A stretch of DNA of 64,000 bases from Candidatus Sericytochromatia bacterium (GTDB lineage: Bacteria > Cyanobacteriota > Sericytochromatia > UBA7694): positions 6,084 through 70,083 of the forward strand of contig JBFWRL010000007.1 in assembly GCA_050248915.1 (NCBI GenBank). The letters are read 5' to 3'. Positions 1 through 64,000 of this stretch are shown in pieces; positions within the stretch are counted from its first letter, which is position 1, and every line of letters starts with the position of its first letter. The translations under genes were made by a program, and so were the position numbers. Under the pieces are notes generated by a model that saw nothing but the letters and a program-made list of their open reading frames with translations, did not search any database and was not told where the DNA came from.

Positions 1-434
1 CCACCCTCGAAGGGGGCGATGTGCTGCGGGTCGGGACGACCTTTTTTGCGGGTCTCTCCAGCCGCACCAATGCAGCGGGTATTCAGGCCTTGAAGGCCTG
101 GGCTGAGCCCTTGGGGTACCGTGTCGTGCCAGTGGCAACCGAGGCCAGCTTGCACCTGAAATCGGCCTGCACCGCGATTGACGATCAAACCCTGCTGCTC
201 AACCCCGAATGGTTGGATAGCTCGGTCTTTAAAGGACTTAAAATCATCCCAGTCGCCCCGGAAGAACCCGCTGCGGCCAATGTGCTGCGGGTGGAGCAGC
301 ACCTCTGTGTGCAAACGGGCTTTCCACGCACCGCTGAAAAACTGCAAGCGTTGGGAAAATCCGTGGTGTGGATGGATACCTCCGAGTTGAGCAAAGCCGA
401 AGGGGCTTTGACCTGTCTGAGTATTTTATTCTAA
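1..434 (+). CDS. Amidinotransferase-superfamily protein (DDAH / arginine deiminase-like), 5'-truncated at window edge
   Basis: C-terminal ...SELSKAEGALTCLSIL resembles the catalytic Cys region of dimethylarginine dimethylaminohydrolase-type enzymes. The ORF runs in frame to the window start. Confidence 0.6.
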   Translation, partial: TLEGGDVLRVGTTFFAGLSSRTNAAGIQALKAWAEPLGYRVVPVATEASLHLKSACTAIDDQTLLLNPEWLDSSVFKGLKIIPVAPEEPAAANVLRVEQHLCVQTGFPRTAEKLQALGKSVVWMDTSELSKAEGALTCLSILF

Positions 435-441
435 GACACAC

Positions 442-1191
442 TCACTGAAGGCCTTCGTACTGAGGCCAAGTTTCGCCATCTGCCAATTCAGTCCCTGGTG
501 GCAAAACCGACAGGGGTTCAATTCGGCAATTCTGGCCGATCGTCACCAGCGGAGCCAAGCTACAATCCGCCCCAATCCAGGTACCATCGCCAATTTTGAC
601 ATGGGGGCCAACTTGGCAATTGCCGCCCATATTCACATTTTTGCCAATCTGAATCGGCCCCAGATGTAATTTTTCGGTGCTCATAAAATGCCCACTGAGC
701 AATGAGCCAGAGCCAATTAAGCTATCGCTGCCAATTTCAATCAGGGGCAAATCGACAAAGTCAACATCTGCCGAAATTGAGGTCGAAAAGCCGACTTTGC
801 CCCCCAGGGCGCGAAAGGCCAGCCAGCGCAAGGTCGCCGAGTAGAGAATCAGGTTTTTGAGCGGATGCAGCCAAATCAGGCGATTGAGCGTAAAATGCAG
901 GGTCCAGACATAAAAACCAGTGCTGCCTGGCACGGCGTGATAACCGCTTTCGAGGGGGGGCAAAAACAACCTCAAGAGCCTGACCACCAGAAAAAGTCCC
1001 AGCAGATAAACCAGCCCCAAACTGGGCAGCAAAACCCCCAGCAAAACCAGAGGCAGGTGCATCCAGAGCCATTGGCCGAGCAACAAAGCCCCCCCCAGGG
1101 CCAGGCCATGACTGAGGCTAAAAAGCAGCCACAAAACGCCATCATATAAGAGAAAGGGCATCAGCATGAGATTGGTTCTAAAACCTGCCAA
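442..1191 (-). CDS. Membrane-anchored hexapeptide-repeat (left-handed beta-helix) transferase-like protein
   Basis: N-terminal ~100 aa are hydrophobic. C-terminal IGxxxxIG hexapeptide repeats (IGKNVNMGGNCQVGPHVKIGDGTWIGADCSL...). The 5' end overlaps the upstream gene's stop, so the true start is probably an internal Met (aa 9 or 11). Confidence 0.6.
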   Translation of the reverse strand: MAGFRTNLMLMPFLLYDGVLWLLFSLSHGLALGGALLLGQWLWMHLPLVLLGVLLPSLGLVYLLGLFLVVRLLRLFLPPLESGYHAVPGSTGFYVWTLHFTLNRLIWLHPLKNLILYSATLRWLAFRALGGKVGFSTSISADVDFVDLPLIEIGSDSLIGSGSLLSGHFMSTEKLHLGPIQIGKNVNMGGNCQVGPHVKIGDGTWIGADCSLAPLVTIGQNCRIEPLSVLPPGTELADGETWPQYEGLQ

Positions 1192-1958
1192 TGCTGCAAA
1201 TCAAGGGCATGTTTTTGGCTCTGACCTGTAAAAAAGCGACAATCTACACTCAAACGGGTACGTTCAGAGAGATTGGGCGCTGAGGCATGTAAAACCCAGC
1301 GATTGAGCAGCAAGACATCACCCGGCTCAAATTCGGGTCGCAATTGGGGATGGCCCAGATCTGCCACCCCCGACTGCCAGAAGAGCTTGGCCGTATTTGG
1401 GCTGGGAGGTATCAGCGGTTGCTCAGGCAAATCGCCGGTGCCCTCATGGATGACCACCCCCCCACATTGGGCATCAATGGGAACGAGCGGCACCCAAATC
1501 GTGACAAAGTCCAACATATGGCGGTTATAAGAAATGTCTTGGTGGGGAGGCACCCCAGACCAACGGTGACCGGGCAAGACAAAACGGGCTGTGGGAGGCA
1601 TATGCATTTTGACCGTTTGCCCCGGAAAAACAGCCGCCAAAAGGTCTTGTATCCCCGCACTGCGGGGAATGGTCCAAAGCACAGGGTTTAAACGGGTTTC
1701 CAGGCTAAAATGCCCCACCAACATTTGGCGAATGTCTGCTGGCAAGGCCTCAAAACGGGCCGGGTCTTGCTCACAGGCTTCAAGAAAATCGCCCAAAGCC
1801 TGTAGATCAGGCAGATTGAGAATGTTTTGTAATTGCTCTGTGCATTGCAGCAGGGCCAAATTGAGAAACTCAGACAAGCGGGCGATCTCTGCCGGGCTCA
1901 AAACCCCGCGACAGACTTGGTAACCGTGTTGCTGAAAAAAAGTCAAATCCACGCTCAT
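1161..1958 (-). CDS. Phytanoyl-CoA dioxygenase (PhyH) family Fe(II)/2-oxoglutarate oxygenase
   Basis: HxD motif (PPHQDISY), distal His (LHASAPN) and N-terminal LTxxQxxxxGY typical of the PhyH family. The start is moved to the internal ATG at 1958 to avoid a 40-nt overlap with the upstream methyltransferase; the long ORF reaches 2006. Confidence 0.7.
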   Translation of the reverse strand: MSVDLTFFQQHGYQVCRGVLSPAEIARLSEFLNLALLQCTEQLQNILNLPDLQALGDFLEACEQDPARFEALPADIRQMLVGHFSLETRLNPVLWTIPRSAGIQDLLAAVFPGQTVKMHMPPTARFVLPGHRWSGVPPHQDISYNRHMLDFVTIWVPLVPIDAQCGGVVIHEGTGDLPEQPLIPPSPNTAKLFWQSGVADLGHPQLRPEFEPGDVLLLNRWVLHASAPNLSERTRLSVDCRFFTGQSQKHALDLQHWQVLEPISC

Positions 1959-1966
1959 GGTAGCAC

Positions 1967-2743
1967 TCACGGTTTGACCAAATAGCCGGCGGGCACATTG
2001 GTCCAAGGCAGGGTTTTGACTTGCAAAGTGGGTTTGTCGGCCAAAAATTCATCCACGGCTTGGGTCTCTCCGGGCCACTCTTTGATCGCGTATTCATCAA
2101 AGAGCAAAATGCCACCGCGCGAGAGTTTGGGCCAAAAGGCCTCCAGCGCGGCCCGCGTGGGCTGATACAAATCGCAGTCAAAATGCACCAAAGAAAAACG
2201 CACGCCGGGGTTGTCGGCCACAAAGGCCGGAGCTGTGGTCTCAATATTGCCTTCGATCAGTTTGACCCGTGCTTTCCAGGGCACAAAGCGATCGGCATCA
2301 AAGAGTTCAATGGCCGATTGCAATTCGTCATAAAAGGCCTCCGGCGAAAAGCCGCCCACTTCTTTGTGGGTCTGGGCATGATTGGCCCCGTCTGCATCAT
2401 CGATCTGGGTAAACCCACGCCAATTGTCAAAACCATAGACCGTTTTGGTGCGGTCACCGACACAGTGGGCCTCCAATAAGTTGGCCCAGGTCATCAGCCC
2501 CAGGCCGCGAAAGACCCCCAATTCGGCAATATCACCGGGCACTTCCAAGGTCTGCAAAAAGAGTTGGCTGTGGGCCAAAAAACGCTTGAGCCACTGGCGG
2601 CGGGCCAAAACGGGAAAGAGCTGGATCGCCTCCAGGGGCGAAATGCCAAAACGTTCGCAGTGAGCGGCGATGCGCTCTTCGAGTTCGGCATCGGGACCGG
2701 TTTTTTTAAAGCCATCAAAGGGACGTTCAGCCATGGGGCCCAC
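1967..2743 (-). CDS. TylF/MycF-family SAM-dependent O-methyltransferase (macrocin-O-methyltransferase-like)
   Basis: Class I MTase fold with the TylF/NovP signature ...VHFDCDLYQPTRAALEAFWPKLSRGGILLFDEY... Confidence 0.8.
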   Translation of the reverse strand: MGPMAERPFDGFKKTGPDAELEERIAAHCERFGISPLEAIQLFPVLARRQWLKRFLAHSQLFLQTLEVPGDIAELGVFRGLGLMTWANLLEAHCVGDRTKTVYGFDNWRGFTQIDDADGANHAQTHKEVGGFSPEAFYDELQSAIELFDADRFVPWKARVKLIEGNIETTAPAFVADNPGVRFSLVHFDCDLYQPTRAALEAFWPKLSRGGILLFDEYAIKEWPGETQAVDEFLADKPTLQVKTLPWTNVPAGYLVKP

Positions 2744-2955
2744 CTGTGTGAAAATTCAGATGTTTCAGTATAACACCGAGGGGAAGCTGGCATTTCCCCA
2801 AAATTACCGCTTCCCGCTAAAATAGAAACAGCCCAACCCAGAGGAATCCCCCCATTCACACGCCCCCTTTTTGCCAAATACTCCCGCCGCCCCTTTCCCT
2901 GCCTGCCATTCGCGGCTATTTCAGCCTGGGCCTTGCTCCCGCTGATTACACAGCA

Positions 2956-3588
2956 GTGGCACAGGCCCTGCAGGCAGACTTGCACCTGCCCGAAAATTTG
3001 CACAGCGCGGTGCCCAAGCGGCAGGCCCTGTATTTGGCTGGGCGCTACTGTGCCCGCGAAGCACTCAAACAAGCCGGGCTGAACCCACCCCCGGAAGTGG
3101 GTACAGGCCCTGTCGGAGAGCCGATCTGGCCCCCAGGCTGGGTGGGCAGCATCAGCCACAGCTTAACCCATGTTTCAGCTGCGGTCGCCCCCCTCGCAGC
3201 CTGTCGGGGCATCGGGCTCGACAATGAAACGCCGATGTCCGAAAAAACCCTGAAGGCCGTCAAAGACAAGATCAGCACAGCAAATGAACGGATAAGACAG
3301 CCCGATTCGCTCGCTGAGATAGATTATTACACCCTCTTGTTTTCAGCCAAAGAGAGTCTTTACAAGGCCCTGTATCCCACAGTTCAGAAGTTTTTTGACT
3401 TTCAGGCAGCCGAATTGCAACAGACAGCCCCTGACCAGTTTGAAATCACGCTGTTAGAAACCCTGCACCCCGAACTGCCCTCAGACCAATATTTTCGGGT
3501 CTATTTCCGTTTCGCAGCAGCACAAATCTTCACCGCCGTGCTTTGGCAGACAGCCCCACCCCACAAACGAAATTTAATCGAAACTTGA
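2956..3588 (+). CDS. 4'-phosphopantetheinyl transferase, EntD/Sfp type
   Basis: Motifs WPxGWVGSISHS, GIGLD-E and FSAKESLYKA match the PPTase family signatures. GTG start; the real start may lie further upstream. Confidence 0.8.
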   Translation: MAQALQADLHLPENLHSAVPKRQALYLAGRYCAREALKQAGLNPPPEVGTGPVGEPIWPPGWVGSISHSLTHVSAAVAPLAACRGIGLDNETPMSEKTLKAVKDKISTANERIRQPDSLAEIDYYTLLFSAKESLYKALYPTVQKFFDFQAAELQQTAPDQFEITLLETLHPELPSDQYFRVYFRFAAAQIFTAVLWQTAPPHKRNLIET

Positions 3589-3648
3589 ACCAAGTTCCCG
3601 ACAAAAACGGCGATAAAAGAAAAAGAGACTGCTGCCGGGAGGCCAAAC

Positions 3649-4695
3649 ATGACCCATCAACTGGGGGACAGCTTAAAAAATCCCCAATTGCTCTTTTCGC
3701 GTTTTTTTAAAACAGCCCCAACCAGCGGTCCTTCTGCTCCCCCCCTAGCCGTTCCCCCCCCCATTTTGGCCATCCCCCCCAGCGCTCCCCGCAGCGATTT
3801 GATTCAAATGGGTGCCGTCTCGCAATCAACCACGGGCAAAGCCCTGAGTTTGCCCTTTCTCGAAGAGCCACAAACCCAGACCCACATTCAGGCCCAAACG
3901 CAGACCTCAAATGCTGGCCCTTTTCCCAAGATCAGCTTTCAAAAACCCGTGCAATTGCGCGAAGGCGTGCAGATGTATATGCCCCAAAATCCGGTTAAAC
4001 CCGATGGCACAGTCGATTTAATTATCCAATTTCGCGGCGACGTGCCCCAGCGCTATGGCGAAGGCGGCGTCAATGCCGTGGTCGTGAGTGCCGAAACAGC
4101 GGGGTTGTCGGCAGCCATGATGGAAAAATTTGGCCAAAGCAGCTTTGTGCCCCAAATCATGGAAACCGTTTTGGCCAAACTGCGCAAACAATACGGCCCC
4201 CAGGTTCAGCTTGGCCGCTTGGCAATGGGCAGCTTCAGCGCCGGTTACGCCCCTTTGCAGGTCGCCCTCGCCAACCCAGCGGTGGCCGCCCGCACCGATG
4301 CTGTGGTTGTGCTCGATGGCATTCACTACGGCAGTGCAGGCAAACCCAACCCAGCTGCCCACGCGCCTTTTGTCGATTTTGCCAAAGCGGCGAGCCAGGG
4401 CCAAAAACTGATGGTGATCAGCCATTCGGCGATCAAACCGACCTATGCCAGTTCAACAGACGCTGCCGACTATATTCTCAAACAGGCCGGAGCCACCCGC
4501 CAAAGCAGTACAGCCCCCTCTGCGGCCTGGCAGTACACCAATCGCTATGGAGACAAAATTGCCCCCAACACGCGGGCCGATCGGGGCGATTTTCACGTCG
4601 AAGGTTATGCGGGCAATGTGGCCCGCAGCCATGTCGAACAGATCGATCATTTGGGCAATCTCTGGAACGCCTACCTCGCACCGCGCTGGCAATAA
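3649..4695 (+). CDS. Hypothetical protein with Pro-rich N-terminus, possible alpha/beta-hydrolase-like core
   Basis: Long ORF with coding-like composition. Low-complexity PPLAVPPPILAIPPSAP stretch. The GSFSAGY segment is only weakly lipase-like. Confidence 0.4.
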   Translation: MTHQLGDSLKNPQLLFSRFFKTAPTSGPSAPPLAVPPPILAIPPSAPRSDLIQMGAVSQSTTGKALSLPFLEEPQTQTHIQAQTQTSNAGPFPKISFQKPVQLREGVQMYMPQNPVKPDGTVDLIIQFRGDVPQRYGEGGVNAVVVSAETAGLSAAMMEKFGQSSFVPQIMETVLAKLRKQYGPQVQLGRLAMGSFSAGYAPLQVALANPAVAARTDAVVVLDGIHYGSAGKPNPAAHAPFVDFAKAASQGQKLMVISHSAIKPTYASSTDAADYILKQAGATRQSSTAPSAAWQYTNRYGDKIAPNTRADRGDFHVEGYAGNVARSHVEQIDHLGNLWNAYLAPRWQ

Positions 4696-4770
4696 CAGGC
4701 TTTACACTGCCCGCCTGCAAAAAGGTATAGTTAAAGAGCTGAATTTTTTCCCGAGAATGAGAGCCCACTC

Positions 4771-5178
4771 ATGAGTTCGTATAGCAATCTGGTTGAAATG
4801 CGCTCGATGATTCCCAAAGTGATTGATAAAATCACAATGGACAATTGGTTTCGCAATTCGGAATCGCTGGAAGCCTTGCTGGATCAACTGCGACAGCGTT
4901 TTCCCTATGCCGGACAAAAAGTCGATCGCGAAAATTATTTAGAGATTGCCAATTTTGCCCAAGACATGTCGGTTGAGCTGGTCATGAGCCTGAGTTATGG
5001 CGATTTGATCCAATTGCTCTGTGAAAACCCCTGGATGTTAACCACCGAAGCAGAATTGACCCTGATCGATATCTTTGAAGAAAAACTCGGAAAATCCACA
5101 GTGGCCTCGCTGATTGCCGTAGTGCTCTGCGAACATTTTTACGCTGAGCTGATTCTCAATGTGGAATGCTTGTTGTAA
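4771..5178 (+). CDS. Hypothetical acidic protein
   Basis: 135-aa ORF with no recognisable motif. Confidence 0.35.
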   Translation: MSSYSNLVEMRSMIPKVIDKITMDNWFRNSESLEALLDQLRQRFPYAGQKVDRENYLEIANFAQDMSVELVMSLSYGDLIQLLCENPWMLTTEAELTLIDIFEEKLGKSTVASLIAVVLCEHFYAELILNVECLL

Positions 5179-7129
5179 TCGGCTCCAGAGCAGAGGCTGA
5201 AAGAGCTACCGAGAGACCTGTCTGCAATTGGTGGTGGCGATCTTCCAAACCCAAAAGCGCGGGCACACCCATCTCGCGCAAGAGGCTGATGCCGCCGTTG
5301 AGATCGCTGCTTTGCCCCAAGACCACCGACGAGGTCTGTAAAAGCTGCAATAAAACACCGGGGTCCAGGTTTTGGGCCACCAGAATACTGCTCCAGGGTT
5401 TAAACTCTGCTGGCAGGGTCTCTTCGGGCCTTTGCGGGTGCCAAATCTGGCCTTCGCGTTCGTCCAATCCCAGGGCTGCCAGGGGCTTGGTCTGAACAGG
5501 CTGTGCCAAAGCCCCTTCGGCAAGCGGTTGTAAGGCATCAAAATCCCGGCGCCGCGAGGGCAAGGCCAACCCCGCCTGTTTTTGCCAAGCTTGCCGCAAT
5601 TTTTGGGTATATTCAGCCGGGATGCTGCCCCCTTGATCCAGCCATTGCACCTCTTCAAAATTCAAGAGCCAAAAATCGTCAGCCTGCGCCAATTGGCCCG
5701 CCTGAACCGCTTTGTCGATCAGCAACGCCATCTGTTTGCGCACCTGAAAAATCGCCCAGAGGCCATCGGATCTGAAATGTTCACGTTGGTCCAATAGCGC
5801 TGCCAAGAACAGCCAGAAAGGCCGAAAAAAGAGGGTTTTCCAATTCTGTTCAGGTTCCGAACGAAAGACCTGCCAGGGCAAAAACAGGCGTTCCAGAATC
5901 AGGGCGGGCCGATCGGCAAAACGCTGGGCCGCCGGAGAAAGCTCTTGAAAACCACGGTGGCCAAATTGCGACAGGAAAACTTGCCAACTCTGTTTAAAAC
6001 TGGGGTGGTTGGGCAATTTTTCAGGCAGCATATCCGGGGTTTTGACCAAAATAGTCTGGGCCAGATCGCGCAGATTTTGCAGGGCCATCAAAAACCCCGA
6101 AAGGGGATTGAGATGGGATTTTTGCAAGATCTCCAGCACATTTTTACGGGCCAGATAATCGCAGCCCCGCGCCAATAAAAGCGAGGAGCGAAAACTGTGT
6201 TGAAAAAAAGCTGCGTAAAGATCTTCCAATTGACGGCAATAGCCCAAGAGCCCCACATGGGGCACCTGAAAGGTTTCTAAAAAATAGCTGCGTTGGCGCT
6301 CCAAGGCCTTTAATTCCTGACGGCAAATTTGCCACCAACGGGCCCAGGAAAGGTCTTTGACCTGTTGGTTTAAACGTTCGAGCAGCCCCTGATGCACATA
6401 CAAATGCCCCTGAAAAAGATCAAAGGCCCGCTCTGCCACAGGCAAGTCAGGCCAGAAATCTTTGGCCCATTGTTGGGCCACAGTTTCGGAGATACTGCTG
6501 CAGATCAGATTAAACAGGGGCTCAGGCGCCGCCGCCAGCGATTCCTCCAGGGCCAAGAGTTGCCAGTCTCCGGCTTGAAAAAGGATCTCGTCAACCGGGC
6601 AAAGCCCTGTCAGCCAGAGAGTTTCGCCATCATCGATCCATTCGATGCGCAGTTTTTCGGCAAAAACCCGTTGGCGAATCTGCGCAGACAGATGCTGTAA
6701 ACGCGCCCACAGATCTGACTCGCTGGGAAGCTCCCAAAGCGGGCGTTGGTCGAGCAGACTTTCTTGGCGCTCTGTGGGCTCAGCACCGCCCAGCAAGGAG
6801 ACAGACAGCTGATCTTGATTATAATCGGGGTCCAAGCGCAATGTGCCTTGGGCCTGAATCTGGACAGGCCAATGCTGCAATAAAATGCCTGTTTGAGCGG
6901 CTTTATCCGCTTTTTCGCCCAAGCCATACAGCGCTCGCTGCTGCCAGATGCGGTCGGCGGTTTCTGGCAAAGGCAAAGGTGAGGTCGCTGCCTGGTCTGG
7001 GCTTTGACAGACCCAACTTGGCAGCACAGCCAACTCAGCGGCCACAGCCCGAAACAAGAGCAGACACTCCATGCCGGGGCGAAAGTGTGGGTCAAAATTT
7101 AAATCTGAAAAAAGAGATTGCCAATACAT
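5156..7129 (-). CDS. Large hypothetical protein (657 aa) with a degenerate PEP-utilising 'swivel' domain-like C-terminus
   Basis: The C-terminal ...SDLNGGISLLREMGVPALLGL resembles the GGRTSHAAIIARELGIPAVVG mobile domain of PEP-utilising/rifampin-phosphotransferase enzymes, but the catalytic His is missing. The rest is alpha-helical with no match. Confidence 0.45.
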   Translation of the reverse strand: MYWQSLFSDLNFDPHFRPGMECLLLFRAVAAELAVLPSWVCQSPDQAATSPLPLPETADRIWQQRALYGLGEKADKAAQTGILLQHWPVQIQAQGTLRLDPDYNQDQLSVSLLGGAEPTERQESLLDQRPLWELPSESDLWARLQHLSAQIRQRVFAEKLRIEWIDDGETLWLTGLCPVDEILFQAGDWQLLALEESLAAAPEPLFNLICSSISETVAQQWAKDFWPDLPVAERAFDLFQGHLYVHQGLLERLNQQVKDLSWARWWQICRQELKALERQRSYFLETFQVPHVGLLGYCRQLEDLYAAFFQHSFRSSLLLARGCDYLARKNVLEILQKSHLNPLSGFLMALQNLRDLAQTILVKTPDMLPEKLPNHPSFKQSWQVFLSQFGHRGFQELSPAAQRFADRPALILERLFLPWQVFRSEPEQNWKTLFFRPFWLFLAALLDQREHFRSDGLWAIFQVRKQMALLIDKAVQAGQLAQADDFWLLNFEEVQWLDQGGSIPAEYTQKLRQAWQKQAGLALPSRRRDFDALQPLAEGALAQPVQTKPLAALGLDEREGQIWHPQRPEETLPAEFKPWSSILVAQNLDPGVLLQLLQTSSVVLGQSSDLNGGISLLREMGVPALLGLEDRHHQLQTGLSVALSASALEPITTSIPH

Positions 7130-7233
7130 AGAGGCATTTTAACCTTAATTTGAAACCAAGCGTAATAGCGGATGGCATTGCGGGGGTTCTGGAACAGCGG
7201 CTAAACTGAGAGTAGACGCGAAGGATACCTTTT

Positions 7234-8616
7234 ATGAGCACAGCGGCACGCCCGTTTTCTCCCGAAATAGCAGATTTGCAAATGCAACTCAGGGGTTTGA
7301 CCCTGACAAACACTCCGCAATGGGTGCAATTGCAAGTTCCTCTCCAGCACTTTTCAGCCGTGGCTTGGCTGACAAGTCAATCTAGCCCCTTTCGTTTTTT
7401 TTGGCGCAACCGCGATGGCAATGAAACGCGGGCCGGTTGGGGAGAGGCCTGGGAGATACAAACCCAGCACACGGACGAAACAGCGGCCTGCCTGAAGAGC
7501 TTGTCTGCAGAATTGGCTTTGGCTCCCCCTGAAATTCGCGCTTATGGCGGCCTGGCGTTTCCCTCTGAAGCCCCGCGCCATTCAGCCTGGCAGACCTTTG
7601 CTCCCTGCCGTTTCGTGATTCCGCGCTTCGAAATTGTGAATGAAGGCCAGTCCAAACTCTGTTTGAACGCCCGTTTGGCAGATTCTCACGATCTGCACGC
7701 TTTAGAACGGGCCCTGTATGAATTGCAAATCCCATTTCAAGAGCCTGAAGCCCCCCACTTGCCCCGTTTAGAATTTAAACAATGCCAACCCGATCGTCCA
7801 GGCTGGGAAGCGCAAATTACAGCGCTCTTACAGGCCTTTGAACAGAAAGAACTGCAAAAGGCCGTTTTGGCACGCGAAGTGGCTTATCTGGCTCAAACCC
7901 CTTTTTCAGGCCTGGATTTGCTCTTGACTCTCTTAAACCGCGATTGGCCTGGCTATCTCTATTATTTTCAGTGGTCACCCGAGACTTTTTTTGCGGGCCT
8001 CTCCCCTGAGCGCCTCTACCAGCGCACAGGCCGCTCCCTGTCAACCGAAGCCTTGGCTGGCACCCGCCGATCCAGTGCCGAAAAAATCCGGCAAGACCAA
8101 TGGCAACATGAATTATTGACCAACCCCAAAGAACGGCACGAACACAATTTGGTACGGGAGTTTTTAGAGACAGCCATGAAAACACTCTGTGACTCGGGAA
8201 CAGAGACGGCCCCTGTCGAACTGGTCAAAAGCGGCCCCGTTCAACACTTGCGTCAAGCCTTGAAGGGGCATTTAAGCCCCCAGACAACAGATGGCGATAT
8301 TCTGGCCTGTTTGCACCCGACCCCTGCAGTTGGGGGCGCCCCCCGCCAAGCCGCTCTGACCTGGTTGGCAAAGCACCAAAAATGGGATCGCGGCTGGTAC
8401 AGCGGACCTGTTGGCTGGATCAGTCGGGATCAAGCGGAATTTGCCGTGGCCCTGCGCTGTCTCTTGGCCGATCGGCAAATGCTGCGTTTTTTTACAGGGG
8501 TTGGCATTGTCAAAGGCTCGGAAGCCCAATCGGAATGGAACGAACTCAATGCCAAGCTGGAGACGCTTTTGCAATTATTTCACCAATCACCGGAGAGAAT
8601 GTTAGACTGGGAGTAG
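7234..8616 (+). CDS. menF: Isochorismate synthase (MenF/EntC family chorismate-binding enzyme)
   Basis: Chorismate-binding signature ...ILACLHPTPAVGGAPRQAA..., with length and overall layout of MenF/EntC. Confidence 0.8.
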   Translation: MSTAARPFSPEIADLQMQLRGLTLTNTPQWVQLQVPLQHFSAVAWLTSQSSPFRFFWRNRDGNETRAGWGEAWEIQTQHTDETAACLKSLSAELALAPPEIRAYGGLAFPSEAPRHSAWQTFAPCRFVIPRFEIVNEGQSKLCLNARLADSHDLHALERALYELQIPFQEPEAPHLPRLEFKQCQPDRPGWEAQITALLQAFEQKELQKAVLAREVAYLAQTPFSGLDLLLTLLNRDWPGYLYYFQWSPETFFAGLSPERLYQRTGRSLSTEALAGTRRSSAEKIRQDQWQHELLTNPKERHEHNLVREFLETAMKTLCDSGTETAPVELVKSGPVQHLRQALKGHLSPQTTDGDILACLHPTPAVGGAPRQAALTWLAKHQKWDRGWYSGPVGWISRDQAEFAVALRCLLADRQMLRFFTGVGIVKGSEAQSEWNELNAKLETLLQLFHQSPERMLDWE

Positions 8617-8677
8617 GGAAATCCGCATTTTTCAGGTCTGGTGTTTTGAGCATGTTTAAGAAGACTGGGTATTTAAC

Positions 8678-9937
8678 GTGAAGCCGGCTGCTTGGATTTT
8701 ATTGCTATTCGTGCTCTCTGGGGGCATCAGCGCCCTCTTGGGCAATGAACTCGGTCGAAAAATTGGCAAAAAAAAGCTGTCGCTCTTTTCACTCAGACCC
8801 AAACACACCAGCACGTTTATGACGGTTGTCTTGAGTATGGCACTGTCTGCAGGGCTCTTTTCGCTCTTTTTGCTGCTCTCCCCCCATGACCGGCAGGTTC
8901 TGCTCAATCCAGATGAATTGGTCATCTCCCAGATGGAAGTCCAAGAAGAGAAATTGGCCCAGATCAACCAAACGTTTAAACACTGGCAAAAGCGCACCAA
9001 CACGGGCCTTTCCAGCACAAAAGCAACAGCGCCTGCTGCGGAATCTCAAGAAATACCTACAGCAGAGACGCAAGAGACACCCGCTGCGACACAGTCAGCA
9101 GAAACGCCCCCCGTTCAGGTCGTGTTCAGCAACCATCCCGTGCAAAGGCGCAGGGCCGGGTCTGCCCATGATGAGCTGAGTGAAGACAATTGGGACAGTG
9201 ATTTTAAAGAAGCTGACTTCCAGGCGTTGCCCCTTTCTCCGCAAGGCTTTCAGCAAGCGGCTGAGCAACGTGCCATCCCCTTTCAAAAGCGCCCCAGTAC
9301 GGGCCGTTCGGAGCGTCCCCAAGCAGCCCAAACTCAGCCCAGCCAGCGGCAGCAGTGGGTATTGGCCCACGCCCATGAAACCCTGCTCAGGTTCGAAACA
9401 GCACCCAGTCAGTCTGCCCGCCAAGCAGAAGCCACTGTGGCCAAGATTTTGGAGCTCACTGAAGCCTATGCCCAACAAATGGGCTTGCCCCAAAGTGAAG
9501 GCAGTCGGGTTCAGGTTTTGCTGGCAGAGGTGCAGGCCCTCAAGTTGAATTTATTGTCCGGCCAGGATCTCGAAATCGAAGTTGAAACCGCTCAAAATAT
9601 CCACGCCACTCAGCCCTTAATGGTTCACCTGCGCAGCACCCCACAAGCAGCCGTCTCAACAGATTGGGACCCCAGCGAATTGCTTGAAGAAGAACGTCTA
9701 CAGCCCGAAAATGTCAAACAGACCTTGCAGCAAGAAGTCTTGCCCGCCATTCGTTCAGCTTTGGCCCTCAAAACGCCCTTTTACGCAGAGAGCACAGCAC
9801 AAACCATTCGGCCCAGCGCTGAACAGCCTTTTGTCTCAGCGGCCCGACTCGGCCTCAGCGCCCAGCAAAGTGTCAAAATCATGAACACCCTGCTCGATGC
9901 TGAGAGCTTAAAAATCCGTTTGTGGATGCTGCCTTAA
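8678..9937 (+). CDS. Hypothetical membrane-anchored Gln/Ala-rich protein
   Basis: Two N-terminal TM helices followed by a ~350-aa low-complexity Q/A/P-rich region. Confidence 0.4.
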   Translation: MKPAAWILLLFVLSGGISALLGNELGRKIGKKKLSLFSLRPKHTSTFMTVVLSMALSAGLFSLFLLLSPHDRQVLLNPDELVISQMEVQEEKLAQINQTFKHWQKRTNTGLSSTKATAPAAESQEIPTAETQETPAATQSAETPPVQVVFSNHPVQRRRAGSAHDELSEDNWDSDFKEADFQALPLSPQGFQQAAEQRAIPFQKRPSTGRSERPQAAQTQPSQRQQWVLAHAHETLLRFETAPSQSARQAEATVAKILELTEAYAQQMGLPQSEGSRVQVLLAEVQALKLNLLSGQDLEIEVETAQNIHATQPLMVHLRSTPQAAVSTDWDPSELLEEERLQPENVKQTLQQEVLPAIRSALALKTPFYAESTAQTIRPSAEQPFVSAARLGLSAQQSVKIMNTLLDAESLKIRLWMLP

Positions 9938-10028
9938 CCACCCAATCTGCGGTAAGATGAAGTACCTGTGACACAGACAATGCTCTTTTTACTGTCTGTA
10001 TCCCTTGATCTTTGTTTGGAGTAAACCC

Positions 10029-10499
10029 ATGTTTGAAAAAGAAGTTGATAAGAAAAAAGTCACCGAATTGCTCAACCATATCCTCGAAATGGAAATGGCC
10101 GGAATGGTGCGTTATACCCATTATTCCCTGATGGTCTATGGCTATAGTCGGATTCCAATTGTCTCTTGGCTGCGTGAGCAGGCCAACGAATCCATGACCC
10201 ACGCCCTCGAAGCCGGAGAGCTGATCACCAGTCTGGGTGGGCACCCCTCACTGGGCATTGGCCCCCTGCTCGAAACCCACAAACACGATATTGGCGATAT
10301 CATGCGCGAAGCCATGGAACACGAAAAAAATTCAATCAAAGCCTACCGCGACCTGCTGGCCTTGGTCGAAGGCAAATCCATCACCCTCGAAGAATATGCC
10401 CGTCGTTTGATTCATGACGAAGTGGTTCATGCCACCGAAGTGGACAAAATGTTGCGCAAACCGGGTGATCTCAGCAGCTTTGACAGCCACGCCCATTAA
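10029..10499 (+). CDS. Bacterioferritin-like (ferritin-like diiron) protein
   Basis: KVxxLLNxxLxxE...Y..H......G....W...Q..ES..H helix pattern like Bfr. Start taken at ATG 10029; the ORF opens at 10005. Confidence 0.6.
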   Translation: MFEKEVDKKKVTELLNHILEMEMAGMVRYTHYSLMVYGYSRIPIVSWLREQANESMTHALEAGELITSLGGHPSLGIGPLLETHKHDIGDIMREAMEHEKNSIKAYRDLLALVEGKSITLEEYARRLIHDEVVHATEVDKMLRKPGDLSSFDSHAH

Positions 10500-10888
10500 T
10501 GACACTTTCCCCTGCTGCACGCCAGACCCTTTTGATGGCAAGCCTTTGGGGCTTTCTCGGAGTGGGTCTGGGTGCCTTTGGGGCCCATGGGCTTAAATCT
10601 CAGCTCTCACCGGCCCTGCTGCTAATTTTTGAAACGGGCGTAAAATACCAGATGTATCATGCCCTGGCCCTGCTGGGGTTGACCCCTTTCTTTCCCAGAG
10701 AAGGCACAACGCCTCTGCTGCTCTGGGCCAGCCGACTTTTTTCGCTGGGTATTGTGCTGTTTTCGGGCAGCCTCTACCTGCTCAGTTTAACGGGGGTTCG
10801 AACTTGGGGGGCCGTCACGCCCTTGGGGGGACTGGCATTTTTGTCGGCCTGGGCCTGTTTGGCCTATTATGCATGGAAATCCCGCTAA
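10499..10888 (+). CDS. DUF423-family small membrane protein
   Basis: Four predicted TM helices and the GAFGAHGL motif typical of DUF423/YgdD. Confidence 0.7.
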   Translation: MTLSPAARQTLLMASLWGFLGVGLGAFGAHGLKSQLSPALLLIFETGVKYQMYHALALLGLTPFFPREGTTPLLLWASRLFSLGIVLFSGSLYLLSLTGVRTWGAVTPLGGLAFLSAWACLAYYAWKSR

Positions 10889-10983
10889 AGCCCTCCCCAG
10901 AGAGACGACTCACATGGTATTTTAGATTGTAAGTATTTTAGGTTGTAAAATAATTTCACAATCCTGACCATGGAAAACAAACA

Positions 10984-13143
10984 ATGAAACAAAGACTCGC
11001 TGTTTCTCTCATCTTAAGTTCATTTTTATTCGGTCTCAATGCCTGTGACTCCCCTTCAGCCCTGTTGATCAGTCAAAGCGGCAATAGCCAACCCCTCACA
11101 CTCAGAGCCAATTTACAGGCCGCTGCCAGTGCACTTCAAGCAGCCACCTTGACGATCACCGAAGTGGATAAATTGCCAAGCAATTTACGCACAGCGGGGC
11201 TGATTGAAATTATTTATGATACCAGCAAAACACGCATTCCCGGCACCCGCAATTCAGATGGCAGTTTGACCTTTCCCTTTCGCTCCAGCCGCCCGATTTC
11301 GGGCGATGGTTCTTTGTCTGTGATTCTGGTCGGCGATCGGGCGCTGAGCTACCCTGTGCAACTCGAAACAGGCTCAGAATTGGCCCTCAACTCACCAGGC
11401 ATCCTGATCAGCCCCACCAACACGGTGACCGTGGGCAGCAGCCTCCAACTCAAGGCCAATTTTAAACAGGCGGAAAGTGCAGGCAACTACGACTTTACTT
11501 GGTCTTATGCCGCCTCTCAAGCCGGTCCCTGGCAGGCCATCAGCGGCAATACCCCAGAGGTGCGCATGGATGCCACCCGAATTGGCAATTATTATTTACG
11601 CTTGGAAATGCGCAACCGCCAGAGCCAAAGTGTCTCGAGTTATACCACCCCTTCGGCCCTGCTGCGGGTGCAAGACAGCGACCGTCTGGCTTTGACCACC
11701 CCTGCCTCGGGTGTGGTGCTCGAAGGCGAAAGGATTGAACTCGAAGCCAATTTGCCTGAATACGAAAAAAGTGAAAACCTGCGCTACCTCTGGTCTTATT
11801 CAGCCTCTCTGCAAGGCAATTTTGCCCCGATCAGCGAAGAGGGCAAAAAAATTGCCTGGGAAACCCCACGGGCGGGCAGTTATTACCTGCGTTTGCAGGT
11901 CTTAAGTGGCAACGGCAATGCCACGTATACCTCTTCCAAAACACTGGTACAGGTGGCCCAGGCCGATTCGGTGATTCAAACCACGCCCCCCACAGGCTCA
12001 TTGGTGCGCGGCGATGCTGTCACCCTCAAAAGCACCCTGGCAGACTCTCCCGATCTGACTTATACTTGGTTTTATGCTTTCAGCCCCCAGGGCAGTTTTA
12101 CTCCAATTCCGGGCAGCGGCAACAGTGTCAATTGGACCCCCAATCTCACCGGCGATTTTTACCTGCGCCTGCGCACTTTTGATGCCAAAACCAATCAAAG
12201 CCGCACTTATACCTCTTCAAAATCGTTGGTCAGCGTGCGCGACAGCGACAGTGTCTTCAGCACAACCCCCAACCCAGCCAGCTTGCTCAAAGGTGACAGT
12301 GTCCAATTGACCCTCAATCAGAGCAGTTCCGAAAACGTGATCTGGAGTTATGCCAGCACGGCCCAAGGCCCGTTTTTGCCCATTCCCGCCACAGGCAAAA
12401 GTGTGAATTGGAGCCCTGCTTCCCCTGGCAGTTATTATCTCAAAGCCGAAGCCCCCCGCAGCGATGGCAGCCTTGCGACTTGGATTTCAGCGAACTCGAT
12501 GGTCACTGTGGCCGATCGGGGTGACGCGATCAGTACCGAACCCGCGCTGGGACAATTGCAATTGGGCCAAGCCGTGAGCCTGCGCTCCAGTGTGAAAGTG
12601 GCCAATGGCCGTTATAGCTGGTCTTATGCCAGCAATGCCACAGGCCCCTTTACACCGGTGCCCTCGTTGGAATCGCAGTCGCTGTCTACCGTCACCTGGT
12701 ACCCCACCCAGAGTGGGAGCTATTATATCAAACTGGATATCAGTGACCCCCAAAGCCGTTCCAGCGTGAGCTTCACCTCGGAGCAGGCCCTGGTTCAAAT
12801 TCAGGAAGCCCAGCCCTTTTTCACCTCCGATCCCAACACGGGACGCGTCAAGTCTACAGACCATGTGCTTGTCAAGGCCCGTTTTGACTCCGCAGGCAGG
12901 GCCTTTAACTATGGCTGGGCCTATAGCACCGGCGCAGCTGGGCCCTTTACCCCAATGGGAGGCAGCACCCTGCCCGAGTACTTTTGGAATCAACCCCTGA
13001 AGCCCCAAGGCAGTTATTATCTGCGCTTTACCGCCACCCCACCGGGTTCTGACCGCAGCCTGACCTATTACTCTCAGGTGCCGCTGCTCTTTGTCAGCAG
13101 CAGTGATGCAGGTGCGCCTGAATTTGGAACCATTTCGCGCTAA
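10984..13143 (+). CDS. Lipoprotein built of six tandem ~95-aa Ig/PKD-like repeats
   Basis: Lipobox LFGLNAC|D. Six repeats are anchored on Y-x-W-S/F-Y-A-x-S-x-x-G-P-F-x-P-I...G-S-Y-Y-L-R-L...Y-T-S-S-K-x-L-V. Confidence 0.75.
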   Translation: MKQRLAVSLILSSFLFGLNACDSPSALLISQSGNSQPLTLRANLQAAASALQAATLTITEVDKLPSNLRTAGLIEIIYDTSKTRIPGTRNSDGSLTFPFRSSRPISGDGSLSVILVGDRALSYPVQLETGSELALNSPGILISPTNTVTVGSSLQLKANFKQAESAGNYDFTWSYAASQAGPWQAISGNTPEVRMDATRIGNYYLRLEMRNRQSQSVSSYTTPSALLRVQDSDRLALTTPASGVVLEGERIELEANLPEYEKSENLRYLWSYSASLQGNFAPISEEGKKIAWETPRAGSYYLRLQVLSGNGNATYTSSKTLVQVAQADSVIQTTPPTGSLVRGDAVTLKSTLADSPDLTYTWFYAFSPQGSFTPIPGSGNSVNWTPNLTGDFYLRLRTFDAKTNQSRTYTSSKSLVSVRDSDSVFSTTPNPASLLKGDSVQLTLNQSSSENVIWSYASTAQGPFLPIPATGKSVNWSPASPGSYYLKAEAPRSDGSLATWISANSMVTVADRGDAISTEPALGQLQLGQAVSLRSSVKVANGRYSWSYASNATGPFTPVPSLESQSLSTVTWYPTQSGSYYIKLDISDPQSRSSVSFTSEQALVQIQEAQPFFTSDPNTGRVKSTDHVLVKARFDSAGRAFNYGWAYSTGAAGPFTPMGGSTLPEYFWNQPLKPQGSYYLRFTATPPGSDRSLTYYSQVPLLFVSSSDAGAPEFGTISR
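11374..13143 (+). repeat. About 285-bp tandem coding repeats (x6) inside the lipoprotein gene
   Basis: Recurrent W[SF]YA...GPF...GSYYL[RK]L blocks every ~95 aa in the translation. Confidence 0.7.
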
Positions 13144-13153
13144 ATCCCCATGC

Positions 13154-13180
13154 CCCCTCGGCAGATAAACTGCCGAGGGG
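13154..13180 (+). other. Perfect 11-bp stem-loop (cccctcggcag-ataaa-ctgccgagggg) right after the stop codon; no U-tract
   Basis: Inverted repeat read directly from the sequence. Confidence 0.5.
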
Positions 13181-13241
13181 CTAGGAAACGTAGCCAAGAT
13201 CCGCTAAAATACCCTTTAATCTGTCCGGATGTTCGAGAAAG

Positions 13242-14471
13242 GTGTTCTCTATGTTGTCCAAATCCACCCCCTTGCGTCTCTTGGCCCTTTCAATTTTATT
13301 GGCCGCCTGCGCGCCTTTGGCCACCCCTGGCCTGCGCTCGGCCGCACCCGTTGTCCTGCAAAAACAGAGCACGGGCCCAGCCATTGACGACAGTGAATTG
13401 AGCAGTCCTTTAAAAGCCAATCTCTTGCCCCAACTCGAACAAGAGGCCACCCGCCGCGAAGGCAACCAGCTCGTGTTTCGGGCTGTGGCACTCAGCCGCC
13501 AAGGCCAGCGTCCACTCAATTCGAGCCGTTTGGACGTGCAGGGCCAGTTCAATTATTACGATTTGCAGGGCCAATTGCAACCGGCGGCCAATACCACGGT
13601 GGCCCTCTACCAAGGCAGTCGCAAGGTGGGCCAGGTCTTGACCAGCCCCGATGGCCGCTGGAGCATGGTTGCACCGGCACCGGGCAATTATCAGGTGCGT
13701 TATAGCTTTGCCAATCCCCGCTGGAATATCGAGCGCTACAGCTGGGACGGTCCCCAGGTCAGTGTTCAGAGTGCCGTAGATACTGGGGCTTATACCCTTG
13801 AAAAAGGCAGTAAAAATGCCGAAGCGGCTTTTATCCACGATGTGTATAACCGGGCTCTCCATCTGTTTGAACGGGAACAAATGGATCTGAGCTGGTGGTC
13901 ACGCACAATCAAGACAGTCTGGCCAGGTTCTGGTGATTATTACAGCTTTTACACCGTCAATTTGACAGGGGCCCAGCAATGGGACGTCAATGGCCATGAA
14001 ATTGGCCACGCGATTTATGATCAGGCCCTCAATGCCAATTCAACCGGTGGGCAACACAAAATTGACGAATGTTATAACGGCACCCTGGCTTTTTCAGAGG
14101 GCTTTGCGACCTTTTTCTCTGGAGCGGTTCATTTGCAGCGCAATGATGAAGACGCCCGCTTTGGCCCCTATTTGGTGCCGCGCCGCGCGCCGATCCGAAT
14201 GGAAAATACCCCTGCGGATGTCTGTCCCGGCAACCGCAATGAATGGCGAGTCTCTTCCGTGCTCTGGGACGTTTACGATACCCATGTCGATGGTGTGGAT
14301 CAGTTCAGCCTCTCACTCAAAGAGATCTTCTCACTCTTTGCCCAGACCAACAAGCCGGCGATTAACAGCGCCTTGGATGCTTACCAATTGCTGAAAGAAC
14401 GCACCCCCGCAGAAGCGCGCCCGGTTTTGCGCCAAATTTTTGAGCAAAACACCATGGAAGTCAAAGATTGA
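13242..14471 (+). CDS. Putative secreted zinc metalloprotease lipoprotein (HExxH)
   Basis: Lipobox LLAAC. HEIGHAIYD zinc-binding motif in the middle of the protein. Confidence 0.6.
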   Translation: MFSMLSKSTPLRLLALSILLAACAPLATPGLRSAAPVVLQKQSTGPAIDDSELSSPLKANLLPQLEQEATRREGNQLVFRAVALSRQGQRPLNSSRLDVQGQFNYYDLQGQLQPAANTTVALYQGSRKVGQVLTSPDGRWSMVAPAPGNYQVRYSFANPRWNIERYSWDGPQVSVQSAVDTGAYTLEKGSKNAEAAFIHDVYNRALHLFEREQMDLSWWSRTIKTVWPGSGDYYSFYTVNLTGAQQWDVNGHEIGHAIYDQALNANSTGGQHKIDECYNGTLAFSEGFATFFSGAVHLQRNDEDARFGPYLVPRRAPIRMENTPADVCPGNRNEWRVSSVLWDVYDTHVDGVDQFSLSLKEIFSLFAQTNKPAINSALDAYQLLKERTPAEARPVLRQIFEQNTMEVKD

Positions 14472-14850
14472 TACTGGGCCGTTTATCAGTGGTTCAGAGC
14501 AGGGGAGGCCTGGCAGGCATGCGGGCCGCTCATTACGCCCATCCATGGGCTTCATTCGCTAAGAGTCGCAGTGCCGTCGTGTCCTCCTGACACGGCACTG
14601 CTCCTATTGCCCGCATCACCTTGCCAGGCCATTCCCCTGCTCAAGGGCCTCTTGGCTCAAAAGCTGTCCGAATCGATGTTCCAAGCTCAATTCACTTGCC
14701 CGTATTGACTCCATAATAGCTATGTTAACCCGTCCTCTTGCAGCTCTTTGAAACGGGGAGTCAAATACCAGATCTACCTGACTTTAGAGCTGAAGTACAA
14801 CTGCCGTAATCCAGGGAAATGCCCAATTCAACCCGTTCGAGCAGAGTTGC

Positions 14851-14975
14851 GGCCAGGGATGGGCAGAGAAGGCAATAGGAGGCCCGCCGGTCCAGGATGG
14901 ACAAAGGCGGGGTGACTTTTAGCCCGTGAAGCGCACGATGCGTGGAACGGGCGGCCTGAACGCCCATCCCTGGCC
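14851..14975. ncRNA. Candidate structured RNA or miniature inverted-repeat element inside the 700-bp non-coding gap
   Basis: Perfect 14-bp long-range inverted repeat ggccagggatgggc (14851-14864) / gcccatccctggcc (14962-14975) enclosing a 97-nt GC-rich, hairpin-rich core. A second strong hairpin lies at about 14565-14600. Confidence 0.35.
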
Positions 14976-15180
14976 GCCCACTCAGGTACAAAACCCAGTT
15001 TATGAAGCACAACACCTGCTCCCACTGGCCCTCACAGCCAACGACCATTCAGTCCAGCCCCCTGCTCAGCTTAAGCCCCAACGGGAATTGGTGCGTGTGT
15101 TATAATTCAGATCCGGTTGCAGAACCAATCTGTTTTATCTGCAAGCGCTTAGAATTGGTTAAGGAGTTTTCAATCCAATC

Positions 15181-15504
15181 ATGGCCGTAAAAGAAGTCAA
15201 CGATCAAAATTTTGCTGAAGAAGTGCTCAATGCAAGTTCTCCCGTCTTAGTCGATTTTTGGGCACCCTGGTGTGGCCCTTGCCGCCTGGTTTCCCCCGTG
15301 GTGGACGAAATTGCCAAAGAATATGATGGCAAACTCAAAGTTGTCAAAGTCAATACCGATGACAATCCCGAGACTGCCACCAATTACCATATCAGCGGGA
15401 TTCCCTCACTGCTGCTGTTTAAAGAAGGCCAAGTGGCCGATCAAATTGTCGGTGCTGTGCCCAAAGCCAAGCTTTCCAATATGGTCAGCCAGCACGTTTC
15501 TTAA
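15181..15504 (+). CDS. trxA: Thioredoxin
   Basis: WCGPC active site. Typical 107-aa thioredoxin. Confidence 0.95.
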
Positions 15505-15527
15505 ACAGCCCCTTTTCACAGCTCAAA

Positions 15528-15562
15528 ACAAAAGCCCCCTGCGTTTATCAGGGGGCTTTTAG
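15528..15562. terminator. Bidirectional rho-independent terminator
   Basis: aaaagccccctg-cgtttat-cagggggctttt hairpin flanked by A and T runs, between convergent genes. Confidence 0.8.
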
Positions 15563-15580
15563 CTGTCTTTAAACCGCGGA

Positions 15581-16348
15581 TTATTTCATCGCAGGCAATT
15601 GTTTGAGCTCGACTTCGGCCACCAACTCAATGGCATCGTTGAGAAAGTGCATTTCGCGGAAATAGAGTTGCATATCGTCGTTGCTGAGTTTGTTCAGATC
15701 AATCAAGGGATTGACTTCATCGAGCACCGATTGAATCACATCGGGAGAGACCGGGTGATCCATGGTCACAGCATTGGCCGCCGCCAGTTTGATGGTGCGC
15801 TCGGAGCCCAATTTAAACACGCCCCCCACTTCAAAGGGAATTGTAAAAAAGCCACCCATGGTCGTGGCTTTACCACTCAAAACAGCTTTGCCTGCTTGTA
15901 GATCCATGCTCAACATCGAGATATCCGCCCCAAACGAAGAGAGCAATTCTTGGTTTTCCAAAATCTTTTCAAGCATAGCCTGAAAGGTATCCGACTGTAA
16001 AAATTTGTTCAAACCGGCTTCGGTAATGCGAATCCGCACCACACCTTGGGTGGGGGCCCGCAACTGCATCTGATCGGTGTCCATATTCAGACGGTCGACA
16101 CGCAGAGAGACAGAATCCACCGGGAATTCAGAGATCGTAAAGCGCTGGGCATCCAATTCGAGATAGGCCATCTGCCCCCCCAGCAGGGTAAAACTGGGGG
16201 CTTCGGGGTGAACCTTGACCCGCAAATGTTCGGGATGATTCAGGGCCTGATCCACTTTGTCATGTAAGATGCCGTTGGCCACATTGGGAGCCACACCCCC
16301 CAATGTCATAATAAATCCAAGGACGATTGCAAGAATTGTAATAACCAT
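15581..16348 (-). CDS. Hypothetical N-terminally membrane-anchored protein
   Basis: N-terminal TM helix, 255 aa, no diagnostic motif. Confidence 0.5.
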   Translation of the reverse strand: MVITILAIVLGFIMTLGGVAPNVANGILHDKVDQALNHPEHLRVKVHPEAPSFTLLGGQMAYLELDAQRFTISEFPVDSVSLRVDRLNMDTDQMQLRAPTQGVVRIRITEAGLNKFLQSDTFQAMLEKILENQELLSSFGADISMLSMDLQAGKAVLSGKATTMGGFFTIPFEVGGVFKLGSERTIKLAAANAVTMDHPVSPDVIQSVLDEVNPLIDLNKLSNDDMQLYFREMHFLNDAIELVAEVELKQLPAMK

Positions 16349-16611
16349 TAGCGCCGTGCTTCCACCATTAATTTAATTGCTGTCCGCTCTTCTCCGTCGA
16401 TCAATACGTCGACAAAGGCCGGAATAAACACCAGATCGAGACCACTGGGGGCCACATAGCCACGGGCAATGGCAATGGCTTTCACGGCCTGATTGACGGC
16501 ACCTGCGCCAATGGCCTGAATTTCAACATACCCTTTTTCCCGGACGACCCCCGCCAAAGCACCGGCGACAGACGTAGGCTTGGAACGCGATGAAACCTTG
16601 AGAACGTCCAC
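16348..16611 (-). CDS. spoVS: SpoVS-family protein (stage V sporulation protein S homolog)
   Basis: Near-collinear with B. subtilis SpoVS: LKVSSRSKPTSVAGALAGVVREKGYVEIQAIGAGAVNQAVKAIAIARGYVAPSGLDLVFIPAF...DGEERTAIKL. Confidence 0.85.
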   Translation of the reverse strand: MDVLKVSSRSKPTSVAGALAGVVREKGYVEIQAIGAGAVNQAVKAIAIARGYVAPSGLDLVFIPAFVDVLIDGEERTAIKLMVEARR

Positions 16612-16708
16612 TGCTTCATTACTCCTTTAGTGTGGCTGCATTTATGTTGCTATATTGAAGCCTGTTACGATCGATGACTGTGCATTTATTATACCCTTTT
16701 TTGAGGTA

Positions 16709-17542
16709 TCAATCGAGAGGGGAGCCGTTCTGCCCTGCACCGGAGGCCTGGGCTGCACTTCGCAGCACCCATTCTCGCCCCTTTAAACCGGGCCCATAAG
16801 CGGGGTGGGTCAGTCGGATTTCAAGGCTGTAACGGGGCTCAAACATACTCTCAGTCAGCCACGTGCGGTGAAAGAGAAAAGAGTCAAAAACCAGCAGATC
16901 GCCGGGCTCCATCTCGGGTTGCCAAAACTGCTCCCGCGAAGCCTGGGCTTGCAAAGCTGAAACATCACGCTGCTGGTAGAGGGGGGTAAGCGGATCGAGG
17001 TTGAGTTCAAACCAAACCCGCTGTTGGGGCTTCAACCAGAGTTCCAAACCAGGGGCATTGCGCCCGCAAGGATCCAGCGGAATCCAAAAGTTGAGAGCGG
17101 GTCGCCCCCCCAAGAACTCCGCGTCCTGATGAAAGGGAATTTGGCGTTCGGGCCAAAAGGGGTGCTGGCGGCGCGGCTGGCTGTTTTTGTCAATCAAAAA
17201 AAGTGAAGACCCAAAAATAACACTTAAAAAGGGCTGCAAGCTGGGTATACCCAAGAGACAGGTATACAAATCCGCTTCCATGGCCGGGTTCTGCGAGAGA
17301 GGCAAAAGCCCCTCTTCGAAAGGCAAATGGCCATACTGAAAGAGTTTGTGATAAGCCGCTTGTGACATCTCGCCATTTTGCCAAGCCTGATCCGCTTCAA
17401 GATAAAGCGCTTCCAACTCTGCTTTTGCAAGCTGCAAAAGTGGCAGCGGCAAGATCTCCCGCAACAAGAAACAGCCCTGTTGCCGCAAAGACGCAAGCAG
17501 CACCTCTGGCAGCGGAATTGCGCTGAAATCAGGCAATGTCAC
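16709..17542 (-). CDS. Second PhyH-like Fe(II)/2OG dioxygenase family protein
   Basis: HxD (IPFHQDAEF) and distal His (FDSFLFHRT) with the spacing of phytanoyl-CoA dioxygenase-type cupins. Confidence 0.55.
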   Translation of the reverse strand: MTLPDFSAIPLPEVLLASLRQQGCFLLREILPLPLLQLAKAELEALYLEADQAWQNGEMSQAAYHKLFQYGHLPFEEGLLPLSQNPAMEADLYTCLLGIPSLQPFLSVIFGSSLFLIDKNSQPRRQHPFWPERQIPFHQDAEFLGGRPALNFWIPLDPCGRNAPGLELWLKPQQRVWFELNLDPLTPLYQQRDVSALQAQASREQFWQPEMEPGDLLVFDSFLFHRTWLTESMFEPRYSLEIRLTHPAYGPGLKGREWVLRSAAQASGAGQNGSPLD

Positions 17543-17582
17543 ACAACATCCCCGAATTCATTCATGGACATTGGATAAATGC

Positions 17583-20180
17583 CTATAACTTTTGAATAGA
17601 ACGAGCCAAAAAAGGACGATCTGACTGAAAGTTTTGAATACTTTTACGCAAAACTTCATCGACAGTTTCTGTACGCCGCGTATCGAAGCCTGTTAATTGC
17701 TTTAAATGATACTCTGCATTGCGACGGATTTTTTCAACCTGTTGAGCCACCTGTGCTCGCTCCGTCTGGCGGGCATTCTGCTGTTCTGCCAACAATAGGT
17801 TGATTTGCTCCGTGGTTTTGAGAACCTGCTCTAACCACTTTTGGGTCGCTTGCTCAAGTTCTCGATTATCTGGGCGGGGGGATTGGCTCAAAAGGGCCTG
17901 GGCCTCATTGGCCTTGGCAATCAAAGCCTGAAGTTCCTCATCCAATTGCTGTTTCAGGGCTTCATTCAAGCTATCCGAAACAGCAAACAAATCAGCTATC
18001 AGAGACTGTAAATCTTGGGCCTGTTGTAACAAAAATGCGCTCAGTTGGGCCAGTAAATGGCCACGCATTAAACTCTCAGTGGCTTGACTGAGCGTCTCTT
18101 CTGCTTGGGCCAGAAGAGCGGGCAGCCGCTCAAAAATAGCATTGGCTTCACTGCGTAAATCACCAAGCAACTCGATGGGCAAGAGCCCTGCCAGATCCGG
18201 ATTCTGAGATACGTCTTCCAGTTCTGAATTGGCCTTTTTGAGGTCTTTCATTTTATCTTTAACAACAGACACAAGTTCTGCCTGTTCTTTCACACGGGCA
18301 TTTAAAGTCGCCGCTTCTTGATCAGCCTGGATTTGTAAGCGCGTCACCGTGGCCCCACTCGCCGCCAATTTTGCATCGAGTTCTTTTAACTTGGCTGCTT
18401 GGCCTTGTAAAGCGGCCTGAAAATAGTCCCCCAAAAGCTCAGGACCCACCGACTGCCCATTGCGCTTAAAGGTGGGTGAACCACTGCCGAGTTCAAGCGA
18501 AAGACCATATTCAGCCAATAGTTTATTCAGATCAGCCAATTTTTCAGCCGAACCAAATTGCTGTAAAAAGGAGGCATCCCATTGCCCCGATTTGGCTTGT
18601 TGGAGCAAGCTATTGAGCATCCGTTGTTTTTCGGCTTCCGCTTGCGCTTGTGCCGCAGCTTCTTGTTGTTGCTTTTGCGCCGCAGCCAAATCATCCAAGG
18701 TCTGATCATATTTGACCCGCAATTGCTGAATATCTGCATCATTGCGTTTGATTTCTTCTTCGAGCGCTTTTACCTCAGTCAACAAAAGTTGGTTTCTGGC
18801 CATCACCTCAAAGGCCTGGGCCAAACCTTCCACCTGTGTCAGGGTAAATCCTGACGCTCTGGGGTTTTGTATCCGCTGAATCAGTTGGGCAACTTGTTTT
18901 AATTGGCCCAAATCTTTGCTAGAAATCTCTTCTTTATTGGCCAAATTGTAGAGTTTGCCGTCCTGAAAACGCAATCCCAAGGTGCGCAAGAGTGCATTTT
19001 CTTGGTTGGACAGAGTCTGCCCTGGCTGCCCCAATTTATCTAAAATCGTGGCCAGTTGAGCCATTTCGGGCTTGTTGTAATTGCGCATAGCCTGAACCAA
19101 AACATAGCCCATTTTGGATTTAAGATCGAGATCTGCCACCACTCTTTGCTGAGTGTTCCCATCGATCAACACCGTGTTTGAGCCTGGGCCGCGTCCTTCA
19201 ACGATGCCCAAACGTACCTGCTCTTGAAAGAGTTTGGCCAGATCAGAGCCCTGATTGTGGATCAATCCGGTCAAGCCAGCAATATCACCATCTTCAAAAT
19301 TCAGACGCCGCAGCTCATTGTCATTCATTTTGAGCATTTGGTCATAAAATTGATTCCGATCGTTGACCAAAACAGCTTGGGGACTACTTGGCCCCCCCCC
19401 TTTGCTGGCGTTTGCTGGGGTTTTCGCCTGTTGCTCACTCCAAGCCTGATAGCCCCAGGTCACAGGACGCAATTCGGAAATAACCGCCGCTGAAAGCAGA
19501 GCCGGTCGCCGAGCCAAAGCGGGAACCTTTTCAAAAATAGCCTGCAGTTGGGCCTTGCTTGGACGCTCTTGGGTCGCAGTCAAAGTCTGAACCAGTTCAT
19601 TGACCGTGGCTTGGGCCAAAGCTGGGTTTTTCAGGTGTAGGCGCTGCAATTCATGGGTCATTTCACTTCTGAGCAGCTGCACCTGCACATCTTCAATCAG
19701 TTTGGGTTCGGGCACAGTGGCTGACAAGCGCTTTTGTTCTTCTGAATTCAGGGGTTTCTGCTGACGGACTTTTTCCATGATCTCCAAGAGCTGATCCACT
19801 TCTTCTGGCGATTTGCCCTGAATGGCATTGACCGTCTTTTGAATATGGGGCAGCCGGGCCCAATAGCTATCGATCTTAAAACTTTTACCCGCTTCCGCAG
19901 ACAGCGTTGTGTCGGAGCGATCCATTTTGGCCAAAGCCGCTTGGACCACATTTTCAACAGGTTCGCCTTTTTCCAATAAATTGATAGCCGCAACCACATC
20001 GGGATTGTCGAGGTTGGCAATAAAGGTCAGTTCGTCCTGGGTTGGGTTGGGCCCCAATTCCTGCCGCAGTTCATGCAGTTCTTTTGCGGTGACTTTGCCA
20101 TCATTTTTGAGCGCCTGATGGGCTTTTTGCAGCAGTTGAGAAGAAAGGGGGCCTGTGCCTGTGTGCTCAGAACGAATCAT
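17583..20180 (-). CDS. Large coiled-coil protein (865 aa), unknown function
   Basis: Long heptad-like Q/E/K/L-rich segments. No enzymatic motif. Confidence 0.5.
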   Translation of the reverse strand: MIRSEHTGTGPLSSQLLQKAHQALKNDGKVTAKELHELRQELGPNPTQDELTFIANLDNPDVVAAINLLEKGEPVENVVQAALAKMDRSDTTLSAEAGKSFKIDSYWARLPHIQKTVNAIQGKSPEEVDQLLEIMEKVRQQKPLNSEEQKRLSATVPEPKLIEDVQVQLLRSEMTHELQRLHLKNPALAQATVNELVQTLTATQERPSKAQLQAIFEKVPALARRPALLSAAVISELRPVTWGYQAWSEQQAKTPANASKGGGPSSPQAVLVNDRNQFYDQMLKMNDNELRRLNFEDGDIAGLTGLIHNQGSDLAKLFQEQVRLGIVEGRGPGSNTVLIDGNTQQRVVADLDLKSKMGYVLVQAMRNYNKPEMAQLATILDKLGQPGQTLSNQENALLRTLGLRFQDGKLYNLANKEEISSKDLGQLKQVAQLIQRIQNPRASGFTLTQVEGLAQAFEVMARNQLLLTEVKALEEEIKRNDADIQQLRVKYDQTLDDLAAAQKQQQEAAAQAQAEAEKQRMLNSLLQQAKSGQWDASFLQQFGSAEKLADLNKLLAEYGLSLELGSGSPTFKRNGQSVGPELLGDYFQAALQGQAAKLKELDAKLAASGATVTRLQIQADQEAATLNARVKEQAELVSVVKDKMKDLKKANSELEDVSQNPDLAGLLPIELLGDLRSEANAIFERLPALLAQAEETLSQATESLMRGHLLAQLSAFLLQQAQDLQSLIADLFAVSDSLNEALKQQLDEELQALIAKANEAQALLSQSPRPDNRELEQATQKWLEQVLKTTEQINLLLAEQQNARQTERAQVAQQVEKIRRNAEYHLKQLTGFDTRRTETVDEVLRKSIQNFQSDRPFLARSIQKL

Positions 20181-20271
20181 GAAAAATCTCCTTGAAGAAA
20201 AATGGCTTGTTTGAGATGTATACCCTGCCTCCCCAAGAAAAAAACGGGCTTAGTCCATTTTTATAAAAAGC

Positions 20272-21390
20272 TTAATTTTTCATTGGACTCAACAGGGCCA
20301 TCCCCAACTCAGGCCAAACGGCGGTATACAAATCAAATCCCCCTTTTCCGCCGATCCGGTTTGAAGAAAAAAGCATCAGTGGACGCCTTGGCAAATCGGG
20401 GTCGCTCCACAGGGCCGGTCTGAATTCATCGGAAGAGGTATTGATCGGCACGCCCCCCGGAAAACGGGTTTGCAGATTCTGGGGCGTTTGCCATTTGCCG
20501 TTTTGAAAGGTGCTGAGATAGAGGTCATACCCCCCCTGGCCGCCGGGACGGTCAGAGGCAAACACCAGAAGATCCCCCAAGAAAACAGGACAGCTCTCCC
20601 GTTGCGGGGAATTCAACTCTGCCACCGGCTCCACTTCCTGGGCCCGGGCAGGGGCCTGCAGCCAGGTTTTGAGATCTGTGACTTCGTTGGGCACGTTGAG
20701 CCGATAGAGATCCAAAGATCCGCCCCGATCAGAGCTAAAGTACAGGGTTCTGCGGGCAGGATCAAAACTCAGATAAGAATCCTCGGCCTGAGCACTGTTG
20801 AAGCCCAGGGGCAAAACCTTTTGGGCCTCTGAATCCCAGAGAAAGAGATCCCGCTGCCCCTGACGATCGGAGGTAAAACTCAAAATTGCTGGGCCAGACA
20901 GGAACTGCTTTTGCAATTCTGCTTGCCCAGGGGGTTTGCGAAATTCTGCCGAGGGCCAAAGCATAAAAACATCTGCAGGAAGAGATTCAGGGGCCGCTGC
21001 CAGCAATAGCAGGGACGGCCCCCATTCATGCTGCTCGCTGTTGGCTTCTGGCAGAAAGACCCCCAAACCGCGTGAAAGCACATCCGGGGGATCTGGCCGT
21101 GAATAGCCAGAGGGGTAAGACCAGTAAAGAGACATTTCACCCGCATGCAAGTCAAAGTGTTTGCCTTGCGAACTGGCATTGCTGGCATAGAGAAAGCGCT
21201 GGGATGTCTGCAAGGGATCCGGTGGGGCCGTGGCATTGTAGTCATCATAGGCCGTATTCAGTTCGGTCAGGGGAAAGACCCCCGGCTGAATAGACAACTC
21301 TCCATAGCCATAACCCAAGGCGCGCATAAAATCACAGCCACTCAGGCCCAGACTCAGCGCCAGACCCAACCCAATCCACTTGCTTTTCAT
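20272..21390 (-). CDS. TolB-like (PD40/WD40-like beta-propeller repeat) lipoprotein
   Basis: Lipobox LSGC. Repeated F[SA]S[DN]R.GG.GG[YF]DLY blocks typical of TolB/PD40 repeats. Confidence 0.65.
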   Translation of the reverse strand: MKSKWIGLGLALSLGLSGCDFMRALGYGYGELSIQPGVFPLTELNTAYDDYNATAPPDPLQTSQRFLYASNASSQGKHFDLHAGEMSLYWSYPSGYSRPDPPDVLSRGLGVFLPEANSEQHEWGPSLLLLAAAPESLPADVFMLWPSAEFRKPPGQAELQKQFLSGPAILSFTSDRQGQRDLFLWDSEAQKVLPLGFNSAQAEDSYLSFDPARRTLYFSSDRGGSLDLYRLNVPNEVTDLKTWLQAPARAQEVEPVAELNSPQRESCPVFLGDLLVFASDRPGGQGGYDLYLSTFQNGKWQTPQNLQTRFPGGVPINTSSDEFRPALWSDPDLPRRPLMLFSSNRIGGKGGFDLYTAVWPELGMALLSPMKN

Positions 21391-21402
21391 TGCTCGCTTC
21401 TC

Positions 21403-23892
21403 CTATTGGGGAATCCCACGTACTTGTGTCATGCCCTGCCCGCCATTGGCACTGTTTTGTGACCAAGTTGCGGGCTCAGAATCTACCACGGTATATGTGC
21501 CGGCGGGTAAGACTACATTGGGTTCAGTAAACCAATAGGCATTGGGTACCCCGCCCTGACCTGGGCGGGTACTCACAGCCCAGGGGCCGTAGAGTTTGCC
21601 ACTGCTATCTTTTAACCCAATTGTGCCACCGGGAGAACCTTGGGCATTGTTCCAGTGATAGGTCTGTAAAAAGGTGATTTTGCTGGCCTGGGCCAGGTTA
21701 AACTGGGTGGCCGAAGTCGGCAAATTAAACACAGCCAGGATATTGCCATTGTCGTAGAGCATCTGATCCTGTACGGTGGGCGTGGCTGAAGCCGTGGGCT
21801 GCGCATTGCCCAGATTGGGTCCGACCCAGAGCAATTCTTTGCCCTCGTTAACCACCATCAATAGGCGATCTCCAGTCGGACTAAAAGCCAAATAGCCAGG
21901 TTTGGGAACACCTGTGAGATAGGGAACCGGGGCAGAAAAAGTAGGCCCGCCTTTAATCACCTGATTCTGGCTTGGAGAACTCCAGTAAAGGGCCTTGTCA
22001 AACTGGCCACCCCCAGCAGCCAAACCACCAAAATTGGTGTCTTTTGCGGCCTCTGCGATCAATTTGGCTGCTCCATTGGGCTGTATCAGGTACACACCAG
22101 GGGTGCCGCCAAACGGCCAACCACCAGCACTGTTTAAGCCATAGAGTTCGTGGCGAGAATCGAGATAGGCCAGGGAAAACAGTCCAGGTGGAATTTCACT
22201 GTCGAGCAGCCCCACTTCTTGGTTGCTGCCAGCGGGTAAATACCAGACATTGTCATTTTCAAAATCGGCAAAATACCAACCCGCATCAGTGCTGGGGGCA
22301 TCGTTGAGCTGGAGGGGGGTCAGGCCCTTGCCGATCTGAACCAGATATTGACCATCACAGACCACGGTCAAATTGCCGGTTTGGGGATCAAAGCGCAATT
22401 CATTGGGTTTGGGCAGACCTTTGACCACCACCGTGGTGGTGCCATCAGCCGCAATTTTTAAGACATTGCCACTCTGGCGCTCCAGGGTATAGAGCCCGGC
22501 CCCATGTGGGCCTTTGTCGGTATAAGCCAAGCCATCCCAATCTTTGCCTTCGGGGGCCTGGGCATAGAGGCTGGCAATGCCCCCAGAGACCTGGTAAACG
22601 CCCCGTACGCCAGGGCCAGATCCCCACCAAGAGCCGGCTTCAATCCGGTTGAGGAAAAACAAGTTCTGATTGAGACTGTCATAAGCCAAAGAGGCCAGAG
22701 CTCCCGGTATTGGGCCTTTACTGGTATCCAGCATCCCCGTTTCTGCTGCCGTGGCATCGGGCTTAAACCAGACATTGTCGCTTTCAAAATCACTAAAATA
22801 CACGCCACCTTGGGGAGCGGGCAAAATATCGTGCAGACCATCGTGGGACAGGGTGTTTTTCCACTCTGTGACTGAACCATCGGCATTAAACTGGTAAATA
22901 CCCCGGGTTTGCACCCCGGCGGCAGGCGCATAGTCCATGCTCACAACGGGTGTTCCATTCACCACGGCTCCGTGCCGCCAAATCGGGCCCCGCAAGAGGT
23001 CATGGCTGGCATAAACTGAGCTTTTGCCCAGGGTATCCAATTTGATCAAGCTCTGACGATTGAGTGAACTGGTCATGGCATAAAGCGTGCCATCGGGGGC
23101 ATAAAAATGGGTCCCCAAAGGCCCCAGCGTATAATTTGAACGCAAAACCTGCATTTGCATCCCCGCAGGGATCTCAACCCCGGTCAACTCAGCGGGCATA
23201 AATAAATCTGTGCGGGGCATACGGGTAATCTCCTGGGTCCCCGCGTGATCTGCTTTGAGTTTGATCTGGCTGGAAGAGCCATCGGGGAGCAGTTTATAGA
23301 TACCGCCAAAGCTATTCCCGCCATCGGGCCAATAATCGATCGCAGCGATGTAGCCACTTCCGTCTTTTAAGGGCACAGCCCCTTTGCCGTTGATCCCTGC
23401 CAGCAAGTCGCCAGTGACCGCTGTTTTCCAACCACCACAGGCATCGGTACTGGCGATCTCCTTTTTGCTGCGATCAGAAGAAAAAACCTGGGCTTGCCCC
23501 TGATCATCAAAAAAGACATCTCCCACCTTAAAAGGCGTTTCATAGAGTCGCGCCATCATTCCTGCTGGCACATTCAGTCCTGTGGGCAAGGGCAACTCTT
23601 TTAAAACAGCTGTGCTGCCACAAGAGCCCACAGGGGCAGAAGAGGGCTCTAAACTGGGCAAAGGTGCAGGTGTTGCACTCTGGCCGGGTGCGGGTGGAAT
23701 CACTTGCGGGGCAGAAGCTGTCGCCAGGGGGGTTGGCGTGGCCGTCGCTGCGACTGTTGGGCTTGCGACAGGCAAAGCAGAGGGAACTGGGGCAGATGAG
23801 CTGGTTGGATTGGATGTAATGGGTGCAGGTCCGCAAGCTGTCAAACTCAAGGCCAACAGGGCAGATACCCGAAATTGAATGGATGTGTGCAT
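21403..23892 (-). CDS. Large lipoprotein (about 830 aa) with a Pro/Ala/Ser/Thr-rich linker and Gly/aromatic-rich beta-rich body
   Basis: Signal peptide and lipobox (ALSLTAC|G) start at the internal Met. A ~100-aa PAST-rich linker follows, then many G/Y/W-rich segments. The start is trimmed from 23970 to 23892. Confidence 0.55.
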   Translation of the reverse strand: MHTSIQFRVSALLALSLTACGPAPITSNPTSSSAPVPSALPVASPTVAATATPTPLATASAPQVIPPAPGQSATPAPLPSLEPSSAPVGSCGSTAVLKELPLPTGLNVPAGMMARLYETPFKVGDVFFDDQGQAQVFSSDRSKKEIASTDACGGWKTAVTGDLLAGINGKGAVPLKDGSGYIAAIDYWPDGGNSFGGIYKLLPDGSSSQIKLKADHAGTQEITRMPRTDLFMPAELTGVEIPAGMQMQVLRSNYTLGPLGTHFYAPDGTLYAMTSSLNRQSLIKLDTLGKSSVYASHDLLRGPIWRHGAVVNGTPVVSMDYAPAAGVQTRGIYQFNADGSVTEWKNTLSHDGLHDILPAPQGGVYFSDFESDNVWFKPDATAAETGMLDTSKGPIPGALASLAYDSLNQNLFFLNRIEAGSWWGSGPGVRGVYQVSGGIASLYAQAPEGKDWDGLAYTDKGPHGAGLYTLERQSGNVLKIAADGTTTVVVKGLPKPNELRFDPQTGNLTVVCDGQYLVQIGKGLTPLQLNDAPSTDAGWYFADFENDNVWYLPAGSNQEVGLLDSEIPPGLFSLAYLDSRHELYGLNSAGGWPFGGTPGVYLIQPNGAAKLIAEAAKDTNFGGLAAGGGQFDKALYWSSPSQNQVIKGGPTFSAPVPYLTGVPKPGYLAFSPTGDRLLMVVNEGKELLWVGPNLGNAQPTASATPTVQDQMLYDNGNILAVFNLPTSATQFNLAQASKITFLQTYHWNNAQGSPGGTIGLKDSSGKLYGPWAVSTRPGQGGVPNAYWFTEPNVVLPAGTYTVVDSEPATWSQNSANGGQGMTQVRGIPQ

Positions 23893-24063
23893 AAATGTCT
23901 CCCTAAAAATGGTTTCTAGTTCGAGTGTACGTAAAAAGCAGCCTCTGCCAAATGATCGGTATCGCCCCAATTATTGATTCCAATCAAAGATCTGAGAGAG
24001 CCATTCTTCCCTGCAGAGATTTGTTACAATGCTTGCAACACACATAGCAACAGGAAAAAAACC

Positions 24064-25830
24064 ATGCTGAGAAAAGTTTTGATTGCCAACCGGGGTGAAA
24101 TTGCGATTCGCATTCTCAGGGCCTGCCAAGAAATGGGCATTGCCACCGTGGCCGTTTATGCCGAAGACGACCGCCAGAGCAAACATGTGCGTCTGGCTGA
24201 TGAAGCCTTTCTCCTGCCCGGTAGCCAACTCAGCGAAACCTATTTAAATATTCCGGCCCTGATTAACATTGCCCAAAAATCCGGGGCCGAAGGCATTCAT
24301 CCCGGCTATGGATTTTTATCTGAAAATGCCGGATTTTCGTTGGCCTGTCGCGAAAATGGCATTGTCTTTATTGGCCCCAGCCCAGAGGTGATTGAAGCCA
24401 TGGGCAGCAAACTTCTGGCCCGCGAGCGCATGATGGCCGCAGGGGTGCCGATCACCCCTGGCAGTCCCAAGCTCAGCAGTTTGGCTGAGGCCCAAACCTG
24501 GGCGGATAAAATTGGCTATCCGCTGCTGCTCAAAGCCAGTGCTGGGGGTGGGGGCCGTGGCATGAAACGCGTCATGATGGCAGACGAATTGCCCAGTGCC
24601 TATGATGCAGCCCTGCGCGAGAGCAAAAGTTATTTCTCAGACGACACGGTCTATCTGGAAAAACTGGTCACCGCCCCGCGCCACGTCGAGGTGCAAATTT
24701 TGGCAGATACCCACGGCCACGTAATTCACCTGGGGGAACGCGACTGTTCGGTGCAGCGCCGCAACCAAAAGTTGATCGAAGAAACCCCAGCGCCCCACTT
24801 GCCTCCAGATGTGCGTCAAAAGCTGCTCGATGCGGCTGTGGCTGGTGCTCAGGCCATCGGTTATACGGGTGCAGGCACCTTTGAATTTGTGGTGCAAAAC
24901 AATACCGAGCCGTATTTTATGGAAGTGAATACCCGCCTGCAGGTCGAACATCCGATCACCGAAATGGTGACACGGGTCGATTTGGTCAAAGAGCAATTGC
25001 GAATTGCCTCAGGCCTGCCCCTGAGCTACTTGCAAGAGGAGATCCGCTTTGAAGGCCACGCCATTGAATGCCGCATCACCGTGGAAGATGCGTGCCAAAA
25101 CTTCCGACCTGTGCCCGGTTTAATTGGCAAATACGAAGAGCCTGCGGGTTTTGGTGTACGGGTCGACAGTATGCCTTACGCCGGTTATGAAATCCCACGC
25201 AGCTACGACTCACTCTTGGCCAAATTGGTCACCTGGGCACCGACACGGGCCGAGGCCCTGGCGCGCATGCAACGGGCCCTTAAAGAGTACACCATTGAAG
25301 GGGTCACCACCTTGATCCCCTTTTTCCAATGGGCCTTGGATGTGCCCGCGTTTGCCGAGGGCCATTATGACACTGGTTTTGTTGGCAAATACTTTGAACC
25401 CAGTCACTTGGCAACGGCACCCGCTCCCAGCAGAGAAGAAAGCGCTCCCCAACACCGCGAGGTAATTGATGTGGAGGTCAATGGTCGCTATTTTCAAGTC
25501 GCCCTGTATTTGCCCGAAGGTGCACTGCGCCCCGGCACAGGTGCAAACGCAGCAGCAGCTCATGCCCCCAAAGGTCCCGGCACCGGCAAAGGCAATCGCA
25601 AAGACAGCAGCAGCCAAAGTCAGGTGCCCGCGCCCATGGCCGGCACAGTGGTCAAAGTTGCCGTTGAAGCCGGCCAAAGTGTGGAAAGTGGTCAATTGCT
25701 CTGTATTATTGAATCCATGAAAATGGAAAATGATCTGCTCTCCCCCCGCAGCGGCAAACTCAAAACAGTGCCCATCCGGGCCGGTGAAAAAGTGCAAGCT
25801 GGGGCTGTACTCGTGGAGTTTGAGGCCTAA
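24064..25830 (+). CDS. Biotin-dependent acyl-CoA carboxylase alpha subunit (biotin carboxylase fused to biotinyl carrier domain)
   Basis: N-terminal MLRKVLIANRGEIAIRI, ATP-grasp motifs, C-terminal biotinylation motif IIESMKMEN. Start taken at ATG 24064; the ORF opens at 23974. Confidence 0.92.
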   Translation: MLRKVLIANRGEIAIRILRACQEMGIATVAVYAEDDRQSKHVRLADEAFLLPGSQLSETYLNIPALINIAQKSGAEGIHPGYGFLSENAGFSLACRENGIVFIGPSPEVIEAMGSKLLARERMMAAGVPITPGSPKLSSLAEAQTWADKIGYPLLLKASAGGGGRGMKRVMMADELPSAYDAALRESKSYFSDDTVYLEKLVTAPRHVEVQILADTHGHVIHLGERDCSVQRRNQKLIEETPAPHLPPDVRQKLLDAAVAGAQAIGYTGAGTFEFVVQNNTEPYFMEVNTRLQVEHPITEMVTRVDLVKEQLRIASGLPLSYLQEEIRFEGHAIECRITVEDACQNFRPVPGLIGKYEEPAGFGVRVDSMPYAGYEIPRSYDSLLAKLVTWAPTRAEALARMQRALKEYTIEGVTTLIPFFQWALDVPAFAEGHYDTGFVGKYFEPSHLATAPAPSREESAPQHREVIDVEVNGRYFQVALYLPEGALRPGTGANAAAAHAPKGPGTGKGNRKDSSSQSQVPAPMAGTVVKVAVEAGQSVESGQLLCIIESMKMENDLLSPRSGKLKTVPIRAGEKVQAGAVLVEFEA

Positions 25831-26435
25831 GCCAAAAAGGGCTGCAACAATGCCAAACAATCTGGCGGAATGCCCTTGCGCCAGGTATCGTGGCGCAATG
25901 AAGCTGCATGTTTGCCACTGTAAAAAGCGGTGTTTTCGCCGTCCAAACGCCCACAAATTTGGGTGAATTTGTCCTGTTGGGGATGCAGCACCAAATGCGG
26001 AAAGCCCTGCGGCAAGCGCAAAGCTTGCTCAAAAGGCTGGTCAGGCAGGCCACCTTTGGCCAGTTCGGCTTGCAAAGTCTGGGGTGAGACCCCATGGCAT
26101 TGTCCCAAATAAAAGAGCAAATCCATGGGCCGTTTGACAGGTGAGTCCAGTACCAGCCGCTCAATCAAGGGGTGCACCCCACTCAAGAGCACAGCCGAAA
26201 TACAGGCATAAGAGGCGGCCATCAGGGTCAGGCCTGGGCATTGCCAATACTGGGCGAGATATTCAAGCAAATACCAGAGCAATTGGGTCTCCAACACCCC
26301 TCCCCCCAAAAGGCGCTGGCCCTGGGGGTTGTGCCCACCCAAATAGGCAATCAAAAAACGGCCTTCGAGCCCACCGGCTTGCAAAGCGGCCAGCAAAGGC
26401 AACGCCGCTTCAGGTTTAGCGCGAAAACCTGGCAA
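25827..26435 (-). CDS. Hypothetical protein (202 aa)
   Basis: ORF tightly spaced (3 nt) with the upstream kinase-like gene. No motif. Confidence 0.4.
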   Translation of the reverse strand: MPGFRAKPEAALPLLAALQAGGLEGRFLIAYLGGHNPQGQRLLGGGVLETQLLWYLLEYLAQYWQCPGLTLMAASYACISAVLLSGVHPLIERLVLDSPVKRPMDLLFYLGQCHGVSPQTLQAELAKGGLPDQPFEQALRLPQGFPHLVLHPQQDKFTQICGRLDGENTAFYSGKHAASLRHDTWRKGIPPDCLALLQPFLA

Positions 26436-26438
26436 ATG

Positions 26439-27749
26439 CTAAATTGTGCGCTCAGCGTGACCAACCGAAACCACCAACAACTCCAAAAAAGCCCGTTCGG
26501 GCCAAGGCGAGAGCGAAAGTCGAAAGTGCGGCACCTGGCTGAGATAGGTCTCAGCAAAATGCAGGTCCAAGGGCAGGGGATCGTGGCAATAAATATCCGT
26601 GGGACGGTGCCCCCCTTCCGGCTGGGCCAGATCAGACCAATGGCGATAGGGCAAAACCTGCAAGCGAGCCGAAATTTGCAGAGGCTCGGCAGCATCAGAC
26701 TGCCAAGCAGCATTTAAACCTTGCTTGAGTCCATTTTGCAGGCAATCTTGTAAGGCCAAAGGACTGCTGCCTGCAGGCCAAACCTCAGGCAAAAGCAGGC
26801 CAGATGTTTGTTTTGTGACTTGCTGGGCCAAAGCCCTCAGAAGCGGATTTTGCCCGCGCAGGGGACGGGTATAATCCGCAGCGGTTTCGAGCTCTAAGCT
26901 GGCCCCAGCAGGGCTTGATTCAATGCGAAAAAGCAGATCGGCCTGAGGCCCCTCCAGGGTCTGGGCAAAAAAAGGCAGGGGTTCAGCATCAACGGGCAGC
27001 CAGGTCAAAAGTGGTTCCAAAAAAACCTGGTGCAAAACCTGCAGGCTGGGTTCGGGTAAGTTCAACGACAAAACCGAAGGCCTGGATTCAGTTTGTTTCA
27101 GTTTGGGACTGAAATAAGCCAGATATTGCTGCCAATCGGGCTTTAACAATAATTCAGCATAGGGGCTGGGCTGAATTTTGGGGCCTGTATCCAAGAGACA
27201 AAAATGGGTCTGCTGCCAAAGCAAATTTTTGGGTGAGAGATCGAGCAGATAGCCCTTGCTGTAATAAAAATCTGCCGCTTGGCCGAGCATCTTCTCAACC
27301 GCGGCAGTCATCACAGGCGTAGCTGCCTCTGTCATCAAAAGGGCTTGCAGCGTCGGGCCAGCCTCCCAGCTTTTGAGCAGGGCTGTTTCTGACTGGGCCA
27401 CAACAGCAGCAACAGCCCACCCCGCCTGCTGTAAAAGGCGTGTCACTTCGGCCTCTGTGGCCAAGAGTTGGCGCAAAAACGCCACCGAAGCCCGAATTTG
27501 TTTGAGGGCATAATTTTGCTCCCCGTCTAAAGCCTGCACACGATAGACCGAGCCAATCAATCCGGCGCCAGCAAATGCCAGCACACGATAGAGCTGCTCA
27601 GCGACAGGCAAACATGTGCCCACAGGCAATACAACCGATGCCGCCAATAATTGTTGCTTGAGCCGGGGGCTCTTGACCACGGCACTGAGCAGCCCCAATT
27701 GTTCGCTTGAAAGTGTTAAAAAAGCCTTTTGCACAGAGCAAGCTCCCAA
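26439..27749 (-). CDS. Protein-kinase-fold (eukaryotic-like kinase) domain protein with an unknown ~230-aa C-terminal domain
   Basis: Ordered motifs: Gly-loop AFAGAGLIGSVYRV, VAIK-like YALKQI, catalytic-loop-like LLDLSPKNLLW, DFG-like LLDTGP. Spacings match the protein kinase fold. Confidence 0.55.
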   Translation of the reverse strand: MGACSVQKAFLTLSSEQLGLLSAVVKSPRLKQQLLAASVVLPVGTCLPVAEQLYRVLAFAGAGLIGSVYRVQALDGEQNYALKQIRASVAFLRQLLATEAEVTRLLQQAGWAVAAVVAQSETALLKSWEAGPTLQALLMTEAATPVMTAAVEKMLGQAADFYYSKGYLLDLSPKNLLWQQTHFCLLDTGPKIQPSPYAELLLKPDWQQYLAYFSPKLKQTESRPSVLSLNLPEPSLQVLHQVFLEPLLTWLPVDAEPLPFFAQTLEGPQADLLFRIESSPAGASLELETAADYTRPLRGQNPLLRALAQQVTKQTSGLLLPEVWPAGSSPLALQDCLQNGLKQGLNAAWQSDAAEPLQISARLQVLPYRHWSDLAQPEGGHRPTDIYCHDPLPLDLHFAETYLSQVPHFRLSLSPWPERAFLELLVVSVGHAERTI

Positions 27750-27764
27750 AGGAGCATCGGCAAC

Positions 27765-28214
27765 TTAGAGCAGGGCTTTGCGCAGGCGTTTAACGGCATG
27801 TTCCATCTCGACCAGGGCTTCGATGGACTTGACCACAGAAGCATCTACAGCGAGAATCTGGGCCATTTTTTGCACCGCATCTTTTTCTGCTTGGGCATAG
27901 TGGCCATCAGCCCGACTGATTTCAATGGCATCACGAATCAGCATCCGGGCACGTTTGCCCCCTTTGGTAAAGTCGGGCAAAAGGGCTTCCAATGTGGTCG
28001 AAGCGGGATCAAACTCGGTGATGGCCTGAACAGCATCTGCCGAGGCGCCTACCCGTTTCATGCCTTTGAGCAGCGCTTGCCACTCGCTTTCAGCAATTTC
28101 ACCATCAGCGGCAATCACACATTTGAGGGCCTTGAGATAGTTCAAAGCCTGTTCATAGGACTTGGGCTGTTTGCCATAGCGCTGTTCTACGGCTTGGGCA
28201 TTGTACTGACTCAT
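27765..28214 (-). CDS. TerB-like (tellurite-resistance TerB / DUF533-type) domain protein
   Basis: Helical 149-aa protein with the DGxxxxxE...DG pattern (AADGEIAESEW; RADGHYAQAEKDAV) of the TerB family. Confidence 0.5.
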   Translation of the reverse strand: MSQYNAQAVEQRYGKQPKSYEQALNYLKALKCVIAADGEIAESEWQALLKGMKRVGASADAVQAITEFDPASTTLEALLPDFTKGGKRARMLIRDAIEISRADGHYAQAEKDAVQKMAQILAVDASVVKSIEALVEMEHAVKRLRKALL

Positions 28215-28346
28215 CTTAAATATCCACCTTTAATTCTGCTTCATTTTTAATGGTAGTATACGCCTGAAAGTGCTTCAGAGGCAGATTCAATGATTAAAAC
28301 TCGGTAAAGCCAGGCAGACTTTGGGTCGATCAGGGCTATAATCGTT

Positions 28347-30944
28347 ATGAAGCCAAAACACACGAGGAGACAGACAGCCACTATGGGAGATATTAAGCGC
28401 CTGGGAAGCGGTTTTGCCCTCTCTTCCTCTTCGCCCATTTTCCGCGGCTCACTCTCCATGCCCAAGATGACAGTGGGTCAGATCGACATGCCGTCGATCT
28501 CACAGAAACATGTTTTAGAAAATATCGACAGCCAACAAAGAGCGGTGGCCCAGGCCATTGATCAATCGGTCAAAAGTGTCAGTCAGGCCTTTCAGAGCAG
28601 TAGCCAATTTTCAATCAAAACAGCAGATGGCCGCAGTGTTCCTGCTGCCCGCTTTCTCTCTCCCGATGAACTCAAACAATTGGAACGTTTGCCGCCCCAC
28701 TTGCAACGTCAGATCTTGGATGTCAGCTCTGTGCGTGGCAGCAATAATTCCCAGATTCAAGCCCAACTCAGCAAAAATATCAAAGCCGTGATCACAGGTA
28801 TTGCCGAAGTCCAGGAATTAAAATTCAGCGGCAAAGACGGCAGAGATTGGACTGTTCGCAATTTGCTTGATCTGGCCAATGCCGTCAATCAAATGCCGAT
28901 CAGCCACCGCCAGCAATTGGAGGGAGTCAACTTTATCCGAGATGATGAACCCGATCTGGGCTACAAGGATCACACTCCCGACCTGCTCGAAAAAATGGCC
29001 AATAAAATGGTGGCCGGGCATTATGATTTAAGCTCTCGTTCTGTGATTCTCTATGATCGTGGCATACAAGATAGTTTTCCTGTTTTAGACGCCGATTTGC
29101 AGCAAAATTTACGCGCCATTTCAGCCCACGCCTGTGACTCCTGCAGTGCTCCCAAATTAGATGCAGAGGTACAACAGGGCTTGAAGGCCTTACAAGGCAA
29201 AGCAAGCCCCAAAGATGTGGCCAGCTTACAAAAATTACTCAATCCCTTTTTGGCCCAGCTCAACCGACCGATGATTCATGAAAATGGCCAGTGGGGCCCG
29301 CCGACCGAAACAGCCGTGCGCACCGTTCAGGCCCATTTGCTGGACAAATACCTACAAAACAATTTTCGCTTAAACCCCGCTCAAAAACAGGAATTGCAGC
29401 AACTCCAACAATTGGCCAGCTCTCCCCAATTTGGCATGATTACCCGTGTAGTGAGTTTAAAAGACAAAATGCAAAATCTCAGTCAGATACCCGATCCACA
29501 GGTTCAAAAATTGCTGGCAGAATTGGCCAATAGTGAATTTGGCAATGTCTCCACCCAATTTTTGCTCAGGGATATTTCCGATGCCTCCCGCTCCAATCGA
29601 CATGTGACCCGCACCGAAGAAGTGATGATCCATGAAATGGGTCACCATATCCAAATGGGTCTCTCAAATGAAAATGAGTATATTGCCGAATTCAGCAAAC
29701 TTTCAGGCTGGGTCAAGCGCGAGAGTGGTGAAGTCGCTGATGGCTATGTCAACGGCATGATGAGCTCCGAAAACGTGGCAGATGTCTATAACCAACTCGC
29801 TTCAAACGGCCAGATCGACGAAGGGCTTTATACAGCCAAACTCAGCCCCCAAGAGCGCAACCAGGTCTTTGTCACCAGTTATGCCGCCACAGATCCTATG
29901 GAAGACTTTGCCGAATCGTATAAAACATTTGTGCTCGATCCTGTCAGTTTGATTGAAGCCTCGCCTGAGAAATTCTTTTTTATTAACTCCCTGCCCACCC
30001 TGCAAAATCACAAGGTGGGGGGCGGCATCAAACAAAGGGTTCACTATACCGAAGAGCAAATTCGCCCCTTTGTCACAGCCGCTTTGCGCAATCAATACCG
30101 CTTTGAACCCAGCAAGATCAATGTCGATACTTTTATCCGTGAACATTTTGAAAATATCGTGGGTGCGGGCAATTCGCGTCGCCCCTTGCACCTCTCTTCG
30201 GATACCATCCTGGCTGTTTTGGATACCCATGAGGGCCTGCTCAAGTCTTTAAATTTGGAACATTTGAGCCCCCCCCAACGCGCAGGGGCCCGAGATCCCG
30301 ATTTTGCCGTCTTGCAAGAAATCCATCGAAAAACACAGAGTTTGATTGTCTCCAAAGGCAGTGCACGTGAGGCCCAGGCGTTTTTCCGTTCGTTTACCAA
30401 TGCCAATGAAATTGAAACGCGTTTTCCCAAGGCCTCAGCCGATTTAAAAGCCAATCTCAAAGACCAAAACTTTGCGGCAATGATGTTGGCGATGGGCAAA
30501 ATTAGCGGATATGCCGCGATGCTCAATCAGGCCAAAAACGTCGATTTTCAAGATAATCAGACCTACAAAGACGCCAAAGATTATTTTTCGACCGCTTTCA
30601 AACAGCCCTCAGCCCTGCTCAGCCGTCAGGTATTGACCCAGGGCTATAACCTGCTGCGTGGGGTGAGCAGCAATTGGGTCAATCCAGAAGATCGCAAGAT
30701 TGATCCCGCCCGCGCATTTTTTCAGACCCTTGAGGCAGATCCTGCAGAGGCCTTTCCCGAAGGCTGGTACCTCTTTCCCGATGAATTTAAAGAGATGTTG
30801 CAAAACAAACGTTTTCTTCAAGCTATCTCGGGCGATTCCGGTCGCTACCAACCCTCCCCCGAGGTGATTCACCAAACCCTCGAAAAAATTGTGGAGATGA
30901 TTGAATTTAAACGCGGCCTGGATGAAATGCTCAACGGCGGTTAA
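28347..30944 (+). CDS. Large zincin-like metallopeptidase-domain protein (865 aa), effector-like
   Basis: HEMGHH (HExxH) at aa 429-433. An acidic EDFAESY segment lies ~90 aa downstream. Long non-catalytic N- and C-terminal regions. A GAGGAG Shine-Dalgarno before the ATG at 28383 suggests the true start is there. Confidence 0.6.
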   Translation: MKPKHTRRQTATMGDIKRLGSGFALSSSSPIFRGSLSMPKMTVGQIDMPSISQKHVLENIDSQQRAVAQAIDQSVKSVSQAFQSSSQFSIKTADGRSVPAARFLSPDELKQLERLPPHLQRQILDVSSVRGSNNSQIQAQLSKNIKAVITGIAEVQELKFSGKDGRDWTVRNLLDLANAVNQMPISHRQQLEGVNFIRDDEPDLGYKDHTPDLLEKMANKMVAGHYDLSSRSVILYDRGIQDSFPVLDADLQQNLRAISAHACDSCSAPKLDAEVQQGLKALQGKASPKDVASLQKLLNPFLAQLNRPMIHENGQWGPPTETAVRTVQAHLLDKYLQNNFRLNPAQKQELQQLQQLASSPQFGMITRVVSLKDKMQNLSQIPDPQVQKLLAELANSEFGNVSTQFLLRDISDASRSNRHVTRTEEVMIHEMGHHIQMGLSNENEYIAEFSKLSGWVKRESGEVADGYVNGMMSSENVADVYNQLASNGQIDEGLYTAKLSPQERNQVFVTSYAATDPMEDFAESYKTFVLDPVSLIEASPEKFFFINSLPTLQNHKVGGGIKQRVHYTEEQIRPFVTAALRNQYRFEPSKINVDTFIREHFENIVGAGNSRRPLHLSSDTILAVLDTHEGLLKSLNLEHLSPPQRAGARDPDFAVLQEIHRKTQSLIVSKGSAREAQAFFRSFTNANEIETRFPKASADLKANLKDQNFAAMMLAMGKISGYAAMLNQAKNVDFQDNQTYKDAKDYFSTAFKQPSALLSRQVLTQGYNLLRGVSSNWVNPEDRKIDPARAFFQTLEADPAEAFPEGWYLFPDEFKEMLQNKRFLQAISGDSGRYQPSPEVIHQTLEKIVEMIEFKRGLDEMLNGG

Positions 30945-30961
30945 ATTGAGAAGTTGAGCAG

Positions 30962-31189
30962 CTAATTTCTGAGACTCAGGGCAGGGGCCACTTCGGGCTC
31001 GGCCCGCAGTGGAATTTGGCGACGCGCCAGCAGACACTGCAGTTGAAAAGGGCTCAGCCCCGTCATGGCCATGATTTGGCGCAAATTCAAGCGCTTCTGT
31101 TCGTAGAGCATCAGGGTGATTTCAAGACTCAGCTCTTCTTCAGTCATTCCCAGGGTCTTGAGTGTGGCATCTGAGATATGTAGACTCAT
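30962..31189 (-). CDS. UPF0175-family small protein (antitoxin-like)
   Basis: 75 aa, with ...LNLRQIMAMTGLSPFQLQCLLARRQIPL helix-turn-helix-like C-terminus typical of UPF0175. Confidence 0.5.
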   Translation of the reverse strand: MSLHISDATLKTLGMTEEELSLEITLMLYEQKRLNLRQIMAMTGLSPFQLQCLLARRQIPLRAEPEVAPALSLRN

Positions 31190-31262
31190 GGCAAGATTCC
31201 TTCTCTGTCATCGTATAGGTCTCTATTCCCGATTATTAAGAAATGTAAACCTGCTTGTACTT

Positions 31263-33704
31263 TTATAACATGCTATAGGGGTCAATATCTACGACCAAAC
31301 GCTGAACCTCTGATGCGTACTGGCGACTGAGCTTGTGCAAGAGCGCACGCAAGGCCTGTAATTCAGGAATTTTTAAGAGCAATTGCACCAAAAACAAACT
31401 CCGAATCCGCTCAATCGGTGCAGGACTCGGCCCCAAAATTTGTAAATCGGCCGGCCCACGCTGGCGCAAATCTGTTGCAAAGGCCTGGGCCACCTGCAGC
31501 GCCAATTCCTGACGGGGATGAACAAAGATCAGGCGTACGAGCGAGCCAAAAGGCGGGTAGTGTAAGTCCTGGCGGTGCAATAATTCGTCTTGGGCAAAAG
31601 CCGCATAATCATGGTTGATCGCATGGCGAATGGCCATATGTTCGGGCGCATAGGTCTGCAAATAGACACGAGCCGGCAAATCCCCCCGGCCCCCCCGCCC
31701 GGCGGCCTGGGTTAAGAGCTGAAAGGTGCGCTCAGCAGCCCGAAAATCGGGCAGATTTAAGGCCAAATCTGCCACCATCAGGCCGACCACCGTCACTTTG
31801 GGGAAATCCAGCCCCTTGGCCACCATCTGGGTGCCGATCATAATATTGGCCCGGCCAGAGCCAAATTCATCCAAGAGCGCCAAATGCGCGTGTTTGGCAC
31901 TGGTGGTATCGCGATCCAAACGCACTGTGCGTGCGCCAGGAAAGAGCTTGTGGGTGAGCTCTTCGAGTTTTTGGGTGCCCAGGCCAAAACTGCGAATGGC
32001 ATCACTTTGGCAGTGGGGACATTTTTTCGGTGGTGGGCAGTGATAATCACAATAATGGCATTTGAGCCGCTCATCGCTGCGGTGATAAGTCAAACTCACC
32101 GCACAGAGCGGGCAATGCAAGGTCTCGCCACAGCTGCGACAGAGCACGGTGGCAGCGTAGCCCCGGCGATTGAGCAGCAGAATGATCTGTTCTTCACGTT
32201 TGAGTGCCTCTTCGATGGCCAGCTTGAGCGGCGGGCTAAAAGCGGTGGCCTTGCCCTCGTAATTGCGCATATCCACCACACTGACCGGTGGCAGAGGCTG
32301 CGAATGAACGCGGTTGGGCATTTGCAAATAGGGATAATCGCCCTGAATCGCGCGGTAATAGCTCTCCAGCCGGGGTGTGGCGCTGCCGAGCAAAACCAGC
32401 CCCTTGTTCAGCCAGGCCCGGCCCAAGGCCAAGGTCCGGGCATCATAGCGCAGGCCGTTGTCCTGTTTAAAGCTGGATTCATGCTCTTCGTCGATCACGA
32501 TCAGACGCAGATTTTTGACCGGCGCAAAAATCGCCGAACGGGCCCCCACCACAATCGGCGCCTCGCCATCGCGGATCCGCTCCCATTCGTCGAGATACTC
32601 CCCTTCGCCCAGACCACTGTGTAAAATGGCCACCTGCTCGCCAAAGAAGCCACGCAGGCGCATCAGCATCATCGGCGTCAGCGATATTTCGGGCAGCAAA
32701 AATATACAGCCCCCATCTTGCTCCACGACCCGCGCCATGGTGTGCATATAGACTTCGGTTTTGCCGGAACCTGTCACCCCATGTAAAAGTGCCACGGGCT
32801 CGGGCTGGGGTGGGTTTTCCAATGCGGCAAGCAATTGCTCTAAAACGGCCTCTTGATCGGCAGTCAGGGTCGGGCGCTTTTGCGGTTCACTCGACAGCGA
32901 TGACAGGGGAATGCGGCGCAGCCGGGCATTGGAGATATCCACAGCGCCTTTTTCTTCGAGTTTGTTGATCGTGACGGTATTGGTCTCGGCCTGCTCACAG
33001 AGCTCGGTGAGGGTCAAATAGCCCCCGGCCTGACGCAAGGTGCGCAAGACCCCTGATTGTCGAGGCGTGAGGCCTGTGGGCTCTTTGAGATAACTGACAA
33101 AGAGCTGGGTGCGGGGCTGGACCTTGGGGCGCATTTCGTCGTAAATTTCAATCAATTGCTGCTGACGCAGGGTGTCGAGCCAGCCCTGTAAACGGTTGCC
33201 AAATTTGCGTTTGCAGCCCGTAAAGGTCTTCCAACTGGGGGCCGAGGCGATCAGGTATTTGCCAAAATCCACCAAATCGGGCTGCAAGACAAACTCACTT
33301 TCCAAGCGGGCCACAAATTCAGCCACAGGCAAAGTCGGGGCGATCAGACGGCGAATTGAGCCGGTCAATTGTCGGGGCAGGGCCGTGGCCAAAACCTGGC
33401 TAAGCGAACAGAGGTAATACTGGGCAATCCAGTGCAGCCATTTGAGAAATTTGGGCTCTAATAATTGCTGCTGAGAGAGACTCTGCAAGGGGCGGGCCCG
33501 CATCGCAGGTGGGCTTTGATGCAAGCGCACAACAAACCCCATGCGCAGCCGTGAACCAAAAGGCACGGTGGCCTGCTGCCCCAAACCAATTTGTTTGCGC
33601 AGGCTCTCAGGCACACTATAGGTATAAACTTCCCGTTCCACGTGGGCGGGCAGATCTTCGATCAAGACATCGGCAAAGAGGGGAGACGAAACTAAAGCAT
33701 GCAT
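31263..33704 (-). CDS. priA: Primosomal protein N' (PriA) replication restart helicase
   Basis: Walker A LLHGVTGSGKTEVY, DEEH box, Cys4-Cys4 zinc-binding insertion (CRSCGETLHCPLC...CHYCDYHCPPPKKCPHCQS), 813 aa. Confidence 0.93.
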   Translation of the reverse strand: MHALVSSPLFADVLIEDLPAHVEREVYTYSVPESLRKQIGLGQQATVPFGSRLRMGFVVRLHQSPPAMRARPLQSLSQQQLLEPKFLKWLHWIAQYYLCSLSQVLATALPRQLTGSIRRLIAPTLPVAEFVARLESEFVLQPDLVDFGKYLIASAPSWKTFTGCKRKFGNRLQGWLDTLRQQQLIEIYDEMRPKVQPRTQLFVSYLKEPTGLTPRQSGVLRTLRQAGGYLTLTELCEQAETNTVTINKLEEKGAVDISNARLRRIPLSSLSSEPQKRPTLTADQEAVLEQLLAALENPPQPEPVALLHGVTGSGKTEVYMHTMARVVEQDGGCIFLLPEISLTPMMLMRLRGFFGEQVAILHSGLGEGEYLDEWERIRDGEAPIVVGARSAIFAPVKNLRLIVIDEEHESSFKQDNGLRYDARTLALGRAWLNKGLVLLGSATPRLESYYRAIQGDYPYLQMPNRVHSQPLPPVSVVDMRNYEGKATAFSPPLKLAIEEALKREEQIILLLNRRGYAATVLCRSCGETLHCPLCAVSLTYHRSDERLKCHYCDYHCPPPKKCPHCQSDAIRSFGLGTQKLEELTHKLFPGARTVRLDRDTTSAKHAHLALLDEFGSGRANIMIGTQMVAKGLDFPKVTVVGLMVADLALNLPDFRAAERTFQLLTQAAGRGGRGDLPARVYLQTYAPEHMAIRHAINHDYAAFAQDELLHRQDLHYPPFGSLVRLIFVHPRQELALQVAQAFATDLRQRGPADLQILGPSPAPIERIRSLFLVQLLLKIPELQALRALLHKLSRQYASEVQRLVVDIDPYSML

Positions 33705-33945
33705 ATTTTAAGTTTACCAGTGGGCACCGGCCCCAGGATCAAGTCCCCAGGTTAAAATCTGGAACCCCCAGAAAGCAAAGGAAAAAGAGCCTTATTAAGC
33801 GAGAAGAACGCCGTGGAGCCAAAATAAGAATTAACCATTTATTAAACTTCGCTTACCTCAAATATAAGAATGTTTTTATTCGCTCTTTGCGATATGATAG
33901 ACATAAGCTCCAAGTGTTAAAAAAAGCGTAAAGAGGAATTCAAAG

Positions 33946-35163
33946 ATGACCGGAAGTGTACAATTCTCCAACCAACAGTGGCTCGTTCGTTCTCTGGATA
34001 AAAATAACAATAACGTGATGGATGAACTCAAACTTGATCCCCGCGTCAAAGACAAAGTTGACACAGATAAAAATGGCGAAGTCAGCCGCAATGAATTGAC
34101 CTCCGCCCTGCAGTCCGACGCCGTGGAAATTAACCAAGGCGTGATCACCGAAAGCAAAGGCATTCAGATCTACACCAAAGGTCTCGAAACTCTGAAAAAC
34201 GTTCACACCACCGCCAGCAATTCTTGGGGCCACGTCTTCACCCCCAGCTTCTTTCAAGATGATACCCTGGGTGAGCGCTACAACAAACTCGTCGACAGCA
34301 ACCGCGCTTATACCTCCGCCATCGATCGCCAAGAATCTGCGCTGCGCTCCATTCGCGATATGACCGCCAATGCCCCTGATGCCACCTCCCGCGCTCTGCA
34401 TATTCAAGCCGATACCACCCTGCGCAGCGCCAGCTGGCGGACCTGGACAGGCACTTTCCAGAATCTGCTCGCCATGGGCAATAGCTCCGATGAGCACACC
34501 GTGCGTCAGATGGAAATGGCCAATACCAATTTCCAAGCCGCTTTTGAAACCCTCAACAACACCATGCGCTCGATCGCCGACCAGACCAAAAATCTGCCCG
34601 ACGTGCAGGCCGCTTTAAAAGCCACCGACAATTCCATTTCCAAAGCCTTTAGCAATATCACCCAGATTGAAAACGCCAGCATTTCTGCTCAAGATGTGGG
34701 CAGCAAACTCGACAAATTGGCCGACGAAACCCAGGCCAAAGCTACTGGCCGTACGACTCCCTTTGCTTTGACCGGTGCTGGGATTGGCGCGGTTGCTGGT
34801 GCAGCCATCGGCTTCTTCGCTGGTGGTAAAACTATCAAAGCCGCTGGCTTTGGGGCTGGGATTGGCTTGGCCGCCTCTGCAGGCATCGGCGCTATGATTG
34901 GCAGCAGCATCGACAGCAAGTACAAAGGGGCTGCCGACGACCTGCGCAACCTCTCCAGCGAAGTGCGCAGCTACAACCCTGCTGCCGAAAAAGGCAAGCT
35001 GCTGGATGAAACCCAGAAAACCTACGGCGCCATGCTCGAAGCCCGTGAGCACCACGATCTGGACAATGCCCAGGTCAGCGCCAATAATTTCCGCAGCATC
35101 CAGAGCCGCGTGGCTCCTGTTGAAAAACAATCCGAGCGCATTCTCGGAGCGTACAAAAAGTAA
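33946..35163 (+). CDS. Hypothetical protein with an EF-hand-like Ca-binding loop and a C-terminal glycine-zipper membrane segment
   Basis: DTDKNGEVSRNEL fits the EF-hand loop DxDxNGxISxxE. C-terminal TGAGIGAVAGAAIGFFAGG...GFGAGIGLAASAGIGAMIG is a glycine zipper. Confidence 0.5.
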   Translation: MTGSVQFSNQQWLVRSLDKNNNNVMDELKLDPRVKDKVDTDKNGEVSRNELTSALQSDAVEINQGVITESKGIQIYTKGLETLKNVHTTASNSWGHVFTPSFFQDDTLGERYNKLVDSNRAYTSAIDRQESALRSIRDMTANAPDATSRALHIQADTTLRSASWRTWTGTFQNLLAMGNSSDEHTVRQMEMANTNFQAAFETLNNTMRSIADQTKNLPDVQAALKATDNSISKAFSNITQIENASISAQDVGSKLDKLADETQAKATGRTTPFALTGAGIGAVAGAAIGFFAGGKTIKAAGFGAGIGLAASAGIGAMIGSSIDSKYKGAADDLRNLSSEVRSYNPAAEKGKLLDETQKTYGAMLEAREHHDLDNAQVSANNFRSIQSRVAPVEKQSERILGAYKK

Positions 35164-35198
35164 GAATTTTTTCCCTCCCTCTTTATTAACACTTGAGT

Positions 35199-35229
35199 TG
35201 GCCAGTTACGAAACTGGCCATTTTTTTTT
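35199..35229 (+). terminator. Rho-independent terminator
   Basis: tggccagtt-acgaa-aactggcca followed by T9. Confidence 0.8.
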
Positions 35230-35300
35230 AGGCGGGCAAAACAAGCTTGCTTGTTCCCAGGCTACAATAGATAAATCCAGCGTTTTCCAGGAGTTGTTTC

Positions 35301-36422
35301 ATGCAAGTATCCAACGGCCCCAACCCCCTCTTGAGTATTTTGGCTTCGACTAACGCTCAGCCAACATCAACTAACGCTCAGCCAACATCAACTAACGCTC
35401 AGCCGACGGCTAAGCCGGATGTGCATGTCGCCAACCCCGTGATCAAAGGGCAGATTCCTGCCAAACTGGATTTTCAGGCCCTGCCGAGCCAACCGGCTTA
35501 TGAACAGGCCGTGAAACAATTGGAAAGCCGCGTTGATGCTGATGTTGCTTTGCAAAACACCAACAAAAAACAACCGCTGTATTTGCGTCAAAACTACCAA
35601 TCGCGGCTCTTAACCCAGCCCCAACCCACGGGCAAAGGCACGGTGGTGCTCTTTCATGGCTATACAGCTGGGCCCTGGCAATTTAAAGAGGCCGAAGAGC
35701 TGTTTTTTAAAGCCGGTTACAACGTCTATGTGCCGCGCATTCCCGGCCACGGTTTTATGAAACCCAATGGCACACCCACGGGCGAAAAAATGGTCGACAC
35801 CTGGGAAGTCAAAACCTACGACGATTTTGTCGCTCAGGTTCATGCTGATGTGAGTGCGTTGGGTGGCCCGGTGCAGGCCATTGGTCTGTCTGGGGGCGCC
35901 AATTTGGCTCTGCGCATGGGTGAGCGCTTCAGCGATCTCAAATCTGTGACCGCCATGGCCCCGTATATTGGCCCCGACGACAAACTCAAACCCACCGATG
36001 GCCTCTTACATCTGGTTGATCGCTATACACCGATCAAGCTCAGCTATTTGCTCGACATGAAAAACTACAACAAAAACACCTGGGTCTCTGCTGACAATCC
36101 CATGCCCCATACCCAAGGCACCCTCAACAATGCCTACGCCATGTTCAGTGTCGGTAGCCGCGTCGAAAAGGTGCAGGTGCCAATGCAGGTCTTTACCACC
36201 GAAGGCGACGTGCTGGCAGGCGAAAAACCCGTCGAGAAGCTGCTGCAACGCTCAGGTGGCTTGCAAAAACATGGTTGGTACCATTTTGAGGCCCCCGACA
36301 AGGTGCCCCACGCCATGGCCAGCCCGATGCAAAACACCCAACCGGGCCAGGCTGTGGCCCTCTGGCAAATGGTCTTTGACACCATTGATCAGGGCCAACT
36401 CCATACCCGCCTGCCCCAATAA
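35301..36422 (+). CDS. Alpha/beta-hydrolase fold protein (esterase/lipase-like) with an N-terminal TNAQPTS x3 repeat
   Basis: VVLFHGYTAGP oxyanion-region-like, GLSGG nucleophile elbow (GxSxG), late Asp/His candidates. Confidence 0.65.
   Translation: MQVSNGPNPLLSILASTNAQPTSTNAQPTSTNAQPTAKPDVHVANPVIKGQIPAKLDFQALPSQPAYEQAVKQLESRVDADVALQNTNKKQPLYLRQNYQSRLLTQPQPTGKGTVVLFHGYTAGPWQFKEAEELFFKAGYNVYVPRIPGHGFMKPNGTPTGEKMVDTWEVKTYDDFVAQVHADVSALGGPVQAIGLSGGANLALRMGERFSDLKSVTAMAPYIGPDDKLKPTDGLLHLVDRYTPIKLSYLLDMKNYNKNTWVSADNPMPHTQGTLNNAYAMFSVGSRVEKVQVPMQVFTTEGDVLAGEKPVEKLLQRSGGLQKHGWYHFEAPDKVPHAMASPMQNTQPGQAVALWQMVFDTIDQGQLHTRLPQ
35348..35403 (+). repeat. 21-bp tandem repeat (actaacgctcagccaacatca, about 2.7 copies)
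   Basis: Perfect direct repeats read from the sequence. They encode TNAQPTS repeats. Confidence 0.85.
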
Positions 36423-36437
36423 GCCCACTTAAACAGA

Positions 36438-37553
36438 TTGAAACAAATGCACAAGCCCATCCCCTATGTCGATTTAGCCGCCCAACATGCCCCGCTCAAA
36501 GCTGAATTGCTTTCAGCCGTAGCAGAGGTGCTCGATTCGGGCCAATTTGTGCTTGGGCCCGCCGTGGCGGAATTTGAAAAGGCCCTGGCGGAGCTGTGCC
36601 AAACCCCCCATGCGATTGGCGTCAATTCGGGTACCGACGCGCTGGTTCTGGCTTTGCAGGCCATGGGCATCGGCCCCGGGGATGAGGTGATTACCCCCAC
36701 CAATTCGTTTGTGGCCTCGGCCAGTGCGATTGCCCTGGTGGGTGCCCGGCCTGTGCTGGCTGACGTCGGCGACGATTACCAACTGAGCCCCCAGGCTTTC
36801 GAAGCGGCGATCAGCCCCCACACCAAAGCGGTGATCCCCGTGCATCTAACCGGCCACCCTGCGCCCATGGGGGAGATTCTAGAAATCGCCAAGGCCCATC
36901 AATTGTGGGTACTCGAAGACGCCGCCCAGGCCATTCGCGCCGAATACCAAGGCCAACGGGTGGGCAGCTTGGGCCACGCGGGCGCCTTTAGTTTGCACCC
37001 GCTCAAAACCCTCAATGCCTGTGGCGACGGCGGTGCCCTCACCCTCAGCAACCCCGAATGGCTTGATGCAATTCTGCTGCGCCGCAACCTCGGCCTGCGC
37101 AGCCGCAACGACTGTGAGGTCTGGAGCAGCAATTCCCGGCTCGACAGTTTGCAAGCGGCCATGTTGCAAGTCAAACTGCGCCACCTCGAAAGCTGGACCC
37201 TCAAACGCCGTGCCAATGCCGCCCTCTACCGCACATGTTTGGCAGACATTCCCCAAGTTAAATGCCCCATCGAAACCCCTCTCGCTTTTGCGGTCTACCA
37301 CACCTTTGTGATTCGGGCCCAGCAGCGCGACAAACTGCAGGCTTTTTTAAGCGAAAAAGGCATCGGCACCGCGATTCACTACCCTGTACCGATTCATTTG
37401 CAGACGGTGGGCAAAGCCCTGGGCTACCAATACGGTGACTTTCCTCAGGCCGAGCAACAGGCAAAAGAGATCTTGAGTCTGCCAATTTACCCCGAATTGA
37501 ATTCAGAGCAGATTTTGAGGGTATCTGAAGCCATTGGGCAGTTTTATCACTAA
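36438..37553 (+). CDS. DegT/DnrJ/EryC1/StrS-family PLP-dependent (sugar) aminotransferase
   Basis: N-terminal IPYVDLAAQHAPLKAEL...LDSGQFVLGP, GTDAL, and overall DegT-family collinearity. Confidence 0.88.
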   Translation: MKQMHKPIPYVDLAAQHAPLKAELLSAVAEVLDSGQFVLGPAVAEFEKALAELCQTPHAIGVNSGTDALVLALQAMGIGPGDEVITPTNSFVASASAIALVGARPVLADVGDDYQLSPQAFEAAISPHTKAVIPVHLTGHPAPMGEILEIAKAHQLWVLEDAAQAIRAEYQGQRVGSLGHAGAFSLHPLKTLNACGDGGALTLSNPEWLDAILLRRNLGLRSRNDCEVWSSNSRLDSLQAAMLQVKLRHLESWTLKRRANAALYRTCLADIPQVKCPIETPLAFAVYHTFVIRAQQRDKLQAFLSEKGIGTAIHYPVPIHLQTVGKALGYQYGDFPQAEQQAKEILSLPIYPELNSEQILRVSEAIGQFYH

Positions 37554-37613
37554 ACAGATTGTATTCAGAAAAGCCAATATTGTACAGTAAACTGTACAGG
37601 AGGTGATTCAATC

Positions 37614-37865
37614 ATGAAAGCCATCAGTTATACAACCGTTCGCCAAAATTTTGCCCAAACCATGGATGAAGTTTGCCAGGATCATGCCCCTGTGATTGTC
37701 ACGCGTAAACAAAATGAATCTGTGGTGATTATTTCTCTGGCCGATTACCATGCCATGGAAGAAACGGCCTATTTGCTGCGCTCGCCCAAAAATGCCCGCC
37801 GTTTGCTGAATGCCGCCTTGGAACTTGAAAATCAGCAAGGACAAGAACGGACCCTGTTGGAGTGA
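37614..37865 (+). CDS. yefM: YefM/Phd-family antitoxin
   Basis: MKAISYTTVRQNFAQTMDEV...PVIVTRKQNESVVIISLADYHAMEETAYLLRSPKNARRLL is a canonical YefM. Confidence 0.85.
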   Translation: MKAISYTTVRQNFAQTMDEVCQDHAPVIVTRKQNESVVIISLADYHAMEETAYLLRSPKNARRLLNAALELENQQGQERTLLE

Positions 37866-38116
37866 AGCTCATTTTTTCTGAGGGCGCTTGGGAAGACACT
37901 CTCTTTTGGCAAAAAACAGACAAAAAAATCCTCTTCCGAATCAATCTGCTGATCAAAGAAATTTGTCGCACCCCTTATGAGGGGATTGGCAAACCCGAGT
38001 CCCTCAAACATGCCCTGGCAGGCTATTGGTCTCGGCGCATCAATGATGAACACCGAATTGTCTATAAAGTCGAAGGGGAATCGCTATTAATAGCACAATT
38101 GCGCTACCACTATTGA
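37862..38116 (+). CDS. yoeB: YoeB/Txe-family toxin (mRNA interferase)
   Basis: KLIFSEGAWEDTLFWQKTDKKILFRINLLIKEICRTPYEGIGKPESLKHALAGYWSRRINDEHRIVYKV. GTG start overlaps the yefM stop (GTGA). Confidence 0.85.
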   Translation: MKLIFSEGAWEDTLFWQKTDKKILFRINLLIKEICRTPYEGIGKPESLKHALAGYWSRRINDEHRIVYKVEGESLLIAQLRYHY

Positions 38117-38169
38117 GAGAATGAAAAAAGAAGAAGATTAAACAATCTCATTGAATAGGGAGAACATCT

Positions 38170-39315
38170 TTGCGCTCATCTTTGTTTTTTCTAAAGGGAC
38201 GGCTTCGATTCTTTCTCCTTTTTGTTTTGCTGAGTAGTTGTAGACAACCTCATTCTACTAACACAGGCGACATTGGCCTATTATCTTTGGCCTGGGATCA
38301 GGGCCAAGTTCCACATTTGCTGTTCAAATACAATTATCTTTCAGGCACTCCAGATAACGCTATCAGTGAGACGCGGTATTATCAGCTCAATGTCCTTCAG
38401 CCAGAAGCCCCTGTTTTAACAGAAATCGACCAAAATACAATGCGGGCTAAAATTCCACCTTCCAACATGTCGGGACGGGAGTTGTTGGCCAAAAATCATA
38501 AAAAACTCAGGCCTTTTCCCGATGACACAATCGCCCGGATTCTGGACTACAATATCGAGGCTTGCAGCTTGGATCCCAGCCAGCAGTGGCTTTTGGTCGC
38601 CCACCGTCAAAGTCAACCTTTCCCTAAAACCTCCGAGCTGGTTTACAGCCTGTATCAAATCGAGGATAAGACCTATCGCAATATCAAAGGATTGGCGTCT
38701 ATACCCGGCTCCAGCGATCCTCAACGCGAAGTGATACTCAGTTGGACCGGTTTTGGCTACGATGTTTTGGTGGAATATGAAGAAAAAGACCGGATCTACC
38801 ACGCTCGCAGCCAGATTGATCTGAATACAGCCGAGTTAAAGCCACTGACCGTGTTTAAAACTTATCTGAAAAGAGAGAGTACCGAAAAGCGTTGGAAAGC
38901 CAGCTTTACTCCTCTCAGTCGCCAGTTTAGACCCCGTCAAGACAATGAGAACGATGTCAAAGTTCTGGTTTGGGAAAGTGCCGATAAGGTACTTTTTCTT
39001 GAAAAAAAGGCCAATGACAAGGAAATCTATCTGATCAAGTATGACTTTAAAACCCAGACAGAGTCAGAAATGGCAAAGATGGAGCGGGAGCTGAGTTATT
39101 ATGACTCTTTATTCATCCGCGAGCAAATCTCTCTTGCTCACAAAAAAGTAGTCTACCTGATTCCTAAAGTGAAAGAAGGCACGGATGAACTCTGGTTAAG
39201 TAATTTCGAAGGAACAGAGCGAAAGATGGTTCTCAACCGAATTCGGGATTTGCCCGTGGGTCTGTCCGAATATGTAAATGCAACAAGGATTATATTGCCT
39301 GAAATCGAGCCTTGA
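38170..39315 (+). CDS. Hypothetical lipoprotein encoded in an AT-rich island
   Basis: Signal peptide and lipobox LLSSC. Local GC is visibly lower than the flanks. No known motif. Confidence 0.45.
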   Translation: MRSSLFFLKGRLRFFLLFVLLSSCRQPHSTNTGDIGLLSLAWDQGQVPHLLFKYNYLSGTPDNAISETRYYQLNVLQPEAPVLTEIDQNTMRAKIPPSNMSGRELLAKNHKKLRPFPDDTIARILDYNIEACSLDPSQQWLLVAHRQSQPFPKTSELVYSLYQIEDKTYRNIKGLASIPGSSDPQREVILSWTGFGYDVLVEYEEKDRIYHARSQIDLNTAELKPLTVFKTYLKRESTEKRWKASFTPLSRQFRPRQDNENDVKVLVWESADKVLFLEKKANDKEIYLIKYDFKTQTESEMAKMERELSYYDSLFIREQISLAHKKVVYLIPKVKEGTDELWLSNFEGTERKMVLNRIRDLPVGLSEYVNATRIILPEIEP

Positions 39316-39364
39316 GCTTTTCTGATTGGCTCCCGTTTTTTGCCTAAAACCCAACACCTAAAAC

Positions 39365-40564
39365 CTATTGTTTATAAAAACGCGTCCCAGGCAGAACCAA
39401 CTCATCGCCCCGGTGTTTGATCTCGATCTCACCGCTGGATTTAAAGACATAGAGGCCCTCGTCTTTGCCGACCGAAGAAAAGCGCTCGTATTCGCTGTCT
39501 CCGTCGCGGTAGGTTTCCATCAGCAAAAAGGAGTTCTGGTCGAGACCCACACTCATGCTGTGATTAAAGCGGGCCGCGGTATAGGCGATGGTATCGGGGT
39601 CTTCCATGAAGATATAGTCTTTGCAATGGGGGAAGAGCTGCACCTTGGTCACCAGGCCAAAGCCCTGATCAAAGAGTTCAAAGTCGTACATGCGCGAAGA
39701 GCCTGTCCACTCATTGGAATTGTCGTCAAAGACCACCAGATAATCACAGAGGCAGAGCGATCCAGCTGAAACCGTATAAAAATTGGCCCCGCGCGCCAAA
39801 GCCGTTTGAAAGGCCTCTTTGAGTTTGAAAAAGTTCAAGCGGTTCCAAAGTACGGCAATATGGCCGCCAAAGATAAAAATCGAATTGGAGGTCAAAATCC
39901 GCTCTTCGAGTTGGCGTTTGAGGGTTTGGTAGAGGGGATCTTGGGCCACTTGAGAGGTGGTAAAAAAATACTCGTCGATCTCGTGGCAGACCTTGAGCAT
40001 CTGCGCGTCATTCTCGCGAATCTTGTCCATGCTGGCCTGAATATCCTGGCAGGCATAGTGGTAGAGCAATTCAATCGGCTTGAGTGAATGCAGGCGTGTT
40101 TGCCCCTGCACCACATCATAACCCAGCGCCCGCGCCAAACTCATGCCTTTAAAACTCTCTTTGAGCAGGGTCAATTGGCTCTGCAAAATGCGAATCAGAC
40201 CGGCATTTTTTTCGCGGTAAAAGAGCTTGACCTGTTGAATTACCTGCTGTTTGCTGTGGTAAAGCCAGTACAGCCCCGCCTCTTTTTTGCGGAAGAAATT
40301 GAAGTCGTGGTAAATCGAGAGGTTTTGAATATTCTGATCATACCCCCCGTCAAACTGGGGCTGAATCCCAATTCCATACAGCGCCCGCTTAATATGCGCC
40401 TCTTGAAACTCACGCTTTTGCCAAGCAGCGGTGATCAGCAAAACCTTGCGGCTCTGGCGCACAGCCGGGTCTTCGTGCTTGGAGTCGAGAATTTGGCTTT
40501 TAAAGGCCTCAATAAAATCTGTTTCGAGCTGAATATTGCCGTTAAAGACGATACTGCCCTTCAT
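39365..40564 (-). CDS. Two-domain protein: unknown N-domain plus C-terminal peptidase S51 (PepE/cyanophycinase-like, class I glutamine amidotransferase-like) domain
   Basis: IFIFGGHIAVL and FYTVSAGSLCLCDY parallel PepE's IVGGGNTF and YIGWSAGAN (Ser nucleophile). Confidence 0.45.
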   Translation of the reverse strand: MKGSIVFNGNIQLETDFIEAFKSQILDSKHEDPAVRQSRKVLLITAAWQKREFQEAHIKRALYGIGIQPQFDGGYDQNIQNLSIYHDFNFFRKKEAGLYWLYHSKQQVIQQVKLFYREKNAGLIRILQSQLTLLKESFKGMSLARALGYDVVQGQTRLHSLKPIELLYHYACQDIQASMDKIRENDAQMLKVCHEIDEYFFTTSQVAQDPLYQTLKRQLEERILTSNSIFIFGGHIAVLWNRLNFFKLKEAFQTALARGANFYTVSAGSLCLCDYLVVFDDNSNEWTGSSRMYDFELFDQGFGLVTKVQLFPHCKDYIFMEDPDTIAYTAARFNHSMSVGLDQNSFLLMETYRDGDSEYERFSSVGKDEGLYVFKSSGEIEIKHRGDELVLPGTRFYKQ

Positions 40565-41382
40565 AACCGAGGGGCCTCCTGGGCTTCTGGCAGCGGCGTG
40601 ACACTCTCGCGGTCCAACTCAAAGACAATTTGGCAAAACAAGAGCGTGAAATAGGTTTTGACCACCAGATCCAAGCCCATCGCCAGGATTTGCAAAACCG
40701 CTTGGCCGCTGAGCATAAAAAACTGCAAAATCACCGTCGGGACCAGCCATAAAAAGCCCAAATAGGTGATCTTGCCCGGAAATTTAAAGATCAGATTTTT
40801 GCTGCGCTTCCAGGCCTGCCACCAAGTCAATTGCCCCAACACGCAGTACTGCTGCCAAAAACTGGTCAACACACCGACAATCGCCAAAAGGGTAAAGGCC
40901 CCAATCAAGACCTGGGCCCATTGCAAAAAGACCAATACCTTGGCTGCCTCTGTTTGCATCAGGGCCTGCAGTTTTTCGAGATTGCCATTTTGGACCAGCG
41001 GCAGGGCCTTTTCAACCAAGGCCTGATCCAAAGGCCCAAACCAGGCCTCACTGAGCAAACTGCCCAGCATAAACAGCAACATAAAGAGCAGAAAGAAGAC
41101 CGAGGCACCATTGAGCATCGGCCAAAAATAGCGGGCCAGCCCCTCAAAGAAATCATCCAAAGAGGTTTTGGGCTCGCGCTGCAAAAGCACAATTTTCATC
41201 TGGTAGAGCCAGCCCCCCAAAAGCGCCTGATGCAAAAAGAAGAGGGCCAAAATTGACATGGCATTGCCGCCCCCCATACCGCCCGCAAAGACCAACATGA
41301 TCAACGTCTCGATCAGCACAGGACCGAGTAAAATCCAGTTCTGGCTGAGTAATTGCCAGGTCCGGACGAGAATTTCGTTCAT
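40561..41382 (-). CDS. Hypothetical polytopic membrane protein
   Basis: About 6 predicted TM helices. The 4-bp overlap (ATGA) with the downstream S51-like gene suggests translational coupling. Start moved to the internal Met (MNEILV) to remove a 100-nt overlap with the SBP gene. Confidence 0.5.
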   Translation of the reverse strand: MNEILVRTWQLLSQNWILLGPVLIETLIMLVFAGGMGGGNAMSILALFFLHQALLGGWLYQMKIVLLQREPKTSLDDFFEGLARYFWPMLNGASVFFLLFMLLFMLGSLLSEAWFGPLDQALVEKALPLVQNGNLEKLQALMQTEAAKVLVFLQWAQVLIGAFTLLAIVGVLTSFWQQYCVLGQLTWWQAWKRSKNLIFKFPGKITYLGFLWLVPTVILQFFMLSGQAVLQILAMGLDLVVKTYFTLLFCQIVFELDRESVTPLPEAQEAPRL

Positions 41383-43127
41383 GGAGCCAAAGCAGTCTGG
41401 GAATTGAGCGAATAGACTTGGTAGGGAAAGGGCAACATCGGATGCACCAAATAGTGGTTCACCTGGGGCTGTACCAGCCAATAATCAACAGGGTGGTACA
41501 GAAACAGCCAAGGGGCATCTTCGAGAATCAGGCGTGCGGCCTCGGCATAGTGCTCATAGCGTTTGGGCTCAGAATAGAGGTCCTCGGCCATACCCACCAA
41601 TTGGTCGACACGTGGGTTGCTGTAACGGGCCGTATTAGAGCCCGGCCAACCGGCCTGAGAAGAGTGAAAGGTGGGATAAAAGAGCTGGCTGGGGTCGACC
41701 AGATCAGGACTCCAAATCGTGTGGTAAAAGATCGGCGGCGTGCGGTAGGCTCCAGTACCCAAAGTGGCCTGAGAAACCAATTTAATTTTCACACCCGCAG
41801 CAGCCAGATTTTCTTGAACTTTGCGACAGATGGCATACGATTGATCGTTGTTTTGGTAATAGAGCGTTAACTCCAAATGGGGGTTTTGCCAGGGTTCAAC
41901 AAAACCATCTCCGTCTTTGTCGCGCCAACCGGCTTCAAAGAGCAGATTTTTGGCTTTGTCGGTATCCTGACGAAAGAGCGGCTCTTTGAGACGGCCACCG
42001 GGAAATTCAGGCGGGAAAACACCCGTCACAGGGCGAGCATAGGTCTGCAAAATATGGTCAGTGATCGCCTGTTTATCCACGGCAAAATTAAAGGCCTTGC
42101 GCACCTTGGGCTCATTAAAGGGGAAGCTCTGGTTGTCCATGTTCAGATAATGGGTCGACCAGCGGGGAATTTTGAGCACTTTGGATTGCTGCAAATTGCT
42201 TTGGCTATTGGCTTTAACCATTTTTTCTTGGCCCAAGGGGTTCCAGACGGGATCTTCGAGCACGCGCTCAAAATATTGGCCGGGCACCGGGGCATGGTCA
42301 ACCTGCTTTTTGACAAAGGCCTGGAAGCGATCATTGGTCTCGGGCATGATCTGAAAGCGCAACCCGCTGATCTGAGCGGTCTGCGGGTCGTAAAAGCCAT
42401 CAAAGCGCTGCAGCGAAATCGTCTGATCGGCATCGACCTCTTGCAATTGGTAAGGGCCGGCTCCCACAGGGGCTTTGCGGAAATCTTTCCACCAGCGCTC
42501 GACATCTTCGGCGGGCACAATCGAAAAATAGGGCAGGGTGAGCAAATCGAGTGCCATCGGGATCGCGTTTTCAAGATGAATCTGAACCAAGTGGTGATCG
42601 ATCACCTCGACGCCGAGCAAATGGGGCTCACGCACCCCGGCCCGGCGGGCGGCTTGGTAGCGTTTGAGGCCGCGAATATTCAGGCGGTTAATGGCCCAGG
42701 CACCGGGAGAGTTCAAATTGGGATTGCAGGCCCGTTCCAGCGAATATTTGACATCGGCAGCGGTGATCAGGCGACCATTGTGAAAACGGGCCTCCGGGCG
42801 CAGCTTAAAAATATACGATTTTTTGTCGGGGGCCACTTCCCAGGATTCGGCCAAAGCAGGCACAACCTGGTTATACGCCCCGGCACGGGGAGGACGAATG
42901 GTGGGTGAATAAGCCACCAAGCCCTGGTGAATCAGGGAGCTGATCTCCTGGCTTTCGGGCGTGGACATATACAATGGGTCAAAATTGCCTACCGCTTTGT
43001 CTAAATAGGTGCGGAACGTCGTTTGGGCCTCTGCGGCAGGCATCTGGGTGCCCAGCAGACCCAAATTCACCCCCAGGGCCAAACTGAACGCCAGCATTTT
43101 CGTCATTTTCATCTTTCCCCTCCTCAA
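41379..43127 (-). CDS. ABC transporter substrate-binding protein, family 5 (peptide/nickel/opine type)
   Basis: Signal peptide, about 570 aa, SBP_bac_5-like collinearity. The 4-bp overlap with lysS upstream suggests translational coupling. Confidence 0.75.
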   Translation of the reverse strand: MRRGKMKMTKMLAFSLALGVNLGLLGTQMPAAEAQTTFRTYLDKAVGNFDPLYMSTPESQEISSLIHQGLVAYSPTIRPPRAGAYNQVVPALAESWEVAPDKKSYIFKLRPEARFHNGRLITAADVKYSLERACNPNLNSPGAWAINRLNIRGLKRYQAARRAGVREPHLLGVEVIDHHLVQIHLENAIPMALDLLTLPYFSIVPAEDVERWWKDFRKAPVGAGPYQLQEVDADQTISLQRFDGFYDPQTAQISGLRFQIMPETNDRFQAFVKKQVDHAPVPGQYFERVLEDPVWNPLGQEKMVKANSQSNLQQSKVLKIPRWSTHYLNMDNQSFPFNEPKVRKAFNFAVDKQAITDHILQTYARPVTGVFPPEFPGGRLKEPLFRQDTDKAKNLLFEAGWRDKDGDGFVEPWQNPHLELTLYYQNNDQSYAICRKVQENLAAAGVKIKLVSQATLGTGAYRTPPIFYHTIWSPDLVDPSQLFYPTFHSSQAGWPGSNTARYSNPRVDQLVGMAEDLYSEPKRYEHYAEAARLILEDAPWLFLYHPVDYWLVQPQVNHYLVHPMLPFPYQVYSLNSQTALAP

Positions 43128-44596
43128 GCTTGCGGGCGCATATGGGGAAACAGCAACACGTCGCGAATCGAAGCAGAATCGGTCAAAAGCATGATCAGGC
43201 GATCAATACCAATGCCCAAGCCTCCGGTTGGCGGCATGCCATGTTCCAGCGCCAGAATGTATTCATGGTCCATTGCGTGTGCCTCTTCGTCGCCCGAATC
43301 TTTGGCTTCGAGCTGCTTTTCAAAGCGGGCACGTTGATCAATCGGATCATTGAGCTCTGAAAAGGCATTGGCCATTTCCCGACCGGTGATAAAGAGCTCA
43401 AAACGCTCAGTCAGTTCGGGATTGGACCTGTGTTCTTTGGCCAAAGGAGAGATCTCCTTGGGGTAGTCGATAATAAAAGTGGGCTGAATCAGGCGGGAAT
43501 CCACACTTTCGAAGATCTCGTTAATAATTTTGCCCAGACCAAAACTGGGTTCAATGGCAATATTGTACTTGGCGGCAGCCGCAGCGGCTGTGTCGCGCGA
43601 GACAAAATCTGCGGGGGTCAATTCGAGAAATTGGCAAATGGCCTCGACCATGGTCATGCGCGCCCAGGGGCGGGCAAAGTCCACTTCGGTCTCTTGGTAG
43701 GTAATTTTGAGGCTACCGTGAATCTCTTGTACGAGATGGCAAATCAGCTCTTCGGTCAGGTTCATCATGTCTTGGTAATCGGCATAAGCCTGATACAGCT
43801 CCAACATGGTGAACTCGGGGTTGTGGCGCGTGGACATGCCCTCGTTGCGGAAATTGCGGTTGAGTTCAAAGACCCGGTCAAAGCCGCCGACGATCAAGCG
43901 CTTGAGATAGAGTTCGGGGGCAATTCGCAGGAACAATTCCATGTCCAAGGCGTTGTGGTGGGTTTTAAAGGGGCGCGCCGCTGCTCCACCGGGAATCGGG
44001 TGCAGCATCGGGGTTTCGACTTCGAGGAATTCGCGCACGGTCAAAAATTGGCGAATCAAACTGAGGGCCCGGCTGCGGGCCACAAAGGTCTCGCGCACCT
44101 CGGGATTGACGATCAGATCGAGGTAGCGCTGGCGGTAGCGCAGGTCTACGTCGGTCAGACCGTGGTATTTTTCGGGCAGGGGGCGCAGGGATTTGGCCAA
44201 GAGCGTGAGTTCTTCGGCCTGCACACTCAGTTCACCTGTATTTGTGCGGGCCACCAGGCCTTTGAGGCCGACCATATCGCCAATATCCAGCATTTTCAGT
44301 TGCTGGTAGGCCTCTTCGCCAATTTTGTTCAACATGATCATGCCCTGCAGACGTTCGCCGCCGTCGCGCAGGTCCAAAAATGTCAGCTTGCCTTTGCCCC
44401 GCCAGCCGGTAATCCGTCCGGCAATGGTGACCACTTCTTCCGACTTCTCCCCATTGGCCAATTTTTCGGCATAGGCTTCGCGAATTTGGGCAAAGGTATG
44501 GGTGCGGTCAAAATGATAAGGGTAGGGAGAAATACCCGCTTCACGCAGCTGATCCAGCTTGTGGCGGCGCATTTCAAGCTCACTGAGATGTTCCAT
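43124..44596 (-). CDS. lysS: Lysine--tRNA ligase (class II)
   Basis: N-terminal anticodon-binding OB region and class II motifs 1-3 (…[21 protein letters not shown]…, …[16 protein letters not shown]…). Confidence 0.95.
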
Positions 44597-44686
44597 GATA
44601 ATTTCCTGTAGTTTGGTGCATAGGCGTAGTTCAAATGATCTTCATTGTACCCGAAGCGGGGGCCTCTGCGCAAAAACTGGCTTTAG

Positions 44687-47600
44687 CTAAAACAGGGGTC
44701 GCAGGGAGCCCGGCGCCCCCTGATTGACAAAGAGCCGGATGCGATCCAGCCGGGCCTGTAAGAGAGTGCGCTGGACAGGATTCTGTTCTTGCAGGGCCTG
44801 GGTATTCAGGGTCTGAATTTCAGCATCGATCTCGGCCCGTGTAACCGGAAAACCATTCAAACGGGGCGTTACCACTTGAATTTGAATGCCGTCTCTTCCC
44901 ACAAACAAGGGGGCAGATACGGCAGCTTTGCCGGGTATTTGCAGCGAAATTTCAGGTTCTTCGGGCGTTGGCGACGGTGGTTGGGAGACTTCAATTCTGC
45001 CTGTCTTCAGAGCTTCTGGGCTGATTATCACTGGACCTGGGCCCGCTGGCAGCACAATTTCAAGCGAAAGATCGCCCGCTGGCAGACTAATTTCAGGCTG
45101 AGTCTCTTGCTCTCTTGCCGGTTTTGGAGCAGGACCAGCCTTTTCTTCGTCCACCAGAATCAAGGGAATGGGTGCTGGCGGGAATGAAACATCTTCTAAA
45201 CCAACATGTACCCGACCGCCCAGTGTTTGGGGAATGCCCGCCAAGCTGGTTGGCGGATCTTGGGCCAGGGCCTGGGTCAAGATCAGGGCCTCGGCCCGCG
45301 TAATTTTGCCAGAAGCCAAATCCTGCTCAATCTGGATCTGAATGGCCTGGTTCTGCTCCAGAGTGGGAGCCACTTTGCCATCGGGCCCGGGCAAATAGGC
45401 ATTGCGCCGCAAGAGCAGGGCTTCACTCTGGCTGATCCGCCCTGTTCTGAGATCTGTGTCAAGGGCCTGGGCAATCAGGTTTTTAAAACCGGCCTCGCCC
45501 TGACTCTGCACAATGGCCCGTCCCGTGCCACTTTGCCCTGTGCGCAGCAAAAACTCAGCCTGACCAATCACCCCATTTTGATTCAAACTGTTGAGAAAAT
45601 TGTCTGCCGCCAATTGCCCCTCGTTGGTGCCCAGACCCGTTTTGACCCGTTCCTGGATGGCCTCTTTTAAGCCTGTGCCTTCGTTGAGCAGGGTGCCAAT
45701 ACCAATACCAATGCTGTAGCTGTCCAAAACCAGAGACAGGCTCTGGGTGGCAGGAGAAAAAGCCGCCACATCACTGACCACGCTGACCAAATCGTTAAAA
45801 GTGGTGAAATCGTCTTTTCCCGCATTTAAATCCGAGATCAATGTGCCAATATCTTTGGCCAAAAAACCGGCATTGGCTAAAAAACCCAGTACAGGAATCC
45901 GACTTTCAGCTTTGAGTGCAACCTGGGAAGGCCCACTGGCAGCCTGGGCGGCCTCTGCTATTTTCTCAGGGCCTAGGGCCACAATTTTGGGCAACAACTC
46001 TTGCAGACCTTTGTTAAGTTTGTCCAGCCCAATAACATTGCCTACCGAGCTGCCAAATCCCACCAGTTTTTTTAAAAGTTCTGGTCGCTGGTTCAGGGCG
46101 GCAATAAATTGGTCCCCCACACCGGGCGAGAGGGCATTAAAGGTCTTTTGCAGGGAATTGACAAATTCTCCCACCTGCTCGGCCAATTTGGCATCTTTCA
46201 CCAGAGTCGAAATGGCACCTTTGAGCAGCTTGGCCTCGTCCCGCACAAACTTGGCGGCTTTTTCTGCGGCCTTGGCAATCAATGGAGAGGCTTTCGCTAA
46301 ATTCTGAGCACCTTCAAGAATATCCGCTGTCTTGGTGACAATTTCAAAGCCTTTCAAGGCTTTGTCTTTAAAAGAGAGCTCCAAGCGCAATACTCCTTTG
46401 GCCAGAGTCGATGGCGGGTCCAGAATCACCGTATTTTGGGCGCTGTCGACCGAAGCGACTTTAAAGGACTTCTCGCCAATGCGAACAGTGTCCCCAGCAC
46501 TGAGCAGATTGGCTTTGCCTGCAGGCAGTTGCAGGGCATTGCTGCCCGCAGGAATTTCAAAGGCAATCGGGTCAGCCCCCTGAAACAGGGTCTGAAAATT
46601 GCGCGAGATATCGCGTAAATTGCCCGGCGTTCCCAAGAGAGCGCCGATCCCATCCAGGCCTTTGACAAAATCTTCGGCGGACTTGCCTGGCCCCAAGAAC
46701 CCTTGCAGGAGTTTTTGTTTAACATCGGGCTCAGCCACAGCGTCAAAGCGCTCCAAAAATCCTTTGTAGGCCTGAACCAAGGTACCTGCCGCGCTGAGTT
46801 TGTCGAAATTGGAGGCATTGGGATCGGCCAGGGTTTTGAGGCTTTCGTTGATCTTTTGCGGTGTGGCATCCTCCCGAGCCAAACCTTCTCCCGCCAAGAA
46901 CTCTGTCCCGACGATCTTTTGGGGAGTTTCTAGACCTTCTTTGAGATTGGCAAAAGCCACCCCGGCTGTGGAGATAAAATCTGCACTCAACTGAGCTGGA
47001 GAGAGAGCAGCTTCGGTTGCAGCTGTGACAAAAGCGGCTTTTTTCTCGGGAGTGTCTAGCACAAAGCGGCTTTGTTCGGGATTGGCCTGCAATTGCTGAC
47101 GTAGAAAACTGGCAAAGGTCTGGGGATTCACGCCCAGCTCTGCTGCTGCCTGGGCCAAAACCTGGACATAATTGTCTTTGTTCAGATCCTGGCCACGCAC
47201 AATCAGGGGCTTGCCTTGGGCATCCTGCCCCAAATCCAATTCCACCTTGCCCAGGAAGAGCAGCCCTGAGGCATCTTTAAACGGCTGGATCTGCCTCTGC
47301 AGATCTGCCACGCGGGAAATTTCAGCAATGCCTGTCTCCTGAAGCAAAAATGCAGCAATTTGAGGATTGGAGGGCGTTGCCCCCGCCACCACAGCCAAAT
47401 TTTGCGCATTTTGGCTTTCGAGAAAATTAGCAAAGGCCCGATTCAATTCCTGCCCCAATTTTTCGCTGCCTGTGCGCCCAGCCCCTTGCAGACCCGCCGT
47501 GATTTGACGACTGGCATTGGCAAAGCGCGCCAACAGCGCCGGGTTCTCGTTGAGGGTGCGCCGTCCCAAGGCGCTCAGACCCTGAATTTTTTCGCGCAGC

Positions 47601-48190
47601 GCGGGGGAGATGCGTTCACTTTCCAAGCTTTGACGGACCTGGGGTGAGAGCGGATCTTGTTCTTTTGCTGCCGCAGCCTGAGACGCGGCACTGCGGGTCT
47701 CCAAACGACTCAAATCGCCATCTAAACGGGTGTAGAGCCGCTCCTCCTGCTGGAACACCGACAGCTCCAGGGCCAGCACTTCGCGCATGTTTGGAGACAG
47801 GCTTGGCTCTTTCAGGGCGGATTCAAAGCGCGAAATGCTCTGGCGCAAATTGCTCTGAAGGGTGTTTAACTCGCTGCGCAGGCTGTCTTGATCGGCTTTG
47901 GTCAAGGGCTGTTCGTTGCCGAGACGCTCCTGCAAACGGGCCACAAAGCCCAGAGAGGCCTGGGCCTGTTCCAGTTCGGGATTGCGGGCCTGGCTGGGCA
48001 CTTTGGGCTGATCGGTGCTGCCCGTTTTGGCGGCAGACGAAATCTGCAGCCGATCCAAAATCTGTATTTCTTTGCGTTCGACATTGCCATCACTCAAAAT
48101 TTGCTGCTTGGCCTCAGCCAGGGCGCGCCGGGCATTGGGAGCCGCTGTGGAAAAAGGTGAAAAGCTGCTGGGTTGAGAAGAGATTTGCAT
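44687..48190 (-). CDS. Giant hypothetical protein (1167 aa), Q/L/A-rich, no known domain
   Basis: Long uninterrupted ORF with coding-like composition. No signal peptide and no catalytic motif recognised. Confidence 0.5.
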   Translation of the reverse strand: MQISSQPSSFSPFSTAAPNARRALAEAKQQILSDGNVERKEIQILDRLQISSAAKTGSTDQPKVPSQARNPELEQAQASLGFVARLQERLGNEQPLTKADQDSLRSELNTLQSNLRQSISRFESALKEPSLSPNMREVLALELSVFQQEERLYTRLDGDLSRLETRSAASQAAAAKEQDPLSPQVRQSLESERISPALREKIQGLSALGRRTLNENPALLARFANASRQITAGLQGAGRTGSEKLGQELNRAFANFLESQNAQNLAVVAGATPSNPQIAAFLLQETGIAEISRVADLQRQIQPFKDASGLLFLGKVELDLGQDAQGKPLIVRGQDLNKDNYVQVLAQAAAELGVNPQTFASFLRQQLQANPEQSRFVLDTPEKKAAFVTAATEAALSPAQLSADFISTAGVAFANLKEGLETPQKIVGTEFLAGEGLAREDATPQKINESLKTLADPNASNFDKLSAAGTLVQAYKGFLERFDAVAEPDVKQKLLQGFLGPGKSAEDFVKGLDGIGALLGTPGNLRDISRNFQTLFQGADPIAFEIPAGSNALQLPAGKANLLSAGDTVRIGEKSFKVASVDSAQNTVILDPPSTLAKGVLRLELSFKDKALKGFEIVTKTADILEGAQNLAKASPLIAKAAEKAAKFVRDEAKLLKGAISTLVKDAKLAEQVGEFVNSLQKTFNALSPGVGDQFIAALNQRPELLKKLVGFGSSVGNVIGLDKLNKGLQELLPKIVALGPEKIAEAAQAASGPSQVALKAESRIPVLGFLANAGFLAKDIGTLISDLNAGKDDFTTFNDLVSVVSDVAAFSPATQSLSLVLDSYSIGIGIGTLLNEGTGLKEAIQERVKTGLGTNEGQLAADNFLNSLNQNGVIGQAEFLLRTGQSGTGRAIVQSQGEAGFKNLIAQALDTDLRTGRISQSEALLLRRNAYLPGPDGKVAPTLEQNQAIQIQIEQDLASGKITRAEALILTQALAQDPPTSLAGIPQTLGGRVHVGLEDVSFPPAPIPLILVDEEKAGPAPKPAREQETQPEISLPAGDLSLEIVLPAGPGPVIISPEALKTGRIEVSQPPSPTPEEPEISLQIPGKAAVSAPLFVGRDGIQIQVVTPRLNGFPVTRAEIDAEIQTLNTQALQEQNPVQRTLLQARLDRIRLFVNQGAPGSLRPLF

Positions 48191-48201
48191 GGGTTTTCTC
48201 C

Positions 48202-49719
48202 TTAAAACTGTGCTGAGGCCGAGGTAGTGGCCGAGGCTGGAAATGCCAGCGGGCGCCCCAGTTTGAGCAATTGCCCCATCTGGTTCAGGGCCTTTTCCCA
48301 GCTTTGCACCTCAAGCAACGCTGAATCCCAGTTATTTTCAATTTTTTCCAGGGCAGCCTGTCTGGACAGGGCACGGGTGCGGCGCTGGGCCAGAGCCAGG
48401 GCGGACCGCAGCGCCAAAAATGACTGACTCAGGCTCTGCAGGCTCTGCAAAAGCTGGGCCAAGCTCTCTCTCTCGGCACTTTCGGGCCAGCTCTCAGGCA
48501 GTTGAAAATCAGCCTGTTCGCGGGAACTCAAGGCGGGAGCTTCCTGCAGGGCCTGAAAATAGCCCAGGCGTTTTTCTACCAAAAGCAGGCCTGCCCGCAG
48601 GGGGGGCCATGCTGTACCGAGGGCTGTATTCTGCCTCAACTCGCTCAGACAGCGGTTTTTCAAGAGCAGGGCATCCCGGTGCAATTGGCGACACAGGGAT
48701 TCGTGGGTCACCCCGGCCAGATCAGCGTGGATCTCTATAAGGCGCTTGCACATCTGATCCAGGCTGCGCTGCAGGCGAACAGCGGCATCTAAGTGCAAGG
48801 CCTGGGCCTGGTCATTTTGCTGTCTGAACAGGCTCTGCAATTGGGCCTGCAGGGAGGCCTTTTCGGCATCTGAACAGCGCTGTAATTGGCTGCGTAGCGC
48901 AAAGATCCGGCTTTCCAATTGCTCTGGTTCCAGATCTTCAGGCAAATCCGGCAATTGCTGTGCCACACTTTTTGGCGCTGACACCGGCGTATCTGCAGGA
49001 TCTTCTGGGGGAGCGGTCTTTTCCCAGAGCTGCTGGACAACACGGGTCAGACTTTCTGCGAGGCTGAACAAAGCCGCTTTTTCCAAAGCAGGCAGGGGAT
49101 TGGGGGCGCGCAATTTCTCCAAAATTCGGGCCTCAGCGGCCAGAACAGCGGCCATCATGTCCATTTTATTCAGCCGCAGGCACTCCAATTTCTGGCTTTG
49201 GCGCTGCAGAAAAGGCCGCAAGAGGGCCATACCCTCCTGCTCTGAGAGAGCCGTTTTACCCGTATAAGGCAAGCTGAGTTGGGACTGCAACCCAAGCAGT
49301 TGGGTTTTAACCGCAGCCCAATGGCGAGAAGTATCTGAGACCGGTTCCTGTCCCAAGCGCTGCAAAAGCTGCTGCAAAAGATATTGAAAATCTTTGAGTT
49401 TTTCCAAGCGGTAACTGGCTTTTTTCTGACGCAGTTGCTCGGCCAAAACGGCAGAATCGGGAGCAACTTGTTTGACCTCGGAAGATGGAGATGCAGTGGA
49501 TTTTGTTTTCTCAAGCAATGGCGGCAAAGGAGCCAGCAGAACTTCACTTTCAGCCAAACCCTGCGCTTGGTTTTCCAAGCTGGGGGGCAAAAACAGGTTT
49601 TCTTCTTCTGGGCGCAAATCGCGGAGACGTGTTACCTTGCGCTGAAAACCCGCAGCGGCTTTGAGAGCTTCAAAATCCACCCCTGCAGGATGGCCTGCAG
49701 ACATTTTAAATAAACTCAT
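48202..49719 (-). CDS. Hypothetical coiled-coil protein (505 aa)
   Basis: Leu/Gln/Arg-rich heptad-like segments. 11-nt spacing to the downstream gene. Confidence 0.45.
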   Translation of the reverse strand: MSLFKMSAGHPAGVDFEALKAAAGFQRKVTRLRDLRPEEENLFLPPSLENQAQGLAESEVLLAPLPPLLEKTKSTASPSSEVKQVAPDSAVLAEQLRQKKASYRLEKLKDFQYLLQQLLQRLGQEPVSDTSRHWAAVKTQLLGLQSQLSLPYTGKTALSEQEGMALLRPFLQRQSQKLECLRLNKMDMMAAVLAAEARILEKLRAPNPLPALEKAALFSLAESLTRVVQQLWEKTAPPEDPADTPVSAPKSVAQQLPDLPEDLEPEQLESRIFALRSQLQRCSDAEKASLQAQLQSLFRQQNDQAQALHLDAAVRLQRSLDQMCKRLIEIHADLAGVTHESLCRQLHRDALLLKNRCLSELRQNTALGTAWPPLRAGLLLVEKRLGYFQALQEAPALSSREQADFQLPESWPESAERESLAQLLQSLQSLSQSFLALRSALALAQRRTRALSRQAALEKIENNWDSALLEVQSWEKALNQMGQLLKLGRPLAFPASATTSASAQF

Positions 49720-51536
49720 GCTTGGCCTCCGGCAAAACGCAAAGTATAAAAGGGCCAGTTTTGTCCGTCAGGCAAGGCAATGCTTTGTTCTGTCACCCCC
49801 GCGCGCACACGGTAGAGAAACCACTGTAAATCCGCATCGGCAAAGATTTCAGCTGAGATCACCACCTCCGCTTGAGCGGCCAATTCTAGCTGAAATTCAG
49901 CCATTTCCACGGCCAGCCCCTGGTAATTTAAGCTGGCAGAGTCTGCTTGGGTTTCACAGGGGCCCTCCGCCAAAGCCGCCCGAAAATACAGCGTTTGATC
50001 CGGCGGACGGCCACTGTTGAGCAGATTTAAATTCACATGCAGAGACCAGAGCGCCCGCAGACCGTCCAGCGGGTCTTGAAAAACCACCCTCGCGCCTGCT
50101 TGATCTTGGTTCAACACAACCCCTGCCCGGCTCTGCAGCAGTGGTGAGAGCAGTTCCTGCCGCTCGGCAGGGCTGTTTGCACCTTCCCAGCGCAGCTCCA
50201 AAAAACTGAGCCGGGACACAGGCAGCGCCTCTGCCGGGGCCTCACTGGCAAAAAGTTCACGAAATTCGGGCAGAGAACTCACCAAAGCACCAGAACAGAC
50301 CTGGGGGTCCCAGTCCTGTTTTTCAATCTGCAAAGTGCAAAAATAGGGACGGGAATTGTAAAGGGTCAAGCTGGCTCCTGGTGCCAATTCCAAGGGCTGG
50401 TCAGCCAGATTTTCCAGCGAAAGCTGGCCGGAGGCGGCCCCCTGTTCGGAGACCATCAACAGGCCTTCTTGCTGCAGGGACAGTGAGCGCAAAACATAAT
50501 TGCCCAGAGGCAATTGCAGTTCCCAGTCCCGTTTTTCTTCGGGCCAAAGGTTGAACTGTCCGGCCAGATGGGGTGTATTGGCCGGGCTGCCTGCACAAAA
50601 ATGGTCTTCTTGCAAAGCGCGAAGGGCCGTGTCTGGGAAAAAGCTCAGCTCCAGGTTCTGATCAAACCCCACCTGGTAGCCCGCCGCACAACTGGGGCAA
50701 TAGGCCTGGTGAGAGACCTCCTGTAGGTGCAGGTTGTTTTCCTTGGGGCCCTTGCAACCAGGACAGCGCAAGTCCCAGCGCAAATGCAAATCTCCCGCCC
50801 AGGTGACCCGCAGGCAAAAACGCAGGGTATCGAGGGGATTGAAGCCATAGAGACTGGCCAACTCAAAGGGGCGCAAGCGCCCAGCATAACGTTCTGGGGC
50901 CAAAAGTACGTAGCGGGCCAGTTGAGCGGGAATCGGGGATTGGGGTTGAAGTTCTTGCCAGCGCTCACTCAAATGGCTCAGGGCCGCTTGACTCTGGGGG
51001 CTGAGGACATTAAAAAAGACCTCCACCCCTTTTGCACCAGCCGTTAAAGCCTGATCCAGGTTTTGCCAGAACAGGGCCATTTTCTGTAAATTGTCTTTGA
51101 GGGCAGTGGCTATCAGCAGATCTGGCACAGCAGGCACATAGTCGATGCGCCCCGTGAGCAGACAGCCCTCGCCCTCGATAACAGTGTGGATAGAAAAGCG
51201 CAGATATTTGAACAGCCCTTGGCTGTAAATCCGCTCCACAGATAGAGCATGGCCTTCTTGCCATTCAAAGGGCAATTCCTGGTAGACCTGATTCAGGCCT
51301 GCGGCTTTGGTCTCGACCTCTAGCAAGCTGCCGCCCTGGCTCAGGGGAGAAAAGGCATTTTGGGTTGCACTCAAGCCTACTTTCTGATTGAGCAGGTCGG
51401 TATTGCAAATCAAGGGCCAGAGGGTGAGGGGACTGTTTTTGAGTTGCAGTGATTTTTCCTGCGTTTTGGCCTGATTGCGTAAAACTTCAATAGGTGTGAG
51501 CTTTTCCAAGATATTCAGACTGGCATTCATGCACAT
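49716..51536 (-). CDS. Hypothetical protein (606 aa) with a CxxC...CxxC cluster
   Basis: WDLRCPGCKG...AYCPSCAAGY zinc-ribbon-like cluster. 4-bp overlap with the downstream gene suggests translational coupling. Confidence 0.45.
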   Translation of the reverse strand: MCMNASLNILEKLTPIEVLRNQAKTQEKSLQLKNSPLTLWPLICNTDLLNQKVGLSATQNAFSPLSQGGSLLEVETKAAGLNQVYQELPFEWQEGHALSVERIYSQGLFKYLRFSIHTVIEGEGCLLTGRIDYVPAVPDLLIATALKDNLQKMALFWQNLDQALTAGAKGVEVFFNVLSPQSQAALSHLSERWQELQPQSPIPAQLARYVLLAPERYAGRLRPFELASLYGFNPLDTLRFCLRVTWAGDLHLRWDLRCPGCKGPKENNLHLQEVSHQAYCPSCAAGYQVGFDQNLELSFFPDTALRALQEDHFCAGSPANTPHLAGQFNLWPEEKRDWELQLPLGNYVLRSLSLQQEGLLMVSEQGAASGQLSLENLADQPLELAPGASLTLYNSRPYFCTLQIEKQDWDPQVCSGALVSSLPEFRELFASEAPAEALPVSRLSFLELRWEGANSPAERQELLSPLLQSRAGVVLNQDQAGARVVFQDPLDGLRALWSLHVNLNLLNSGRPPDQTLYFRAALAEGPCETQADSASLNYQGLAVEMAEFQLELAAQAEVVISAEIFADADLQWFLYRVRAGVTEQSIALPDGQNWPFYTLRFAGGQA

Positions 51537-51573
51537 CCATTACTCCGCTGCTTGTTTTCATCACTTTTGATGA

Positions 51574-52419
51574 TTATAAGTTAAAAAAAAGACTTTCACA
51601 AGCAGGCAAATAATGCCCCCCAATTGCCCCATTCAAGGTCACCAAAGCCTGGGGTGAAGCTTGGCAGCGCACGGCATAAGGCATGGTCGGGTGGGGCCGA
51701 AATACATAGACCTTGCCCCGCTCGCTCTCAGGCAAGGTGTGAAAGGGCTCGTTCTGGGCATGGTGCTGATGCTCAGCCCAGGCATCGACCAAAAAATGCA
51801 CCTCGCGCCCAGCCTGCACCGCCCGCTCGGCAAAGTCCAAGTCCTCGCCCCCCCAGCCCAGAAAATCTTCGTCGAAGCCGCCCAAACGGCGATAGGTTTC
51901 GCGGTAAATCGCAAAATTCCCGGCCCAGGCAAATTCATAAGCCGAGTGAAAGAGCTTGGGGTCGGGTAACAAACGGCCCTCTTGCCAGAGGTAGCGGGTG
52001 TCCCACCAATTGACAGGGGTCTCAGGAGCCCAGAGCGAAGGGGCCAAACGGGTTTTGTCGTAGCCGACATAGCCGTAGAGCAGGTCTTGTTGGCGAAAGC
52101 CCAAATAGGCGGCATAGGCCGACAGGCCTTCGGGATTGAGCAAGACATCGGCATCGAGAAAGACCAGAATCTCGCCCTGCGCGTTGGCGGCTCCGAGATT
52201 GCGCGAACGGCTCACACAGCGATCGTTTTCGCGCCAAAAATAGCGCAATGGGAGCGCAGGCACAAATTCCGCTGCGCAGGCCCGACCATTTTCGGAGCCA
52301 TCGTCGACCACCAGCACCTCAAACAGCACATGGCTTTGGGCCTGCAATTGGCGCAGACAGTGGGCCAAGGGGCCCTCGCGCCCCGGTGACATGCAGACCA
52401 CAACGCTGAGAAAAATCAC
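51574..52419 (-). CDS. Family 2 glycosyltransferase
   Basis: VVVCMSPGREG...VLVVDDGSENG...FLDADVLL (DxD) GT-A signature. Confidence 0.75.
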   Translation of the reverse strand: MIFLSVVVCMSPGREGPLAHCLRQLQAQSHVLFEVLVVDDGSENGRACAAEFVPALPLRYFWRENDRCVSRSRNLGAANAQGEILVFLDADVLLNPEGLSAYAAYLGFRQQDLLYGYVGYDKTRLAPSLWAPETPVNWWDTRYLWQEGRLLPDPKLFHSAYEFAWAGNFAIYRETYRRLGGFDEDFLGWGGEDLDFAERAVQAGREVHFLVDAWAEHQHHAQNEPFHTLPESERGKVYVFRPHPTMPYAVRCQASPQALVTLNGAIGGHYLPACESLFFNL

Positions 52420-52444
52420 GGCCGCACCCTGCCATTACCCGCCT

Positions 52445-52996
52445 TTAAGCCGGATTAAACAGCTTGAGCAGGGCAAAGATCAAAACACCTGTGACCGAGA
52501 CATAGAGCCAAATTGGATAGGTCCACTTGGCAATTTTGCGGTGAATTTCGCTTTTGCGGGTCAGGGCGAAATAAAAGGTCAGCAGCACCAGCGGCAGGGC
52601 CACGATGGAGAGGCCAATATGGCTAATCAAGGTAAAGAAATACACCGGGCGAATCAGGCCCAGGGCCAGAAATTTGGTATCGCCGTGCAGGCTGTGGTAG
52701 ACGATATAACTGATCAGAAAGAGGCTTGAAGAGGCAAAGGCCCCCAGCATCAAGCGCATATGCACCAGCGGTTGTTTGCGTTTGATCGCTACCAACCCCA
52801 ACAAGATCAAGGTTGCGCTGCTGCCATTTAAAAAGGCATTCAGCGCGGGCAAAGCACTCACCCAGCCACTCTGGCTGGGGGTATTCTGGCGGAAATAAAT
52901 CAGCCAAAACAAAAATAAAATGGCCAGCAAACTGACGCCCAGAATACCAGGCAGGGCCACTTTGCGGTCAAAACGAGAGTCCAAGGTTGTTTGCAT
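52445..52996 (-). CDS. DUF420-family membrane protein
   Basis: About 4 TM helices and an N-terminal motif set typical of DUF420. Confidence 0.6.
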   Translation of the reverse strand: MQTTLDSRFDRKVALPGILGVSLLAILFLFWLIYFRQNTPSQSGWVSALPALNAFLNGSSATLILLGLVAIKRKQPLVHMRLMLGAFASSSLFLISYIVYHSLHGDTKFLALGLIRPVYFFTLISHIGLSIVALPLVLLTFYFALTRKSEIHRKIAKWTYPIWLYVSVTGVLIFALLKLFNPA

Positions 52997-53037
52997 AAAA
53001 GTATCCTAGCAAAAGACAGGGGCTGGGGGAATCAGTA

Positions 53038-53781
53038 TCAGCGCGCAGGAGCTGTAACAGGGCCTGTAAACTGTTTTAAGACCCCAGTTGATCTAAATTT
53101 GAGCCATTGTCCGTAATAAAATGTCAATTCTTCGTAGAGCTTCACCATACCCACATCGGGGGCATACCAATAGTTGAGAAAGTCCTCTTTGCCATTGTCA
53201 TAGCGCAGGTGGTGTTCCATTTTTAGGGCCTGAAAGGTGCCAGCGGGCACCGTTACAGTTTCAAAACCCACCACACGGATGGTTTCAGAACCACCTTGAA
53301 AGAGACGGCCTTCCCAGGCTTTGCCACTTTCAAAGGGCAATTGCAGGGCAATGATAAAATTTTTGCCCCGCAGGACAGGCTCTTGCAGCGCAAAGCTCTC
53401 ACGCAGCACCTGTTCGTGGTAGCGTGAGAGTTCGACCCGATCAGCAAAGCGTTTGGCCAAGGTGGGGGTGGGTTTGATATCCGAATCGGGATACGAGCGG
53501 CGCAAAACCGCAGTTTGGGCCTCGCCTTCGGTGCCATTGGACTCCACACGCATGACCATGGTCTTAAATTTGGTATTGGGCTGGTCATTCTGACTCTGTT
53601 CCAGCAAATAGGTCCAGGAGCGGCCCATCTCCAGTGGATAATAGCGCTGCATTTGGGTGGCATTGACGGGTGCCTTTTGGGCCAAAAGGGGAGCGTTGGC
53701 ACTTTGGGGCGCACGCGCAGGCAAAACAGCAGATTGACAGGCACTCAAAAGCAAGAACAGGGCGAGGGGCAGCTTGCGCAT
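53038..53781 (-). CDS. Hypothetical lipoprotein
   Basis: Signal peptide and lipobox LLSAC. 247 aa. Confidence 0.5.
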   Translation of the reverse strand: MRKLPLALFLLLSACQSAVLPARAPQSANAPLLAQKAPVNATQMQRYYPLEMGRSWTYLLEQSQNDQPNTKFKTMVMRVESNGTEGEAQTAVLRRSYPDSDIKPTPTLAKRFADRVELSRYHEQVLRESFALQEPVLRGKNFIIALQLPFESGKAWEGRLFQGGSETIRVVGFETVTVPAGTFQALKMEHHLRYDNGKEDFLNYWYAPDVGMVKLYEELTFYYGQWLKFRSTGVLKQFTGPVTAPAR

Positions 53782-53993
53782 GGAAAAACCTCAAAATGAT
53801 TTCCACCCATTATACCACCTCCTTCGACTCCGCTCAGGCATCCACTTCGACTCCGCTCAATAGCCCTCTATTCGAGCATCTGCACACCCGATCGGTTCCT
53901 GAGCGGAGTCGAAGGACCGATCCCTTACAACCTGTTATATACTGTAAAAGTAAACTTCCCAATAACCAGCCAAAATTATTACCCGGAGGCCCT

Positions 53994-55139
53994 ATGACAA
54001 CCCCACTCACCACCCTTTCCGAAGACGAAACCCTGTTTAAACAGATGGTCAGCGAATTTGCCCAAGAAAAAATTAAACCCCTGCGTTCGCAAATGGACCA
54101 CGATGCCCAATTTGACAAAGGCCTGATCAAAGCCTTCTTTGACCTGGATATCATGGGCATCGAAATCCCCGAAGCCCATGGCGGCGTGGGTGCCAATTTC
54201 TTTATGTCGATTCTGGCCGTAGAAGCCCTGTCCGAAGTGGATGCCTCCGCGGGGGTCTTGGTCGATGTGCAAAATACCTTGGTCAACAACGCCCTGATCC
54301 GCTGGGGCAACGACGATCAAAAAGCGCGCTATTTGCCCAAAATGGCCAGTGAGTGGATTGGGGCGTATGCCCTTTCCGAAGCAGGCTCTGGCTCTGATGC
54401 CTTTGCGCTGCAAACCCAGGCCCAAGACCAAGGCGATCACTTTGTGCTCAATGGCAATAAACTCTGGATCACCAATGCCGGAGAGGCCAATTTGTTTATT
54501 ATTTTTGCCACCACCGACAAGGGCCTGGGCTATAAAGGCATCACTGCTTTTATTGTCGAGCGCGGCTTTGAGGGTTTTACCATCGGCAAAAAAGAAGACA
54601 AACTCGGCATTCGCGCCAGCAGCACTTGCGAATTGCAGCTCAATAATTGCCGTGTGCCCAAAGCCAACGTGCTCGGTGAAGTTGGCAAAGGCTATAAAGT
54701 GGCAATTGAAACCCTCAACGAAGGCCGAATTGGCATCGGTGCACAAATGATTGGCCTGGCCCAAGGCGCTTTAAATTGTGGCCTGCAATACATCAAAGAG
54801 CGGGAGCAATTTGGCAAATCGATTGCCTCATTCCAGGGTGTGCAGTTTCAGATCGCTGAACTGGCCACCCAGATCGAAGCGGCCCGTCTGCTGGTTTACA
54901 ATGCCGCCCGCTTAAAAGATGCAGGATTGCCCTTTTTGAAAGAGGCGGCCATGGCCAAACTCTTCTCTTCTCAAGTGGCTGAAAAAGTGGCATCTCAAGT
55001 GGTGGAACTGCACGGCGGCTATGGCTATACCAAAGAATACCCTGCTGAAAAATACTTCCGCGATTGCAAAATTGGCAAGATCTACGAAGGCACTTCCAAT
55101 ATGCAATTGCAGACCATCGCCAAGATTATCCTGGGTTAG
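53994..55139 (+). CDS. Acyl-CoA dehydrogenase (short/branched-chain type)
   Basis: Full ACAD collinearity (…YALSEAGSGSDAF…, …GGYGYTKEYPAEKYFRDCKIGKIYEGTSNMQ…). GGAGG RBS at 53986. The ORF track starts at 53670; the ATG at 53994 is the plausible start. Confidence 0.92.
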   Translation: MTTPLTTLSEDETLFKQMVSEFAQEKIKPLRSQMDHDAQFDKGLIKAFFDLDIMGIEIPEAHGGVGANFFMSILAVEALSEVDASAGVLVDVQNTLVNNALIRWGNDDQKARYLPKMASEWIGAYALSEAGSGSDAFALQTQAQDQGDHFVLNGNKLWITNAGEANLFIIFATTDKGLGYKGITAFIVERGFEGFTIGKKEDKLGIRASSTCELQLNNCRVPKANVLGEVGKGYKVAIETLNEGRIGIGAQMIGLAQGALNCGLQYIKEREQFGKSIASFQGVQFQIAELATQIEAARLLVYNAARLKDAGLPFLKEAAMAKLFSSQVAEKVASQVVELHGGYGYTKEYPAEKYFRDCKIGKIYEGTSNMQLQTIAKIILG

Positions 55140-55154
55140 ATCTGCAGCAAAACA

Positions 55155-55184
55155 AAAGCGCTCCGGAATTCTGGGGCGCTTTTA
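55155..55184. terminator. Bidirectional rho-independent terminator
   Basis: aaaagcgctccgg-aattc-tggggcgctttt hairpin with flanking A and T runs between convergent genes. Confidence 0.7.
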
Positions 55185-55649
55185 GTTGTTTGTCATAATG
55201 AGGGGAATGCCTTTGACACTGATGCGCGAAGCACTTTGATCATAGCCGTAAATGGCATAGGCGCCCAAGGCAAATTGTTCATAAGTTAAAAGCCCTTTGG
55301 TTTTGGGCTGAGATTCGTCATCAAAGGCATTGCCCTTGCCCTGCAGGCCAGTATAGGGATTCTGCAATTCTTTGAACAATTGGCTGTTCCGCATTTCTGG
55401 CTCAGCACTCAAAGCCGTAACATCAGCGGGATAAATCCCCCCATACAGCGCACTGTAAATTTCAACCATGGTTCTAAATGCCGACATATTGGCTTTGGTA
55501 CTGGCATCTTTGGCCCTGGACTGGGCCGCATTAAACTGGGGCAGCGCAATGGCCACCAAAATACCAATAATCACAATCACAACCATCAACTCTATCAAGG
55601 TGAACCCGCGTTGCTGGGTTCTGAGCTTCAGCTTCCATTCACGTAACAT
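55182..55649 (-). CDS. Prepilin-type N-terminal cleavage/methylation domain protein (type IV pilin / pseudopilin-like)
   Basis: QRG|FTLIELMVVIVIIGILVAIALP class III signal sequence. Start taken at the internal Met (MLREW). Confidence 0.75.
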   Translation of the reverse strand: MLREWKLKLRTQQRGFTLIELMVVIVIIGILVAIALPQFNAAQSRAKDASTKANMSAFRTMVEIYSALYGGIYPADVTALSAEPEMRNSQLFKELQNPYTGLQGKGNAFDDESQPKTKGLLTYEQFALGAYAIYGYDQSASRISVKGIPLIMTNN

Positions 55650-55795
55650 TAAAATACCCCTTATACCTGAAAAACACTGATTTTGCCGATCGTCAAAACT
55701 CAAATTTCAGAAAAAATCAAAATCTCAAAAAATGTCAATTAAATGATATTAAATTCTATTCCCAAAATCTAAAAATCACAAACCCCTGATAAAAA

Positions 55796-56800
55796 TCAAT
55801 CTTTAAAACGGTGGGTAAAAATACGCGCAAAATCTGTACGAAAGCGGGTAGCTGTCCAAATTGGGGGATTGGTGGCGAAAAGCGTCAAAAGTGCCTGGGT
55901 TGCATCCAACTTAAAAGCATCTGCCGAAAACCAACGAAAGCCGATTCCGATCGAATGGGTCAGATTCGAGACATGGTGCCACCACGAAGGGGGATTAAAC
56001 AAAATATCCCCCGGCTGGAGAATACACTCATAGCGGTCGAGGTATTGCATCGCGGGATAAGTCTCAAAATCAGGGGCCTCGGGATTAAACTCACTGTGAA
56101 AATAGGGCGTACCTGTGACCGGTGGCGTCAGCACACAATCATATCCGGGAGGGTAGAGAATCCAGTGTTTTTCGCCATAAACTTGCACAAAAAGATTGTG
56201 TTCGCTCGCGCTGTGCAAATGGGTTTTGCTGCCCTTGCCACCAATAAACACCTGAAACGTGCGGCCAGAACAAAAAGTATTGCGGTGGCTCAAAAGCCAA
56301 TTCAGATCCAAATCCGATTGCAGTTCGGGATGGGTATGCAAAATCCGATTGAAGCGGCTGTATTTTTTGAGCGCATCGCTGTCCATGTGGGCAATGACAT
56401 CAGCCAAAGTGGTCACTTCGGGCTTGCGACTGATCTCCTGTAAATTGGCGGGCGAGGCGTCAATCAACATAATTTGATCTTGCCCATATTGTTCAGCTAA
56501 AAATTCAGGGCTCCATTTTCCCACCGCAGGCCAATCTTTGGCTGCCCCTTGCAAGACAACCGGAATGCCTTTGCCCAAATAGACCCGCTTATACTCTGCC
56601 AAGGAGAGATGTTTCCGGCGTTCAACCGGCAGAACGCGCCCAGGAGAGCGTTTGATCTGCTGCAAAATACGTGTATCTATCTGCTTGCGCTGCTCTGTGG
56701 ACCAGGTTTTAATTTTCTGACCGAGTGCATGCTCCAAAAGCCAGAGTCGCCCATATTCCTGACGATCTTTTTCAGTTCCAGGCAGTGTGGGCAATTCCAT
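55796..56800 (-). CDS. JmjC/cupin-8 domain protein (putative 2OG-dependent oxygenase)
   Basis: Cupin core with THLHSASEH (HxD/E-like) and WWHHV distal His region, as in JmjC-domain hydroxylases. Confidence 0.6.
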   Translation of the reverse strand: MELPTLPGTEKDRQEYGRLWLLEHALGQKIKTWSTEQRKQIDTRILQQIKRSPGRVLPVERRKHLSLAEYKRVYLGKGIPVVLQGAAKDWPAVGKWSPEFLAEQYGQDQIMLIDASPANLQEISRKPEVTTLADVIAHMDSDALKKYSRFNRILHTHPELQSDLDLNWLLSHRNTFCSGRTFQVFIGGKGSKTHLHSASEHNLFVQVYGEKHWILYPPGYDCVLTPPVTGTPYFHSEFNPEAPDFETYPAMQYLDRYECILQPGDILFNPPSWWHHVSNLTHSIGIGFRWFSADAFKLDATQALLTLFATNPPIWTATRFRTDFARIFTHRFKD

Positions 56801-56899
56801 AATTATTATCCTTTGGCACAGACTGCATGTATTTTAGAGTCTTGGCTTGACGCTGTATAGCAGAATCTGAAAAACAAAATTTAAGTTATCTCCTGAAGA

Positions 56900-56930
56900 A
56901 CCCGATAGGCTGAAAAGAGGTAAATCATGC
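56900..56930 (+). promoter_or_regulatory. Candidate sigma-28 (FliA)-type promoter upstream of fliK
   Basis: TTAAGTTA-N12-CCGATAG against consensus TAAAGTTT-N11-GCCGATAA. Ends immediately before the fliK ATG. Confidence 0.35.
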
Positions 56931-58465
56931 AAACGCTTTTTAGCCCCCTTTCACAAACCGCCGAAGTGGGGCCTTCAAAACCAAACCAACCGGCCCAATC
57001 GGTGGTCCCAGCAGAGGGCTCCGAAAGTTTTGCCATGGTCTTTGACGAAACCCAAAAGCAGCATTTAGAAACACCCGCCGAAAGTCCAACTCCCTCAGTG
57101 CCAGAGCCACTGCCGACCAATGCTGAAGCCCCCCCAGCGGCCCTCTTTATTCAAGCCTCGATCCAAAGCCTTTTGCTCAATTTAGGCCCTGTAACCGACC
57201 CTGTGGGGCCCACAAGCGAAGCAGTAGCAGACAGTCAAATGGCCCCCATTACAGAGAGCCCAAGTGATGCCGCAGAAACCCCAGCTCTGCCAGATGGCCA
57301 AATACCTGTGCCCAGTTCCGCAGAAGCGTTTCCCAAACCAGCCGAAACGACAAACACACCCCAGGCAGCACAAGCGGCAGACAGCCCCGCTCCCTTACAG
57401 GTCGCGGAACAGCCCCCCTTCCCCGCCAGCAGCGAAACCACACAGACGGCCCCAGAGCAGTCAAGTGAACAGCCAAATGAGCAGTCAAGTGAGCAGTCAA
57501 GTGCGCCAACCGGGCCAGGCGCCCCCCCAGCAGTCCAGACGCAGACAGCCCCACAAGGAGCGGTTTCAACCGAATCACCCTTACCTGTTCTGGAGCCAAA
57601 TAAGCCAATTCAGGCAGAACAAAGCCAATCAGAATCCCCTTCTGAAACCGAAGCTGAAACAGAGGCTGAAACAGAAAATGAGCCCAAAACACAGGTATTT
57701 TGGGGCCCGCCCCGTCCCAAACAGGCCCCCATCGCTTTGGCCCAGACCAAAGAAACACATTCCGCCATTTCACCCATGCCAACGCCTCAGCTTGTCAGAG
57801 AAACAGACCTCTCTCCGGATTTGAATGCATTGACAGACCAAGATCCATTACAGTCCCCACTCCCCCATTCGGGCTTGGAAAACCTTCAACCCAGTCATGT
57901 GCCTGCAACCCCCACAACAGAATCAGCAGCAGTGCAAATGCCGCTCTTGCAAATGTCTGCCCCCGCCGAAAGTACCCAGGTCTCCAAAGAGCTAACAGCC
58001 CCGGCAGAAACATCACCGAAGCCCACCACAGAAGCAGAAAATCTGCGTTTTGCCCCATTGGGTGAACGCATCCGCCTGTTGCGTCAAACGGGTCAAAACC
58101 AAATGCGTTTGAATTTACAGCCCGCAGAGTTGGGCCGGGTTTCGCTGCAAATTGTGCAAAAGGAACAGGAATTACATTTGCATATTTTCACAGACACGGT
58201 TTTGGCCAAAGAGCTTTTGGAAAGCCAAATCGGCCAGCTCAAGCAGGCCCTGTCGCAGCAGGGTTTAAATTTGCAGCAATGCCAAATAGAGGTCAATCCT
58301 GAGCAAAGTGGTCAGGATTTCTCCCAGGAACGCCCCTCACAACACCCCACCCAGCAATCAGCGAAAACAGGGCAAAGTGACTGGGACGATGCCGAATTTG
58401 AACTGAATTTGAGTGATCTTCAACATCCCCAACCAGACGCCAACCGCGTCAATTATTTGGCTTAA
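56927..58465 (+). CDS. fliK: Flagellar hook-length control protein FliK
   Basis: Pro/Ala/Gln/Ser-rich N-terminal region. C-terminal LQPAELGRVSLQIV...LHLHIFTD...A.ELLESQIGQLKQAL matches the FliK C-terminal domain. Position just before flgD-flgE. Confidence 0.65.
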   Translation: MQTLFSPLSQTAEVGPSKPNQPAQSVVPAEGSESFAMVFDETQKQHLETPAESPTPSVPEPLPTNAEAPPAALFIQASIQSLLLNLGPVTDPVGPTSEAVADSQMAPITESPSDAAETPALPDGQIPVPSSAEAFPKPAETTNTPQAAQAADSPAPLQVAEQPPFPASSETTQTAPEQSSEQPNEQSSEQSSAPTGPGAPPAVQTQTAPQGAVSTESPLPVLEPNKPIQAEQSQSESPSETEAETEAETENEPKTQVFWGPPRPKQAPIALAQTKETHSAISPMPTPQLVRETDLSPDLNALTDQDPLQSPLPHSGLENLQPSHVPATPTTESAAVQMPLLQMSAPAESTQVSKELTAPAETSPKPTTEAENLRFAPLGERIRLLRQTGQNQMRLNLQPAELGRVSLQIVQKEQELHLHIFTDTVLAKELLESQIGQLKQALSQQGLNLQQCQIEVNPEQSGQDFSQERPSQHPTQQSAKTGQSDWDDAEFELNLSDLQHPQPDANRVNYLA

Positions 58466-58476
58466 AGGAGTTTTAA

Positions 58477-58902
58477 ATGCCCATCCTCGATCCCCTGATC
58501 TTTAACACCCCGCAGAAAGCGGCCGATGCCCTACCCAGCCAACAGATGGGGAAAAATGACTTTCTCAATTTGCTGATGGTGCAATTGCGCAATCAGGATC
58601 CCCTGAATGTGCAAGATGATCGCGAGTTTATCGCCCAAATGGCCCAATTCAGCTCGTTGGAGCAAACCACCAATTTGGCGCTGGCGCTTGAGAATTTGGT
58701 GGGTTTTCAGCAGTTGACCCAGGGCAGCTCGCTCTTGGGAAAAGAAGTGGAGGCCCTGTATACCTCTGAAGACGGTGAAAATGCCGAAAGTTTGCAAGGC
58801 GTTGTCACTGAAACCCGCATGATCAGTGGTGAAGCCTTTGTGGTGGTCGATGACAAAGTCATCCCCATGAAAAATATCACCCGTGTGAGCGAAAAGAAAT
58901 AG
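58477..58902 (+). CDS. flgD: Flagellar hook capping/assembly protein FlgD
   Basis: GKNDFLNLLMVQLRNQDPLNVQDDREFIAQMAQFSSLEQ is the FlgD N-terminal signature. Confidence 0.8.
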   Translation: MPILDPLIFNTPQKAADALPSQQMGKNDFLNLLMVQLRNQDPLNVQDDREFIAQMAQFSSLEQTTNLALALENLVGFQQLTQGSSLLGKEVEALYTSEDGENAESLQGVVTETRMISGEAFVVVDDKVIPMKNITRVSEKK

Positions 58903-58961
58903 AGATTTTAAACCATGAAACAGTTTATTTTAAGCAATGACCACTCAGGGAGGCAGATATC

Positions 58962-61127
58962 ATGTATCGCGCATTTAGTACGGCAGTAACCGGCCTGCAG
59001 GCCAATCAAACCCGCATGGAAGTGATTGGCAATAATATAGCCAATGTCAACACCACCGCTTTTAAAGCCAATCGCGCCACCTTCGAAGAGCTCTTTGCCC
59101 AAACCCTGAGAGGCGCGGGCGAGCCGACCGGCAACCGTGGCGGCACCAACCCCATGCAAATTGGTCTGGGAACCCATGTGACTTCCATCGATACCATTCA
59201 CTCCCAAGGCGCTCTGCTCACAACTGGCAAAAATACCGATGTGGCCATTCAGGGCAAGGGATTTTTGGTCATGCGCGATTCACAGGGAGCAAAACTTTAC
59301 AGTCGCGATGGCAATCTCGGCCTGGACGCAGATCGCCGCTTGGTCAATGCCACGGGCCTGCTGGTACAAGGTTATTCTGCTGACAAACAGGGAATCATTC
59401 GCGAAAATGGCCCCATCTCAGATATTGTGATTGAAGCCAATCGCACCTTCCCTCCCAAATCCACCACCAAAGTCAATGTGGCTGGCAATATTTACCGCCC
59501 TTCGGTGCTGACTTCCAGCGAGGCCTACGCTCACGCTCAGCAAGGTCGCATCACATCCGGTGTGGCTGTGACAGGCTTTGGCGGCGCGGGCGGCCAGTTG
59601 CAGCTCGGAGCAGCCAATCCCAATACCCTGGATGCGGGTGAGTTGACCATCAACAATGTCTCGATTGTGGGTGGGATTCCCCTTGTCAATCCCGGTGATA
59701 CCACCACCACGGTAATGCAAAAAATAGCCGACTTGATCAATTTCCACAAAGACAAAACCAATGTGGTCGCCACAGTCAAACAAGCAGCCAGCACGGGAGC
59801 TGGCCAAGATCAAATTGTTTTGACCCAACTCCAACCGGGCCCCGACAAACAAATTGTGGTTGCAGGCACAGGTCTGGCAGGCATCAGCCTGAACGGCACC
59901 CAACTGTTTACAGCCGGCACCACCACCATTGAAACCACTTCCAGCAATACCACCGGTCAAGTCACAGCGGCCTCAATCAGCTTGGTCAGTGGAGACATAC
60001 TGGTTAATGGCGTGGATATTGGTTCTTTGGCGGCCACACCGGCCACCAGCACCTCTGAGCAAAACGCCCAAGCGATTATCTCGTTGATCAACGCCAAAAC
60101 AGATATCACCGGCGTGACCGCCTTTTCAGACGGCAATGGACGCATTTCGATGCGCGCCACGGCCCGAGATATTATTCTCAGTGGTCAAACGGTCGCGGCA
60201 GGAGCCATCCCCACTGCCGCTACACCCGGCGGGGGAGCCAATGTTTCGGGCCTGTTTACAGGTCTCAATCGGGCCAAGACAGCGTCTGTCATTGCCGGAA
60301 CCAGCACCGATGTCTTTGATGCCTTGGGTGCAAAACATACCGTTGGCCTGGATTTTGTCTCAGATTATGACGTGGTCACCGATGCGGCTGGCATTGTTCA
60401 AGGCACCCGTGATGCGGGGATTTGGAATTGGGCAGCCAGCTCTGGCGAACCCAATGTGGCCGTCTTGAGCAGTGATGGCAATGCCGCTGGTAGCAATGTG
60501 CCGCTGCGCTCGGTGCGTTTTAACGACAAAGGCATTCTGAGCAATTTTTCGGGCCGCTTTACCCTGAACTTTTTAAACAGCGACGCGATTACCTCAACCT
60601 CGATTTTCTCCTTTAATACCAATCTGAGCCCCAATGTGGCCCAACCCCAGCCCATGACGGTGGATGTGGGTACCGTCGGGGATACCAATGGCCTGACCCA
60701 GTTCAGCGCCCCCCGCACCTTGACAGTGGCAACCCAGGATGGCTATTCAGCTGGGGATCTCAATTCGTTTACCATCGCACCCGATGGCACCATCCGCGGC
60801 TTGTTTTCCAACGGTCAATTATTGGCCTTGGGCAAATTGGCGATTGCCAGTTTTGTCAACGAAGGCGGTTTGATTCGCGGCCATCAAAGTTCCAGCCAGG
60901 GAGGCAACGTCTATCAGGAGACCCCCAACTCCGGCAATGCCCGGATTGGAGCAGCCCAAACAGCAGGAAACGGAACCATCGTGGGAGGAACCTTAGAGGG
61001 TTCAAACGTGGACCTGGCCGAACAATTCACAGATATGATTGTGACCCAACGCGCTTTCCAGGCAAATTCCCGCACGATCACCACCGCCGATGAAATGCTT
61101 CAGGAAGTGCTATCCTTGAGAAGGTAA
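58962..61127 (+). CDS. flgE: Flagellar hook protein FlgE (long form, 721 aa)
   Basis: N-terminal MYRAFSTAVTGLQANQTRMEVIGNNIANVNT. C-terminal LEGSNVDLAEQFTDMIVTQRAFQANSR..TADEMLQEV. Confidence 0.9.
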   Translation: MYRAFSTAVTGLQANQTRMEVIGNNIANVNTTAFKANRATFEELFAQTLRGAGEPTGNRGGTNPMQIGLGTHVTSIDTIHSQGALLTTGKNTDVAIQGKGFLVMRDSQGAKLYSRDGNLGLDADRRLVNATGLLVQGYSADKQGIIRENGPISDIVIEANRTFPPKSTTKVNVAGNIYRPSVLTSSEAYAHAQQGRITSGVAVTGFGGAGGQLQLGAANPNTLDAGELTINNVSIVGGIPLVNPGDTTTTVMQKIADLINFHKDKTNVVATVKQAASTGAGQDQIVLTQLQPGPDKQIVVAGTGLAGISLNGTQLFTAGTTTIETTSSNTTGQVTAASISLVSGDILVNGVDIGSLAATPATSTSEQNAQAIISLINAKTDITGVTAFSDGNGRISMRATARDIILSGQTVAAGAIPTAATPGGGANVSGLFTGLNRAKTASVIAGTSTDVFDALGAKHTVGLDFVSDYDVVTDAAGIVQGTRDAGIWNWAASSGEPNVAVLSSDGNAAGSNVPLRSVRFNDKGILSNFSGRFTLNFLNSDAITSTSIFSFNTNLSPNVAQPQPMTVDVGTVGDTNGLTQFSAPRTLTVATQDGYSAGDLNSFTIAPDGTIRGLFSNGQLLALGKLAIASFVNEGGLIRGHQSSSQGGNVYQETPNSGNARIGAAQTAGNGTIVGGTLEGSNVDLAEQFTDMIVTQRAFQANSRTITTADEMLQEVLSLRR

Positions 61128-61132
61128 GCTAA

Positions 61133-61357
61133 ATGATTAAACTGACCCGCCTCAATGGCCAAGCCATTGTGGTCAACGCAGATCTGATTAAATTTCTAGA
61201 GGCCACGCCAGACACGCTTTTAACTCTGTCTAATGGTGAAAAGTTAATGGTCAAGGAGTCGATTGAAACCGTGATAGACAGCTTTATCCTGTTTCGTCGC
61301 CAAACCTTGGAACCCGTGGTAAGGCCCCTGGAAATCGAAGCCGAAGCAGGTCTGTGA
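61133..61357 (+). CDS. flbD: Flagellar protein FlbD
   Basis: MIKLTRLNGQAIVVNADLIKFLEATPDTLLTLSNGEKLMVKES is collinear with the small FlbD of Borrelia/Bacillus-type operons. Confidence 0.8.
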   Translation: MIKLTRLNGQAIVVNADLIKFLEATPDTLLTLSNGEKLMVKESIETVIDSFILFRRQTLEPVVRPLEIEAEAGL

Positions 61358-61383
61358 TACAATATGTTGGGATTTTGTAAAAC

Positions 61384-62181
61384 ATGGATTTAACCGCACC
61401 CATTGGACTATTAATTGCCCTGATTGGGATTATTGGGGGCCGCGTCTTAGAAGGCGGCAGCCCGCTTTTTCTCTTGCAGCACACGGCCTTTGTGATCGTT
61501 GCCGGGGGTACAATTGGGGCCATGATCTACAGCTCACGCAGCCTGGATATTTTGGCCTTTCCCAATCATTTGCGCAAAACATTTGTCAAAAGTGAAACCC
61601 GTGCTGAAGAGATCATCCCCCAATTGGTGCGTTTTGCCGAAAAAGCCCGCCGTGAAGGCCTGCTCTCATTGGAGCGGGAAGTGCCCAATGTCGAAGATGA
61701 ATTTCTCAAACAGGGCTTGCAATTGGTGGCCGATGGGACCGATCCCGAGATCGTGAAATCAATTCTGACCATTCAATTGGAACAGCAAGAAGTTCGCCAC
61801 GAGCGGGTGGTCAAAATGTATGAGTCGGGCGGTGGATACGCCCCCACGATTGGGATCATTGGGGCTGTTTTGGGTCTGATTTCGGTCATGGAACATCTGC
61901 ATGAAGGCATTGAAAAAGTCGGGCCGGGCATTGCGGTGGCGTTTGTGGCCACGATTTATGGTCTGGTACTCGCCAATATTCTGCTCTTTCCCATGGCGGC
62001 AAAACTCCGCATCAACAGTCAATCCGAGCTATTGGTGCGCGAACTGATTCTGGAGGGCATCTTGTCAATTCAGGCCGGAGATAATCCCCGCATCATTGAA
62101 GAGCGTCTCAAGGCCTTTTTGTCTGCCACCGAACGCAAAACCTATGAAGCCAATCGGGAAAGCCGAAAGGGCAATGCGTGA
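61384..62181 (+). CDS. motA: Flagellar motor stator protein MotA
   Basis: Four TM helices and the conserved plug/cytoplasmic loop (…YESGGGYAPTIGIIGAVLGLI…AFVATIYGL…). Confidence 0.88.
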   Translation: MDLTAPIGLLIALIGIIGGRVLEGGSPLFLLQHTAFVIVAGGTIGAMIYSSRSLDILAFPNHLRKTFVKSETRAEEIIPQLVRFAEKARREGLLSLEREVPNVEDEFLKQGLQLVADGTDPEIVKSILTIQLEQQEVRHERVVKMYESGGGYAPTIGIIGAVLGLISVMEHLHEGIEKVGPGIAVAFVATIYGLVLANILLFPMAAKLRINSQSELLVRELILEGILSIQAGDNPRIIEERLKAFLSATERKTYEANRESRKGNA

Positions 62182-63008
62182 GTCGACGTCGCAAAGTTGC
62201 CGTCTCCCATGTCAATCATGAGCGCTGGATGGTCTCATTTGCTGATTTCATGACCCTGCTCTTTGCCCTGTTTGTGGTGCTCTTCGCGGTCTCTTCCGTC
62301 GATCAACAAAAATACCAGCAAATGACCGAGTCTGTCGAGAAGGCCTTTGGGGTGATTCCCCAACAGGGAGACGGACTGCTCGAAAGCCGACCGGGCACCC
62401 CCAGTCAGGTCAGTATTGTGCCGCCTGTGGTGCAATACCCGCCCATGAATCCAGTCAAGAGCAGCCCAGACAAAACCACCGAGCAAATGCAAAACCTGCT
62501 CAAACAAGCACCCGAATTGGCCAAGATGATGAGTTTACGCCAAGAAGAGCGGGGACTGGTCTTGCAATTACAAGAAAGTCTGTTCTTCGACAGTGGCAGT
62601 GCCCAACTCAAACCAAATGCCTTACCACCCTTAAAAAAGCTCGTCGCAGCACTTGAAAAAATGCCTCTTTCGCTGCGGGTCGAGGGCCATACCGACAATA
62701 TTCCCGTCAAAGGGAGTTTTGGTTCAAATTGGGCCCTGTCTGCAGCCAGAGCAACGCAAGTCTTGCAGTTCTTGCTACAACATAGCAAAATACAGCCCCA
62801 ACGTCTCTCGATGGCAGGGTATGGGGAATACCATCCCATTGCCTCCAACAGTGATGAAAGTGGCCGGCGCAAAAACCGCCGCGTAGATATTGTGCTTTTG
62901 AGTCCGCGCGCAGATCTTCAAGAACCCCAGAATCAGGGGTATACTACCCAAGCACCTGACAGTCTCAATCAGGAACTTGAATCCAAACTTTCGACCAGGA
63001 GGAATTGA
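62178..63008 (+). CDS. motB: Flagellar motor stator protein MotB (OmpA-like C-terminal domain)
   Basis: N-terminal WMVSFADFMTLLFALFVVLFA with the conserved Asp. C-terminal OmpA motif VEGHTDN...SNWALSAARA...NRRVDIVLL. 4-bp overlap with motA. Confidence 0.9.
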   Translation: MSRRRKVAVSHVNHERWMVSFADFMTLLFALFVVLFAVSSVDQQKYQQMTESVEKAFGVIPQQGDGLLESRPGTPSQVSIVPPVVQYPPMNPVKSSPDKTTEQMQNLLKQAPELAKMMSLRQEERGLVLQLQESLFFDSGSAQLKPNALPPLKKLVAALEKMPLSLRVEGHTDNIPVKGSFGSNWALSAARATQVLQFLLQHSKIQPQRLSMAGYGEYHPIASNSDESGRRKNRRVDIVLLSPRADLQEPQNQGYTTQAPDSLNQELESKLSTRRN

Positions 63009-63011
63009 GGA

Positions 63012-63602
63012 ATGGCAGCACGATTGAGTGGTCGTCCCACTCCACGACGAAAGGGCCAGGAAAACCCTGAAGAGGCCACACCGCCGATTGCAGCCAAACA
63101 GCCCAGGCAAAATCTGCTTTTGATCATTGCTTTGACAACCGCCCTTTTGATTGCAGGGCTTTCAACAGGTGCCTTGGTCTGGATGACCCTCAATCCAGGG
63201 GGATTAAAAAGCAGCAATAGCAGCGAAAGCAGTGCTGAATTTGCGGCGGGCCCCATGATTGAATTGGGCCAATTTACGGTCAATCTGGGGGATATCAACC
63301 AACGGCGATTTTTGAGAACCTCCCTGACTTTGGCCTTTACCACCTCCGATCAGGCCTTCCTGACAGGCAATGCCCAACGCAAAGAGGCCTGGCTGAGTGA
63401 ACTCAAAAATCAGATGAAAGATAAACGCCCGATCTTTCAGGATATCGTGGTCACCACCCTGAGTGCAAAATCGGCCCAGGCTCTGGGCAGCCCCCAAGGC
63501 AAAACAGAGTTAAAAGCGGAACTCACCACCCGCCTGAATCAATACCTCAGCAAAGAGACCCATATCCAAGATGTGTTTTTAACCGAGTTTATCATTCAAT
63601 AA
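63012..63602 (+). CDS. fliL: Flagellar basal-body-associated protein FliL
   Basis: Single TM helix then ...IELGQFTVNLGDINQRRFLRTSLTLAF... typical of FliL. Position after motB. Confidence 0.75.
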   Translation: MAARLSGRPTPRRKGQENPEEATPPIAAKQPRQNLLLIIALTTALLIAGLSTGALVWMTLNPGGLKSSNSSESSAEFAAGPMIELGQFTVNLGDINQRRFLRTSLTLAFTTSDQAFLTGNAQRKEAWLSELKNQMKDKRPIFQDIVVTTLSAKSAQALGSPQGKTELKAELTTRLNQYLSKETHIQDVFLTEFIIQ

Positions 63603-64000
63603 TTGCGCCACTTGTCCCTTTTGGGTGTGGACGTGGGTTTTCAGAGCCGTTATAATACAAGTCATGGTAAATATTGCTAATTGCAACAAAATATTGCTTT
63701 CTGTAAAGGCCCTGCTGTGTTTTCAGCTGCTCTGGCCACTTTCAGCTTACTCCCAAGCCAACCACGTCAACCGCATTTACGCGCCCCCGCAAATTTCAGC
63801 GGCGATTTACCAAGAATTTCAGGTCTTGATGGGCCAGCATTCGCTCTTAAAAACCCCTTTGCCAACAGACAGCTATTATGTTCTACGGCTGTTAAATTAT
63901 CAACGCAAACCCGCTGAACATGGCTATTGGGCCCAACTGCATCTCGATGAACAACAGGAAATTTTAAGTCTTCAGGTGCGGCTCGAAATCTGGAATAAAG

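What the first reader, a model, noticed from the sequence alone, without database searches (positions are those of the whole stretch)
1..3588. Tailoring-enzyme set suggesting a small-molecule pathway fragment: amidinotransferase-fold, hexapeptide transferase, PhyH dioxygenase, TylF O-methyltransferase, EntD/Sfp PPTase
Five consecutive genes encode enzyme families that usually decorate secondary metabolites or modified amino acids. A PPTase implies a carrier-protein-dependent synthase, but no NRPS/PKS/FAS is present in this window. The core may lie upstream of position 1, or the PPTase may serve a distant synthase. PhyH and TylF overlap by about 40 nt in the long ORFs.
Basis: partly seen in the sequence, partly recalled or inferred. 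Interest (0 to 1): 0.5.

Follow-up and report, generated by a model that had tools for sequence, protein, structure and literature searches.

The report
Sugar-tailoring operon remnant with unrelated neighbours
The five enzyme genes are real but do not form one pathway: three make up an operon that most likely decorates a cell-surface sugar and has cleanly lost its aminotransferase gene in this genome, while the PPTase and the DDAH-like gene belong to neighbouring transcription units.

Summary
All five family assignments hold (Pfam, NCBIfam and PDB searches). The window comes from a Candidatus Sericytochromatia MAG. The genes fall into three transcription units. (i) A DDAH-like hydrolase gene follows a giant protein gene with no Pfam match. 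(ii) TylF-PhyH-LbH on the minus strand form a tightly packed operon. (iii) The PPTase gene starts a separate plus-strand unit.

No NRPS, PKS, adenylation or carrier-protein gene was found in the 3.3 kb recovered upstream, in the 64-kb window, or in the 10-kb flanks of five related loci.

In all five relatives that show this stretch the operon is DegT aminotransferase-TylF-PhyH-LbH. In the window the DegT gene has been removed exactly from start codon to start codon. The methyltransferase resembles CalS11, which methylates a nucleotide-sugar. It is 61% identical to a Leptospira interrogans gene that sits beside a PhyH homologue in an O-antigen-type locus.

The "hexapeptide transferase" is unusual: a two-helix membrane hairpin plus an LbH domain, equal to one repeat of the Pls/PosA polymerisation domain. 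Elsewhere its relatives are fused to, or sit beside, FAAL and carrier-protein genes.

Most likely reading: a remnant of an amino-sugar tailoring operon. PPTase adjacency is seen in only one other genome. Moderate-to-low interest.

The parts
1..434 (+). 3' part (143 of 254 codons) of a DDAH-like hydrolase gene. It follows a giant protein gene (>990 aa, no Pfam match) after a 3-nt gap. It is not part of the tailoring operon.
   Evidence: The full protein from L001 matches NCBIfam dimethylargininase at E=2.7e-61 (207 bits, below the 340-bit equivalog cut-off) and P. aeruginosa DDAH 1h70 at E=5.5e-39. H162 and C249 are present. The gene travels with the giant-protein array and is absent from L002.
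442..1161 (-). Membrane-anchored LbH acyltransferase, 239 aa. It has a two-helix membrane hairpin, a strand, helices, and an LbH domain interrupted by a small hairpin that carries the invariant H158. This equals one repeat of the Pls/PosA polymerisation domain. It is the last gene of the operon.
   Evidence: TIGR02353 E=1.2e-12, residues 9-213; AF2 pLDDT 96.9, pTM 0.91.
1161..1958 (-). PhyH-family Fe(II)/2-oxoglutarate dioxygenase, 265 aa. Its stop codon overlaps the LbH start codon by 1 nt (TGATG).
   Evidence: H139-Q-D141, H224 and R233/R235 are present. It is 36% identical to the PhyH gene of the Leptospira rfb-type locus.
1967..2734 (-). TylF/CalS11-like metal-dependent sugar O-methyltransferase, 255 aa. 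It is now the first gene of the operon.
   Evidence: CalS11 E=1.3e-30 over the full length; 61% identity to the Leptospira rfb-locus gene; about 70% identical orthologues in many phyla.
2732..2783 (-). Leader and start codon inherited from the deleted DegT aminotransferase gene. The deletion scar is at the ATG (2732-2736, CCATG microhomology).
   Evidence: Window 2783->2732 matches L005 7268-7319 (94% identity). Window 2736->2600 matches L005 8438-8574 (94% identity). The DegT coding sequence in between (L005 7320-8437) is missing.
2956..3588 (+). EntD/PptT-type (Sfp-class) 4'-phosphopantetheinyl transferase, 210 aa. It is the first gene of a separate plus-strand unit, transcribed divergently from the operon.
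   Evidence: EntD 7bcz E=4.5e-26; motifs. It is adjacent to the operon only in the window and L005.
3649..5178 (+). Two genes of unknown function (348 aa and 135 aa) downstream of the PPTase on the same strand. They are conserved with it in L005.
   Evidence: There is no Pfam, NCBIfam or PDB match.
36438..37553 (+). Paralogous DegT/DnrJ/EryC1 aminotransferase, 42% identical to the operon-type DegT of relatives. It is the only possible in-window substitute for the deleted gene.

Best explanation
Window 442-2734 (minus strand) is what remains of a four-gene operon, DegT-TylF-PhyH-LbH, conserved in Sericytochromatia/'Blackallbacteria'. It most likely tailors an amino-deoxy-sugar at the nucleotide-sugar stage, or just after, for a cell-envelope glycoconjugate.

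Proposed steps in the ancestral operon (all inferred from homology):
1. A DesV/WbpE/QdtB-like PLP aminotransferase aminates a 3-keto NDP-sugar.
2. A CalS11-like Mg-dependent methyltransferase O-methylates a sugar hydroxyl.
3. A PhyH-type Fe/2OG dioxygenase hydroxylates the sugar or its acyl substituent. This may create the hydroxyl that is then methylated.
4. A membrane-anchored LbH acyltransferase, probably a homotrimer with a cytoplasmic catalytic domain, acylates the amine or a hydroxyl. The donor would be a thioester: acetyl/acyl-CoA or, as its relatives suggest, an acyl carrier protein.

In this genome the DegT gene was removed exactly from its ATG to the TylF ATG, so TylF now uses the DegT leader. 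The remaining three genes are intact and show no sign of relaxed selection.

The DDAH-like gene belongs to the convergent giant-protein gene array. The PPTase heads its own divergent unit. Both are neighbours by position, not pathway members.

Shown: families, operon structure, synteny, the deletion, purifying selection. Inferred: substrate class, order of steps, acyl donor, trimer.
For: Families and motifs:
-.

Operon structure:
- There is an 8-nt gap between TylF and PhyH and a 1-nt stop/start overlap between PhyH and LbH.

Synteny:
- DegT-TylF-PhyH-LbH is present in L002, L003, L005, L006 and L007.
- The precise DegT deletion in the window is documented.

Sugar link:
- The best PDB match of TylF is CalS11 (E=1.3e-30, full length). 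CalS11 acts at the sugar-nucleotide stage (PMC4760980). All other PDB hits are sugar O-methyltransferases.
- TylF is 61% and PhyH 36% identical to an adjacent gene pair in an L. interrogans locus that also holds RmlC, FdtA, DegT, sugar C-methyltransferases, epimerases and GT2.
- Sixteen PhyH and TylF homologues outside Sericytochromatia share exact longest-contig lengths, some as short as 3.3-6.3 kb. This indicates a widespread paired module.
- The DegT of relatives best matches NDP-3-keto-sugar aminotransferases: 7b0d E=4.5e-95, DesV 3.6e-85, WbpE 7.5e-73, QdtB 1.8e-71.
- In L002 the divergent gene resembles UDP-GlcNAc 3-dehydrogenase (E=8.8e-53).

Selection:
- dN/dS is 0.05-0.16 for all three genes in window-versus-relative comparisons.

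Bystander genes:
- PPTase adjacency is seen only in the window and L005.
- The DDAH-like gene is absent from L002 and is separated from the operon by an ion-channel gene in L003.
Against: - None of the Sericytochromatia loci has a nucleotidyltransferase, 4,6-dehydratase or glycosyltransferase next to the operon. The sugar and its acceptor are therefore unidentified.
- The LbH protein is not a WbpD/QdtC-type soluble N-acetyltransferase. It belongs to a membrane family whose sampled members outside this clade are fused to, or sit beside, FAAL and carrier-protein genes, in lipid/polyketide-like contexts.
- In a second Sericytochromatia clade the LbH gene occurs without TylF, PhyH or DegT, next to HMG-CoA reductase, a GHMP kinase and a FAAL-PKS.
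- Without DegT, the N-acylation step proposed for the ancestral operon has no obvious amine in this genome, unless the 42%-identical paralogue at 36438-37553 substitutes.
- PhyH substrates cannot be predicted from sequence. The only PDB hit is PtlH at E=1.8e-8.
- No biochemical data exist for any of these orthologues.
Confidence: 0.55

Rival explanations
1. The cassette is part of a carrier-protein-dependent pathway whose FAAL/adenylation enzyme and carrier protein are encoded elsewhere. The neighbouring PPTase activates that carrier. The membrane LbH off-loads the acyl thioester onto an acceptor, as the Pls/PosA terminal domain does. PhyH and TylF hydroxylate and methylate the acyl chain or lipid product.
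For: - The LbH family is fused to FAAL-(ACAD)-PP-binding in P0013, P0092, P0111 and P0126. The C-terminus of P0013 is 44% identical to the window protein over 234 aa.
- Stand-alone members sit beside PP-binding and FAAL/AMP-binding genes, or converge on a FAAL-ACP-KS-AT-KR PKS.
- A PhyH gene lies next to the P0126 fusion.
- The PPTase is adjacent in the window and in L005.
- An AMP-binding gene lies upstream of the giant-protein array in L002.
Against: - No PP-binding or AMP-binding ORF occurs in the 64-kb window, the 3.3 kb upstream, or the 10-kb flanks of L002-L007, apart from the cut AMP-binding gene about 10 kb away at the edge of L002.
- PPTase adjacency is absent in L002, L003 and L006.
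- The PhyH next to P0126 is only 24% identical over a 98-residue local alignment (E=0.003), so it is not an orthologue.
- TylF and PhyH orthologues occur as a pair in a plainly sugar-type locus with no LbH homologue.
- The conserved partner gene is a sugar-type aminotransferase.
Confidence: 0.2
2. The three remaining genes are a non-functional or re-purposed relic. Loss of DegT broke the pathway, and TylF-PhyH-LbH persist only because the deletion is recent.
For: - DegT is deleted only in this lineage.
- Synonymous divergence between the window and L005 is uneven along the operon: dS is 0.43 for TylF, 0.85 for LbH and 1.5 for PhyH. In L005 versus L006 the values are 0.27, 0.27 and 0.43. This suggests recombination or turnover at this locus.
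Against: - All three ORFs are intact, with catalytic motifs present.
- Pairwise dN/dS of 0.05-0.16 is the same as among DegT-containing relatives.
- The deletion places TylF precisely behind the DegT leader and ATG, which preserves expression signals.
- A paralogous DegT exists in the window.
- Pairwise dN/dS cannot isolate the period after the deletion.
Confidence: 0.1
3. There is no shared function at all. The five genes are a chance juxtaposition of unrelated enzymes.
For: The DDAH-like gene and the PPTase do behave as independent neighbours.
Against: - TylF, PhyH and LbH are translationally coupled or nearly so.
- They keep the same order in six loci spanning 65-88% LbH identity.
- The TylF-PhyH pair recurs across phyla.
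Confidence: 0.05

Closest known systems
Nucleotide-sugar 3-amino-sugar pathways of the WbpB/WbpE/WbpD and QdtA/QdtB/QdtC (FdtA/B/C) type
   Same: - A DegT-family 3-aminotransferase (in relatives) is encoded together with an LbH acyltransferase.
- In L002 a GFO/IDH/MocA 3-dehydrogenase-like gene sits next door.
- The same logic applies: a keto-sugar is aminated and the amine is then acylated.
   Different: - The LbH here is membrane-anchored and belongs to the Pls/PosA-related family, not the soluble WbpD/QdtC type.
- The operon carries two extra genes, a methyltransferase and a dioxygenase.
- The aminotransferase is missing in the window.
- No isomerase, dehydratase or glycosyltransferase lies nearby.
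CalS11 (TDP-rhamnose 3'-O-methyltransferase) and the TylF/MycF/NovP sugar O-methyltransferases
   Same: - The match covers the full length (E=1.3e-30).
- The score is above the PF05711 cut-off.
- The acidic motifs HFDCD and FDEY are conserved.
- CalS11 acts on the nucleotide-sugar (PMC4760980).
   Different: - The gene is not in an antibiotic cluster.
- It belongs to a very conserved clade (about 70% identity across Geobacter, Bryobacteraceae, Magnetococcales, Lachnospiraceae and Leptospira) that pairs with a PhyH gene.
- The substrate of this clade is unknown.
C-terminal polymerisation domain of Pls/PosA cationic homo-poly-amino-acid synthetases (TIGR02353)
   Same: - TIGR02353 is the top NCBIfam hit, covering both the membrane helices and the LbH domain.
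- The AF2 model shows a two-helix membrane hairpin, a strand, helices, and an LbH domain interrupted by two extra strands. This matches the repeat unit described for PosA (PMC10522769).
- Relatives are fused downstream of adenylation and carrier domains.
   Different: - It has one repeat, not three.
- The polypeptide has no A or T domain.
- It scores 47 bits against a 423-bit cut-off.
- The fused relatives carry FAAL (fatty-acyl) rather than amino-acid adenylation domains.
- Its genomic context is sugar-type.
LpxD/LpxA acyl-ACP-dependent LbH acyltransferases
   Same: - These are the best PDB sequence hits for the LbH part (LpxD E=3.9e-8).
- They share the logic of transferring an ACP-bound acyl group to an (amino-)sugar nucleotide at the membrane surface.
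   Different: - Similarity is limited to about 55 residues of generic LbH coils.
- LpxD has no membrane hairpin and has different N- and C-terminal domains.
EntD/PptT/Sfp-class PPTases
   Same: Both domains (4PPT_N and ACPS) and the motifs are present. EntD 7bcz matches at E=4.5e-26.
   Different: No cognate synthase or carrier protein is nearby. The scores are below all NCBIfam equivalog cut-offs. Its client proteins are unknown.

Membership tests
Pls/PosA-family NRPS terminal (polymerisation) domain, TIGR02353 | Score at or above the curated cut-off (423 bits) | tested here: not met
   47 bits, E=1.2e-12, one stretch covering residues 9-213 against profile positions 6-194 of 695.
Pls/PosA-family NRPS terminal (polymerisation) domain, TIGR02353 | Three tandem repeats of (two membrane helices + LbH) in one polypeptide | tested here: not met
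   The 239-aa protein has a single repeat. Triple-repeat proteins exist among distant relatives (P0134, P0143).
Pls/PosA-family NRPS terminal (polymerisation) domain, TIGR02353 | Adenylation and thiolation domains upstream in the same protein | tested here: not met
   The protein has no A or T domain, and none is present within the window or the flanks. Relatives P0013, P0092, P0111 and P0126 do have FAAL and PP-binding domains.
Pls/PosA-family NRPS terminal (polymerisation) domain, TIGR02353 | Repeat-unit fold: membrane hairpin, strand, helices, five-turn LbH interrupted by two strands | tested here: met
   The AF2 model (pLDDT 96.9) shows H2-35, H38-65, E73-76, H81-118 and an LbH from about 120 to 230 with E158-160/E164-167. 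This was compared with the published description (PMC10522769). No solved structure covers the whole unit.
TylF/MycF/NovP O-methyltransferases (PF05711) | Pfam score above the gathering cut-off, and a full-length match to a characterised member | tested here: met
   59.6 bits against a 23-bit cut-off. CalS11 matches at E=1.3e-30 over residues 16-247.
TylF/MycF/NovP O-methyltransferases (PF05711) | SAM- and metal-dependent O-methylation of a sugar hydroxyl | not testable with these tools
   Only the motifs can be seen (GVFRG, HFDCD, FDEY).
PhyH Fe(II)/2-oxoglutarate dioxygenases (PF05721) | Pfam score above the cut-off, and a His-x-Asp...His iron triad (not the His-x-Ala/Gly of halogenases) | tested here: met
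   42.2 bits against a 22-bit cut-off. H139-Q-D141 and H224 are present, and R233/R235 follow.
Sfp/EntD-class PPTase | 4PPT_N and ACPS domains with the G-I-G-x-D and (F/W)(S/C/T)xKE(S/A)xxK motifs | tested here: met
   for the domains. GIGLD at residue 85 and FSAKESLYK at residue 129.
Sfp/EntD-class PPTase | Dedicated to a clustered NRPS/PKS carrier protein | tested here: not met
   No carrier protein is present in the window or in the flanks of L001-L007. Adjacency to the cassette is not conserved. Whether it is the genome's only PPTase could not be tested.
Dimethylarginine dimethylaminohydrolase (DDAH) | NCBIfam equivalog cut-off and the catalytic Cys/His | tested here: inconclusive
   207.5 bits against a 340-bit cut-off. 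However, there is a full-length match to P. aeruginosa DDAH (E=5.5e-39), and H162 and C249 are present.
NRPS/PKS-type biosynthetic gene cluster | A core synthase (C/A/T or KS/AT/ACP domains) within or next to the tailoring genes | tested here: not met
   None is present in the window, the 3.3 kb upstream, or the 10-kb flanks of five syntenic loci.
O-antigen / nucleotide-sugar tailoring locus | Co-location with NDP-sugar activation, dehydratase, isomerase or glycosyltransferase genes | tested here: not met
   These are absent next to the operon in all Sericytochromatia loci. They are present around the TylF/PhyH orthologues in Leptospira. A GT2 gene lies about 49 kb away in the window.

The most novel reading that the evidence does not exclude
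The 239-aa protein would represent an uncharacterised, widespread class with 551 cluster representatives at E<=1e-10. Members would be stand-alone, single-repeat homologues of the Pls/PosA membrane polymerisation domain that assemble as homotrimers. They would transfer carrier-protein-bound acyl groups, loaded by FAAL-type enzymes in trans, onto membrane-proximal acceptors. In Sericytochromatia this chemistry would have been recruited into a sugar-tailoring operon to make an N- or O-acylated, methoxylated sugar lipid or glycoconjugate. That would link thiotemplate chemistry with glycan decoration.
Probability: 0.3. Interest if true: 0.55.

Novelty: new variant of a known kind. Interest (0 to 1): 0.35.

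Why it matters
For the finding as it was posed, little changes. There is no hidden NRPS or PKS, and two of the five genes are bystanders.

Two things are worth keeping.

1. The "hexapeptide transferase" belongs to a large, unstudied family of membrane LbH acyltransferases. These correspond to one repeat of the epsilon-poly-lysine / delta-poly-ornithine synthetase polymerisation domain, for which no experimental structure exists. A small stand-alone homotrimeric version would be a tractable model for that chemistry. It may also define a new way of attaching acyl groups at the membrane.

2. The TylF-PhyH pair is a highly conserved module, with about 70% identity for the methyltransferase across phyla. 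It is present in the Leptospira interrogans O-antigen-type locus, and its product is unknown.

The start-codon-to-start-codon loss of DegT is a neat natural example of operon remodelling.

Tried and rejected
- Exact-sequence look-ups with the longest ORFs of LbH and TylF found nothing because their starts were wrong. The 348-aa neighbour gave the identical Logan contig L001, which provides 3.3 kb of upstream sequence.
- A look-up of P0001 also failed.
- No tRNA genes and no Rfam families are present in the window.
- The promoter/terminator scan was no better than shuffled sequence.
PPTase context in other relatives therefore could not be sampled.
- Foldseek against the PDB returned only generic LbH proteins (gamma-carbonic anhydrases, maltose/galactoside acetyltransferases, LpxD) with TM-score at or below 0.48. 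The afdb50 library was not available.
- The first AF2 run, with 9 sequences, was poor (pLDDT 69). The run with 59 sequences was excellent.
- Literature searches for TIGR02353, for FAAL with hexapeptide and transmembrane, and for PhyH with O-antigen and Leptospira found nothing relevant.
- I considered and rejected the idea that the PhyH next to the FAAL-ACP-LbH fusion P0126 is an orthologue. It is 24% identical over a 98-residue local alignment, E=0.003.
- I considered that the 244-aa and 414-aa unknown proteins in the Leptospira locus might be LbH homologues. They are not.
- A CmcI/CmcJ-style 'hydroxylate then methylate' analogy is from memory only. CmcI did not appear among the PDB hits of TylF.
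- An E. coli AcpP tblastn against the window and loci found nothing.

Full report
**Source and gene calls.**
The window comes from a Candidatus Sericytochromatia MAG, a non-photosynthetic sister lineage of Cyanobacteria. The LbH protein is 100% identical to an NCBI entry named 'MAG: DapH/DapD/GlmU-related protein [Candidatus Sericytochromatia bacterium]'. A Logan contig, L001, is identical to the window over 11,646 bases and extends 3,308 bases upstream of window position 1. Gene calls on that contig, checked against the conserved N-termini of relatives, are:

| Gene | Window coordinates | Strand | Size |
|---|---|---|---|
| DDAH-like | ...-434 | + | 254 aa in full |
| LbH | 442-1161 | - | 239 aa |
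| PhyH | 1161-1958 | - | 265 aa |
| TylF | 1967-2734 | - | 255 aa |
| PPTase | 2956-3588 | + | 210 aa |

**Observation.**
All five family assignments are confirmed with scores above the curated Pfam cut-offs. NCBIfam and PDB searches refine them.
- The first gene is a full-length homologue of P. aeruginosa DDAH (E=5.5e-39), with H162 and C249 present.
- The methyltransferase matches CalS11 over its full length (E=1.3e-30).
- The PhyH protein has the hydroxylase-type H139-x-D141...H224 triad.
- The PPTase is EntD/PptT-like with intact motifs.

The 40-nt PhyH/TylF overlap is an artefact of taking the longest ORFs. With the conserved ATG there is an 8-nt gap. PhyH and LbH overlap by one base, TGATG.

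No NRPS, PKS, FAS, adenylation or carrier-protein ORF is present in the 64-kb window.

**Upstream test.**
It holds the rest of the DDAH-like gene and, 3 nt before it, a >990-aa low-complexity protein with no Pfam or NCBIfam match. In relatives this protein is the last of three giant proteins of unknown function (about 858, 1058 and 1281 aa). The first has a P-loop (GGYGKT) and looks like a STAND-type regulator. No synthase is there.

**Synteny.**
One scan of GTDB species genomes plus exact-protein look-ups gave eight Sericytochromatia/'Blackallbacteria' loci. A tblastn map shows three points.
- *Core.* The conserved core is DegT aminotransferase-TylF-PhyH-LbH, found in L002, L003, L005, L006 and L007.
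- *DDAH-like gene.* It always follows the 1281-aa giant gene and converges on LbH. It is missing from L002. In L003 a glutamate-receptor-type channel gene separates it from LbH.
- *PPTase.* The PPTase and its two unknown downstream genes (348 aa and 135 aa) lie beside the operon only in the window and in L005. In L006 the neighbour is a 300-aa protein with no Pfam match, followed by Big_5, TPR and HTH proteins. In L003 the neighbours are a small unknown protein and a glyoxalase. In L002 the neighbour is a GFO/IDH/MocA oxidoreductase that resembles UDP-GlcNAc 3-dehydrogenase.

The 'five-gene set' is therefore three units joined by position.

**A clean gene loss.**
The window lacks DegT. Window 2783->2732 aligns with the DegT leader and ATG of L005 (94% identity). 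Window 2736->2600 aligns with the start of L005 TylF.
- Relatives at DegT: ...GGTGGCCCCCATGATTCGC
- Relatives at TylF: ...CACCATGGCTGAACGT
- Window: ...GGTGGGCCCCATGGCTGAACGT

This is a start-codon-to-start-codon excision across a CCATG microhomology. TylF now sits behind the DegT leader.

The three remaining genes are intact. Their pairwise dN/dS is 0.05-0.16, the same as among DegT-bearing relatives. Synonymous divergence between the window and L005 is uneven (TylF 0.43, LbH 0.85, PhyH 1.5), which suggests recombination at this locus.

A paralogous DegT, 42% identical, lies at 36438-37553.

**What the operon probably acts on.**
- The DegT of relatives best matches NDP-3-keto-sugar 3-aminotransferases: 7b0d, DesV, WbpE and QdtB, with E from 1e-95 to 1e-71.
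- CalS11, the closest solved relative of TylF, methylates TDP-rhamnose before glycosyl transfer (PMC4760980).
- The PhyH protein has hundreds of homologues at 40-45% identity.
- TylF has more than 1,200 homologue clusters at E<=1e-30; the 120 listed include about 70%-identical ones from Geobacter, Bryobacteraceae, Magnetococcales and Lachnospiraceae.
- Sixteen pairs from the two hit lists share exact contig lengths, some only 3.3-6.3 kb, so the two genes are commonly linked.
- The one context I could open is from Leptospira interrogans. PhyH (36% identity) and TylF (61% identity) are adjacent inside a locus with RmlC, FdtA, DegT, sugar C-methyltransferases, NDP-sugar epimerases/dehydratases and GT2. 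That is an O-antigen-type sugar locus with no LbH homologue.

This is the strongest evidence that TylF-PhyH is a sugar-tailoring module.

**The unusual acyltransferase.**
The LbH protein's best NCBIfam hit is TIGR02353, the terminal domain of Pls/PosA synthetases. The hit covers residues 9-213, so it includes the hydrophobic N-terminus.

A profile search of 1.84 billion representatives found 551 proteins at E<=1e-10. Most are stand-alone, 240-300 aa, and matched end to end.

Several relatives are C-terminal domains of larger proteins:
- FAAL-ACAD-PP-binding-LbH in P0013. Its terminal domain is 44% identical to the window protein over 234 residues.
- FAAL-PP-binding-LbH in P0092, P0111 and P0126.

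Stand-alone members that I could place sit next to carrier-protein genes:
- P0029 lies beside a PP-binding gene, a carboxyltransferase, a FAAL and KAS III genes.
- P0019 lies beside AMP-binding and PP-binding genes.
- In a second Sericytochromatia clade (L008, L010, L011) the gene follows HMG-CoA reductase and a GHMP kinase and converges on a 2,190-aa FAAL-ACP-KS-AT-KR PKS.

With a 59-sequence alignment AlphaFold gives a confident model (pLDDT 96.9, pTM 0.91). It shows a two-helix membrane hairpin, a strand, helices, and an LbH domain interrupted by two strands that carry the invariant H158. This matches the repeat unit modelled for PosA (PMC10522769).

The PDB holds only generic LbH matches.

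The protein is therefore not a member of the Pls/PosA family as defined. It has one repeat, no A or T domain, and scores 47 bits against a 423-bit cut-off. It probably works like one repeat: a membrane-bound transferase, presumably trimeric, that takes an acyl thioester. Arginines after the second helix suggest that the catalytic domain is cytoplasmic (sequence; inference).

**Synthesis.**
*Best explanation (confidence 0.55).* This is a remnant of an amino-sugar tailoring operon for a cell-envelope glycoconjugate. The steps would be amination (lost here), O-methylation, hydroxylation and membrane-proximal acylation. The DDAH-like gene and the PPTase are bystanders.

Against it stand the lack of any carrier or adenylation gene within 10 kb in six loci, the non-conserved PPTase adjacency, and the sugar context of the TylF/PhyH orthologues.

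The two readings overlap if the LbH N-acylates an amino-sugar from acyl-ACP, as LpxD does. That hybrid is my 'novel case' (probability 0.3).

*Not testable here:* whether this is the only PPTase of the genome; the substrates of any of the enzymes; and whether the giant proteins next door are related to the operon's product.

**Verdict.**
The locus is a new variant of a known kind. Interest is 0.35, and it comes from the stand-alone Pls-like acyltransferase and the conserved TylF-PhyH module, not from any hidden synthase.

Noticed in passing
L001 2-2974 (upstream of window position 1); L002 10720-20460; L003, L005-L007 equivalents: A conserved array of three giant proteins (about 858, 1058 and 1281 aa) with no Pfam match converges on the LbH gene in every window-clade locus that reaches that far (L004 and L001 are cut within or just past the 1281-aa homologue). 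The first has a P-loop (GGYGKT) and TPR-like repeats. The 1281-aa one has a Pro/Ala-rich stretch and is followed after 3-15 nt by the DDAH-like gene. In L002 an AMP-binding gene precedes the array.
   Followed up: partly
window 2732-2783: The DegT aminotransferase gene has been deleted exactly from start codon to start codon across a CCATG microhomology. TylF is left behind the DegT leader.
   Followed up: yes
window 442-2734 versus L005: Synonymous divergence is uneven along the operon: dS is 0.43 for TylF, 0.85 for LbH and 1.5 for PhyH. Among the relatives L005, L006 and L007 it is 0.27-0.48 for all three genes. This suggests recombination or mosaicism in the window lineage.
   Followed up: partly
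L010 6324-15991; L011; L008: In a second Sericytochromatia clade the LbH homologue is the last gene of an HMG-CoA reductase, GHMP kinase, 52-aa ORF operon. It converges, with a 4-nt overlap, on a 2,190-aa FAAL-ACP-KS-AT-KR PKS that is followed by radical-SAM/SPASM and thioesterase genes.
   Followed up: partly
L015/L016 10001-11556 (Leptospira interrogans): An adjacent PhyH-TylF pair (36% and 61% identical to the window genes) lies inside an rfb-type sugar locus. Contig-length coincidences between the two homologue lists indicate that this pair is widespread across phyla. I found no characterisation of it.
   Followed up: partly
window 5156-7129 (-): A 657-aa protein whose only recognisable part is a C-terminal PEP-utilising mobile domain (plus a weak Rph_4th hit). 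It is conserved next to an isochorismate synthase (MenF-like, 7234-8616) and a DUF3084 protein in L005.
   Followed up: no
window 16709-17542 (-), 51574-52419 (-), 55796-56800 (-): A second, weak PhyH-family ORF, a GT2 glycosyltransferase, and a Cupin_8/JmjC protein lie elsewhere in the window. None is linked to the operon.
   Followed up: no
window 56927-61127 (+): Flagellar hook-length control (FliK) and hook (FlgE) genes are present, so this Sericytochromatia genome encodes flagellar components.
   Followed up: no
window 17583-23970, 28347-30944, 44687-51536: Several more large ORFs (505-1167 aa) have no Pfam match or only marginal ones. The 865-aa ORF at 28347-30944 shares weak similarity (24% identity) with the 1058-aa giant protein family.
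   Followed up: no
L003 10721-11860: A prokaryotic glutamate-receptor-type ion channel gene (SBP_bac_3 + Lig_chan + Ion_trans_2) is inserted between the DDAH-like gene and LbH in the JGI relative.
   Followed up: no

What the first reader, a model, noticed from the sequence alone, without database searches (positions are those of the whole stretch)
10984..14471. Six-fold tandem Ig/PKD-like repeat lipoprotein paired with an HExxH lipoprotein
The 719-aa lipoprotein is built almost entirely of ~95-aa repeats with a conserved W-[SF]-Y-A...G-P-F...G-S-Y-Y-L-R-L core. This is a divergent PKD/Ig-like fold candidate. The repeats differ substantially at the nucleotide level, so they look ancient rather than recently amplified. 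Directly downstream is a second lipoprotein with an HEIGH zinc site. Together they look like a surface adhesin/protease pair. A perfect 11-bp hairpin without a U-tract separates the two genes and may act as an attenuator or processing site.
Basis: seen in the sequence. Interest (0 to 1): 0.5.

Follow-up and report, generated by a model that had tools for sequence, protein, structure and literature searches.

The report
PKD-repeat lipoprotein beside thermolysin-fold lipoprotein

Summary
ORF1 (10984-13143, 719 aa) has a lipobox, an N-terminal beta domain and six 92-99-aa repeats (23-39% aa, 38-51% nt identity). ORF2 (13251-14471) has a lipobox and HEIGH. A perfect 11-bp hairpin with no U-tract lies between them.

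The "adhesin/protease pair" reading is weak. Adjacency holds only in relatives with at least 69% PKD identity; deeper homologs of either gene lack the other. The PKD gene's conserved features are upstream Dps-DUF423 (10/10 loci) and a 19-bp palindrome, TATTTTA-N5-TAAAATA, present in 15/16 loci. The same palindrome precedes paralogs that head PKD-MFP-RND efflux operons divergent from a MarR gene.

The hairpin is kept only in the ≥93%-identity (PKD protein) clade and its role is unresolved. Overall these are ordinary gene types with modestly new context.

The parts
10918..10952 (+). Conserved cis-element upstream of the PKD gene. It is a 16-bp direct repeat (TATTTTAGATTGTAAG x2) that runs into a 19-bp palindrome, TATTTTA-N5-TAAAATA (10934-10952). 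Probable MarR-type operator overlapping the promoter.
   Evidence: Found by TRF. It is the only match in the window at 2 mismatches or fewer, against 0.05 expected. It is aligned and conserved in 8 loci and present upstream of the PKD-family gene in 15/16 loci, including the paralogs next to MarR.
10927..10954 (+). Sigma-70-like promoter match, TTGTAA-16-AATAAT, overlapped by the palindrome.
   Evidence: Consensus scan, 9/12 matches. No transcript data.
10984..13143 (+). Gene for the 719-aa PKD-repeat lipoprotein.
   Evidence: ORF. Pfam PKD 47.8 bits against a gathering score of 23.5. 33 homologs, all about 720 aa, in Sericytochromatia. AF2 pLDDT 83.9.
10984..11046 (+). Signal peptide with lipobox L-N-A-C (Cys21), followed by the conserved D-S-P-S.
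   Evidence: Cys21 is invariant in 29/29 homologs. Asp at +2 occurs in 21/28.
11095..11367 (+). N-terminal non-repeat beta domain (about aa 38-128).
   Evidence: AF2 secondary structure and pLDDT of about 77-85. No Pfam match.
11386..11676 (+). PKD repeat 1 (aa 135-231).
11677..11952 (+). PKD repeat 2 (aa 232-323).
   Evidence: Best PKD_2/PKD_3 stretch.
11953..12228 (+). PKD repeat 3 (aa 324-415).
   Evidence: Best PF00801 stretch, aa 334-410..
12229..12504 (+). PKD repeat 4 (aa 416-507).
12505..12801 (+). PKD repeat 5 (aa 508-606).
12802..13140 (+). PKD repeat 6 plus a short disordered tail (aa 607-719).
13154..13180 (+). Perfect 11-bp GC-rich stem with a 5-nt loop and no U-tract, 11 nt after the PKD stop codon.
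   Evidence: The stem is kept in L010 (one compensatory A-U to G-C change, two wobbles, one mismatch) and in L023 (new loop, one bulge), but is absent from L009 and L001.
13205..13210 (+). -10-like TAAAAT, conserved in four relatives. Possible separate promoter for the HExxH gene (inference).
   Evidence: Alignments; coordinates. The consensus promoter scan did not call it.
13251..14471 (+). Gene for the 406-aa thermolysin-fold HExxH lipoprotein (alternative GTG start at 13242).
13251..13310 (+). Signal peptide with lipobox L-A-A-C (Cys20).
13452..13799 (+). Transthyretin-like / CarboxypepD_reg-like beta-sandwich (aa 68-183).
13815..14450 (+). Catalytic domain (aa 189-400). HEIGH is at 13995-14009. 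The putative third zinc ligand E283 is at 14097-14099. C274 and C325 are an invariant pair.

Best explanation
These are two independently evolving envelope lipoprotein genes. They lie side by side only in one shallow clade of Sericytochromatia ('Blackallbacteria'-like).

(1) ORF1 product. The protein is lipid-anchored at Cys21. It forms an extended string of seven Ig-like beta-sandwiches: one N-terminal domain plus six bona fide but divergent PKD domains. Its family is confined to Sericytochromatia and keeps the six-repeat architecture. Every orthologous copy sits after Dps-DUF423 and behind a conserved 19-bp palindrome that overlaps the promoter. The same palindrome lies in the divergent intergenic region between a MarR-family regulator gene and paralogous PKD-lipoprotein genes that head PKD-MFP-RND efflux operons.

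Inferred from this: ORF1 is repressed in trans by that MarR-type dimer. It would act in the cell envelope, probably periplasm-facing, as a binding or scaffolding accessory of a MarR-controlled efflux/envelope-stress regulon, not as a dedicated partner of the protease.

(2) ORF2 product. The protein is a lipid-anchored zinc metallopeptidase of a so-far unnamed clan-MA (gluzincin) family. Its layout is a flexible linker, a transthyretin-like beta-sandwich, and a thermolysin-like two-lobed catalytic domain. H249 and H253 would bind zinc, E250 would be the catalytic base, E283 on the next helix is the inferred third ligand, and C274-C325 the inferred disulfide. It most likely trims or degrades envelope or extracellular peptides. 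Its substrate is unknown.

(3) The hairpin. The 11-bp intergenic hairpin most likely marks and stabilises the 3' end of the PKD transcript, as a U-less terminator or exonuclease barrier. The second gene may then use its own -10-like TAAAAT.

Shown here: sequence features, folds, family distributions, synteny and motif conservation. Inferred: regulator identity, cellular location, catalysis and hairpin function.
For: PKD identity:
- PF00801 scores 47.8 bits against a gathering score of 23.5.
- The AF2 model is all-beta, pLDDT 83.9.
- Foldseek returns tandem Ig-like arrays, top hit GhpA at E 2.8e-19.

Ancient, fixed repeats.

Lipoboxes conserved across both families.

Peptidase fold:
- AF2 pLDDT 84.4, pTM 0.81.
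- Invariant H249, E250, H253, E283, C274 and C325.
- Weak Peptidase_M36 hits in 5/36 members.
- hhalign aligns the HExxH helix to thermolysin H142/E143/H146.
- Distant relatives are fused to subtilase domains or to a T9SS tail.

Not an obligate pair:
- HExxH homologs at 50% identity or less are elsewhere in the genome.
- PKD orthologs at 40-59% identity lack it.
- The HExxH family also reaches proteins labelled Elusimicrobia and Wallbacteria.

Conserved PKD context: Dps-DUF423-PKD in 10/10 informative loci.

Operator:
- Unique in the window.
- Conserved in 15/16 loci with sequence-invariant arms.
- Located between MarR and the PKD paralog in L017-L022.
- Adjacent locus tags CVV27_07315 (MarR) and CVV27_07320 (PKD).
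- Four genomes carry both gene copies, and in three of them the clear palindrome is upstream of each; in the fourth, L015 has only a degenerate variant.

Hairpin: stable and rare. The stem is kept, with one compensatory change, in relatives of 93% identity or more. The conserved TAAAAT lies downstream of it.
Against: - No MarR, MFP or RND gene lies in the 64-kb window, so trans-regulation in this genome is extrapolated from other genomes.
- The regulator that binds the palindrome is inferred only from adjacency.
- Most ortholog copies are not next to efflux genes, so their link to efflux rests on the shared motif and on paralogy.
- The pair has stayed adjacent in five related genomes, and the 107-nt gap has no canonical terminator. 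Co-transcription and some functional coupling in this clade therefore remain possible.
- No sequence-level membership in M4 or M36: Pfam is below threshold, hhalign probability is 11%, and the PDB profile search is empty.
- The Asp+2 sorting rule is established only for enterobacteria.
Confidence: 0.6

Rival explanations
1. The two genes form one operon that encodes a cell-surface adhesin (PKD rod) and its partner protease. The hairpin would act as an attenuator or processing site that sets their ratio.
For: - The genes are on the same strand, 107 nt apart, and both products are lipoproteins.
- They are adjacent in five related genomes.
- There is no canonical terminator between them.
- The hairpin stem is maintained in the closest relatives.
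- PKD domains accompany many secreted proteases (established knowledge, e.g. collagenase ColG).
Against: - The adjacency disappears in all sampled PKD orthologs at 59% identity or below and in HExxH homologs at 50% or below.
- The two family distributions differ: 33 against 267 hits, and different labelled phyla.
- The PKD gene has its own conserved operator, while the HExxH gene has a conserved -10-like box.
- The hairpin is missing in the 82% and 72% relatives that still keep the pair.
- Asp+2 argues against outer-surface sorting, if the E. coli rule applies.
Confidence: 0.15
2. The PKD lipoprotein is a structural or glycan-binding envelope protein (S-layer-like or polysaccharide-binding) that has nothing to do with efflux. 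The palindrome would be bound by a regulator other than the adjacent MarR, or would simply be an AT-rich promoter/UP element.
For: - Foldseek hits include an S-layer protein and a surface filament.
- Each repeat keeps exposed aromatic residues (W, YY) of the kind that PKD domains in chitinases use to bind polysaccharide (established knowledge).
- Most ortholog copies have no efflux neighbours.
- The motif overlaps -10-like and -35-like hexamers.
Against: - The same 19-bp dyad, with invariant 7-bp arms, is kept upstream of both the ortholog and paralog lineages (35-95% identity). In the paralogs it sits, usually in two copies, exactly in the MarR/PKD divergent region.
- Two of the three genomic contexts of the family are PKD-MFP-RND operons.
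Confidence: 0.2
3. The intergenic hairpin has no regulatory role. It would be a recent, neutral insertion or the remnant of a small mobile or REP-like element.
For: - It is present only in the clade of 93% identity or more and absent at 82% and 72%.
- L010 and L023 have about 31 extra nucleotides just upstream, so this spacer is indel-prone.
- The neighbouring HExxH-trx spacer also carries strain-specific structured insertions.
Against: - There is only one copy in the window.
- The stem persists through a compensatory change and a loop replacement in relatives.
- It is very stable, z = -6.6, and lies 11 nt after a stop codon, a typical place for a transcript 3'-end structure.
Confidence: 0.3

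Closest known systems
PKD domain (Pfam PF00801) repeat proteins of bacteria, e.g. the PKD-like domains of collagenase ColG and of chitinase A, and tandem Ig-like surface filaments such as GhpA
   Same: - Beta-sandwich repeats of about 90 aa.
- The repeats carry the PKD signature positions Y-x-W-x-[FY] and G-x-Y-x-[LV]-x-L.
- The HMM score is above the gathering threshold.
- The AF2 model is a beads-on-a-string array.
- The top Foldseek hit is the GhpA neck.
   Different: - The canonical WDFGDG loop is replaced by W-S-Y-A.
- The protein is anchored as a lipoprotein and has no enzymatic or secretion-tail domain.
- Its fixed architecture (one N-terminal domain plus six repeats, about 720 aa) is restricted to Sericytochromatia.
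- It is linked to a MarR-type operator and, in the paralogs, to RND operons.
Thermolysin (MEROPS M4), fungalysin (M36) and pseudolysin LasB: clan MA(E) gluzincins
   Same: - HExxH on the active-site helix, and an invariant Glu on the following helix.
- The HExxH strand-plus-helix aligns to thermolysin residues 131-151.
   Different: - Only 7-13% identity.
- No Pfam M4 or M36 hit at threshold and no hit in the PDB sequence search.
- The HExxH-to-Glu spacing is 29 residues with motif S-E-G-F, against 19 residues and N-E-x-x-S-D in M4 (the M4 values are from established knowledge).
- No FTP/PepSY propeptide. Instead there is a lipobox, a linker and a transthyretin-like N-domain.
- Extra invariant motifs: GGQHKIDECY and PRRxPxRxE.
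MarR/marO-type repression of efflux operons (E. coli marRAB/acrAB paradigm; MexR-mexAB-oprM), and accessory periplasmic proteins encoded in RND operons (CusF in cusCFBA)
   Same: - A MarR-family gene lies divergent from an operon that contains MFP and RND genes, with two dyad-symmetric sites of about 19 bp in the shared intergenic region.
- An extra periplasm-targeted protein is encoded within the pump operon.
   Different: - The extra component is a 710-730-aa lipoprotein made of six PKD repeats, not a small metallochaperone.
- In the window the PKD gene is detached from any pump or regulator gene and keeps only the operator.
- Binding and regulation are untested.
U-less ('I-shaped') intrinsic terminators and REP-type 3' stem-loops that stabilise upstream mRNA (e.g. 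malE-malF REP)
   Same: A very stable GC-rich stem-loop lies just after a stop codon, between two same-strand genes, with no U-tract.
   Different: It is a single copy rather than a dispersed repeat family. It is conserved only in very close relatives. There are no transcript data.

Membership tests
PKD domain (PF00801) | Score at or above Pfam's gathering threshold. | tested here: met
   47.8 bits against 23.5, with 3 stretches; best stretch aa 334-410. 24 of the 33 homologs also carry a precomputed PF00801 hit.
PKD domain (PF00801) | Ig-like beta-sandwich fold of about 80-90 residues per repeat. | tested here: met
   AF2 pLDDT is about 80-93 across the six repeats, all beta. Foldseek matches tandem Ig-like arrays with E down to 2.8e-19.
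PKD domain (PF00801) | Canonical WDFGDG loop motif. | tested here: not met
   The repeats have W-[SFA]-Y-[AS] followed by x4-G-P-F instead. This is a hallmark motif, not a requirement of the HMM.
Bacterial lipoprotein (SPase II substrate) | A positively charged n-region, a hydrophobic h-region and a lipobox [LVI]-x-[AGS]-C. | tested here: met
   ORF1: MKQR...FG-LNAC. ORF2: MLSK...IL-LAAC. The Cys is invariant in the PKD family (29/29). A lipobox is found in 26/36 HExxH homologs, including all Sericytochromatia-type members. Asn at -2 in ORF1 is atypical but recurs in 3 homologs.
Bacterial lipoprotein (SPase II substrate) | Actual lipidation, and the membrane to which the protein is sorted. | not testable with these tools
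   Needs globomycin or palmitate labelling and cell fractionation. Asp+2, conserved in 21/28 members, is only suggestive.
Clan MA(E) gluzincin metallopeptidase | HExxH on a helix, plus a Glu zinc ligand on the next helix, within a thermolysin-like fold. | tested here: met
   [not shown]
MEROPS M4 (thermolysin) / Pfam Peptidase_M4, M4_C | Sequence-profile match, the HExxH-x19-E (NExxSD) motif, and an FTP/PepSY propeptide. | tested here: not met
   No Pfam M4 hit even at E <= 1 in any of 36 members. hhalign probability is 11%, covering only the HExxH helix. The spacing is 29 residues with SEGF. There is no propeptide domain.
MEROPS M36 (fungalysin) / PF02128 | Score at or above the Pfam gathering threshold. 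| tested here: not met
   [not shown]
MarR-regulated efflux locus | A MarR-family gene adjacent and divergent to the regulated operon, with a dyad operator in the shared intergenic region. | tested here: met
   Met in the paralog loci L017-L022. Not met in the window itself, which has the operator but no MarR gene within 64 kb.
MarR-regulated efflux locus | The regulator binds the operator and represses transcription. | not testable with these tools
   Needs EMSA or DAP-seq, and expression analysis.
Canonical intrinsic (Rho-independent) terminator | A GC-rich stem-loop followed by a U-tract. | tested here: not met
   The stem is present (11 bp, -26 kcal/mol) but the tail is CTAGGAAACG, and the terminator scan did not report it. 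By contrast, the trxA terminator at 15530-15560 has A- and T-tracts.

The most novel reading that the evidence does not exclude
The six-PKD lipoprotein family would be a previously unrecognised fourth, periplasm-spanning component (or substrate-capturing accessory) of RND tripartite efflux systems in Sericytochromatia. It would be controlled by a dedicated MarR through the TATTTTA-N5-TAAAATA operator. The window's copy would be a detached regulon member that works with a pump encoded elsewhere in the genome, and the adjacent unnamed clan-MA lipoprotein peptidase would be a recently recruited envelope-remodelling partner.
Probability: 0.2. Interest if true: 0.55.

Novelty: new member of a known kind. 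Interest (0 to 1): 0.3.

Why it matters
Taken at face value the finding is ordinary: a PKD-repeat lipoprotein next to a secreted-type zinc peptidase. Three things have modest value.

1. The peptidase belongs to a sizeable family with no Pfam or NCBIfam model (about 91 clusters at 50% identity with E <= 1e-30). Its fold is thermolysin-like, so it is a candidate for a new clan-MA family definition.

2. The PKD lipoprotein family carries an unusually well-conserved 19-bp operator and, in its paralogs, heads MarR-controlled RND operons. That gives a concrete, testable regulon in Sericytochromatia, a barely studied and uncultured sister lineage of the Cyanobacteria.

3. It shows that gene adjacency seen in a single genome suggested a 'pair' that comparative data do not support.

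Tried and rejected
- Self-BLASTP of ORF1 at E <= 1e-3 found no internal matches. The repeats are too divergent, so motif anchoring and MAFFT were used instead.
- NCBIfam gave nothing for either protein.
- A PDB sequence-profile search with the HExxH family gave only noise.
- The Foldseek afdb50 library was unavailable, so no annotated AFDB neighbours were obtained.
It was used only for residue correspondence.
- The 374-aa CarboxypepD_reg protein in the MarR cassette was tested as a possible HExxH relative and rejected (blastp E 0.81, no HExxH).
- An Rfam E-value scan of 10400-15700 found no RNA family for the hairpin, the operator region or the downstream insertion. ARAGORN found nothing there.
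- The hairpin as a dispersed repeat was rejected: it is a single copy in the window.
- The palindrome as an RNA hairpin was judged less likely, because its arms are sequence-invariant rather than covarying.
- Literature searches (Sericytochromatia + lipoprotein; Blackallbacteria; PKD + RND + lipoprotein) found nothing relevant.
- Searches for other copies of the 14472-15090 insertion in plasmids, phages and metagenome contigs found nothing.

Full report
**1. Observation**

ORF1 has six copies of the motif pair W-[SFA]-Y-[AS] and G-x-[YF]-Y-[LI]-[RK], spaced 92-99 aa apart.
- The six repeats are 23-39% identical in protein and 38-51% in codon-threaded DNA.
- Tandem Repeats Finder finds no DNA array inside the gene.
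- In 29 homologs, all 702-738 aa long, the core Trp and Gly of every repeat are invariant.
- One correction: residues 22-134 are not repeat sequence. AF2 models them as a disordered linker plus a separate beta domain.

Both proteins begin with lipoprotein signal peptides.
- ORF1 has ...FG-LNAC(21)-DSPS.
- ORF2 has ...IL-LAAC(20)-AP, counted from ATG 13251. That ATG follows an RBS-like GAGAAAGG and is the likelier start.
- The lipobox Cys is invariant in the PKD family. It is present in all Sericytochromatia-type members of the HExxH family. The remaining members, including some labelled Elusimicrobia or Wallbacteria, have plain signal peptides or divergent N-termini.

HEIGH lies at nt 13995-14009.

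The hairpin CCCCTCGGCAG-ATAAA-CTGCCGAGGGG lies at 13154-13180, 11 nt after the stop codon, and has no U-run on either side.
- In a 43-nt context it folds at -26.1 kcal/mol, z = -6.6.
- Perfect stems of 11 bp or more occur at only two places in the window and in none of 5 shuffles.

**2. What the proteins are**

ORF1 scores 47.8 bits on Pfam PKD (gathering score 23.5) and sits exactly at the cut-off for PKD_2. Big_2 and other Ig families are not significant.
- The repeat consensus (Y-x-W-x-Y ... G-S-Y-Y-L-R-L) lines up with the PKD signature Y-x-W-D-F-G-D-G ... G-t-Y-t-V-t-L. The comparison with the PKD consensus is from my own knowledge.
- The AF2 model (pLDDT 83.9) is a string of seven beta-sandwiches. 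Its low pTM of 0.48 is expected for beads on a string.
- Foldseek returns tandem Ig-like arrays, led by the GhpA surface filament.

ORF2 has no Pfam or NCBIfam family, and all 267 homologs are labelled hypothetical.
- A 36-sequence alignment shows invariant H249-E250-x-x-H253, H269, D272, C274, E283, PRR-x-P-x-R-x-E, C325, E331-W332 and D343.
- AF2 with that alignment is confident (pLDDT 84.4, pTM 0.81). It gives a disordered linker, a beta-sandwich at aa 68-183 and an alpha/beta domain at aa 189-400. The HExxH lies on helix 244-259 and E283 on helix 277-294.
- At sequence level only the active-site strand and helix align to thermolysin (hhalign). Five of 36 members give sub-threshold M36 hits. 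The PDB profile search is empty.
- An exhaustive HMM search finds 91 clusters (50% identity) at E <= 1e-30 and 573 at 1e-10. Distant relatives still have no Pfam model over this domain, but some are fused to a subtilase or to a T9SS sorting tail.
- I conclude that ORF2 is a lipoprotein member of an unnamed clan-MA gluzincin family. It has the fold and ligand pattern of M4/M36 but is a member of neither.

**3. Are they a pair?**

Organism and shared synteny. Source labels on the homologs point to Sericytochromatia / 'Candidatus Blackallbacteria'. The order Dps, DUF423, PKD, HExxH, Trx, then (on the minus strand) LmeA and SpoVS, is shared by relatives at 95, 93, 82 and 72% identity (L010, L023/24, L009, L001/2).

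Loss of the pairing in deeper relatives.
- HExxH homologs at 50, 43, 39 and 38% identity sit in unrelated contexts. One, in an Elusimicrobia genome, follows M14 and M3 peptidase genes.
- PKD orthologs at 59 and 48% identity have other genes downstream.
- tblastn of the window's proteins against 20 loci shows Dps-DUF423-PKD in 10 of 10 informative ortholog loci, but HExxH only in the four closest genomes of that set.

The adjacency is therefore recent and clade-specific. The PKD gene's stable partners are Dps and DUF423.

**4. A conserved operator and the link to MarR and RND**

The motif. Aligning the DUF423-PKD spacers revealed a strongly conserved AT-rich element. In the window, a 16-bp direct repeat (10918-10949) runs into a 19-bp palindrome, TATTTTAGGTTGTAAAATA (10934-10952), which overlaps a promoter-like TTGTAA-16-AATAAT.
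- It is the only match in 64 kb (0.05 expected).
- The dyad TATTTTA-N5-TAAAATA lies 6-45 nt upstream of the start codon in every ortholog locus.
- It also lies 45-223 nt upstream of a second, 35-38%-identical paralog lineage, often in two copies 32 bp apart.
- Only L015 has a degenerate form.
- The arms are invariant in sequence rather than covarying. That favours a protein-bound DNA site over an RNA hairpin.

The paralog cassette. The paralog loci share one layout: OMF(TolC-like) <- 374-aa CarboxypepD_reg protein <- MarR | PKD paralog -> HlyD/MFP -> AcrB-type RND (Pfam; NCBIfam; tblastn).
- It is seen again in L021 and L022, and in the adjacent tags CVV27_07315 and CVV27_07320.
- The palindromes lie in the MarR/PKD divergent spacer.
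- The PKD copy in L015 is also followed by MFP and RND genes.
- Four genomes carry both an ortholog and a paralog copy; three have the clear dyad upstream of each, while L015 has only the degenerate form.

Reading. MarR-family dimers binding dyad sites of about 16-20 bp in such spacers is textbook knowledge. The most economical reading is a MarR regulon that includes the window's PKD gene in trans. The window itself has no MarR, MFP or RND homolog, so this step is inferred.

Location. The conserved Cys-Asp at +2 (21/28 members) is the inner-membrane retention signal in E. coli (established knowledge; unknown for this phylum). It fits a periplasm-facing role better than a surface adhesin.

**5. 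The hairpin**

Conservation of the stem.
- In L010 (95%) it has one compensatory A-U to G-C change, two wobbles and one mismatch.
- In L023 (93%) it has a different loop (TTTGT) and one bulge.
- It is absent from the 82% and 72% relatives, which nevertheless keep both genes.

It is not a canonical terminator, is not repeated elsewhere and matches no Rfam family.

About 25 nt downstream, a -10-like TAAAAT (13205-13210) and the sequence around it are conserved in four relatives.

My preferred reading, at low confidence, is a 3'-end or stabiliser structure for the PKD mRNA, with a separate weak promoter for ORF2. A neutral, recent insertion is a serious rival. Only transcript mapping can decide.

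**6. Comparison and verdict**

The PKD protein is a new member of the PKD-repeat lipoprotein kind. The peptidase is a member of an undescribed family within a known clan. Neither is mechanistically surprising.

The 'pair' and 'surface adhesin' ideas are not supported by comparative data, and the hairpin's function is open.

The conserved operator and the MarR/RND connection are the most useful new leads. Overall interest is low to moderate (0.3).

Noticed in passing
window 10918-10952 (also L001 3690-3724, L007 4960-4994, L008 4941-4975, L012 6951-6969, L019 6799-6849, L020 6850-6900, L021 ~8806-8850): A 19-bp palindrome, TATTTTA-N5-TAAAATA, lies upstream of the PKD gene, preceded by a half-overlapping direct repeat. 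It is conserved upstream of both ortholog and paralog PKD-lipoprotein genes in 15/16 loci and is unique in the window. It is the probable operator of a MarR-family regulator.
   Followed up: yes
L017-L022 (e.g. L019 3737-13710; L021 2165-12048): A conserved cassette in other Sericytochromatia genomes: TolC-like OMF <- 374-aa CarboxypepD_reg protein <- MarR | PKD-lipoprotein paralog -> MFP -> AcrB-type RND pump. L015 shows a PKD copy followed by a different MFP-RND pair.
   Followed up: yes
window ~14478-15065 (between the HExxH stop codon and the trxA promoter): A strain-specific, non-coding, nested insertion.
- The spacer is 710 nt here, against 141 nt in L010 and about 300 nt in L023.
- L023 shares the outer ~160 nt. 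The window has about 446 nt more (14513-14958), flanked by GGCCTG.
- It forms two very stable stem-loop domains: 14497-14642, and 14849-14977 with a perfect 16-bp stem. Folding z is -7.0 for 14472-14680 and -6.2 for the whole stretch.
- There is no Rfam, tRNA or tmRNA match, no other copy in the window or fetched loci, and no hit in plasmids, phages or metagenome scans.
- Its nature (MITE-like element or structured RNA) is unexplained.
   Followed up: partly
window 15090-15110 and 15530-15560: trxA has its own extended -10 promoter-like sequence (TGTGTTATAAT), conserved in all four relatives. It is followed by a canonical bidirectional terminator, AAAAGCCCCCTG-CGTTTAT-CAGGGGGCTTTT, shared with the convergent LmeA-like gene. 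Rfam gives this site a sub-threshold Thr_leader hit.
   Followed up: partly
window 10005-10888 and the equivalent positions in L001, L007-L010, L012-L014, L016: A Dps/ferritin-like gene and a DUF423 membrane-protein gene, with stop and start overlapping at 10499, precede the PKD gene in 10/10 informative ortholog loci although the flanks beyond them differ. The functional meaning is unknown; a link to redox or metal stress is possible.
   Followed up: partly
HExxH family alignment A1, window aa ~44-50 (nt ~13380-13400): An acidic motif, I-D-D-S-D-L, is nearly invariant just after the signal peptide or linker in the HExxH family. This holds in members with or without a lipobox, and the motif lies in a low-pLDDT segment. 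It could be a pro-segment or latency element (an Asp-switch-like idea). Not tested.
   Followed up: no
L005 1703-7116 (Elusimicrobia MAG); P0193, P0197, P0245: A distant HExxH-family member directly follows Peptidase_M14 and Peptidase_M3 genes. Other distant relatives are fused to a Peptidase_S8 subtilase domain or carry a T9SS C-terminal sorting domain. All of this fits a secreted-hydrolase role.
   Followed up: partly
L010 2702-4862: In the 95% relative the PKD gene is called as two ORFs (74 aa and 607 aa). This is either a frameshift/pseudogene or an assembly error.
   Followed up: no
window 17583-20180 (-): An 865-aa ORF rich in Q, E, A and L, which looks like a coiled coil. L009 has a 744-aa ORF with no Pfam match at the equivalent position, while L001 has different genes there. 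Not analysed.
   Followed up: no

Follow-up and report, generated by a model that had tools for sequence, protein, structure and literature searches.

Structured intergenic repeats such as ERIC/IRU, bcr1 (Bacillus cereus), BOX, RUP (pneumococcus), Correia (Neisseria) and the Rickettsia palindromic elements have been described mostly in cultured Proteobacteria and Firmicutes. ERIC/IRU and similar repeats are imperfect palindromes of 100-200 nt without coding capacity, which lie in transcribed intergenic regions and often immediately 3' of genes. Their presence varies between related genomes, they show size variants via internal insertions and deletions, and they are better conserved than the spacer. 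The element family described here resembles them in these respects, probably also in being transcribed, and it comes from two uncultured lineages, the non-photosynthetic Cyanobacteriota (Sericytochromatia) and the CPR.

Two inverted copies of one element between the 409-aa gene and trxA

The locus belongs to a window of 64,000 nucleotides, that is, the whole stretch of DNA that was analysed. Positions 14472-15180 (709 nt) are non-coding and are bounded by the stop codon of a 409-aa ORF and by the start codon of trxA (15181). A crude tiling of the ORFs showed that this is the longest run of the window without ORFs of at least 100 aa, and thus the initial annotation was right in taking it for the longest intergenic region. 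It was also right in regarding the minus-strand ORFs called within the gap as spurious: a Pfam search of the small ORFs gave no match, and their frames are disrupted by indels among strains, for example by a 64-nt insertion and several deletions. No reading frame is common to the element copies, as read from the copy sequences, and the frame relative to the conserved motifs differs. A type I toxin-antitoxin locus was therefore rejected, there being no conserved small hydrophobic ORF. The homologues of the 409-aa protein carry the names Candidatus Blackallbacteria or Sericytochromatia. A scan for promoters and terminators across the gap found nothing exceeding the shuffle expectation.

The gap carries two paralogous copies, in convergent orientation, of one non-coding element of about 150 nt, which we call E1 and E2. 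When positions 14472-14710 were aligned with the reverse complement of the remaining gap, the local alignment score was 46 (shuffles 18.3 +/- 2.3). The features of the region are the following:

13242-14471, + strand: 409-aa ORF, without Pfam domain
14494-14645, + strand: E1, intact copy, 170.8 bits with covariance model R1
14497-14526, + strand: E1 closing stem, 5' strand, made of P1a (14497-14506), P1b (14507-14517) and P2 (14519-14526); pairs with 14609-14642 (fold, inverted repeat, covariation helices 1-4)
14528-14559, + strand: E1 P3, irregular hairpin with a GC-UC...UC-GC base and a UCCA loop (fold and covariation helix 5)
14560-14567, + strand: E1 J3/4, motif TAAGAGTC, invariant in alignments A2 and A4
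14568-14601, + strand: E1 P4, hairpin with loop CUCCU (covariation helices 6-7, both sides changing in 11 of 13 pairs)
14602-14608, + strand: E1 J4/2, motif TCCTATT, which with the preceding C gives CUCCUAUU
14609-14642, + strand: E1 closing stem, 3' strand (inverted repeat, fold, covariation)
14646-14845, no strand: spacer between E1 and E2, a mosaic of three segments
14646-14705: spacer segment, 82-85% conserved
14706-14798: spacer segment specific to the window
14799-14845: spacer segment, 95-96% conserved
14846-14980, - strand: E2, paralogous copy, complete in the window, 104.7 bits with R1 on the - strand
14849-14864, no strand: E2 closing-stem arm, perfect over 16 nt, partner 14962-14977
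14962-14977, no strand: E2 closing-stem arm, perfect over 16 nt, the sole arm surviving in L009 and L001
15098-15106, + strand: probable trxA promoter, extended -10 TGTTATAAT (TGnTATAAT), assigned by consensus only
15114-15147, + strand: trxA 5'-UTR hairpin outside the element, an inverted repeat whose loop differs among strains
15161-15166: trxA Shine-Dalgarno AAGGAG, downstream of both copies
15181-15504, + strand: trxA (thioredoxin gene)

Both copies are predicted to fold far more stably than shuffled sequences. The E1 region (14490-14650) has an MFE of -94.5 kcal/mol (z = -9.1) and the E2 region (14840-14985) one of -89.6 kcal/mol (z = -8.0), and none of 200 shuffles was as low in either case; taken together, the fold z-scores ranged from -7.2 to -11.6. 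From 5' to 3', the architecture consists of the closing stem (P1 and P2), which is a long irregular rod of at least 30 bp, a three-way junction, P3, the joining strand UAARAGUC, P4 and the joining strand CUCCUAUU. There is a tandem U.C/C.U internal loop at the base of P3 (GC-UC...UC-GC) and also at that of P4 (AG-UC...UC-CU). The unpaired motifs GCTAARAGTC and CTCCTATTGCC are common to E1 and E2, whereas the hairpin sequences differ and only their pairing is retained. The J4/2 motif CUCCUAUU resembles an anti-Shine-Dalgarno sequence.

The perfect inverted repeat that had been described in this gap as 14 nt long is actually of 16 nt per arm (14849-14864 with 14962-14977), with the reported 97 nt between the arms, and it is the closing stem of E2; by our own calculation, about 0.003 perfect inverted repeats of 16 nt within 200 nt are expected per 64 kb. 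Regarding the second hairpin, reported at about 14565-14600, it does exist (14568-14601), yet it is merely the P4 arm of the 150-nt structure at 14494-14645. The initial annotation was centred on E2, the less conserved copy, the intact conserved one being E1, and it overlooked the homology of both structures in opposite orientation.

The pattern made of the two motifs matched twice in the window (E1 and E2) against 0 matches expected, and no further copies were found in the window, neither by blastn of the gap nor by the covariance model with its filters off. A third degenerate copy 3' of E2 was considered (direct repeats 425 nt apart). Its alignment score was 23, the shuffles giving 15.9 +/- 2.2 with a maximum of 25; this is not significant and therefore the third copy was rejected.

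Relatives and compensatory changes

The motif-pattern scan covered one genome per GTDB species, plus metagenome contigs. Among the genomes it led to two Sericytochromatia/Blackallbacteria MAGs (JBIKWL01 and JBPXJQ01), each of which has an orthologue of E1 (L008, L009). Both MAGs also carry the element at a second locus, named E3 (L006, L007), which is flanked by a YgjP-like gene and by a divergent gene for a Vut_1 transporter. Among the metagenomes it led to five contigs of a distant second group (L012, L014 = L016, L018 = L021), where the RNase J was most similar to that of Candidatus Sungbacteria (Parcubacteria/CPR). By the strict pattern there are 2-3 copies per genome, i.e. two loci per MAG, plus E2. 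The remaining matches (L010 and L011 in genomes; L013, L015, L017, L019 and L020 in metagenomes) seem to be coding, were not matched by covariance model R1 and apparently arose by chance.

Model R1, with 54 pairs, was built from seven Blackallbacteria sequences only. It recovered the Sungbacteria copies found by the pattern (L012, L014/L016, L018/L021) at E = 8e-7 to 2e-4, and with the filters off it added two diverged copies (L030, 1612-1752, and L028, 7315-7462), the Sungbacteria E-values then reaching 1e-2. In this way, five copies on Candidatus Sungbacteria contigs were found by the covariance model. The rpoB-rpoC gap of L030 contains a second perfect-stem element (1081-1205), which was tested as an inverted paralogue and whose similarity was not significant.

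The helices of the element are maintained by compensatory substitutions although the sequences differ between copies. In the model-guided alignment, 87.8% of the cells were standard pairs, against 36-42% when the partners were slid by 1-3 columns. Both sides change in 40 of the 54 pairs, and none of 500 shuffles reached the observed values; these counts are based on a model-fitted alignment with no more than about 10 distinct sequences, which fall into a few clusters. When RNAalifold was applied to an alignment made independently by MAFFT, it gave compensatory changes in 20 of 35 pairs. The AG of UAAGAGUC pairs with the CU of CUCCUAUU, and this pair becomes GG/CC in L030 and UAU/AUA in L028. 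The J3/4 motif TAAGAGTC is kept in every copy except one diverged copy. The tandem UC/UC loop of P3 is retained in the Sungbacteria copies, and CC/GG pairs are found instead in L007 and E2. Regarding the closing stems, E1 and E3 have their ends in common, whereas those of E2 and of the Sungbacteria copies are unrelated. On the modelled strand there are 28 G.U pairs and 13 A.C pairs, and therefore this strand is favoured as the folded one, be it RNA or single-stranded DNA.

Thus, the element is a new, covariation-supported structured family with relatives in Candidatus Sungbacteria (CPR). The initial annotation had suggested comparing the paired arms with related genomes, and they are indeed conserved there, through the compensatory changes just described. 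Its proposal of a novel structured RNA holds in part, as regards these arms and the existence of extra copies. A full-text search of the literature for the motif strings gave only unrelated primer matches, and a keyword search on structured RNAs of the CPR gave nothing relevant.

Filled and empty sites and the conservation of the copies

Carriers of the element have 478-760 nt between the 409-aa gene and trxA; L022 has 113 nt and L023/L024 (Blackallbacteria CG17) have 102 nt, their 409-aa proteins being 82% and 72% identical, respectively. Gene order in these element-free relatives is as in the window: PKD protein, 409-aa gene, trxA, LmeA and SpoVS. At the E3 locus, the gap between YgjP and Vut_1 is of about 330-400 nt with E3, and of 73, 72 and 38 nt in L032, L033 and L034. 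Model R1 with the filters off found nothing in the element-free syntenic relatives of both loci. In Sungbacteria, the gap between rnj and trpS is of 42 nt in L029 and of about 640 nt in L021. Since syntenic relatives lack the element at both loci, with gaps of 38-113 nt, the copies are insertions that are specific to the lineage. The occurrence of filled and empty sites at two independent loci is how a mobile element behaves, and the element reached the intergenic regions of this lineage recently. No target-site duplication was recognisable at the E1, E3 or L030 junctions, where the empty sites are too diverged for exact boundaries. Neither a linked transposase nor a related IS was found among the neighbours in the DNA examined, blastn against plasmid and phage collections gave no match, and the motif scan of viral contigs gave 0 matches.

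These relatives also bear on the suggestion, made in the initial annotation, that the gap might be a long 5' leader or riboswitch governing trxA. The elements do lie upstream of trxA within a large structured region. However, the extended -10 motif, the 5'-UTR hairpin and the Shine-Dalgarno sequence are all downstream of E1 and E2 and are conserved in the element-free relatives; the -10 motif is conserved in all the strains and also in L022 and L023 (TGCTATAAT), and marks the native intergenic region. The conserved trxA promoter being 3' of both copies, the element is not a trxA leader. Furthermore, relatives without the element keep trxA and its promoter in a gap of 102-113 nt, the element also adjoins unrelated genes, and E2 was lost in sister lineages, so we give this explanation hardly any credit. 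The longest intergenic gap of the window is accounted for by two element copies and is not a trxA regulatory leader, which is worth taking into account in its annotation.

The copies differ in their conservation. E1 is 97.4-99.3% identical to its counterparts in L001, L008 and L009, the adjacent gene being 88-96% and the spacers 50-85% identical. Between the window and L008 the identities are the following:

3' end of the 409-aa gene: 87.6%
E1: 99.3% (1 of 152 positions differs)
spacer 14646-14705: 85%
spacer 14706-14798: about 50%, mostly indel
spacer 14799-14845: 95.7%
trxA: 93.5%

E2 is complete only in the lineage of the window. Its left half is missing in L001, L002 and L005, in L008 there is a 64-nt insertion within the UAAAAGUC strand, and in L009 it is almost entirely deleted, with one arm left. 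Regarding E3, it is 88.8% identical and its flanks are 92-94% identical, so that E3 evolves no more slowly than its flanks; P3 accounts for 10 of its 17 differences, and P4 has one compensatory change. Given this behaviour of E3, the near-identity of E1 could reflect recent exchange rather than selection. Therefore, the near-invariance of E1 may be due either to strong selection on this copy or to recent exchange between lineages.

Placement behind stop codons, possible nature of the element and known systems

The positions of the copies relative to the upstream gene, always on the same strand, are the following:

E1: 409-aa gene, starts 17-25 nt after the stop codon
L030 copy: rpoB, 5 nt after the stop
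L012 copy: rpoB, about 40-60 nt after the stop
L014/L016 copy: clpB, 9 nt after the stop
L018/L021 copy: rnj, about 27-45 nt after the stop
L028 copy: penicillin-binding-protein gene (PBP/ftsI), 4-5 nt after the stop

Five of the seven intact copies are on the coding strand, 4-60 nt past a stop codon. The exceptions are E3, which lies in a divergent promoter region and not in a 3' UTR, and E2, which is antisense to its neighbours. This placement suggests that the copies may be transcribed as 3' UTRs or, otherwise, that insertion may target the region behind stop codons. No U-tract was found 3' of the element at any copy, and therefore the element is not an intrinsic terminator.

With moderate confidence, we read the element as a low-copy, non-autonomous, structured mobile repeat, which would be transcribed together with the upstream gene and whose junction would be bound by a factor. 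From the coding-strand position shortly after stop codons, transcription would most likely be as a 3' UTR or as an intercistronic part of the upstream mRNA. In the transcript, the very stable rod would act at the 3' end as a barrier or as a site of processing, much as REP and ERIC do. A protein that binds the element or mobilises it would recognise the conserved junction, and mobilisation would depend on a factor encoded elsewhere. E1 would then be the maintained copy and E2 a decaying inverted duplicate. Some observations are against parts of this reading, since a plain barrier would need no junction conserved across phyla, and a mobile 3'-UTR element has to be reconciled with the low copy number and with the lack of a target-site duplication, a subfamily-conserved terminal repeat or a linked transposase.

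The same features also enter into the rival readings. The element might be purely selfish DNA, i.e. a non-autonomous transposon similar to MITEs, REPINs or PATEs, with conserved hairpins that a transposase encoded elsewhere (e.g. HUH/Y1) recognises in single-stranded DNA, and with no RNA role at all. This would agree with the filled and empty sites at two loci, the side-by-side inverted paralogues, the internal insertions, deletions and arm duplications, the patchy distribution over two unrelated phyla and the perfect closing stems of 16-24 bp; moreover, recognition of the top strand as single-stranded DNA also predicts strand-biased G.T pairs. Nevertheless, we consider it rather unlikely, because each genome has only 2-3 copies, neither a target-site duplication nor a partner transposase was seen, E1 is conserved far above neutral spacers, the orientation is strongly biased relative to the upstream genes, and, contrary to ordinary MITEs, the copies agree in the centre and diverge at the termini. 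A somewhat less probable reading is that of a family of independently transcribed, trans-acting sRNAs that bind ribosome-binding sites through CU-rich motifs, or of a 6S-like decoy of RNA polymerase. The conserved single-stranded CUCCU motifs, in the P4 loop and in the CUCCUAUU of the junction, are anti-Shine-Dalgarno-like, E1 is nearly invariant, the shape is that of a rod with a bubble and an apical stem, and two copies are placed after rpoB. There is also a weak promoter-like sequence (TTGyAG-17-TCAArT) upstream of the full-length E1 (L008/L009) and of E3 (L006). In the window and in L001, however, a deletion of 46 nt has removed this segment, and L007 lacks its -10-like part. Besides, no terminator follows the element, a promoter would not fit in front of the copies that begin 4-9 nt past a stop codon, Rfam gives no match to 6S or to any other family even at E<=10, and close relatives do without the element.

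The Rfam comparison, which the initial annotation had proposed, was run on the whole window with Rfam 15 and gave 0 matches at the gathering score. At E<=10, the only match within 14300-15300 was mir-702 (20 bits, the threshold being 70, E = 1.7), which is noise, and at E<=5 there was none on nine related loci, including E3 and the Sungbacteria copies. ARAGORN found neither a tRNA nor a tmRNA. The suggestion of a known sRNA (6S, SRP-like) is thus not upheld; the families scanned include RNase P and tmRNA, which the initial annotation could not match by eye either. In our opinion, it is very improbable that the element belongs, as a divergent representative, to one of the known universal RNAs (6S, SRP, RNase P, tmRNA), or that it is a new kind of self-cleaving ribozyme or of ligand-binding RNA. 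The three-way junction and its joining strands, conserved across two phyla, speak for such an RNA, whereas the lack of any Rfam match, the several copies, their dispensability in close relatives and their recent insertion speak against it. When compared by eye with the consensus sequences of hammerhead, hairpin and twister ribozymes, K-turn, loop E and tetraloop receptor, the junction seems to fit none of them. A retron msr-msd RNA was also rejected, there being no adjacent reverse-transcriptase gene; the neighbours of the copies are PKD protein, 409-aa protein, trxA, LmeA, SpoVS, rpoB, clpB, rnj, trpS, Vut_1 and YgjP. We would give only a small chance to a bolder reading, namely that the element represents a novel class of mobile, structured RNA, whose junction with the tandem U.C loops would be catalytic or recognised by a reverse transcriptase or recombinase, and whose presence in Sungbacteria and Blackallbacteria would record gene flow between a CPR lineage and a possible host in groundwater. 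CPR such as Candidatus Sungbacteria are presumed episymbionts.

Should the junction be a module of the protein or ribozyme type, it would define a new RNA motif for Rfam, and if the cross-phylum distribution reflects transfer, it could offer a handle on associations between CPR and their hosts.

Compared with the Rfam families (6S RNA, bacterial SRP, Chloroflexi-1, Cyano-1/2 and others), the element is similar in its size of 150-200 nt, its long closing stem and its covariation-supported helices. However, no family scored above noise, and the element is a recent insertion that is dispensable in close relatives. Regarding MITEs, with which the initial annotation had compared this locus, the element is likewise small (150-230 nt) and non-coding, it has extra copies (E1, E2 and E3) and it is polymorphic in its presence at orthologous sites, at two loci. 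On the other hand, conserved terminal inverted repeats shared with an autonomous IS were not found. Its copy number is low by the strict pattern, its terminal repeats vary from copy to copy and a target-site duplication was not seen at the junctions inspected, so that it is apparently not a textbook MITE.

REP/REPIN, with their RAYT transposase, and the PATEs of IS200/IS605 resemble the element in that the hairpin structure is conserved rather than the sequence, in being strand-asymmetric and non-autonomous, in lying usually 3' of genes and in that they can stabilise the upstream mRNA. Nevertheless, REPs are of 20-40 nt, have a conserved GTAG head and are very numerous, and REPINs are simple hairpins, whereas the element is a branched unit of 150 nt; the DNA examined around the copies contained neither a RAYT nor a TnpA gene. 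ERIC/IRU and similar repeats occur in tens to hundreds of copies per genome and the element only in 2-3. Its conserved part is the central three-way junction and not the ends, the closing stems differ while their pairing is compensated, there are relatives in two phyla, and no duplication of TA or of any other target was seen. It is unusual that a branched junction is conserved instead of the ends and that such a low copy number persists, as is the landing directly behind the stop codons of core genes (rpoB, clpB, rnj, ftsI). Therefore, the closest known kind is the structured intergenic repeat, from which the element stands apart by its branched conserved core, its low copy number and its cross-phylum distribution.

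Sequence types of P3 and the insertion in E3

The P3 hairpin of the element occurs as two sequence types, which are independent of the locus and of the genome. The P3 of E2, the minus-strand copy upstream of trxA (14926-14956), was compared with those of L008, a related locus carrying the E1 orthologue, and of L006 and L007, the Vut_1/YgjP loci of two Blackallbacteria MAGs, which carry the copy E3. The P3 of the window E2 was similar to that of the E3 of L007, and the P3 of the L008 E2 to that of the E3 of L006. Since the types track neither locus nor genome, these sequences suggest an exchange between copies of the element (gene conversion). Regarding E3 itself, the L006 copy has an extra 77 nt (4942-5018) compared to L007. 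The last 32 nt of this insertion duplicate the 3' arm of the element itself (TTACCCAGTCAGGCTTTTCCCCAGCTCAAGTA), and part of the insertion resembles the 3' flank of E1, the plus-strand copy.

Sequences around E1 and E2

A segment of 42-46 nt (GTAGGTTTGCTTCAAGTCTGCTCAAATAGGGAGCTTTCACGGG) is missing at 14486/14487 in the window and also in the related locus L001, whereas it is present in L008 (1417-1462) and in L009, the other E1 orthologue locus. In these two loci the segment lengthens the outer stem of E1 and contains a weak promoter-like TTGTAG-17-TCAAAT.

In the spacer between E1 and E2, the 47 nt adjoining E2 (14799-14845) showed 95-96% identity in L008 and L009, compared to 50-85% in the spacer beside them, and L009 keeps their counterpart despite the loss of E2. 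This segment may belong to the outer flank of the E2 unit or be a separate conserved site. The preceding ~93 nt (14706-14798) are confined to L003 and the window lineage; in L008 and L009 a different 38-nt sequence stands in their place, and L001 lacks them. The strings TTGACT and TATGTTAACC occur within them.

Upstream of the gap, the 409-aa protein (13242-14471) is without Pfam domain. Its homologues, with 35-60% identity, are assigned by name to Sericytochromatia, 'Obscuribacterales', Elusimicrobia, Wallbacteria and Bdellovibrionaceae, and a few of them gave a faint CarboxypepD_reg match.

The trxA 5'-UTR hairpin

A hairpin with a strain-variable loop is located in the trxA 5'-UTR:
Window, 15114-15147
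L001, about 2950-2990
L004, 1-25

Its loop is longer in L008 and L009. The L004 loop (TGAAAAGTATCAA) is the reverse complement of the L001 loop (TTGATACTTTTCA), as though it had been inverted in place between the two arms of the stem. Since the L004 copy sits at a contig end, the difference may be an assembly artefact.

ORF-poor stretches and other long stems

Two further stretches of the window longer than 600 nt lack ORFs of at least 100 aa (52997-53669 and 37554-38169). The element model (covariance model R1) had no match in either of them, the top score being 12 bits at 53294-53335.

Other features were located in the Candidatus Sungbacteria contigs L028 and L030, which carry diverged copies of the element:
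L030, 1081-1205: second long-stem element in the rpoB-rpoC gap (perfect closing stem of 17 bp, core of 91 nt)
L030, about 1380-1480 (- strand): 34-codon ORF with two CxxC motifs (METRNCQNCKKDFVIAPERMEIVYCEACYNVEII), same gap
L028, 1990-2120: different long-stem hairpin in the rnj-trpS gap

The similarity of the L030 long-stem element to the element family was below significance. The sole feature that the L028 hairpin has in common with P4 of the family is its TTCGCCTGATGGTGAAGCC apex; this hairpin may represent a variant of the element or a degenerate copy.
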